A stretch of 24,000 bases of DNA. Source: Pusillimonas sp. ANT_WB101. Lineage in GTDB: Bacteria > Pseudomonadota > Gammaproteobacteria > Burkholderiales > Burkholderiaceae_B. Numbering within the stretch: the first letter of the stretch is position 1; each line of letters begins with the position of its first letter. Below the pieces are notes generated by a model that had not been told where the DNA came from, did no database searches, and saw only the letters and a program-made list of their open reading frames with translations. Positions 1 through 24,000 of this stretch are shown one piece after another. Where the stretch lies: positions 1,475,545 to 1,499,544 of the forward strand of contig NZ_VOAY01000001.1 in assembly GCF_008369125.1 (NCBI RefSeq), given 5' to 3'. The position numbers and the translations under genes are program-made.

Positions 1-764
1 CCCATGGGATCGGAAATGCCAATGGACGTGATCCTTAGATAAGCTTGGGTTGGAAGCATATTGCTGACGTCGAGTAGCAAAGGCGTGCCCAGATCATCAA
101 ACGCTTTCACAAACACCAACGAGGCGCCGGCAACAAAACCTGGCCGGGAAAGTGGAAAAACGATCTTACGAAACAGCCTGAACCCGCTAGACCCTAAAGA
201 CTGCGCCGCCTCCTCCATGGATCGGTCGATATTGCTTAGACTGGCTGACAGATTAATGAGAATGAACGGGAAATAATGGATGCTATCCACCAAGATAACG
301 CCATTTAAGCCTTCCATAAATGGGATGGTAAAGCCAAAATACTGACGCAACAGCAGGTTAACGCTGCCGTTTGTGCCCAGCAGCAAGCGCATGGCCACAG
401 CACCAATAAACGGAGGCATCAACAGCGGGATGAAGGACAGCGTCTGGATAACAATAGACCCAGAAAAATTAAAACGACTTGTAAAGTATGCCAGCGGCAA
501 GGCAAATATGGAGGCAAAAAACACTGAGGCACACGCCACATACAGTGAGTTAACAAACGACTCCCGAAACAAGCTGTTTGCGAAAAAATCGTGAAAATTC
601 AGCAGCGTAAATTCACCAGAGTGAGGGTTTTGAAACGCAACAAAAATCACCTTCACCACGGGGAAGACAAGAAACAGAATCAAAAAGGCGGCGATGACGC
701 CATAGACTACATAAGGTTTTAATGAAGGTAGCCCAAATGCGCGCCGCATCACGCTGCTAGCCAT
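1..764 (-). CDS. ABC transporter permease (binding-protein-dependent, EAA-loop type), truncated by left window edge
   Basis: Absent from the supplied ORF track because it runs off the edge. Reverse-complement translation from ATG 764-762 reads MASSVMRRAFGLPSLKPYVVYGVIAAFLILFLVFPVVKVIFVAF... It stays open to position 1. It contains the permease EAA loop ...NIDRSMEEAAQSLGSSGFRLFRKIVFPLSRPGFVAGAS (about 120-260). It lies directly downstream of the SBP gene on the same strand. An alternative start is ATG 749. Confidence 0.8.
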   Translation of the reverse strand, partial: MASSVMRRAFGLPSLKPYVVYGVIAAFLILFLVFPVVKVIFVAFQNPHSGEFTLLNFHDFFANSLFRESFVNSLYVACASVFFASIFALPLAYFTSRFNFSGSIVIQTLSFIPLLMPPFIGAVAMRLLLGTNGSVNLLLRQYFGFTIPFMEGLNGVILVDSIHYFPFILINLSASLSNIDRSMEEAAQSLGSSGFRLFRKIVFPLSRPGFVAGASLVFVKAFDDLGTPLLLDVSNMLPTQAYLRITSIGISDPM

Positions 765-845
765 CGCAGAATCACTCTCAGGTTATCTGAATATAATAAG
801 GCGGCCTGCGCTCAGTAGGAGCACAAGCCGCCTGGTTGAGAAACA

Positions 846-2195
846 TCACAGCATAGCCTTGGCTTTTTGAGCCAAATCTTTAGCTTTGCTGTAATTTTCA
901 ACGGACTTACCGTCCCAGTCTTTTTCTACCTCAGCCTGACGGCCTTCCACCTTATCTTCGGCCTTCTTGCGCTTTACCTTGAAGATGGCACTGAAGTCGG
1001 GCGCTGACGCCTGTTTTTCCGTAATAGGCACGTTGTAGACCAAGGCTTTGGCCTGGCTGATTAGTTTTTTAGCCTCATCGTTAGGCGATTTTTCAACTGC
1101 GGCTTCTGCTTCGTCAATTGCCTTAACTGCCGCCTGCAACTCAGAAAAACGATAGGTAATCATTACATCGTATAAAGAGTTGACGACGTTATAGCGCCCT
1201 TGCGATAAGTTTGAGTCAAAATGCACACCGGCCTTAATCTCGCCCTTAAACGGGTTGGGAATGCCTTCAGGGGCATTTTTATACGCGTCCTCGGCGACCG
1301 GTAGCCGCATCACTTTAGGGTTAAAGAGTAATTCCTGACCCTTCTCAGACAATACAAAATCGACGAATGTATGCGCTGCCTTAGCATGCGGGGCATTGGC
1401 TACGACGCCAATAGTCGCCGGCACCAGCGTTGTTCCCTCAGGATATTTGAATTTGACGGGGAAGCCTGCCGCTTTGGAGGTAAAGCCAAAATAGTCGATG
1501 ACTATGCCTATACCAAACTCACCGCTATCAACGCCCTCAGGAACACCGAAACTGCGATTGGTAATTAGCTTTGCATTGCCGGCTATTTCTTTGACTGTTT
1601 CCCAACCCTTGTCCCAGCCCTGGCCTTGAAGAATCGTTTCGATTTCCAGGTGAGTCGTGCCCGAACGTGAAGGCGCAGAAATACCAAGATGCTGAAAATA
1701 TATGGGCTTGGTGAGGTCTTCCCAGGTATTAGGGTCTGGCAGTTTGTAGGACGTCATGTAGCTTGTATTCCACATGAATCCATACCCTGAAAGGGCAAAC
1801 CCAAGAAAATAGCCATCAGGATCATCAATCTGATAGCCATTTATTTCGGATGCTGTTTTCTTGGTGGCCGGTACATATTTTTCGAGCAGATTGTTCGCTT
1901 TCAACACTTCGAAAGCATCAGGCGAAGAGGCCCAGAATATATCTGTTTTGTTGTTGCCTGCAGTTTCCTGCAAATACTGTACGCCGGCCGACGTTCCTTT
2001 GTTGATGACATCAAGGTTTATATCAGGATGTTCTTTTTTGAAAGCCTGCTTGAACACGGCTGTCTGGTCAGCGGCGAACGATGTCACGATGACGAGATCG
2101 TTATCGGCAGCAACTGCGTCAGCTACTGTAAAACATATGCCGGCGGTGGCAACGGCAGCGAAGATACGCAGCCGACGTTTGTAAATCGAGGTCAT
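846..2195 (-). CDS. ABC transporter periplasmic substrate-binding protein (family-1 / Fe(3+)-like SBP fold) with Lys/Glu/Ala-rich C-terminal extension
   Basis: 449-aa ORF. ATG 2195 is preceded by the SD AAGGAGGA (2202-2209, minus strand) at 6 nt spacing. Signal-peptide-like N-terminus RRLRIFAAVATAGICFTVADAVAA. SBP-like core (DLVIVTSF, DIFWASSPDAFEVLK). It forms an operon with the downstream permease. Confidence 0.8.
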   Translation of the reverse strand: MTSIYKRRLRIFAAVATAGICFTVADAVAADNDLVIVTSFAADQTAVFKQAFKKEHPDINLDVINKGTSAGVQYLQETAGNNKTDIFWASSPDAFEVLKANNLLEKYVPATKKTASEINGYQIDDPDGYFLGFALSGYGFMWNTSYMTSYKLPDPNTWEDLTKPIYFQHLGISAPSRSGTTHLEIETILQGQGWDKGWETVKEIAGNAKLITNRSFGVPEGVDSGEFGIGIVIDYFGFTSKAAGFPVKFKYPEGTTLVPATIGVVANAPHAKAAHTFVDFVLSEKGQELLFNPKVMRLPVAEDAYKNAPEGIPNPFKGEIKAGVHFDSNLSQGRYNVVNSLYDVMITYRFSELQAAVKAIDEAEAAVEKSPNDEAKKLISQAKALVYNVPITEKQASAPDFSAIFKVKRKKAEDKVEGRQAEVEKDWDGKSVENYSKAKDLAQKAKAML

Positions 2196-2447
2196 TGGTA
2201 GTCCTCCTTCTTTGTTTACATTCTGCTGCGCTATCTCCGTATATATTTTTTTTGTCTTCTCCGCTTGTATTCTATTACCTGCGGGTATATTTGTTAAACC
2301 TTAATATTCGAAACTATATGTAACCGTATATCGGAGCATGTTCATTTGTGGAGAGTCTCGCAGAGCTAAGACAGCTCCTCCAACACCAAAATCCATGCAA
2401 CCCACACACATCGCGGTAAGATGTTCTGTAATGATGGAGGCAATACC

Positions 2448-3344
2448 ATGCGTATCCTGCTCACTGGTGGTACCGGCCTGATCGGTCGAGAACTTTGCAA
2501 GCGCTGGAGCGGCGAAGGGCATGAGCTTATCGTTTTAAGCCGCCAACCGCAGAACGTGCCTCAGCTTTGCAGCGGCGCTCGGGGTATTCAAAGCCTGGAT
2601 CAGCTGAACGACACTGCTGCTTTAGACGCGGTAATCAATTTGGCGGGCGCGCCTATCGCTGATCGCCCGTGGACTAAGGCCCGGCGCGAGGTGCTCTGGA
2701 AAAGCCGGGTTGATCTCACCCAAAATCTGGTCAGTTGGTTAGCCAATCAAGCCATACGCCCATCTGTTCTGATCTCAGGCTCTGCCACCGGCATCTATGG
2801 CGATTGCGGTGACGCCGTACTCGACGAAAACAGCCCCACAGACACCGGCGATTTTGGCAGCAAACTATGTGTAGCCTGGGAAGAAGCAGCGCGTGACGCT
2901 GAAACCCTGGGCATTCGGGTGGTGCGGTTGCGCACTGCCCCTGTCCTGGCACCCAATGCCGGCATGCTGGCCAAGATGAAGCTTCCTTTTAGCTTAGGGC
3001 TGGGTGGGCGACTGGGTAATGGTCAGCAATGGATGCCGTGGATACACCTTGCCGATGAGGTGGGTTTAATCGATTTTCTTCTGCATTGCGACGTGTGCAC
3101 CGGGGCCTGGAACGCCTGCGCACCCCAAACCGTGCGCAACGCCGAGTTTGTGCGTGCACTGGGGCTCGCCTTGCACAGACCCACGGTTTTGCCGGTTCCC
3201 GCTGCGCTCTTGCGCCTGGCCTTGGGTGAGATGTCAATATTGCTGTTGGGTGGCCAGCGCGTGCAGGCCCATTGCGCTCACGCGGCAAGCTATCGTTTTC
3301 AATTTGAACGACTGGACGAAGCCTTGATTGATGTGTTGTATTGA
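2448..3344 (+). CDS. TIGR01777/YfcH-family NAD-dependent epimerase (SDR fold with DUF1731-type C-terminus)
   Basis: MRILLTGGTGLIGRELC is a Rossmann GxxGxxG motif. The C-terminus ...LLGGQRVQAHCAHAASYRFQFERLDEALIDVL is typical of the YfcH family. ATG 2448 has a GGAGG SD at 2436-2440, so the ORF-track start at 2421 is probably 9 codons too long. Confidence 0.85.
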   Translation: MRILLTGGTGLIGRELCKRWSGEGHELIVLSRQPQNVPQLCSGARGIQSLDQLNDTAALDAVINLAGAPIADRPWTKARREVLWKSRVDLTQNLVSWLANQAIRPSVLISGSATGIYGDCGDAVLDENSPTDTGDFGSKLCVAWEEAARDAETLGIRVVRLRTAPVLAPNAGMLAKMKLPFSLGLGGRLGNGQQWMPWIHLADEVGLIDFLLHCDVCTGAWNACAPQTVRNAEFVRALGLALHRPTVLPVPAALLRLALGEMSILLLGGQRVQAHCAHAASYRFQFERLDEALIDVLY

Positions 3345-3354
3345 GCTGTGCCGC

Positions 3355-3424
3355 CCTTGCCTTGCCTTGCCTTGCCTTGCCTTGCCTTGCCTTGCCTTGC
3401 CTTGCCTTGCCTTGCCTTGCCTTG
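3355..3424. repeat. Perfect pentanucleotide microsatellite (CCTTG)x14
   Basis: Counted directly: 70 bp with 14 uninterrupted CCTTG units. It starts 10 bp after the epimerase stop codon (3342-3344). Confidence 0.98.
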
Positions 3425-3969
3425 CAGTGTGCACCAAAAGGCAGAGTGCATGGTATTTCCGTTTCTCTGGCCTTTATCGTTCACTCGTTTGCTACGCATA
3501 AAGATGGCTAGTTATGGCCACATCAAACTACGTAAATTACAGGCTGAAGTGCATCAAACCATGTGGGCTCCTGCGATTAAATCTGACTGTAAAACGATGG
3601 AGAAACGACGCGAAATACTAAACTCAAAAAAAGGCTCGCGGAGACCCTCTCAACTGCAGCCCGCAGCACACATAAGCATCATTCACCATATTGAATCTAG
3701 GGTTTATGCCCGTTTCATTATTTCAGGCTGTAACTGAAAATTGATCAGAGAACTAAGAAAGGTCTGAGTAAGTCGATTTTCAGTTGAGTCCGTTGTCTTA
3801 ACTGATTGATTTTATAGAATCTATTTTTTATCCGGAGCTTGCTCAGAGCCTTCTTAATGCCCGGAATGTGCCGCCTTCACAACTGATGCACTAACACCCG
3901 CGTATTGGCCTGTTGAGCACAATCTGAACTACCCAGTAACAGCAATCTTAAAACGCCGTGGGGTATCCA

Positions 3970-4563
3970 ATGAGCTTAATCAAATCTGTCGCATTATCGG
4001 CCTGTCTGCTTTGGCCTGTTCTTGTGCCAGTCGCCGTTGCCCAAGATAGTGTGGCAGAGATTCTGGAAAAGGCACGCGCTGAAGCCAGAATTCATAACGA
4101 GTACAAGCTTGCCTTAAACGACCCCGATCCTGGTGTTCGGCTGGCCGTTTTCAATCAAATGCTGCAACAAGACGACCCCGGTCTTCATAAGTTGGCCATT
4201 GAAACTGGCTTAACCAGTGCCGATAGCATGATGCGCTCAACAGCTCTGAAAGGCGCCGTGCTGTCGCTAACGCAACTGCACATCAAACTGGCTGTCGATC
4301 CAAAATCATCTCCGCGACAACAAACTGAGGCGAAAAAATATCTTGAACAGTACGGTTCTGCAATAGCGCTAACCATGCAAAAAAAAGATGAGAAAGAAGG
4401 AGTGTTTACTGCCAGCTCATGGAGTGGCCAAGTCAACAACCTTCAGTTATTACTTCTATATAGCAATATCAACGCAGTGTTGACACTACAGGACGACAAC
4501 TCCCTTAAAGGCACACTAAATCGAAGTAACATTCCATATATCGCATCGATCGATTTATTTTGA
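3970..4563 (+). CDS. Secreted hypothetical protein with HEAT/PBS-lyase-like repeat signature
   Basis: ATG 3970 is preceded by GGGG (3959-3962); the ORF track uses GTG 3958. Signal peptide MSLIKSVALSACLLWPVLVPVAVA-QD. NDPDPGVRLAVFNQMLQQDDP resembles the HEAT_PBS motif. It converges on the protease gene with only 13 bp between the stop codons. Confidence 0.6.
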   Translation: MSLIKSVALSACLLWPVLVPVAVAQDSVAEILEKARAEARIHNEYKLALNDPDPGVRLAVFNQMLQQDDPGLHKLAIETGLTSADSMMRSTALKGAVLSLTQLHIKLAVDPKSSPRQQTEAKKYLEQYGSAIALTMQKKDEKEGVFTASSWSGQVNNLQLLLLYSNINAVLTLQDDNSLKGTLNRSNIPYIASIDLF

Positions 4564-4576
4564 ACCGAACTTAGCA

Positions 4577-5746
4577 TCATTGTTGCCACAACACCTTCAA
4601 TCGTCGCAGGCTGACAGCATCTGCTGTATCTGTTGTCGAGGCAATGCTTACTCGAATCATTTGTGCACGCCTGGGTGCAAAGTGAATGGTGGCCACACCA
4701 TCTTGGTAAGCCGGCGCCACCGATATAACTGACGTCCAGGTACGCGTAACTGGGGTAGGTTTGATCAGTATCTCTACCCTGCCGGGTAATTCGTTACCAG
4801 GCAGCCCACGGCCATCCAGCACAATACCTGACACCACAGTGCTTTTTGCGCCGAGCGAAAAATCCAGCGTCAGCGGCCATTCATCCGGTGCGACACGCCA
4901 CAGCCCATCATTACCCTGAGCGTACAGATTTTGTGCCCGAAACGCATCGTCTGTCGGCGGATTGCTCCAGGCTTTAATTTCTAGCATGGCGTTTGATTGT
5001 GCGCCGATCTCTTTCGCTTCGGCTGGCAGCTCAGTATTTGATTCTGCCTCGCGTGCCTGCGATGCATTGGCATTCCTCTCGCTCCGCGTTGCCGTTTCAT
5101 TTCGCAGAAAGGCATCCACTTTAGACATGAGAAAGTCCTGCCGGACTACGGTTCCGACCCCCGACCGGGCATTGACAGACACCAACATGCCGATTACTGC
5201 ACCGTCGATAAGCAGTTGGCTACCACTAAAACCTTTACGTATGACACTGCTGGAACGCGTAGGTTGAACACGCAGTAACTGGACGCCGTCGTTATCTACG
5301 ATACTGACAGCCAATTGCCCTATCGTGCCATCACCGTTAACGTAGCGCAACACAGCGATTCCGTTGCGCTTCAGCTGTGAGTCTACCGCGCGGGCAATGC
5401 TGGACGCACTTAGACCACAGTCGGGCTCTGCTATGCCCTGTACGGGGGCTATGGCGACATCATCCGCCAGATCAGTGGCCGTGCCGGCCTCACCAAACAA
5501 GCGTTGCTTGCCCTCACGTCGCACGTTGTGTCTGCCTCCCTGCTCCACAGCAACGTGCATGGGCATTACCGCATAGCAGCGCCCTGCATAAGTGGTCAGA
5601 AATGATTGACCTGTTTCAAGCGCTGTCTGTCCGGCAGACAACACCACGGCCTGTTGCGAAAATGCGGACGACGTGAGCAGAGCCAAGCAAGCCAGCATCA
5701 TCCTAATTAGCCAGAGCTTATTACGCATGCTTGTGTTTGACAGCAT
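4577..5746 (-). CDS. Secreted trypsin-like (S1/Trypsin_2-type) serine protease with C-terminal discoidin/galactose-binding-like domain
   Basis: Signal peptide MRNKLWLIRMMLACLALLTSSAFS. Candidate catalytic triad in the canonical order: His in AVMPMHVA, Asp in DLADDVAIAP, Ser in RKGFSGSQLL. A low-complexity linker (RSERNANASQAREAESNTELPAEAKE) is followed by a beta-rich domain of about 130 aa. The start lies 5 nt after the upstream stop codon. Confidence 0.65.
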   Translation of the reverse strand: MLSNTSMRNKLWLIRMMLACLALLTSSAFSQQAVVLSAGQTALETGQSFLTTYAGRCYAVMPMHVAVEQGGRHNVRREGKQRLFGEAGTATDLADDVAIAPVQGIAEPDCGLSASSIARAVDSQLKRNGIAVLRYVNGDGTIGQLAVSIVDNDGVQLLRVQPTRSSSVIRKGFSGSQLLIDGAVIGMLVSVNARSGVGTVVRQDFLMSKVDAFLRNETATRSERNANASQAREAESNTELPAEAKEIGAQSNAMLEIKAWSNPPTDDAFRAQNLYAQGNDGLWRVAPDEWPLTLDFSLGAKSTVVSGIVLDGRGLPGNELPGRVEILIKPTPVTRTWTSVISVAPAYQDGVATIHFAPRRAQMIRVSIASTTDTADAVSLRRLKVLWQQ

Positions 5747-5751
5747 AAGCC

Positions 5752-6837
5752 CTATCCCTCTTCAGCGTCATCATCAGGCGCGTTCGCCACTGCCTTTTTG
5801 CGGCGACCCCAACACCAGCGTTTGACGTCAGGCATCGCCCGCAGAACATTCAGCAACGAACTGGCCAGTGTCAAAAACCCCGTCAACAACACCAAGGCTA
5901 TAACCAGTGTGCTTTGATGTTTAACTTTGACCCACCAACTGGCCTGGAAACTGTATTTGCCCCCGCCATAACGCTCGATATCCACGCCCTCTGCGGGTGC
6001 AAACATTACAACATCCATGGTTTTGTACGCGCTGATATCAGGCTGCGCCGTGGTAAAGCGCACAAATCCCTTTGGCAACACAAGCGCACCATTTTTATCC
6101 CTGACACCGGCTAATACAACCTGGTCTCCAAGCATGAGCGTAGACTCCTCGGCCAAGGTTCTGCCTGCCAGCGCATCTTCAGATGCCGCAAAAACAGCCA
6201 ACTGCCCACCTTGCAGCATTTTATTGACGCTCCACGCCACATCATGTCCTACCTTTGTATGCCCTGCAAATGGTAATACGGTCGTTGAGACTTGCCGCAC
6301 TTCAGAGCGGGGTCGCCAGCTGACATTGACCTGTGAAGCCAACGGGCGTCGGACTGAATCGCTTTCATCAGTACTAACAAACCCAAGCGGTCCGCTATCA
6401 CGTCGTAAAGCCATGTACACCACGCCGGAAGCTTGAGTGGATATTTTGACGTTTATCGGGTTTCCAACGTCAGCAGTTAAATCCAACAGCTGTTTGTTTG
6501 CCGTATCAGGCCATTTCAGCGCTTGCCAAGCCTGGCTGCCACAGGCATTTTCATGTGTCTCTGGGCCCTCTACCGCTTTTTGTCGACCAGGTAGTCGCTC
6601 ACAGACAAGTGCCTGCCCAATGTCCCATTGGGTGCGGCCTACCAGTTTAATGTCAATAATCTCAGTCTGCGCAGTCAGGCTTAGCTGCCAGGAGGCATGT
6701 GCTCGCAAAATATTAAACAGCGCAATTACGACAACCAGTAACAAACCCAAGAACAAAAACACCTGAATCTTGGCCATAACCCAAGACGTCCTGTTTGCGC
6801 CGGCCTTATCCGCAGGTAAAACCGGCTCATCCATCAT
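5752..6837 (-). CDS. Bitopic/two-TM inner-membrane protein with large periplasmic domain, unknown function
   Basis: 361-aa ORF. N-terminal TM segment IQVFLFLGLLLVVVIALFNIL and C-terminal TM segment STLVIALVLLTGFLTLASSLLNVL, followed by a basic then acidic tail. The start ATG overlaps the upstream stop codon (ATGA at 6834-6837). Confidence 0.6.
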   Translation of the reverse strand: MMDEPVLPADKAGANRTSWVMAKIQVFLFLGLLLVVVIALFNILRAHASWQLSLTAQTEIIDIKLVGRTQWDIGQALVCERLPGRQKAVEGPETHENACGSQAWQALKWPDTANKQLLDLTADVGNPINVKISTQASGVVYMALRRDSGPLGFVSTDESDSVRRPLASQVNVSWRPRSEVRQVSTTVLPFAGHTKVGHDVAWSVNKMLQGGQLAVFAASEDALAGRTLAEESTLMLGDQVVLAGVRDKNGALVLPKGFVRFTTAQPDISAYKTMDVVMFAPAEGVDIERYGGGKYSFQASWWVKVKHQSTLVIALVLLTGFLTLASSLLNVLRAMPDVKRWCWGRRKKAVANAPDDDAEEG

Positions 6838-7580
6838 GGGGTGCCGCCATAAAGAACAGTTACAGAAGCCTTGGGCAATTCACGTCCGTAAATTTCGCGC
6901 TCTATGGTGACTTCAGCCGCGCCTTTTAAAGCAGCCGGCACGTCAACATTGCAGACGTAATCAAAGCTAGTGCGTCGCCCTTCAACGGGTACACAATCGA
7001 CGGCATTCTGATCGGAAAATGATGCATACACATCGGTGGCATTGAACGAATTAATGTACAAACGCAGTTGATGCTGTTCAGCAGAATCAGAACGATGCAC
7101 CACATAGGTATTGCCAGTGGGCGCATCACACGACCCGTTGGCAGCCTGGACGGCGACTTCTAAATTTGCGTATTTAGCGAGAAAAGGCAGTTGTAGAGAT
7201 TTTTTATACGGTAGTAAAACAATATCACCAGGCTGCGTATCTGGCGGGAACACATACTGATTACTGGCCATGTATACGCCATCTCGCGTCAGAACGCTCA
7301 GACAGACTTCAGACGCGGCAGAATTCGCTTCGCTTATGATGGCTAGACTGCCCAGCGCCTTGCCATCTATCACGCTGTTATCAGAAACACCAACGATTAC
7401 TGCGCCGCTCACCACAACATCCTGACTTATGGTTTCGTTAAAAACCCCTTTAAGTGTAGCCATTTTTGGCGGAGCCGCGATTGCCACACTGCTGGCAGCC
7501 GATGCAACGGCAAGCAACACCCGCGCAAGCACATGCCACCGCATACTTGGACCTGGTTCAGGCAGAAAGAGCTTCGGCAT
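6834..7580 (-). CDS. Secreted beta-rich hypothetical protein (4 Cys)
   Basis: 248-aa ORF. AAGGAG SD sits 6 nt upstream of ATG 7580. Signal peptide ...MRWHVLARVLLAVASAASSVAIAAP. No family recognised. Confidence 0.6.
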   Translation of the reverse strand: MPKLFLPEPGPSMRWHVLARVLLAVASAASSVAIAAPPKMATLKGVFNETISQDVVVSGAVIVGVSDNSVIDGKALGSLAIISEANSAASEVCLSVLTRDGVYMASNQYVFPPDTQPGDIVLLPYKKSLQLPFLAKYANLEVAVQAANGSCDAPTGNTYVVHRSDSAEQHQLRLYINSFNATDVYASFSDQNAVDCVPVEGRRTSFDYVCNVDVPAALKGAAEVTIEREIYGRELPKASVTVLYGGTP

Positions 7581-7596
7581 GCTTGCTCCTTACAGC

Positions 7597-7620
7597 AATG
7601 CAGGGCAAGTACCCTGCATT
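7597..7620 (-). other. Perfect 9-bp intercistronic stem-loop (AATGCAGGG-N6-CCCTGCATT)
   Basis: The two arms are exact reverse complements (7597-7605 and 7612-7620). It lies between the stop of the 117-aa gene (7650) and the SD/ATG of the next gene (7580). No U-tract follows it. Confidence 0.45.
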
Positions 7621-7649
7621 TGCTCGAGGTTTACGTGCTTTGTGTCAGA

Positions 7650-8003
7650 CTATTTACGCCAATACTCGTTAGCGGCGGCAATGGTCTGGAAATGCGTAGC
7701 CACAACATGAGAGACGGCGATCAGGCTGTTGGCATCATGAGCATAACTCGGGCGTAGTGCTTTGCGAACAGCTGGGTCAGTTTGGGTGGTTGCCACACCC
7801 TTTTGCGACAACTTTACCGCAAGGGCGAAGCCTGCTTCAGGTGTTTCTGTAATAAGCGTGGCCAAGCCTGCTTTTTGCATTTCAGGCTTGTCTTGGGCAG
7901 AGGCAATACTGATATAGCCTATGGCCAAGGTCACTGCCAACAACGACGTAAAGAGAAATCGCTTTGGCATCCATGTACATCGCCGATATACGGTCGTATT
8001 CAT
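7650..8003 (-). CDS. Small secreted hypothetical protein
   Basis: 117-aa ORF. Hydrophobic signal segment FLFTSLLAVTLAIGYISIASA-QD. The start is either ATG 8003 (GGGGG about 9 nt upstream) or ATG 7970. Likely the first gene of the four-gene operon. Confidence 0.55.
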   Translation of the reverse strand: MNTTVYRRCTWMPKRFLFTSLLAVTLAIGYISIASAQDKPEMQKAGLATLITETPEAGFALAVKLSQKGVATTQTDPAVRKALRPSYAHDANSLIAVSHVVATHFQTIAAANEYWRK

Positions 8004-8220
8004 TTTGTCATCCCCCTAAAAAGTACTGTTTATTGCACAGAATTTTATGGCGTCTTGAAAAAGGCCACGGCGTAAAAAGCAAACTTCATCAACCCCATGC
8101 TAGCGGGAGGTGCTCCACACCGTCAACAGGGGTATTAGGGCGTACCAGTTTCGCGAAAATGCCCACCTAGCCGCGATTGATCTCGCTGTGCTGAAGTAGT
8201 CAGCACCACCATGACTGGTT

Positions 8221-11200
8221 CTACTCTGCGGTAGTGACCGCTACGGACGCAGCGTGCGTTGACACGGCATCGTCAGCCGCCCCACCAATCAATGGCAATA
8301 AGCGGGACAATACGTTTACCTGACTCATTTGGCTTACTGTGGCCACATCGGTACAAAACAAACTCTCGTTACCTACGACTACTGCCAGCGCCTGGGCACG
8401 CGAAATGGCAACATTGATGCGGTGTATATCAAAGAGAAAATCAATGCCGCGCGGCGACTCTGACGCATCGCTGGTACACAGGCTAAAAAAGACGACAGGT
8501 GCTTCTTGCCCCTGAAACTTGTCGACACTACCTACACGGGCCTGCGGCCCAAGCGCTTGCTGTAGTTTATTAACCTGGTGGTTATAAGGTGCGACAAAAA
8601 GCATGTCATCCCATGTAATGGGCCGCGTGCTGCCGTCCTTGGCAATAAACTGTCGCTGCAGACACTGCGCAGCAAGCTTGGCAATAACTTCAACCTCTTC
8701 ATCGCTGGCCTGCGTGTTTCCCTGATGTGCCATGGGCACAAAGACCACACCCGCGCTCTTGTCTAGATTACCTTCATAGCCTTCTGGCACAATAACTTGC
8801 TGTCGGTCGTTATTGGCGTCAGCCTTTAACTGGCCCTGGTAAATGGCGTGGCTAATATAGTGGTTAACGGCAGAATGCATACGAAACGTCGTATCAAGAA
8901 ACACGCCCATGTGCTCGGGAATAATCGGTGAATCATGCAGCAAATAATCGAGTATCGACAAACCACTGTCTGCCGGGTGTGAACCCTGCGACGGTTGCCC
9001 CAACTGCATTTGATCGCCCATTAACACAAGGTTTTTTGTGGCCCGGCTCATGCCCAACAGGTTGGCCACCGATACCTGCCCGGCCTCATCGATAAACAGA
9101 TAATCGAGCTGGTCCACCATCTCGTCGCGGCAAAAACCCCAGGCTGTGGTTCCAATGACGCAGCCGGGTTCCACGCATGATGCGATGGCTTCGTTCTTGG
9201 TCACTACAATGCCATTGCCCGTGACCTCAGGCCCGGTGTCTTTGGTGCAATAACACTGCACGGCAATCGCTTCCGTACGACAGTACTCGGCGACACCCAC
9301 CAACAGGTTGTTGATTGCCTTGTGGCTATTGCTGCTAATACCGATACGCTTACCTTGCTTTACCAGGTGAGCAATAATGTGTTTACCTGTGTAGGTTTTA
9401 CCCGACCCCGGTGGGCCTTGCAGGGTAAGGTAGCTGCCGTCCAGGCGCTCAACGGCGCTAATCACCTGGGCCAATCGTTCGCCAGGCTCAGACGCCGCGA
9501 CTATCGGGCCGCCATCATGCAACGAGATACGCGGCGGATCACGCCGTAAAAAAGCAAGAATGGCGGCGTCGCCCAAAACACCCTCCTCATAGCGCTTGAC
9601 CATATCGTCAATTGCCTTCTGGATGGCTCCGGGGTTCACGTACTCATCGGGTATCAGCGAGATCAGGTCACCCGGATCATTGGCAGACTGCACCACACAC
9701 AAGCCTTCTTTCAGGTTGGACATGTCCGCCAGGAACGTGACCTTGCGCAACGGCTCTTCCAATAGATACATGGACGACTGACGTGGCGTCTTGAATTCTT
9801 GATTGGGGTTGAAGCGGTATTCGTAGGCCAGATTTCTGGCTCTGGTAGTGGGCTTGAACGCTTCTCGCCCAGTACGGCGGCAGTTGGCAAGACAATCAAT
9901 ATCGTCTTCAAGCTCGTCATGACTCAAGCCCAGGCGATCAAACAAGCGCCAAAAAGTGGGCTTGCTTTCACGACGATGAAACTCAAGCATCCACGCCAGG
10001 TTCTCGGTAATACGCGCCTGATCTTCAGGTTCTGTCTCGGCTCGCGCTAATAAACGGTCACGGCGTTGGGTGCGTTCCGTGATTTCGTCGCTGGTTGGTG
10101 GTTCTATCAGCTCGAGCTGGCCGCTGTAAACAAGGCCATGAACGTGCTGCTGCTCACGCAACCAGATGGTAAGTTCTTGCGTTGAGTTGCAGTCATCAAT
10201 GTTGTAGTCGCGAATGTCTTTCAAGATGGCCGACGTTTGCCAGGTATTGCCTTCTTGCCCTTGCTGGTGCAGGTTGCGCCACTGCTCGTAAACAACGACT
10301 GAGTCTCCGCCGCTACCCACCGCTGTGTCGCGTTTGCCGCGATATAAGTGCTCAATATTCTTGATCGAATACTTGGGTTCACCAACGCGAAGGCCGCCCT
10401 TCACGATTTTGTACAAATCTATAAATACATTGTTGCGCAACAGCTGATCAACCTCGTGCTCACCAATGCCGTAACGCCCCATCAACCGCCGGCACGCGGC
10501 GATCTCATAGTTGGCGTAGTGGTAAATGTGCATGGTCGGGTCACGTAGCCAGCGCTCATACACCCAGTGGATAAAATCACTGAATGCCTGTTTTTCTTGC
10601 TCGCGGTCATGTGCCCAGAAATCCTTGAACTGGCGTTGACCGGCGTCATCCAGGTAGGTGCAGCCCCATAAATACTCAAGCCCGCCCTCATCCAGCGGAA
10701 ACCCTTCAATATCGAAAAACACATCCAGATCAGAATGCGGGGGCAACAGCACAAGCCCTGCTTCAGGTTGTTCAGGGTCTGGCGGCAGCACTTCAAACAA
10801 CGGCTTTTCTTGGCCTTGGCTGGCTAACTGAATAGCCGCCTGCGCCTTGAGTTTTGCCATGGTTTCGCTGCTGACACCGCGCACATGCTCAGCCTTTGCG
10901 TCAATGAGTTGCCGGCATGTAGAAATACCTGCCCGGTTTAGTTTTTTGACCTGAGAGCGCGAAATATTGGCTACAAGTGAAAGGTGGTCTTTATCTTGCA
11001 GTAACTGCGCGGCGTATTCAGACCATCGGCCATGGCTTTTTGAATCAGCCGGGTCAGGCATGGCTGTGGAATCAAAAGCTTCTTGCTCCGCCAGAAAGCG
11101 GGCCTTTAGGGCCAGGTAATAGTAGAAGTAGTTTTCGGTCTTCAGGCGCATGCATTCTTGATTACCCAGAGCAACCACAATGTGGTCGGCACGCCGCCCT

Positions 11201-11706
11201 TGCAAGGCCTGGAGCATTTCTACATAACAGCAAAGCTGAACTACAAAATACGGCTTAACCGAGGACGCCAGCTTGGTGTCCCACACTTCGTAATGGTAAT
11301 CGCCTAACGTGCTGGCGCCAGCCACCTTAACCAGAAAATCGGCATGGCCTCTAAACGGCGGCAACTGCAATACAGCCTGATAGATAACATCAGCGCCAGA
11401 CTGCATGGCTTCATGGGTTGCCTGCAGTTTTACAGCGATATTTTTGTTGGCACCGTCGCCCACACTACCTATATCAACAACCCGGAGGCCTTGGGCCTGA
11501 AACTGGCCCAACAGCCCACTTTCATGAACCAGCCCTTTTTCAGCCAGCATGGTATTCAGGGCATCATCCTCATCCCGCTGTGGTGCATCTTGCGGACACT
11601 CCAGTGCCCATCGCGTCATCCACGAGGCGAATGGGCTAGCCATGAAGGTGGTCAAATCGCTTGGGGAGAAAACGAGGTCTTGCTGGTTTCTATACATATA
11701 TGGCAC
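8221..11706 (-). CDS. Multidomain nuclease-helicase: N-terminal PD-(D/E)XK RecB/Cas4-like nuclease (TM0106-type), RNase-H-like module, and C-terminal SF1 Upf1/Dna2-like helicase (AAA_11/AAA_12-type)
   Basis: 1161-aa ORF. Nuclease motifs GHADFLV, YEVWDTKLA and QLCCYVEML (QxxxY). DVFFDIEGFP ... HIYHYANYE is an RNase-H-like exonuclease-fold signature. Walker A LQGPPGSGKTY is encoded at about 9394-9417 and Walker B LFIDEAGQ at 9076-9099. Later helicase motifs are GDQMQLGQP, TTFRMH, VDKFQGQEAPVVFFSL and NVAISRAQ. The start is GTG 11706 or ATG 11697. Confidence 0.85.
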   Translation of the reverse strand: MPYMYRNQQDLVFSPSDLTTFMASPFASWMTRWALECPQDAPQRDEDDALNTMLAEKGLVHESGLLGQFQAQGLRVVDIGSVGDGANKNIAVKLQATHEAMQSGADVIYQAVLQLPPFRGHADFLVKVAGASTLGDYHYEVWDTKLASSVKPYFVVQLCCYVEMLQALQGRRADHIVVALGNQECMRLKTENYFYYYLALKARFLAEQEAFDSTAMPDPADSKSHGRWSEYAAQLLQDKDHLSLVANISRSQVKKLNRAGISTCRQLIDAKAEHVRGVSSETMAKLKAQAAIQLASQGQEKPLFEVLPPDPEQPEAGLVLLPPHSDLDVFFDIEGFPLDEGGLEYLWGCTYLDDAGQRQFKDFWAHDREQEKQAFSDFIHWVYERWLRDPTMHIYHYANYEIAACRRLMGRYGIGEHEVDQLLRNNVFIDLYKIVKGGLRVGEPKYSIKNIEHLYRGKRDTAVGSGGDSVVVYEQWRNLHQQGQEGNTWQTSAILKDIRDYNIDDCNSTQELTIWLREQQHVHGLVYSGQLELIEPPTSDEITERTQRRDRLLARAETEPEDQARITENLAWMLEFHRRESKPTFWRLFDRLGLSHDELEDDIDCLANCRRTGREAFKPTTRARNLAYEYRFNPNQEFKTPRQSSMYLLEEPLRKVTFLADMSNLKEGLCVVQSANDPGDLISLIPDEYVNPGAIQKAIDDMVKRYEEGVLGDAAILAFLRRDPPRISLHDGGPIVAASEPGERLAQVISAVERLDGSYLTLQGPPGSGKTYTGKHIIAHLVKQGKRIGISSNSHKAINNLLVGVAEYCRTEAIAVQCYCTKDTGPEVTGNGIVVTKNEAIASCVEPGCVIGTTAWGFCRDEMVDQLDYLFIDEAGQVSVANLLGMSRATKNLVLMGDQMQLGQPSQGSHPADSGLSILDYLLHDSPIIPEHMGVFLDTTFRMHSAVNHYISHAIYQGQLKADANNDRQQVIVPEGYEGNLDKSAGVVFVPMAHQGNTQASDEEVEVIAKLAAQCLQRQFIAKDGSTRPITWDDMLFVAPYNHQVNKLQQALGPQARVGSVDKFQGQEAPVVFFSLCTSDASESPRGIDFLFDIHRINVAISRAQALAVVVGNESLFCTDVATVSQMSQVNVLSRLLPLIGGAADDAVSTHAASVAVTTAE

Positions 11707-11859
11707 ATACCGCTACGCGTATGTGGAAGACAGTCAGGAGCGAATGCCTTACCGACACTTCAATTGGGAGGCATGCCCGAGAAAAATGAGCGTCACCTTG
11801 TCACTTTGGTCGGTGATACAGACGAAAACACCAACGATGGGAGCGATCAATACCTCACT

Positions 11860-12171
11860 CTAGCGCGGGCAATCAAAATTATAGGTGCCTACGGGCTTGC
11901 CATTTTCGGCGAACTTTAGCTCAATTTGGCACTTGTCTTCGTTGCTGACACTTATCGAAAAGCGCGACAAGGCCGTTGCCTGGTTTGCCACCACCTGCAC
12001 CCCACCACTTTGGCTTACTTGCGACGAGCCACCGCGACCTTCTTTTTTGGCATTTAGCGCGTACTCAAGCTTGCCACTTTTGTCGCTTTTAACGTAGGGA
12101 ATAACCACGCTTGGATGCGTGTCAGGTACGGTTTCGAGCCAAACCTGTAGATTGAAGTCAGCCACCATCAT
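11860..12171 (-). CDS. CsgC/CsgH-like small beta-protein lacking a signal peptide (putative curli amyloid-inhibitor homologue)
   Basis: AGGAG SD (12178-12182) sits 6 nt before ATG 12171. An in-frame TAA at 12190-12192 blocks any N-terminal extension. By-eye ungapped alignment to E. coli CsgC (from memory): VIPYV vs IIPEV, KEG vs REG, and ANQATALSRFSISVSNEDKCQIEL vs ANQPIALTKLSLNISPDDRVKIVV, all with identical spacings. It occupies the csgC position downstream of csgA. Confidence that this is a real CDS is higher (about 0.75) than confidence in the family call. Confidence 0.5.
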   Translation of the reverse strand: MMVADFNLQVWLETVPDTHPSVVIPYVKSDKSGKLEYALNAKKEGRGGSSQVSQSGGVQVVANQATALSRFSISVSNEDKCQIELKFAENGKPVGTYNFDCPR

Positions 12172-12296
12172 TATGTGCTCCTGAAAACATTACTTTAGTT
12201 TATTTCAATTAGGGACGGTGCTCTATTGGAACGTGTTCCGTGCATGATGAACGCGATGCCGTATGGGGCGGGTGAAGATCGCCCCCCCGTCCTGTG

Positions 12297-12337
12297 AAAA
12301 AAGAAAAAAAGGGAGTGCGCCACTGCGGCACACTCCC
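12297..12337 (-). terminator. Rho-independent terminator of curli locus 1
   Basis: Minus-strand RNA reads GGGAGUGUGCC-GCAGU-GGCGCACUCCC (11-bp stem with one G-U pair), followed by UUUUUUUCUUUUUU. It lies 30 nt after the csgA-1 stop codon. Confidence 0.85.
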
Positions 12338-12367
12338 TCTCCTACTACATCATTACATAAGAATAGC

Positions 12368-13540
12368 TTACATCTGAATGGCTGTAGCGACGTTGCCATT
12401 ACCACTTTGAGTGACGGTGGCTACGCCTGAAACAGTAGTACTCGACTGGGAGACATAAGCTGCATTCAAGTTGCCCGACTGCATTACATTAGCTGTCTGA
12501 ATGATGCCTGCGCCATTACCCGACTGATTAACGACAGCCAGCTCAAGAAAGCCAGACTGTGTCACATTAGCGATATGGCCTTTACCACCCTGTGTGATGA
12601 ACGCTGCCTCAAGGCTACCGGACTGGATCACATTGGCTTGAAGTACAGCACCACTTTGATCGACGTGCGCGGTGTTCAAAGCGCCCGACTGTGTCACATT
12701 AGCGTCATTGTAGCTGCCGACCTGCGAGACATTAGCTGTATTGCCAAAGCCTGATTGGATGACAGTAGCCGTCTCCATCGACCCGCGCTGGTAGATATCG
12801 GCTGTATGGCGCGCGCCTGACTGATCTATAGTGGCGGTTTTAGGAAGGTTAGAACCTACCTGAGTGATCGAAGAAGAGTCGTGATCGCCGGTATCCGTAA
12901 TGGAAGCGGTGTTATAGCCTTGCGACGGGTTAAATTGTGCGCTCTGATCAATGATGGCATTGCCATTTGTGGCGCCATTTTGTTCAATCGTTGCCGTTTG
13001 ATAAGAGCCGACTTGGGTGATGGAGGCATTGTTGTCGCTACCGTAACCACCGTAAGAGTTGGCATTGATCGTGGCGACTAGCTTAGTACCGTCCTGCTGG
13101 CTGATGGTACCTGTATTTGAATTACCGTTTTGATAAATCAAACCATAAACGCCAGGATCGCTGCCAGCAGGTGCGCCGACATTGCTCTGGGTTATGCTCC
13201 CTGTGTTGCGGCTACCCCAATTGGTGATATGCCCCTGTGCACCATTGCCATTATCGACTTGGGTGATTGAGCTTGTGTTGCGGTTGGCACCAGGAAGCTC
13301 ATTTATGACAGCGTTCGCGAAGCTAACGTTACCGTCTTGACCGATTGTGCCGGTGTTGCGGTTGCCCTGTTGGTTGATGGTCGCTGTGTTATTTCCCAAG
13401 TGCGAATTTTCCTGCTGGGCGGTAGCAGTATTCAGCGATCCTGGCTGGTCGATGACGATGCTGGAGCTGGCGGCCATTGATGTGCCGGCACCAAAGGCGA
13501 GGGTCAGGCCCAGCGCCAGAGCTGATAAATTGGTTTTCAT
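12368..13540 (-). CDS. csgA: Giant curlin-repeat fibre subunit (CsgA-like), locus 1
   Basis: The start MKTNLSALALGLTLAFGAGTSMA (ATG 13540) is a signal peptide; the ORF-track start at 13597 is likely too long. About 29-30 tandem strand units of about 11 residues carry the curlin signature (A-x-[VI]-x-Q-x-G-x-x-N/x), e.g. ATIDQSGARHT ADIYQRGSMET ATVIQSGFGNT ANVSQVGSYND ANVTQSGALNT. Confidence 0.85.
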   Translation of the reverse strand: MKTNLSALALGLTLAFGAGTSMAASSSIVIDQPGSLNTATAQQENSHLGNNTATINQQGNRNTGTIGQDGNVSFANAVINELPGANRNTSSITQVDNGNGAQGHITNWGSRNTGSITQSNVGAPAGSDPGVYGLIYQNGNSNTGTISQQDGTKLVATINANSYGGYGSDNNASITQVGSYQTATIEQNGATNGNAIIDQSAQFNPSQGYNTASITDTGDHDSSSITQVGSNLPKTATIDQSGARHTADIYQRGSMETATVIQSGFGNTANVSQVGSYNDANVTQSGALNTAHVDQSGAVLQANVIQSGSLEAAFITQGGKGHIANVTQSGFLELAVVNQSGNGAGIIQTANVMQSGNLNAAYVSQSSTTVSGVATVTQSGNGNVATAIQM

Positions 13541-13606
13541 AATGTTATCTCTCGCTATAAGTGTAGGCCGAAAATAAAGAAGCAACCCAGTGGCCATTAG
13601 GCTAGG

Positions 13607-14140
13607 TTACGGTTGAACAACTGTGAAAGAGCCACCAAAACCGATCTGCGTAACAGCGATGGTTTGGTTTCCCAACTGCGTAATATCGATTTGATTGTGG
13701 CCGCCAATTTGTGCGGCGGCGGCGGTGTTTCCGCCGTTGTTCTGATTAATATTGATTTGGTTTTGGAAACCCATCTGGCCGGTGGCCGCCAGATTTCCAT
13801 CCCCATTTTGAGTAATGCGTGCCGAGTTATCGGCGCCGAACAATTGCACGACTGCTGCCATGTTGTCAGAACCATTCTGCAGAATCTGTGCTTCGCTATT
13901 GACGCTCGCAGATGTTTGCAGAATCCGTGCATGCTGGTTGGCACCGCTGCCCTGGGTAATTAACGCCTTGTTCACCTGGCCACTTTGGGATATGGTTGCG
14001 GTCGAACTGTTGGTGCCGGAAAGCTCGCTGGGTGCCAGATCCATCATCGAACCCAGATCAGAGGCATAGGCGCCCGACGCGAGCACGCAAACACTTGCCA
14101 CAAGCGCTAAACGAATACGTTGAATACGTTTGTTATTCAT
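13607..14140 (-). CDS. csgB: Curlin-repeat protein, CsgB-like (nucleator by position), locus 1
   Basis: 177 aa with signal peptide ...VCVLASGAYA. About 11 curlin strand units (ATISQSGQVNK ALITQGSGANQH ARILQ... IDITQLGNQTI AVTQIG). Its ATG overlaps the csgG stop codon (ATGA 14137-14140). It precedes the csgA-like gene, as in csgBA. Confidence 0.8.
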   Translation of the reverse strand: MNNKRIQRIRLALVASVCVLASGAYASDLGSMMDLAPSELSGTNSSTATISQSGQVNKALITQGSGANQHARILQTSASVNSEAQILQNGSDNMAAVVQLFGADNSARITQNGDGNLAATGQMGFQNQININQNNGGNTAAAAQIGGHNQIDITQLGNQTIAVTQIGFGGSFTVVQP

Positions 14141-15108
14141 GGATTACTCCAGGAAAGAGATTTGTAGTCAGCAGCAGCGAAATCAGTTCCGTTGGCTGCC
14201 CCGCTTACGGTCTTCGACGGAACTTCCTCTACATAGGTGCTCTCTTTATTCAAATAATGCTGAATAACAGGGTTGTCCCAGTCTTGCGGGTTCTTCAGTA
14301 CCCACAAATTGTCTTTAACGCCACCCACGATTAAGTGCGCAACTGCCGCTTCAACCGCTTCTTGCACGCACAGCTGCGCGGGCTCGTTGCTGGTAATGCC
14401 GCCTTCAATTTGAAGCAAGTCGTTGAAGTTCACGAACTTGAAGACGCTAGGATGTATCTCGTAGGAATAGATGGTTTTGGTAGTGGAAACGCTTTGCAAA
14501 ACCTCGCCGGTATTGACGTCAACGCTGCGCAAATTAATGCCCACCTGATCCACCCGGTACTGCGCCGATGCACCTACGCCCAAGAACTGCGCACCCAGGC
14601 CCCCCGTGCGAACGTTGCTGTCGTACGAAACAATTCCACCATTAAGCACAATGGAAGCTGGCATAAGGTTAGGAACCCTGACCTTAGACTGCCCATTGCC
14701 GGAGTCCTCGTCATCGATGGCCCGTATCACACGTCTTTCGGTAAGCAGCGACTGCAGATCTTCGCGCTCAACCGGAATAAACCAGCCTGAATCCTTAAGC
14801 GCCTTGATCAGCATAGAGCCAGCGCCTTGCGTGACTGCCGTGGAAAAGGCACTTTCTGGTGAGGGCTTGTACTGCCCGGTCTGATCACGAAAGCCATATA
14901 CAGCCACAACCACCTTGCCTTTGGGCGGAGGAAACTCCAGCAGATCGCGGGTCGCTTTGGTGGGCGGCGTTAAGTGCGCCTCGTTGTGGGTGCCGGAGGG
15001 CGGTACATAAGCGCACGCTCCCAGTAAAACACTTGCCAGTGTGCAGGCAATAGCTACTTTCGTGCGACGGTGCCACGCTGGTGCTTGGGGTGAGTTGTGT
15101 AATTTCAT
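14137..15108 (-). CDS. csgG: Curli secretion channel lipoprotein CsgG, locus 1
   Basis: Lipobox LLGAC. Unmistakable CsgG core: KGKVVVAVYGFRDQTGQYKPSPESAFSTAVTQGAGSMLIKALKDSGWFIPVEREDLQSLLTERRVIRA... SYDSNVRTGG. It has a C-terminal tail of about 35 aa beyond the conserved core. Confidence 0.95.
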   Translation of the reverse strand: MKLHNSPQAPAWHRRTKVAIACTLASVLLGACAYVPPSGTHNEAHLTPPTKATRDLLEFPPPKGKVVVAVYGFRDQTGQYKPSPESAFSTAVTQGAGSMLIKALKDSGWFIPVEREDLQSLLTERRVIRAIDDEDSGNGQSKVRVPNLMPASIVLNGGIVSYDSNVRTGGLGAQFLGVGASAQYRVDQVGINLRSVDVNTGEVLQSVSTTKTIYSYEIHPSVFKFVNFNDLLQIEGGITSNEPAQLCVQEAVEAAVAHLIVGGVKDNLWVLKNPQDWDNPVIQHYLNKESTYVEEVPSKTVSGAANGTDFAAADYKSLSWSNP

Positions 15109-15578
15109 TATTGACCAAACGTGGAAGAGGAAACCTGAAAGGAGGTCGACTGACCCGTCGTTTTATCGGTCGTCGTAATGGTCAGCAACCCGCTACCCGC
15201 GTCTGCCACAACAATCGTGAAGCTTTCCGTATTCACCGTGCCAGGGATCAGATTGCCACTGTTGTCAAATAACTGTGAAGTCGCTGCGGCCGAAATACGG
15301 CTAAGCATGGATTGCTCCAGCGTCTGATTGAATCGATCTAAAGCCGTTTGTTGGCCCAGCTCCGACTTACCCAGATCTCGCGAAGGCGGCTCGTGCTTGT
15401 TTTGTGCCTGAGCGCTGCCCAGAAGGTAATTACCGTTAAGCGGGTTACCGCCAAAACTAGGGTTCACCGGCGTGTAAATGAGCTGCCCGGCACCGGCTGC
15501 CGAAGCAAGCGTAATCGCTGCGGTGGCCGTCAGGACGCGGACTAATCCAGCGCCATGTTTAATGATTAATATGTTCAC
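15108..15578 (-). CDS. csgF: Curli assembly component CsgF, locus 1
   Basis: LIYTPVNPSFGGNPLNGNYLLGSAQAQNKHEPP matches the CsgF N-terminal pore-binding motif (E. coli: [24 protein letters not shown]). The GTG start lies immediately after the csgE TAA. Its stop overlaps the csgG start (TAATG). Confidence 0.9.
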   Translation of the reverse strand: MNILIIKHGAGLVRVLTATAAITLASAAGAGQLIYTPVNPSFGGNPLNGNYLLGSAQAQNKHEPPSRDLGKSELGQQTALDRFNQTLEQSMLSRISAAATSQLFDNSGNLIPGTVNTESFTIVVADAGSGLLTITTTDKTTGQSTSFQVSSSTFGQ

Positions 15579-16037
15579 TTACATTTCCTCTGGACCCAGG
15601 TCAGGGCTTTTGAATAGCCTGAGCTGTATGTTTAGATTGACGATATTTTTATAGGCGATGGCAACCGCCTCTTTGGCGGCTTCTTTCACGCCAGACCGCG
15701 CTGGCGCAAGAAACGTATGGAAAACACGTTGATCCCTGTAGCTCACCCACATCTCACTACCGTACTGAGGGGTGGCTCGTTCATAAATCGTGATCGTGAA
15801 CTTAGAGTCGGGATACAAAGTTTGCCAACGTTCGGAAAAGCTCTTGTAGAAATCCCACCCCAGAACCGTCATGGTTCGGTTAATAATGATCCCGCCCAGC
15901 GGATCTTTATTGATTTCGCCAGAATCACGGACTACGCCGTTATCCCCAGGCCCGAGCTTAGCTGGTGCCTTCGCGAGTGCGCTCTGACATATCAGGACAG
16001 ACACGATCAAGACGAGCGGTATTCCAAATCGCTGCAC
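15579..16037 (-). CDS. csgE: Curli secretion specificity factor CsgE, locus 1
   Basis: GGIIINRTMTVLGWDFYKSFSERWQ ... WVSYRDQRVFHTFLAP resembles the E. coli CsgE core (HDFYRAFSDKWE ... VIFQTFLFP). I place the start at GTG 16037 (GGAG 8 nt upstream), which gives a 22-aa signal peptide collinear with the paralogue. The ORF-track maximum start is 16046. Confidence 0.85.
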   Translation of the reverse strand: MQRFGIPLVLIVSVLICQSALAKAPAKLGPGDNGVVRDSGEINKDPLGGIIINRTMTVLGWDFYKSFSERWQTLYPDSKFTITIYERATPQYGSEMWVSYRDQRVFHTFLAPARSGVKEAAKEAVAIAYKNIVNLNIQLRLFKSPDLGPEEM

Positions 16038-16046
16038 CTTAACCAC

Positions 16047-16624
16047 TCCATGACCAACGTCGCCAACAAAGGCGTCGGGTAATGTGTTCCGACATGTATT
16101 CCCCTAATTTTTATGCGCTAACTTGCTAATTCGTGTTTGATGCTTAATGTAAGCAATTGAACGCAAATTTAAGATAGGCTTTAAGTCGGCTATTAATAGA
16201 GAGCGATATGTGTTAATGAAAAATGCCTGGTTCATACTGAATAAAAACACTCGACAGACGAGGCTACAGCCGTAGGAAATAGTCTGATCGTCTCTACTGA
16301 AAAAACATATAACTGCTAAAACCGCCTATTTATGGCATAAAACACACAAATATAGGCCTTTCACCTTTGTTTTTTGCTTATGATGTCGTTGAAGAAAAGC
16401 CCTCTTTTCTGTCATCAACTAGTAACGCTTCGACTCAGAATGATCGTATTTGTCTGGCCAATATCGCTTATCCGCCATATGGCCTAGGCCATTAATAAAA
16501 ATTAACGAGATTTAACCTTTACTACGTATTTTGATAAAAACACTGTAAGCACGGCGTAACGCATTCAATCTGTAATTAGGTCTGATGATCGTCAATTCCT
16601 GTCTTTCTTCTGATCGACAAGAGG
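16047..16624 (-). promoter_or_regulatory. Long AT-rich non-coding region upstream of curli locus 1 (promoter/regulatory region)
   Basis: About 580 bp with no ORF of 60 aa or more, visibly AT-rich compared with its flanks. It contains CTTGCTAAT (16122-16130), which is shared with the locus-2 upstream region, and a perfect 14-bp palindrome ATGGCCTAGGCCAT (16479-16492). No promoter could be pinned down confidently. Confidence 0.4.
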
Positions 16625-16653
16625 AAAAAAGGGTGTACCGTTGCGATACACCC
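16625..16653 (-). terminator. Rho-independent terminator of curli locus 2
   Basis: Minus-strand RNA reads GGGUGUAUCG-CAA-CGGUACACCC (10-bp stem with one G-U pair), followed by UUUUUU. It lies 34 nt after the csgA-2 stop codon. It has the same architecture as the locus-1 terminator but a different stem sequence. Confidence 0.8.
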
Positions 16654-16687
16654 TCGTTTTCCTGTTACGCCGTTACAGCGGTACAGA

Positions 16688-17848
16688 CTACATCTGCGTA
16701 GCTACAGCCAGGTTGCCAAAGCCGCTTTGATTAATAGTCGCTATGCCTGAAGCTGCAGTGCTGGTCTGGGTTACAAGCGCTGTATTTAAAATACCCGACT
16801 GTGTCACAGTAGCTGTTTGAGACAACCCTGACTGGTTCACGCGCGCAAGCTCAAGTACACCCGACTGCGTCACAGTGGCTGTTTGGGGTTGCATATACGA
16901 GTTGCTCTGCGAGATAAACGCCGCCTCGCCAGTACCCGTTTGCGTCACAATGGCTTTATCGCCACCGGAATCAGCCTGGTCAACTTGTGCCAGGTTGAAC
17001 GCGCCAGACTGGGTCACAATGGCTTTTTGGTAGGTACCCGATAATTGGCTGACGTCAGCCCTGTTACCGAAGCCTGTTTGCAGAACGGTCGCTTGATCCG
17101 AATACCCGTCTTGGCTGATGTTAGCGGTATGCCCTGCTCCTGACTGATCCACAGTGGCCGCGTTGTAGTAGCCGGAACTGGACCCACCCACCTGAGAGAT
17201 GTAAGACGAATCGTGGTTACCCGAATCAGTAATGGAAGCGGTGTCATAGCCAAACAAGGGGCTATAACCTCTATTCTGATCAATGACAGCACTGCCATGC
17301 GTGGCGCCGTTCTGCTCAACCGTGGCGTTCTGATTAACACCAACCTGCGTGATGGCAGCATTGTTATTGCTGCCATGACCGCCATATGTGTTCAGGTTTA
17401 TGGTCGCGCTTTGGTTGCTGCCGTTGCTCTGATCAATGGCGCCAATGTTAGCGTTGCCGTTTTGATAAACCACGCCATAAGCCCCATCAACATTAACCTG
17501 AGCAATGCTTGACGTATTGTGGCTACCCCAGTTTTGGGTGTTTCCGATTGCACCACTGTTACCGGTTTGCGTAATTGTGCTGTTGTTGCCGTTAGCACCC
17601 GTGTTTTCAGTGATGGTGGCCGTCGCGTAGCTGGCGTTGCCGTTCTGGCTGATTTTGCCCGTATTGTGGTCGCCCAGTTGGTTGACGGTTGCGGTGTTAA
17701 TGCCAAGGCCCGAGTTTTGTTGCACGGCTTCGGCAGAGTTTACCGATCCGGGCTGGTTGATGGTGATGGTTGCACTGGCGGCCATCGCAGTGCTGGCGCC
17801 AAAAGCAAGGGCCAGGCCCAATGTTACTGCTGACAAATTAATTCTCAT
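16688..17848 (-). CDS. csgA: Giant curlin-repeat fibre subunit (CsgA-like), locus 2
   Basis: The start MRINLSAVTLGLALAFGASTAMA is at ATG 17848; the ORF-track start at 17893 is a TTG. It is collinear with the locus-1 protein but is clearly the most diverged pair. It has the same 11-residue curlin strand periodicity and the same C-terminal ...ATQM/AIQM ending. Confidence 0.85.
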   Translation of the reverse strand: MRINLSAVTLGLALAFGASTAMAASATITINQPGSVNSAEAVQQNSGLGINTATVNQLGDHNTGKISQNGNASYATATITENTGANGNNSTITQTGNSGAIGNTQNWGSHNTSSIAQVNVDGAYGVVYQNGNANIGAIDQSNGSNQSATINLNTYGGHGSNNNAAITQVGVNQNATVEQNGATHGSAVIDQNRGYSPLFGYDTASITDSGNHDSSYISQVGGSSSGYYNAATVDQSGAGHTANISQDGYSDQATVLQTGFGNRADVSQLSGTYQKAIVTQSGAFNLAQVDQADSGGDKAIVTQTGTGEAAFISQSNSYMQPQTATVTQSGVLELARVNQSGLSQTATVTQSGILNTALVTQTSTAASGIATINQSGFGNLAVATQM

Positions 17849-17914
17849 GATAATACCTATCGCTACAAGTGAAGGCCGAACGTTATAAGGCAACCTAGTG
17901 GCCAGCAGCCTAGG

Positions 17915-18448
17915 CTACGGTTGAACAACTTTGAAGGAACCACCAAAACCGATTTGCGTAACAGCGATGCTTTGGTTTCCCAATTGCGTAATATCGATAT
18001 GATTCTGGGCGCCTATTTGGGCGGCAGCGGCGCTGTTTCCGCCGTTGTTCTGGTTAATGCTGATTTGGTTTCCAGAACCCATCTGGCCGGCGACCGCCAG
18101 ATTGCCATCCCCATTTTGCGTAAGGTTCAGCGCGTTATTGCTGCCTGACAATTGCACAGCCACCGCGTTGTTGCCTGAACCACTTTGCAGGATCTGGGCA
18201 TCGCTGTTGGCAGTTCCTGACGCTTGCAAAATGCGCGCGTGTTGCTGGGCGCCAGTGGCCTGGGTGATCGACGCCCTGCCCAACTGGCCAGCCTGGGTTA
18301 TGTTTGCGGTCGAGTTGGTACCACCTGACAATTCGCTGGGTGCCATATCGCTCATCAAGCCCAAGTCGGAAGCATAGGCACCAGCCCCAAACATACAAGT
18401 GCCCGCCAGAATCGCAACGCAAACACGCTGCACATGTTTATTACTCAT
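17915..18448 (-). CDS. csgB: Curlin-repeat protein, CsgB-like, locus 2
   Basis: 177 aa, the same length as its locus-1 paralogue. Signal peptide ...GTCMFGAGAYA. Curlin strand units. Its ATG overlaps the csgG-2 stop codon (TAATG 18446-18450). Confidence 0.8.
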   Translation of the reverse strand: MSNKHVQRVCVAILAGTCMFGAGAYASDLGLMSDMAPSELSGGTNSTANITQAGQLGRASITQATGAQQHARILQASGTANSDAQILQSGSGNNAVAVQLSGSNNALNLTQNGDGNLAVAGQMGSGNQISINQNNGGNSAAAAQIGAQNHIDITQLGNQSIAVTQIGFGGSFKVVQP

Positions 18449-19422
18449 TAAAGACTCCCTGATGGGGGTGGTGAATCAGCGGTTGTGGCGGTGGCATCAG
18501 CCTTCTTTGCTGTCGCATCAGCGGCCTTGGGCGAGATGGGCTCCACATAGTTACTTTCTTTCTCGAGATAGCGCTGGATCACAGGGTTATTCCAATCCTG
18601 GGCGTTCTTTAGCACCCACAAATGATCTTTCACCCCACCCACTATCAAGTGCGCAACAGCCGCTTCAACCGCTTCCTGCACACACAGCTGCGCGGGTTCG
18701 TTGCTGGTAATGCCGCCTTCGGCCTGCAGCAAATCATTGAAGTTCACAAACTTGAAGACGCTAGGATGTATCTCATACGAATAGATCGTCTTGGTGGTGG
18801 AGACGCTTTGCAAAACTTCGCCCGTGTTGACATCAACGCTGCGCAAGTTGATGCCGACCTGGTCCACCCTGTATTGGGCCGTTGCACCAACCCCCAGAAA
18901 CTGGGCACCCAGGCCTCCGGTTCGCACATTACTGTCGTACGAAACAATGCCACCATTGAGCACAATAGAAGCCGGCATTAGGCTAAGAACCTTCACTTTG
19001 GACTGCCCCGCCGTCGCGTCCTCGTCATCAATTGCACGTATTACGCGTCTTTCGGTAAGTAGCGACTGCAGATCTTCACGCTCTACCGGAATAAACCAAC
19101 CCGAATCCTTGAGCGCCTTAATCAGCATGGAACCGGCACCTTGCGTCACAGCGGTTGAAAAAGCACTCTCTGGTGACGGCTTGTACTGCCCTGTTTCATC
19201 ACGAAAGCCATAAACAGCCACTACCACCTTGCCCTTAGGCGGAGGAAATTGCAGCAGATCGCGCGTGGCTTTAGTGGGCGGCGTCAGGTGCGCTTCGTTG
19301 TGCGTGCCAGCTGGCGGTACAAATGCACAGGCCCCTAATAGCAGGCTCGCCAGTGAACAGGCAACAGCCACTTTCGTAAGATGGAGCCACCGTGGTTGCT
19401 GCGTAAGATAGCGTGATTTCAT
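18448..19422 (-). CDS. csgG: Curli secretion channel lipoprotein CsgG, locus 2
   Basis: Lipobox LLGAC. The core is nearly identical in protein sequence to locus-1 CsgG. The C-terminal tail is different: Ala/Thr/Pro-rich (PKAADATAKKADATATTADSPPPSGSL). Confidence 0.95.
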   Translation of the reverse strand: MKSRYLTQQPRWLHLTKVAVACSLASLLLGACAFVPPAGTHNEAHLTPPTKATRDLLQFPPPKGKVVVAVYGFRDETGQYKPSPESAFSTAVTQGAGSMLIKALKDSGWFIPVEREDLQSLLTERRVIRAIDDEDATAGQSKVKVLSLMPASIVLNGGIVSYDSNVRTGGLGAQFLGVGATAQYRVDQVGINLRSVDVNTGEVLQSVSTTKTIYSYEIHPSVFKFVNFNDLLQAEGGITSNEPAQLCVQEAVEAAVAHLIVGGVKDHLWVLKNAQDWNNPVIQRYLEKESNYVEPISPKAADATAKKADATATTADSPPPSGSL

Positions 19423-19892
19423 TATTGACCAAACGTAGAAGAGGAGACCTGAAAGGAGGTCGTCTGACCAGTCGTTTTGTCGGTCGTGGTAATCGTTAAC
19501 AACCCGCTGCCCGCGTCGGCCACGACAATGGAAAAGTCCTGCGTGTTCACCGTGCCGGGGATGAGGTTGCCGCTGTTATCAAACAACTGAGAGGTCGCCG
19601 CGGCCGAAATCCTACTAAGCATGGATTGCTCCAGCGTCTGGTTGAAGCGATCCAGCGGCGTCTGCTGGCCCAGGTCCGATGCACCAAGATCCGGCGAAGA
19701 CGGCTCGTGCTTGTTTTGCGCTTGGGCGCTACTGAGAAGGTAATTGCCATTAAGCGGGTTGCCCCCAAAATTTGGGTTGACCGGCGTATAGGTGAGCGGA
19801 GTCGCTCCTGCTGCTGAAGCCAGCGTCACTGCCACTGCGGCCGCCAAGGCGCGGGCTAATCCAGCACCTCGTTTATCCATATAGTTGTTCAT
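19422..19892 (-). CDS. csgF: Curli assembly component CsgF, locus 2
   Basis: LTYTPVNPNFGGNPLNGNYLLSSAQAQNKHEPS. ATG 19892 lies directly after the csgE-2 TAA. Its stop overlaps the csgG-2 start (TAATG). Confidence 0.9.
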   Translation of the reverse strand: MNNYMDKRGAGLARALAAAVAVTLASAAGATPLTYTPVNPNFGGNPLNGNYLLSSAQAQNKHEPSSPDLGASDLGQQTPLDRFNQTLEQSMLSRISAAATSQLFDNSGNLIPGTVNTQDFSIVVADAGSGLLTITTTDKTTGQTTSFQVSSSTFGQ

Positions 19893-20378
19893 TTACATTT
19901 CCTCCGGACCCAGATCGGGGCTTTTGACTAGCCTGCGCTGTATGTTGAGATCAATGATGTTTTTGTAAGCGATTTCGACCGCCTGACTGCTCGCTTGCTT
20001 CACGCCAGACCGTGCAGGCGCGAGAAATGTATGAAACACGCGCTCGTCCTTGTAGCTCACCCAAATCTCGCTACCGAATTGGGGGGTCGCTCTTTCGTAC
20101 ACGGTTGTTGTGAAGGTCGAATCGGGATGCAAAGTCTGCCAAAGCCCAGAAAAGCTTTTGTAAAAATCCCATCCCAGAACCGTCATGGTTCGGTTGATGA
20201 TGATGCCGCCTAGCGGATCGTTATCAATCTGCCCCGAATCAAGGCGCGTGCCTGCGCTCGAAAGCGTGGTCTTGGCGGGCTTCATTCCATGGGAGATCGT
20301 GGAGGATGTCTTTGCCAGTGCATTCTGGCCAGCCAAGGCAAACACGATCACCGCAAGCTGTATAGAGCATCGCAGCAC
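19893..20378 (-). CDS. csgE: Curli secretion specificity factor CsgE, locus 2
   Basis: The core GGIIINRTMTVLGWDFYKSFSGLWQ ... is shared with locus 1. I favour GTG 20378 as the start (AGGA 9 nt upstream), which gives the signal peptide MLRCSIQLAVIVFALAGQNALA, collinear with locus 1. The ORF-track maximum start is GTG 20444. Confidence 0.8.
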   Translation of the reverse strand: MLRCSIQLAVIVFALAGQNALAKTSSTISHGMKPAKTTLSSAGTRLDSGQIDNDPLGGIIINRTMTVLGWDFYKSFSGLWQTLHPDSTFTTTVYERATPQFGSEIWVSYKDERVFHTFLAPARSGVKQASSQAVEIAYKNIIDLNIQRRLVKSPDLGPEEM

Positions 20379-20883
20379 TTTCCCGTTTCCTCGGCCATGC
20401 TTGCCTGGAAAAACGCCGAAAGACACATTGAAAAAATAAAGCACTTTGATCGTTTCTGTATTTAATTAAGAATTGCTAATTTACACCTATTACAAAACGT
20501 CAAATAGAAAAGATTAGTGAATTTTTACATTTGAAAGATTTTTTGGTCGAGCCATATCCTAAACCCAGCAAATAAGGCCCTCGGTTTCTGTGCGAGTTGG
20601 CAGGCTGAAGCAATGACATCGACACCCTGGTCCTGAGAGGCCTCATGCTGCTAACAGCAGCTAAATTGAAGGCAAAACATATCGATACGCAGCGTTATTA
20701 CTGTTATTTTTTAGCTTGCTAATCGCGAGTTTTTGTCTAATCTTGTGCCCTAGGGCATCTTTAAATAAACAAACTCAGGTGTGAATTAGCGTGGAATTTT
20801 AAGCTTTACAGACGCATCGGCTAGATGTACTAGGCTGTTAACCATATGGCATTTACTTACGATTAGTGCTAGATAATGAGAAT

Positions 20884-20952
20884 GTGCCCTGTGCCCTGTG
20901 CCCTGTGCTTTGGTGCTTTGGTGCTTTGGTGCTTTGGTGCTTTGGTGCTTTG
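20884..20952. repeat. Compound microsatellite (GTGCCCT)x3 followed directly by (GTGCTTTG)x6
   Basis: Counted directly: heptamers span 20884-20904 and octamers span 20905-20952, all perfect. It is intergenic, about 500 bp upstream of csgE-2 and about 310 bp downstream of the ABC ATPase stop codon. Confidence 0.97.
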
Positions 20953-21265
20953 CGCTTCGAGCCTTGAGCATTTGACACATGTGCCGTCTGCAACGAGCAG
21001 CACTCGTCGTCACGCATTTACAATTCTTCGCAGACAGATACACAGCCAAAACAACATTTGCTGCTGTCCAATGAACACAAAGACAAAGATCTGATTACGA
21101 CTACGCCAACAATAGGTAACCTAAGCGCCTAGGTGCACCGAACTCAAGCTTGACTGCCCATCTCGGCTGCTACACAGAAGCATGAGGCTACCCAAGACGA
21201 CGCGTCCAATGCGTCGCGACTAATCTTTGCGGGCTGCCAAGGTTAGATGCGCTCTGTGTAGTGCC

Positions 21266-21991
21266 TCAGTTATCCGCTTTCTGGCTGACCTCGACTTCAT
21301 CGCTAACGATGCGCCCGTCAACCAACGTAATGGTGCGGTCGCACGAAGCTGAAAGACGCGCGTCGTGCGTAACGATGAGCACTGCACAGTTGAACGTTTG
21401 ATTAAACCGCCTGAATAACTCAAACACATTTGCCGCTGTTTTTGTGTCGAGATTGCCCGTGGGTTCGTCGGCCAATAACAAGGCGGGGCGGGTAACCAGG
21501 GCACGTGCTATCGCCACTCGCTGCTGCTGCCCTCCCGACAAATCGCTAGGTTTAACGTCTGCGTATTTGCGCAAACCAACCTCATCGAGCAGGTCTATAG
21601 CATACTCACGATCTTCGCGCGACGGCTTTCCTTTTGCGAGCATAAGCGGCATCAGCACATTTTCAACAGAAGTAAAAGCCTGGATCAAGTGATGAAACTG
21701 AAAGACGAAACCAAGCTGGGCACCACGCAATGCCGTGCGCTCTGCATCGCTCATTCGGGCTGTTGGCCTGCCCAATAAATACAATTCGCCCGAGGTGGGC
21801 TCATCGAGCAAGCCCAACATATTAAGCAATGTACTTTTGCCAGATCCTGACGGCCCCACAAGTGCCGCGAAATCATGTGGGCCTATGGTCAGGTCAATGC
21901 CGTGCAGCACCTCGATTTCGTTGGGCTTGCCCAGGTTGTACGATTTACGCAGCCCTTCGAGCCGCAGAATTGAGCCGGGGTCATCAGACAT
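21266..21991 (-). CDS. ABC transporter ATP-binding protein (LolD/MacB/DevA-type)
   Basis: [19 protein letters not shown]..., Walker [10 protein letters not shown], signature [15 protein letters not shown], Walker [16 protein letters not shown] 21991 overlaps the permease stop codon by 8 nt; the ORF-track start at 22027 is a GTG and is likely too long. Confidence 0.9.
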
Positions 21992-23192
21992 AACGAATAG
22001 CCTCAACCGGATGCAGACGCGAAGCACGCCACGCCGGCACCATCGCCGCCAAAAGCCCGGTCAAAGTTGCCACCCCGATGGTGATTAAAAGCAAACCAGT
22101 GGGAAGGGGTATATAGAACAATTTAGGGCCGAAATTATTAAAGCCCCAGACCAGGCCGTAGCCCAGAACGCCACCCAAGATAGAACCCATTAACGCCAAT
22201 AAGCCCCCTTGTACGAGAAAAACCCGCAGTATCTGCTCTCGTCGAGCGCCCATAGCCCTTAAAATTCCGATCTCACGGGTGCGTTGCGTGACAGTGATGG
22301 CTAAAACGCTGGCTATGCCAAAAGCCACTGAAATAGCCACAAAAAAACTGATGACAGACGTTGAAATACGCTGCGAGGTTAAGGCGTTCATGAGTTGTGC
22401 GTTGGACTCAATCCAGCTCTCAGACTTTAGCCCTGTCAATCGCCCAATTCTCGCTGCAACAACATCAGCTGCGAACAAATCACGCACAGTCACGTCAATG
22501 AGGGTGACGCCTCCAGACAAGTCAAGCAGCGACTGCGCCTGCTTTAAATCAAGATACACATACCGCAGATCAAGCTCTCGCACGCCTAATTCGAAAACGC
22601 CCGTCACGGTCACGATGGCGTGGCGGTTATCGCCCGCTTCTAGCCTCAGCTTACTGCCCGCTTCCAGGCCCAGGTCGTCAGCCAGCAGTTTTCCAATGAC
22701 GGCGTTGCCTGCGCCAACTCGAAACTCACCCGAAATAATGCTTTCACTTACGGGAACAATTTTTTCGTATCGACTCGGATCAATACCCACCAACGACACA
22801 GCTTTAATAACGTCTCCGCGACGCGCAAACGCGGGGCCGGCAACCACTGGAGACACGGCAGTCACCTCGGGTAAGGTGTCAAGGACGCTCTGGGCCTGGA
22901 TCCAATTATTAATTGAACGCAGCCGCTGCACACGCTTTTCTTCCACTCGCAGTGCCAGTGTGCCTTCAGGCACCGCAATCACTGCGTTTTTTTCTCGGGG
23001 TGGTTCAACACGAATATGAGACTGCGTACCTAAAGTACGTTCGATAATGTTGTTTTGCAAGCCCACAATTAGCGTCGTAATGAACACAATAACCGACACA
23101 CCTACCGCGATTCCTACCAAAATGAGCAGCGTTTGTGACACTCCTTGCCTCAGAAATTTGACTGCTATCATCAGCTCTAGCCACATATGCAT
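21984..23192 (-). CDS. ABC transporter permease, FtsX/MacB-periplasmic-core type (LolC/E / DevC-like)
   Basis: MHMWLELMIAVKFLRQGVSQTLLILVGIAVGVSVIVF is TM1. A periplasmic domain of about 220 aa follows, then the C-terminal FtsX-type TM bundle (REIGILRAMGA motif). The start is ATG 23192 or 23186, just after the adaptor stop codon at 23200-23202; the ORF-track start at 23321 is too long. Confidence 0.85.
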   Translation of the reverse strand: MHMWLELMIAVKFLRQGVSQTLLILVGIAVGVSVIVFITTLIVGLQNNIIERTLGTQSHIRVEPPREKNAVIAVPEGTLALRVEEKRVQRLRSINNWIQAQSVLDTLPEVTAVSPVVAGPAFARRGDVIKAVSLVGIDPSRYEKIVPVSESIISGEFRVGAGNAVIGKLLADDLGLEAGSKLRLEAGDNRHAIVTVTGVFELGVRELDLRYVYLDLKQAQSLLDLSGGVTLIDVTVRDLFAADVVAARIGRLTGLKSESWIESNAQLMNALTSQRISTSVISFFVAISVAFGIASVLAITVTQRTREIGILRAMGARREQILRVFLVQGGLLALMGSILGGVLGYGLVWGFNNFGPKLFYIPLPTGLLLITIGVATLTGLLAAMVPAWRASRLHPVEAIRYV

Positions 23193-23199
23193 GCCCCGC

Positions 23200-24000
23200 C
23201 TAGAATTTAATTGGCAATTCTTTGCTTGTTTCAGCTTCAGACATCGCTGCGCCCTGTTTTTGTGCCGAGAGACGTACTCGTTGCCCTTCGGCCAGGTCGA
23301 CCGATGTCGACACCCAGTCACCGTCCTGTAATCCCGATGTAATTTCTGTCATGGCTCCACCCTGCAAGCCAAGAGAAACCTGCACCTGCTGCGCAACACC
23401 TTGGCGTACCCGCCAGACACTGGCCTGCGAGCCTTGTTTGTTGAATAACGCGTCATTTGGGAGCGCCAGTGCCTGTTGTCGTCGCCCCGTTTCGATGGTG
23501 GCCGTTACGGTTAAATCGTCGCGTAGATAATCGGGAATCTCTTCCATAGACAAATGAACATCCACTGTGCCACGTTGCGCGTCTACAGAAGGTGCAATTC
23601 GATGCACTACAGCATGAAACTCTTGTAACGGATAGGCATCGGCAATACAAACCGCCATCTGACCTAGCCTAAGCAAACCAAGATTGCGCTCGTCGACGGG
23701 AACCAACAGCTCAACATCATCGTCACGCGCAATTTCGAGCAGCACTCTTCCTGGCTGCACCAAGTCACCGGGTTCGACGTTGCGGGTCAGAATTACCCCA
23801 GGAAACTGGGCTTGCAATACAGTCTTGGATAAGGCGGCCTGGGCTGCGTCTACCCGAGCCTGAATTAAAGCGTCCTCGCTTTCTCCTGCCCCAAGCGATG
23901 CCACCTCAACACGCGCCTGTTCAGCCGCAGCCAATGCAATAGCCAATGCCTGATCAGCCCTTTCTTTTTCTTCTCGCGGCATTGCGTTGGACGCCAACAA
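23200..24000 (-). CDS. HlyD-family / efflux periplasmic adaptor (membrane fusion protein), N-terminus beyond right window edge
   Basis: Open to the window edge. A coiled-coil segment (EEKERADQALAIALAAAEQARVE) is followed by beta-barrel motifs (GVILTRNVEPGDLVQPGRVLLEIA, VDVHL...VTATIETG...ALALPNDALF). It is the first gene of an adaptor-permease-ATPase operon. Confidence 0.85.
   Translation of the reverse strand: MLASNAMPREEKERADQALAIALAAAEQARVEVASLGAGESEDALIQARVDAAQAALSKTVLQAQFPGVILTRNVEPGDLVQPGRVLLEIARDDDVELLVPVDERNLGLLRLGQMAVCIADAYPLQEFHAVVHRIAPSVDAQRGTVDVHLSMEEIPDYLRDDLTVTATIETGRRQQALALPNDALFNKQGSQASVWRVRQGVAQQVQVSLGLQGGAMTEITSGLQDGDWVSTSVDLAEGQRVRLSAQKQGAAMSEAETSKELPIKF

What the first reader, a model, noticed from the sequence alone, without database searches (positions are those of the whole stretch)
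11860..12171. Leaderless CsgC-like ORF downstream of the locus-1 terminator: a possible non-periplasmic amyloid inhibitor
A 103-aa ORF with a textbook SD (AGGAG, 6 nt spacing) sits where csgC sits in csgBAC.

By eye it aligns without gaps to E. coli CsgC as I recall that sequence:
- VIPYV vs IIPEV
- the same 21-residue distance to KEG vs REG
- the same 16-residue distance to ANQATALSRFSISVSNEDKCQIEL vs ANQPIALTKLSLNISPDDRVKIVV

Three things are unexpected:
1. There is no signal peptide. The ORF begins MMVADFNLQVW, and an in-frame TAA at 12190-12192 excludes a longer N-terminus. Yet CsgC and CsgH are known to act in the periplasm.
2. The CsgC CxC motif position reads GKL.
3. There is only one copy for two curli loci, and it lies behind a strong terminator, so it probably has its own promoter.

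Inference: a cytoplasmic, or non-Sec exported, CsgC-family protein would be a new twist. It might guard the cytoplasm against premature aggregation of the giant curlins.
Basis: partly seen in the sequence, partly recalled or inferred. Interest (0 to 1): 0.7.

Follow-up and report, generated by a model that had tools for sequence, protein, structure and literature searches.

The report
Signal-less CsgC/CsgH-type curli chaperone gene
The small gene behind the curli fibre genes really does encode a relative of the amyloid-blocking proteins CsgC/CsgH that has no export signal, and this signal-less form turns out to be a large conserved clade whose cellular location is an open, testable question.

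Summary
The ORF at 11860-12171 (-) is real. It is under strong purifying selection (dN/dS 0.07-0.09). It belongs to the CsgC/CsgH family: Pfam Tafi-CsgC scores 45 bits against a cut-off of 25, NCBIfam CsgH scores 50 against 35, and the AlphaFold model's two best PDB matches are CsgH and CsgC.

It has no signal peptide. The first beta-strand of the fold starts at residue 8, the N-terminus is acidic, and an in-frame TAA lies 18 nt upstream.

This is not a local error. All 11 related loci I checked start at the same position. Of 157 family sequences examined (the window protein, its 10 close homologues and profile-search representatives at 50% identity), 126 are about 100-105 aa and signal-less. 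The six signal-less loci that carry enough upstream sequence sit in csgEFG-BA loci as the only CsgC/H gene; one close ortholog is an orphan with no adjacent curli genes.

These are the only invariant columns across 52 diverse signal-less members, and they co-vary as C/C or Y/Y in relatives that carry a signal peptide. That pattern looks like a disulfide and argues against a purely cytoplasmic life.

Best reading (about 0.45): a sub-stoichiometric amyloid inhibitor of the CsgH kind that stays in the cytoplasm and acts on curlins before export. Main rival (about 0.3): export by an unrecognised route. It is a new variant of a known kind.

The parts
11860..12171 (-). Signal-less CsgC/CsgH-family gene (103 aa; the stop codon is 11860-11862). 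Seven predicted beta-strands at residues 8-15, 21-29, 33-45, 48-60, 71-73, 80-89 and 92-100. Conserved cysteines C81 and C101.
12178..12182 (-). Shine-Dalgarno AGGAG, six nt before the ATG. It is conserved in the close relatives L002 and L003.
12190..12192 (-). In-frame TAA 18 nt upstream of the ATG. It excludes a longer N-terminus.
12172..12296 (-). 5' region between the terminator and the start codon. At least the proximal 53 nt (up to about 125 nt) is shared with the orphan ortholog of strain CGII-56, which has no curli operon upstream. It is a candidate own-promoter region, but no sigma-70 consensus and no Rfam family were found.
12305..12343 (-). Intrinsic terminator-like hairpin (18 pairs, followed by a T-run) after csgA of locus 1. 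Comparable hairpins sit between csgA and the signal-less csgH in L006, L008, L009 and L011.
12368..13597 (-). Major curlin CsgA-like, locus 1 (ORF 409 aa; the likely start is the MKTNLSAL Met at about 13540). Seven Curlin_rpt matches, a Sec signal peptide, pI 4.8.
13607..16046 (-). Rest of curli locus 1: csgB-like 13607-14140, csgG 14137-15108, csgF 15108-15578, csgE 15579-16046. All four carry signal peptides.
16688..20444 (-). Curli locus 2, a tandem paralog with no CsgC/H gene of its own: csgA-like 16688-17893, csgB-like 17915-18448, csgG 18448-19422, csgF 19422-19892, csgE 19893-20444.

Best explanation
The gene encodes a genuine member of the CsgC/CsgH family of curli amyloid inhibitors. 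It belongs to a large clade that has lost the N-terminal signal peptide, and I found no description of that clade in the searchable literature.

The protein is essentially the mature seven-stranded beta-sandwich with a Met in front. Having no Sec or Tat signal, it most likely stays in the cytoplasm. There it would act like CsgC/CsgH do in the periplasm, through transient, charge-guided, sub-stoichiometric encounters. These would keep the acidic, multi-repeat curlins CsgA and CsgB of both loci unfolded and competent for Sec until they are exported.

Low expression relative to csgA would come from the terminator between the two genes (read-through), from a weak promoter of its own, or from both.

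**Shown:** family membership, the fold, absence of a signal peptide, conservation of that state, linkage to curli loci, purifying selection.

**Inferred:** cytoplasmic location, inhibitor activity, the client proteins, and the mode of expression.
For: **Family**
- Pfam PF10610 scores 45.3 bits against a cut-off of 25.
- NCBIfam CsgH scores 49.8 against 35.
- The AlphaFold2 model has pLDDT 86 and seven strands.
- Its top two Foldseek PDB hits are CsgH 2n59 (E = 1.5e-6, TM 0.71) and CsgC 2xsk (E = 2e-5, TM 0.75).

**No leader**
- Strand A starts at residue 8.
- The N-terminus is acidic and has no hydrophobic core, unlike all ten other Csg proteins of the window.
- An in-frame stop or non-signal sequence lies upstream in all 11 loci examined.

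**Conserved state**
- The 10 close homologues are 102-105 aa and share the same start.
- 126 of 157 family sequences examined are signal-less and form one large clade.

**Selection**
- dN/dS is 0.066-0.086.

**Curli linkage**
- The gene lies downstream of csgEFG-BA in L002 and L004-L008. The same holds for members only 24-28% identical (L009-L011).
- No second CsgC/H gene is present in any locus.

**Inhibitor-like surface**
- pI is 6.55, against 4.6-4.8 for the CsgAs.
- K/R residues are enriched at alternate positions of strands 3 and 4. PMC4838910 and PMC5135000 place the functional positive patch there.

**A cytoplasmic need exists**
- The literature invokes DnaK, Hsp33 and YedX for keeping pre-CsgA soluble in the cytoplasm (PMC12925577, PMC6123696).
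Against: - C81 and C101 are the only invariant columns across 52 signal-less members that share 24-56% identity with the window protein. The pair is kept in 117 of 126 signal-less sequences.
- The same two columns are C/C or Y/Y in relatives that carry a signal peptide, so the two residues touch. That is the signature of a structural disulfide, which normally forms only outside the cytoplasm.
- A small subclade nested in the signal-less clade (P0056, P0099, P0126) has classical signal peptides, the same cysteine pair and the same locus position.
- No localisation, expression or activity data exist.
- No promoter was found.
- SignalP and TatP could not be run. The absence of a leader rests on composition and on the position of the fold.
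Confidence: 0.45

Rival explanations
1. The protein is a periplasmic or extracellular CsgH-type inhibitor after all. It leaves the cytoplasm by a route that needs no classical N-terminal signal, such as an unrecognised export signal, piggy-back transport, or release by lysis or vesicles. It is then stabilised by a C81-C101 disulfide.
For: - The cysteine pair is invariant and the two residues are in contact.
- Each subfamily of CsgC/CsgH has its own disulfide (PMC4838910).
- Close relatives with a signal peptide share the cysteine pair and the locus position.
- The known function of the family is periplasmic (PMC5135000).
- The type member CsgC is treated as mature from residue 9, so its leader is unusually short.
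Against: - There is no hydrophobic segment anywhere in the 103 aa, no basic n-region and no twin-arginine motif.
- No conserved exporter gene accompanies the clade.
- No Csg partner has a conserved Tat motif.
- The leader has stayed lost across more than 100 clusters at 50% identity.
Confidence: 0.3
2. The signal-less clade has been re-purposed. It would be a cytoplasmic beta-sandwich with a role other than plain amyloid inhibition. Examples are a thiol-based redox-switched holdase, or a sensor or regulator of curlin production in loci that lack csgD.
For: - An invariant cysteine pair in a protein with no leader fits a redox switch.
- The orphan ortholog in CGII-56 is intact and under purifying selection although it has no adjacent curli operon.
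- These loci have no csgD.
Against: - Linkage to curli genes is conserved in the signal-less loci examined except the orphan.
- The positively charged positions on strands 3 and 4 are retained.
- There is no DNA-binding or enzymatic feature.
- CGII-56 has a second curli locus 45 kb away that the orphan could serve.
Confidence: 0.15
3. It is an artefact or a remnant. Either the start is mis-called or a sequencing error hides a signal peptide, or the gene is a decaying csgC pseudogene.
For: None beyond the initial suspicion. The gene does lie behind a terminator.
Against: - Independent assemblies show the same start and the same upstream stop.
- The N-terminus is among the best conserved parts of the protein.
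- dN/dS is about 0.07.
- 126 signal-less family sequences exist.
- No frame of the 196-nt spacer encodes a hydrophobic peptide.
Confidence: 0.03

Closest known systems
CsgH (Rhodopseudomonas palustris CsgH, PDB 2n59; CsgH-like proteins as defined in PMC4838910)
   Same: - It has the seven-stranded Ig-like sandwich and is the best structural match.
- Its two cysteines are far apart in sequence.
- It sits next to the curlin genes in a single csgEFG-BA-type locus without csgD.
- The NCBIfam CsgH model is passed.
   Different: - It has no signal peptide.
[quoted passage not shown]
- Pfam CsgH is below its cut-off (22.9 against 27).
- Structure-based sequence identity to CsgH is 18%.
- Its profile is closer to CsgC than to CsgH.
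CsgC / AgfC of E. coli and Salmonella (PDB 2xsk, 2y2t)
   Same: - It aligns without gaps over 75-84 residues.
- It matches Pfam Tafi-CsgC.
- It occupies the position after csgA, behind a terminator-like element.
- It has a similar pI, about 2 units above that of CsgA.
   Different: - The CxC motif is replaced by GKL.
- The NCBIfam CsgC equivalog cut-off is not reached (49.5 against 75).
- The short hydrophobic leader of CsgC (MNTLLLLAAL, sequence from memory) is replaced by the acidic MMVADFNL.
Cytoplasmic inhibitors of CsgA aggregation in E. coli (DnaK, Hsp33, YedX; PMC12925577, PMC6123696)
   Same: They have the same proposed place and purpose: keeping curlins soluble before Sec export. YedX is also a small beta-sandwich.
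   Different: Those are general or unrelated proteins encoded away from the curli genes. This one is a CsgC/H homologue encoded inside the curli locus.

Membership tests
CsgC/CsgH superfamily (Pfam PF10610 / PF21112) | Profile match above the curated threshold | tested here: met
   PF10610 scores 45.3 bits against 25. PF21112 scores only 22.9 against 27. A clade profile against PDB gives CsgC at 5e-10 and CsgH at 1.7e-6.
CsgC/CsgH superfamily (Pfam PF10610 / PF21112) | Seven-stranded Ig-like beta-sandwish fold closest to CsgC/CsgH | tested here: met
   The AlphaFold2 model has pLDDT 86 and seven strands. The two best Foldseek PDB hits are 2n59 and 2xsk, and every other hit has E > 1e-3.
CsgC/CsgH superfamily (Pfam PF10610 / PF21112) | Encoded next to the curlin subunit genes | tested here: met
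   The window; L002 and L004-L008; L009-L011. The exception is the orphan copy L003.
CsgC/CsgH superfamily (Pfam PF10610 / PF21112) | N-terminal signal peptide and periplasmic location | tested here: not met
   There is no hydrophobic or basic N-terminus, and the fold starts at residue 8. An upstream stop is present. Location itself cannot be tested with these tools.
CsgC/CsgH superfamily (Pfam PF10610 / PF21112) | Sub-stoichiometric inhibition of CsgA amyloid formation | not testable with these tools
   This needs a ThT assay with purified proteins.
CsgC/CsgH superfamily (Pfam PF10610 / PF21112) | Positive patch on strands 3-4 and a pI about 2 units above that of CsgA | tested here: inconclusive
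   pI is 6.55 against 4.6-4.8. K/R frequency is 30-50% at positions 36, 38, 40, 43, 49 and 51 across the clade. No surface electrostatics were computed.
CsgC in the strict sense | CxC motif in strand 2/3 | tested here: not met
   GKL aligns with CLC.
CsgC in the strict sense | NCBIfam equivalog NF007507 cut-off | tested here: not met
   49.5 bits against 75.
CsgH-like (PMC4838910) | Two cysteines distant in sequence | tested here: met
   C81 and C101 are invariant in the clade. NCBIfam NF041112 scores 49.8 against 35.
CsgH-like (PMC4838910) | [quoted passage not shown] | tested here: not met
   Both cysteines lie at the open end of the last hairpin (strands 80-89 and 92-100).

The most novel reading that the evidence does not exclude
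A widespread clade of curli-locus-encoded CsgC/H inhibitors has dispensed with the signal peptide. The named members are all Burkholderiales. The clade spans more than 100 clusters at 50% identity.

The novel reading is that it works in the cytoplasm. That would make it the first dedicated, operon-encoded cytoplasmic guard against premature curlin amyloid formation. Its invariant cysteine pair could serve as a redox switch.

The alternative is equally novel: these proteins reveal a signal-independent route to the periplasm.
Probability: 0.45. Interest if true: 0.75.

Novelty: new variant of a known kind. Interest (0 to 1): 0.6.

Why it matters
How bacteria keep highly amyloid-prone curlins harmless between the ribosome and the Sec channel is an open question. 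So far it has been answered only with general chaperones (DnaK, Hsp33) or the unlinked YedX.

A CsgC/H homologue that is encoded in the curli locus but made without any export signal gives a concrete candidate to test. It also presents a clean puzzle: a disulfide-like cysteine pair in a protein with no leader. Fractionation and thiol-trapping experiments could settle that.

The result also shows that automatic annotation as a CsgH "periplasmic chaperone" hides a major architectural split in the family.

Tried and rejected
- **Longer N-terminus, frameshift or alternative start.** Rejected. In-frame stops lie 9-18 nt upstream in four loci. Where the frame stays open, the upstream sequence is non-hydrophobic and has no start codon. 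No frame of the 196-nt spacer encodes a leader.
- **A second, signal-bearing CsgC/H gene.** None found in the window or in any related locus.
- **Tat piggy-back export.** No conserved twin-arginine motif in the Csg partners. CsgG1 has HRRT, but CsgG2 does not.
- **A neighbouring exporter.** The MacB-type ABC genes are present only in the closest relative.
- **A sigma-70 promoter in 11600-12500.** None found.
- **An Rfam element in the spacer.** Only chance-level hits.
- **Profile search with the word-indexed protein database.** It added few distant members, 21 hits in all.
- **AFDB fold search.** The library was unavailable.
- **Literature.** The searches found no paper that mentions a signal-less CsgC/CsgH. 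Neither PMC4838910 nor PMC5135000 contains the word 'signal'.

Full report
**1.

- The minus-strand ORF at 11860-12171 encodes 103 aa beginning MMVADFNLQVWLETV.
- AGGAG (12182-12178) precedes the ATG by six nt, and an in-frame TAA occupies 12192-12190.
- The window carries two tandem curli loci on the same strand, each in the order csgE-F-G-B-A: 20444-16688 and 16046-12368. The ORF follows the second csgA after a 196-nt spacer.
- That spacer contains an 18-bp-stem, T-tailed terminator at 12343-12305.
- The by-eye alignment to E. coli CsgC is reproduced by phmmer against PDB 2xsk. It is gapless (query 13-87 against chain 9-83) and places GKL opposite the CLC motif.

**2. Family membership**

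| Model | Score (bits) | Cut-off |
|---|---|---|
| Pfam Tafi-CsgC (PF10610) | 45.3 | 25 |
| Pfam CsgH (PF21112) | 22.9 | 27 |
| NCBIfam CsgH subfamily | 49.8 | 35 |
| NCBIfam CsgC equivalog | 49.5 | 75 |

- An AlphaFold2 model built on 11 homologues has pLDDT 86 and seven strands.
- Its only two Foldseek PDB hits below E = 1e-3 are R. palustris CsgH (E = 1.5e-6, TM 0.71) and E. coli CsgC (E = 2e-5, TM 0.75).
- Taylor et al. 2016 (PMC4838910) define CsgC-like proteins by a CxC motif and CsgH-like proteins by two distant cysteines, and they note beta-proteobacterial CsgH subfamilies.
- This protein has C81 and C101, so by that rule it is CsgH-like. That explains the "missing" CxC.
- By sequence profile the clade is nevertheless nearer to CsgC (5e-10) than to CsgH (1.7e-6).

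**3. The missing signal peptide is real and ancient**

- The first strand of the fold begins at residue 8.
- The first 27 residues contain D5, E13 and D17 and no Lys or Arg.
- The maximum hydrophobic 10-mer is 1.0. The ten other Csg proteins of the window score 2.0-3.5 and have basic n-regions.
- The ten closest database homologues (56-98% identity) are 102-105 aa and have the same start. The N-terminal 22 residues are among the best conserved.
- Eleven related loci start at the same codon. These comprise seven genome loci (a 'Melaminivora sp.' MAG, two Alcaligenaceae isolates, a Burkholderiaceae MAG, Candidimonas, Castellaniella) and three metagenomic loci.
- Upstream of that codon they have either an in-frame stop 9-54 nt away or non-hydrophobic sequence with no start codon.
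- A profile search of 1.84 billion representatives gave 346 hits.
- I examined 157 sequences: the window protein, its close homologues and the best 150 hits, minus those outside 90-230 aa.
  - 126 have 14 or fewer residues before the conserved Trp of strand A.
  - They read like M-x-x-D-x-D-L-Q-V-W-L-E-T.
- In a neighbour-joining tree the signal-less proteins form one large clade.
  - Most signal-bearing proteins fall outside it.
  - A small signal-bearing subclade (P0056, P0099, P0126) is nested inside it. The tree is rough and has no support values.
- Where sources name the organism, the members come from Burkholderiales: Alcaligenaceae, Pusillimonas, Candidimonas, Castellaniella and Burkholderiaceae.

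**4. It is a working curli gene**

- dN/dS is 0.086 against L002 and 0.066 against L003.
- The gene follows csgEFG-BA in L002 and L004-L008.
- Members only 24-28% identical are also embedded in curli loci.
  - L009 and L010 have the order csgEFG-(B)A-H.
  - L011 has csgBA-H-EFG, with csgH overlapping csgE by 13 nt.
- No locus has a second CsgC/H-type ORF.
- The signal-bearing relative P0099 occupies the same slot, only 8 nt after csgA.
- By contrast, the window and several signal-less loci (L006, L008, L009, L011) have a GC-rich hairpin plus T-run between csgA and csgH. This would keep csgH expression well below that of csgA, which suits a sub-stoichiometric inhibitor.
- pI is 6.55, against 4.6-4.8 for the two CsgAs.
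- Lys and Arg are enriched at alternate positions of strands 3 and 4. Published mutagenesis puts the functional positive patch there (PMC4838910, PMC5135000).

**5. The own-promoter question**

- No sigma-70-like site was found in 11600-12500, and no Rfam element either.
- Strain CGII-56 (L003) has the ortholog (94% aa identity) next to the same helicase and HTHP genes, but no curli genes upstream.
- Its homology with the window begins 53 nt (blastn) to about 125 nt (MAFFT) before the ATG.
- The gene can therefore persist, under purifying selection, as a unit separate from the operon. That fits a promoter in 12172-12296.
- CGII-56 has another curli locus with its own signal-less csgH 45 kb away (L008).

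**6. The complication: the cysteine pair**

- Across 52 diverse signal-less members (24-56% identity to the query) the only invariant columns are C81 and C101.
- 117 of the 126 signal-less sequences keep both.
- In signal-bearing relatives the same two columns are C/C (8 sequences) or Y/Y (6 sequences). This co-variation indicates that the residues touch. They lie at the open end of the last hairpin.
- This is what a structural disulfide looks like, and disulfides normally form outside the cytoplasm.
- Each CsgC/H subfamily has its own disulfide position (PMC4838910). This clade would add a third.

**7. Weighing the explanations**

- A protein with no signal of any kind is cytoplasmic by default. 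The leader has stayed lost across a very large clade, and no exporter or Tat partner co-occurs.
- Against that stand the cysteine pair and the family's periplasmic history.
- My estimates:

| Explanation | Probability |
|---|---|
| Cytoplasmic CsgH-type inhibitor acting on curlins before export | about 0.45 |
| Export by an unrecognised route | about 0.30 |
| Re-purposed cytoplasmic function, such as a redox-switched holdase or a sensor | about 0.15 |
| Artefact or remnant | about 0.03 |

- The literature I could search treats CsgC/CsgH as periplasmic and never mentions a signal-less form.
- Cytoplasmic control of CsgA is currently ascribed to DnaK, Hsp33 and YedX (PMC12925577, PMC6123696).

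**8. Caveats**

- SignalP and TatP were not available.
- The E. coli CsgC precursor sequence used for comparison comes from memory. Its leader is very short: the field uses CsgC 9-110 as the mature form. The contrast with this protein is therefore mainly in hydrophobicity, with a length difference of only about 4-5 residues.
- Most clade members are metagenomic and have no taxonomy.

**9. Verdict**

- The thing itself is a new variant of a known kind: a signal-less, cysteine-pair-bearing subfamily of CsgC/CsgH.
- It poses a clear, experimentally tractable question about where the protein acts.

Noticed in passing
window 12368-20444: There are two tandem csgE-F-G-B-A loci on the minus strand. 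The paralogs share about 57% (CsgA), 67% (CsgB, CsgE), 83% (CsgF) and 86-89% (CsgG) identity. Both CsgAs are about 400 aa with 5-7 recognised curlin repeats. The closest relative (L002, a MAG) shows only one locus.
   Followed up: partly
L003 5948-6312 (Alcaligenaceae bacterium CGII-56): An orphan ortholog of the signal-less csgH (94% aa identity, dN/dS 0.066) has no curli genes upstream. Homology to the window starts only 53 to about 125 nt before the ATG. The same contig has a second curli locus with its own signal-less csgH 45 kb away (L008).
   Followed up: partly
window 3351-7539: A segment of about 4.2 kb is absent from strain CGII-56, so it is an insertion or deletion relative to L003. 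It carries ORFs of 389, 361, 248, 201 and 129 aa. The 389-, 361-, 248- and 201-aa ORFs have no Pfam match, and none of the five has an NCBIfam match. It could be a mobile or defence islet.
   Followed up: partly
window 8221-11706 (-): Immediately downstream of csgH lies a 1161-aa protein that combines a TM0106-family RecB-like nuclease / RNase_H_2 domain with an SF1 helicase (AAA_11/AAA_12). It gives weak hits to the anti-phage helicase models PLuB and ProA.
   Followed up: partly
P0106 (protein): A 7223-aa protein contains 26 stretches that match the CsgC/H-clade profile. The fold is therefore also used as a repeat module in a giant, presumably surface, protein.
   Followed up: no
L012 4045-4054 compared with window 12172-12367: Signal-bearing relatives of the clade sit 8 nt after csgA with no terminator. 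The window and several signal-less loci are separated from csgA by a hairpin plus T-run. Loss of the leader may therefore go with a change in expression coupling.
   Followed up: partly
L011 2103-2399: The gene order is different: csgB/A-like, then csgH, then csgEFG. The signal-less csgH overlaps csgE by 13 nt, and a canonical terminator lies 43 nt before csgH.
   Followed up: no
window 7650-8003 (-): A hexameric tyrosine-coordinated haem protein (HTHP, PF11534) with an apparent signal peptide. It is conserved next to the helicase in CGII-56.
   Followed up: no

Follow-up and report, generated by a model that had tools for sequence, protein, structure and literature searches.

Pusillimonas sp. 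ANT_WB101 (Betaproteobacteria, Alcaligenaceae) carries a doubled curli locus on the minus strand of the window (the whole stretch of 24,000 nucleotides that was analysed), spanning positions 11860-21265. It consists of two complete csgE-F-G-B-A modules and one csgC/csgH-like gene arranged head to tail: the first module (U2) lies upstream, the second (U1) downstream, and the csgC/csgH-like gene last. The two modules are an old duplication, and both copies have been retained under purifying selection; with dS between them of 0.70-1.32 (NG86) across all five gene pairs and dN/dS of 0.10-0.29, this part of the sequence-only reading of the locus stands. We regard the locus as a known system present as a paralogous pair specific to this lineage, and the account that it arose by an old duplication within the lineage, leaving two self-contained curli modules kept by purifying selection, is probable as a whole. 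The sequence-only reading had found both tandem E-F-G-B-A units but overlooked the csgC/csgH-like gene.

Each module is preceded by an AT-rich region and closed by a predicted intrinsic terminator of its own. U2 opens with a presumed regulatory region (20379-21265, 44.8% GC) that contains microsatellites at 20883-20952, followed by csgE2 (19893-20378; Pfam CsgE, 2.9e-28), csgF2 (19422-19892; CsgF, 9.1e-32), csgG2 (18448-19422; CsgG, 1.7e-68), whose product equals a known protein of Pusillimonas sp. ANT_WB101, a short curlin gene, 'csgB2', encoding 177 aa (17915-18448; Curlin_rpt, 8.4e-15), and a long curlin gene, 'csgA2', encoding 386 aa with an MRINL start and ~20 Q-x-G half-repeats (16688-17848; Curlin_rpt, 2.8e-24). 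Its predicted terminator (16629-16655) combines a 12-bp stem with a T-tract. The presumed regulatory region of U1 (16047-16628) is very AT-rich, at 38.5% GC, and leads into csgE1 (15579-16046; 5.8e-30), csgF1 (15108-15578; 1.4e-32), csgG1 (14137-15108; 6.2e-69), whose product is 100% identical to WP_149396443.1, the 177-aa short curlin gene 'csgB1' (13607-14140; 5.9e-15) and the long curlin gene 'csgA1', encoding 390 aa with an MKTNL start and ~21 half-repeats (12368-13540; 1.1e-30). The predicted U1 terminator (12305-12343, 18-bp stem and T-tract) is followed by the single-copy csgC/csgH-like chaperone gene of 103 aa (11860-12171; Tafi-CsgC, 9.5e-12). Both hairpins are strong and lie just 3' of a csgA gene; the sequence-only reading had likewise given each unit a terminator.

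The earlier description of abutted or overlapping genes also holds in both modules. The E/F, F/G and G/B junctions read TAA/GTG, TAATG and ATGA in U1 and TAA/ATG, TAATG and TAATG in U2, and a csgB-csgA spacer of 66 nt is found in both. All transcription units, promoters and terminators named here are predicted, and the genes of each module are presumably co-transcribed. A sigma-70 consensus scan returned no convincing promoter 5' of csgE1 or csgE2. The gene starts called earlier needed correction, as those of csgE2 and csgA fall inside the longest open reading frames. The csgE2 frame extends to 20444, but its probable start is the GTG at 20378, which is preceded by GAGGA and backed by a 161-aa gene call in the related assembly GCA_034676265.1; the csgA2 start was set from the sequence and from the gene call in the same assembly.

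All ten csgE, F, G, B and A genes exceed the curated Pfam cut-offs and are intact, covering their models nearly in full. PF03783 covers 203 of 210 profile positions in CsgG1 and CsgG2, both of which have an LLGAC lipobox, while CsgE (PF10627) and CsgF (PF10614) are full length in both modules and are encoded by genes that abut or overlap csgG. By homology, CsgG would form the lipoprotein pore of each module in the outer membrane, CsgE would be its periplasmic partner, and CsgF its surface coupling factor. The four curlins all match PF07012, in 3 to 7 stretches each, and their N-termini read as hydrophobic and signal-peptide-like. The long curlins have 20-21 Q-x-G/S half-repeats and the short ones 9-11. 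CsgG scores 275 bits against an enterobacterial NCBIfam equivalog cut-off of 505, so the proteins are homologues rather than equivalogs. Short and long curlins alike score higher with the NCBIfam CsgB model than with the CsgA model, always below cut-off, so that NCBIfam cannot separate A from B and the names csgB and csgA are assigned by position and size only; the two are distinguishable in Gammaproteobacteria only (Dueholm et al. 2012, PMC3521004). With that limit, the short curlin is probably the nucleator and the long curlin (~390 aa, ~20 strands) the major subunit. No GerE/LuxR domain of the CsgD type was present in the 24 open reading frames of the window scanned for domains (23 of at least 100 aa and one cut by the window edge), which bears out the reported absence of csgD.

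The CsgC-like protein scores 45.3 bits with PF10610 (Tafi-CsgC; cut-off 25) and 49.8 bits with the NCBIfam CsgH subfamily (cut-off 35), but its 49.5 bits with the CsgC equivalog fall under the cut-off of 75; it aligns with E. coli CsgC (2XSK; phmmer E 2e-4). No N-terminal signal peptide, and hence no periplasmic leader, was found, unlike in the E. coli/Salmonella system. The protein begins MMVADFNLQVWLE, 4 residues before the position aligned to crystallised mature E. coli CsgC. The in-frame room 5' of the gene is only 2-6 codons in four related loci (L083, from GCA_034676265.1, L013, L020 and L022), and the same leaderless N-terminus recurs in more than 20 Burkholderiales orthologues; the orthologue in GCA_034676265.1 is 99% identical in amino acids. 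The DNA comparison of U1 with U2 showed no csgC remnant after U2, and the single chaperone presumably serves both modules.

Homology between the modules at the DNA level (12369-15930 versus 16689-20244) amounts to 74.1% over 3606 nt and is confined to coding sequence; neither the upstream regions nor the terminators can be aligned between U1 and U2. No recent gene-conversion tract was seen between the two, and GC and GC3 of either module are indistinguishable from the flanks. Divergence is graded from CsgG and CsgF through CsgE and CsgB to CsgA, as the sequence-only reading had noted, with constraint strongest on the CsgG core and CsgF and weakest on the fibre subunits. Its description of CsgG and CsgF as almost identical fits the CsgG core alone: mature CsgG is 86% identical between copies and its core (residues 32-290) 93.4%, with pN of 0.00-0.03 and pS of ~0.5-0.6 in the core, followed by mature CsgF at 88.9%, CsgE at 74.6%, CsgB at 70.9% and CsgA at 60.7%. 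A single conservative Q/E difference separates the copies in one CsgG loop, which we take to align with the E. coli constriction loop, and two mismatches separate them in the N-terminal CsgF segment.

The comparative evidence comes from three related assemblies, two of which are metagenome-assembled genomes (MAGs), one of those a noisy nanopore bin. In GCA_034676265.1 both the flanks and the tandem pair recur, and none of the 11 genes is broken. U2 and the flanks are collinear with this assembly at 93.6% nucleotide identity; U2 orthologues have dS of 0.15-0.29, amino-acid identity of 95-98% and dN/dS of 0.04-0.10, next to a flank dS of 0.09-0.26, and the U2 upstream region is ~93% conserved, microsatellites excepted. 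U1 forms a diverged block with sharp edges at ~12200 and ~16650, in which orthologues have dS of 0.62-0.89, amino-acid identity of 62-89% and dN/dS of 0.08-0.32, and its upstream region is barely alignable with the equivalent region. This different evolutionary behaviour of U1 and U2 had been overlooked in the sequence-only reading. The nanopore MAG (L002) has the layout of GCA_034676265.1 minus exactly the whole U2 module. Across the population the modules act as cassettes, U2 being vertically conserved yet cleanly deletable. The divergence of U1 among relatives would be explained most simply by allelic replacement through recombination, but might also stem from an ancestral array of at least three copies that were lost differently in different lineages. 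In a phylogeny, U1, U2, L002 and L001 (a related csgEFG cassette that sits in other genomic surroundings, downstream of a DUF2058 gene) form one clade with 100% bootstrap, ~70% identical in amino acids to all other Alcaligenaceae. The duplication probably postdates the separation of this lineage from Castellaniella, Candidimonas and the remaining Alcaligenaceae sampled, and predates its split from the GCA_034676265.1 lineage.

Each module runs from its AT-rich upstream region through a packed csgE-csgF-csgG-short-long curlin string to its own predicted terminator. The graded constraint and the unrelated promoter regions make two distinct, separately regulated fibres the most likely role: two sequence-distinct amyloids that would leave the cell through nearly equivalent export machines. 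That each fibre has its own specificity factor and is exported through interchangeable pores, as first proposed, is a reasonable inference from sequence, and separate regulation of U1 and U2 is suggested on the same grounds. Pores and CsgF this alike are just as compatible with mixed pores and mixed fibres. A minority possibility is that the modules are redundant or cooperative, that is, co-expressed, with mixed CsgG/CsgF machines that build one composite fibre or serve dosage. The 93.4% identity of the CsgG core, the closeness of mature CsgF and of its N-terminal segment, the nearly unchanged CsgG loop and the shared csgC-like gene all fit this possibility, as does the dispensability of U2 in L002; many genomes encode several CsgA homologues, for which a role in modulating fibre properties has been proposed (PMC3521004; PMC10192328). 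Extra curlins alone would suffice for such a role, however, whereas all five genes have been kept in both modules over dS of ~1 at dN/dS of 0.1-0.3; the upstream regions are completely different, and CsgE, CsgB and CsgA are only 75%, 71% and 61% identical.

The pair could also consist of xenologues, in which a diverged allele was captured from a related strain instead of being duplicated in place. Homology-facilitated illegitimate recombination, with the conserved ABC-transporter or csgC flank as anchor, is one conceivable route. We consider such a capture unlikely. The idea draws on the synonymous divergence of the U1 block from GCA_034676265.1, which is 3-7 times that of the flanks with sharp edges and suggests that cassette-scale exchange or replacement occurs at the locus, on the unrelated upstream regions and terminators, on the presence of cassette L001 in another context, and on whole-module gain or loss by illegitimate joining in L002. 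Yet the nearest relative of each module is the other one, save for three metagenomic sequences that belong to the same narrow clade (100% bootstrap), the 8000 candidates scored from a collection of 5.8 billion proteins included nothing donor-like, and the base composition (GC and GC3) matches the flanks. The tandem state is, moreover, already common to two lineages, so that a capture would need to have been early and from a very close relative, which makes it hard to tell from duplication.

An assembly artefact, or one copy decaying as a pseudo-operon, has next to no probability: tandem repeats call for caution about mis-assembly in general and L002 has a single module, but the copies differ at 26% of nucleotides and an independent assembly of a different sample (GCA_034676265.1) has the same pair with all genes intact, which together rule out an artefact, while a Logan contig from the separate run SRR24770529 matches the U2 of that assembly at 100% from csgF to csgA, the ten reading frames are full length against Pfam models with dN/dS far below 1 in every gene, and the L002 deletion junction joins non-homologous positions and is therefore not a repeat collapse.

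The contrast with the E. coli layout, which the sequence-only reading had drawn, is nothing out of the ordinary: the co-directional csgEFG-curlin arrangement occurs in 67 of 79 loci from other species, one csgEFGBA operon running in a single direction is what Alcaligenaceae and Burkholderiales normally have, and the lack of csgD in Betaproteobacteria has already been reported (Dueholm et al. 2012, PMC3521004). Single-operon loci of Castellaniella, Candidimonas, Parapusillimonas, Eoetvoesiella and other members of the group share the co-directional order csgE-F-G, short curlin, long curlin, often with a csgC-like gene (detectable in 24 of the 79 loci), and the CsgG of ANT_WB101 is 57-70% identical to that of betaproteobacterial/Alcaligenaceae single-operon loci. 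Unlike these, ANT_WB101 has the module doubled in tandem, and the two copies share one csgC-like gene. None of the 79 loci has another csgG in the surrounding 10 kb; a Castellaniella MAG has two complete but unlinked curli loci (L010, L014). As many as six CsgA-like genes in one genome, and later as many as 30, have been described (Dueholm 2012; Sleutel 2023), but a limited literature search turned up no account of the complete csgEFGBA set duplicated head to tail. Each module is thus ordinary for its group; the doubling and the module-by-module variation among close relatives are unusual.

CsgE, CsgF, CsgG, curlin-repeat subunits and a CsgC-family chaperone are homologous to those of E. coli and Salmonella, and the mechanism of secretion and nucleation is therefore presumed to be the same. 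The E. coli/Salmonella csgBAC and csgDEFG operons are divergent, whereas ANT_WB101 has no csgD and no divergent operon pair, with all csg genes on one strand, and all its scores fall under the enterobacterial NCBIfam equivalog cut-offs. Its major curlin of ~390 aa and ~20 half-repeats compares with five repeats and ~150 aa in E. coli CsgA (PMC3521004; PMC10192328), and its CsgG has an extra C-terminal tail of ~33 aa.

Surface structures are encoded in several bacterial systems by replaceable cassettes between conserved flanks, as at O-antigen, capsule, flagellin and pilin loci. The curli locus resembles these in pattern, with no claim of membership: the bounded U1 block (~12200-16650) is far more diverged than its neighbours, and the presence or absence of whole modules varies. 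It differs from them in that no donor alleles were identified and, with dN/dS never above 0.32, no sign of positive selection emerged across three genomes. A more speculative reading, which we hold to be improbable in its entirety, is a modular fibre-type locus rather than a plain duplicate, pairing a vertically conserved curli module with one swapped among close relatives through recombination. U1 might then provide a private strain amyloid, serving for instance kin-specific templating, co-aggregation or evasion of phages or grazers; expansion and contraction of the upstream microsatellites might tune expression of the conserved module (U2); and the leaderless, possibly cytoplasmic CsgC/H-type chaperone might guard against the subunits of both.

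The ten csgE, csgF, csgG and curlin genes lie on the minus strand in two modules arranged head to tail, U2 (upstream) and U1 (downstream). Followed 5' to 3' along this strand, the window starts within a MacAB-like export operon (an HlyD-family gene, an FtsX/MacB permease and an ABC ATPase), which ends at 21266 and is separated from U2 by an AT-rich upstream region of 887 nt. U2 comprises csgE2 (19893-20378; Pfam CsgE), csgF2 (19422-19892; CsgF), csgG2 (18448-19422; CsgG), a short curlin of 177 aa (17915-18448; Curlin_rpt) and a long curlin of 386 aa (16688-17848; Curlin_rpt), followed by a predicted terminator, a hairpin with a T-tract, at 16655..16629. A very AT-rich region (582 nt, 38.5% GC) leads from this terminator to U1, in which csgE1 (15579-16046), csgF1 (15108-15578), csgG1 (14137-15108), a short curlin of 177 aa (13607-14140) and a long curlin of 390 aa (12368-13540) match the same Pfam families in the same order, and a second predicted hairpin and T-tract lies at 12343..12305. 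Beyond it, still on the minus strand, are a csgC/csgH-like gene of 103 aa (11860-12171; Pfam Tafi-CsgC), whose product exceeds the cut-off of the NCBIfam CsgH subfamily model, and, 3' of that gene, a large helicase gene (8221-11706). All ten csgE, csgF, csgG and curlin genes match their Pfam families over the full length and far exceed the curated cut-offs. For these curlins the NCBIfam models draw no distinction between CsgA and CsgB, and we call the short one csgB and the long one csgA by position and size. The CsgG1 sequence matches WP_149396443.1 at 100% identity and CsgG2 is WP_149396447.1, both from Pusillimonas sp. ANT_WB101 (Betaproteobacteria, Burkholderiales, Alcaligenaceae).

Re-reading the sequence returned the gene junctions quoted in the sequence-only reading (TAA/GTG or TAA/ATG, then TAATG, then ATGA or TAATG), and these abutting or overlapping coding regions suggest co-transcription inside each module. 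Two separately controlled transcripts are suggested, in turn, by the strength of the terminators and by AT-rich upstream regions that are unrelated to each other. No Rfam family reached its gathering threshold anywhere in the window, so neither operon is preceded by a known riboswitch or leader, and a sigma-70 consensus scan gave fewer matches than shuffled sequences, none of them convincing upstream of csgE1 or csgE2. The reported lack of a LuxR-type csgD was borne out, with no LuxR/GerE-type protein among 24 scanned ORFs (23 of at least 100 aa and one cut by the window edge).

The unusual feature of this locus is its doubling; neither its operon layout nor its lack of csgD stands out within the clade. 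A profile scan with a 21-sequence CsgG alignment, restricted to one genome per species, gave 80 loci with 10-kb flanks, 79 of them outside the window's own lineage. Among these 79, a co-directional csgE-csgF-csgG set followed by curlin genes was found in 67 and a csgC-like gene was detectable downstream in 24, and the surveyed Alcaligenaceae loci (L004-L020 and L022) all have the gene order of the window. The contrast with the E. coli paradigm drawn in the sequence-only reading is one that this clade would be expected to show: the divergent csgBAC/csgDEFG arrangement is restricted to Enterobacteriales and Vibrionales, Betaproteobacteria are known to lack csgD, and the existence of single-operon layouts is on record (Dueholm et al. 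2012, PMC3521004). Exactly one csgG was present within 10 kb either side in 79 of 79 loci. The literature searched contains general statements on 'additional curli operons' and on many CsgA homologues per genome (Dueholm 2012, PMC3521004; Sleutel 2023), and we found in it no mention of the entire csgEFGBA set duplicated head to tail. A Castellaniella sp. MAG (SMAG_U2116) carries two complete, unlinked csgE-F-G-B-A-C loci on separate contigs (L010 and L014), of which the L014 copy is phylogenetically divergent; it is either a second case of dual curli loci in the Alcaligenaceae or a mixed bin.

Only the stretch between a point within csgE and the stop codon of csgA is alignable between U1 and U2: over 3606 nt, 12369-15930 and 16689-20244 share 74.1% identity. 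The 26% nucleotide difference rules out a duplication created by assembly. The upstream regions, CsgE signal peptides and terminators gave no alignment between U1 and U2; promoter sequence common to the modules and a degraded csgC copy after U2 were looked for and not found. Nei-Gojobori estimates between the paralogues gave a dS of 1.10 for csgE (dN/dS 0.17), 0.88 for csgF (0.12), 1.15 for csgG (0.10), 0.70 for csgB (0.29) and 1.32 for csgA (0.21), which places synonymous sites close to saturation in all five genes. The five pairs are similar in age and each is under purifying selection; the old duplication with both copies constrained, proposed from the sequence, is upheld by these ranges (dS 0.70-1.32, dN/dS 0.10-0.29). 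The graded divergence described at the same time is also real, with mature proteins 88.9% identical for CsgF, 86.0% for CsgG, 74.6% for CsgE, 70.9% for CsgB and 60.7% for CsgA. The pore and CsgF hardly change, CsgE and CsgB take a middle position, and CsgA can diverge freely.

Residues 32-290 of CsgG are 93.4% identical between the paralogues, and pN in this core is 0.00-0.03 against a pS of 0.4-0.7. Apart from the C-terminal tails, which extend ~33 aa past the conserved core and are unrelated (gene 3' ends at 14137-14230 and 18448-18545), the replacements in CsgG are concentrated in one loop (approximately residues 136-147), with pN near 0 in the remainder. The modules show no tract of recent gene conversion, which was rejected as a major factor: sliding pS is 0.4-0.9 except for a single dip (0.24-0.33) at the csgB 3' end. 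GC and GC3 are alike in U1, U2 and flanks, giving no sign of foreign composition.

Neighbour-joining trees of CsgE, CsgF and CsgG group U1 and U2 with two related loci, L001 and L002, at 98-100% bootstrap, and this group is ~70% identical to all else; the CsgG clade holds only three other sequences. Such a narrow and well-supported clade indicates that the duplication arose inside this lineage. L001, a 3.4-kb metagenomic contig (Logan SRR24770527), carries a fourth csgEFG cassette of the clade with ~79-80% nucleotide identity to U1 and U2; it adjoins an upstream DUF2058 gene and not the ABC operon, which places related cassettes in different genomic contexts.

A cluster search led to a second tandem pair, L083 (contig JAUCCJ010000006.1, GCA_034676265.1), with the same flanks as the window and 11 of 11 genes intact. 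The two genomes are collinear, at 93.6% nucleotide identity, from the export operon through the region upstream of U2 and U2 itself to the U2 terminator; dS is 0.09-0.26 for flank genes and 0.15-0.29 for U2 genes, the latter with 95-98% amino acid identity and dN/dS of 0.04-0.10. For the five U1 genes, dS is 0.62-0.89 and amino acid identity just 62-89%, and the U1 upstream region is practically unalignable. Identity returns to 98-100% ~30 nt upstream of csgC; the diverged block (~12200-16650 in the window) is exactly one module, including its regulatory region and terminator. We favour recombinational replacement of this block by a more distant allele in one lineage; an alternative that also fits is a larger ancestral array, with the two U1 modules derived from separate copies in it. 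In the four-way identity profile, the U1 and U2 of a given genome do not converge over any tract.

A third close relative, L002, lacks U2. This locus and L003 lie on a nanopore MAG contig with many frameshifts, JAUCDD010000018.1, labelled Melaminivora sp. (Comamonadaceae). Across the flanks the contig shares 94-97% identity with both the Pusillimonas window and L083, and the taxonomic label of the bin probably does not apply to it. L002 is 96-97% identical to L083 on both sides of a missing segment (8270-12796 of L083) that is exactly the U2 module. At the junction, the hairpin behind the ABC gene meets what is left of the U2 terminator, its 3' arm and T-tract. The joined positions are non-homologous, so a repeat collapse is excluded. 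Since the window branches outside a group of L002 and L083, a single deletion in L002 explains the pattern more parsimoniously than two insertions would. A recent acquisition of U2, first read from the single-unit L002, was abandoned because L083 shares the tandem state and L002 is a deletion derivative. As to the earlier question of disruption in related strains, neither copy is disrupted; the upstream module has, however, been lost wholly from one relative.

Curli are the reference system for functional amyloid, and client selection by CsgE, templating of CsgA by CsgB and cross-seeding specificity have been studied almost wholly in E. coli. The locus described here is a lineage-specific paralogous pair of this known system. 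Judged from homology to E. coli, each module would export curlins through the CsgG pore, with CsgE as periplasmic partner and CsgF as surface coupling factor, and the short curlin, assigned as nucleator by size and position only, would nucleate polymerisation. Two sequence-distinct fibres, made by near-equivalent export machines, would fit the constraint ranking, and the original proposal of two fibres with interchangeable pores is plausible on these grounds. Mixed pores and composite fibres are equally compatible with the data. The main value of the locus is as a natural matched pair in one cell for dissecting curli specificity: pores and CsgF are ~90% identical, CsgE and CsgB 71-75% and CsgA 61%, so the seat of specificity could be mapped by cross-complementation and cross-seeding in a small number of experiments. 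There is also a hint of strain-level module variation, in that module polymorphism among near-identical genomes suggests that curli fibre type may differ from strain to strain, as surface antigens of other kinds do; confirmation in further genomes would offer a new angle on bacterial amyloid ecology.

Two perfect microsatellites that abut each other, (CAAAGCAC)x6 and (AGGGCAC)x3, lie at 20883-20952 (minus), ~500 nt upstream of csgE2. The orthologous L083 region is ~93% identical elsewhere and holds about one copy of each unit; this difference in repeat number between close relatives marks the array as a candidate element for contingency or phase variation of U2. The 66-nt csgB-csgA spacer (13541-13606 and 17849-17914) is conserved above the adjoining coding sequence in all four modules of the window and L083 and contains a 9-bp hairpin overlapping the csgB stop codon. 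This spacer could set the CsgB:CsgA ratio by attenuation or mRNA processing; across the four modules the hairpin shows G-U changes only and no compensatory covariation.

Betaproteobacteria were reported to be without csgC (Dueholm 2012, PMC3521004). The CsgC/CsgH-like protein (11860-12171; 17310-17621 in L083) has no signal peptide and starts four residues ahead of the point where the crystal construct of mature E. coli CsgC aligns with it. The comparison extends to the CsgC-like genes of L004-L025. Several orthologues (L083, L013, L020 and L022) have just 2-6 in-frame codons upstream, and a leaderless N-terminus, M-x-x-A-D-x-N-L-Q-V-W-L-E, recurs with two conserved cysteines in more than 20 Burkholderiales orthologues.

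In the stretch 4577-11706 (minus), which includes the large helicase gene, a 1161-aa protein combines an RNase_H_2-like domain with SF1 helicase domains, the helicase part matching PADLOC MkoA (9e-42). Behind its gene come one for an HTHP haem protein and three ORFs in the same direction, of 248, 361 and 389 aa, all three free of Pfam or PADLOC matches. Directly after an epimerase gene, an ORF of 129 aa (3348-3737, plus strand), likewise lacking a Pfam or PADLOC match, carries at its very start a perfect pentanucleotide microsatellite, (CCTTG)x14.2 (3355-3425), a possible slipped-strand switch.
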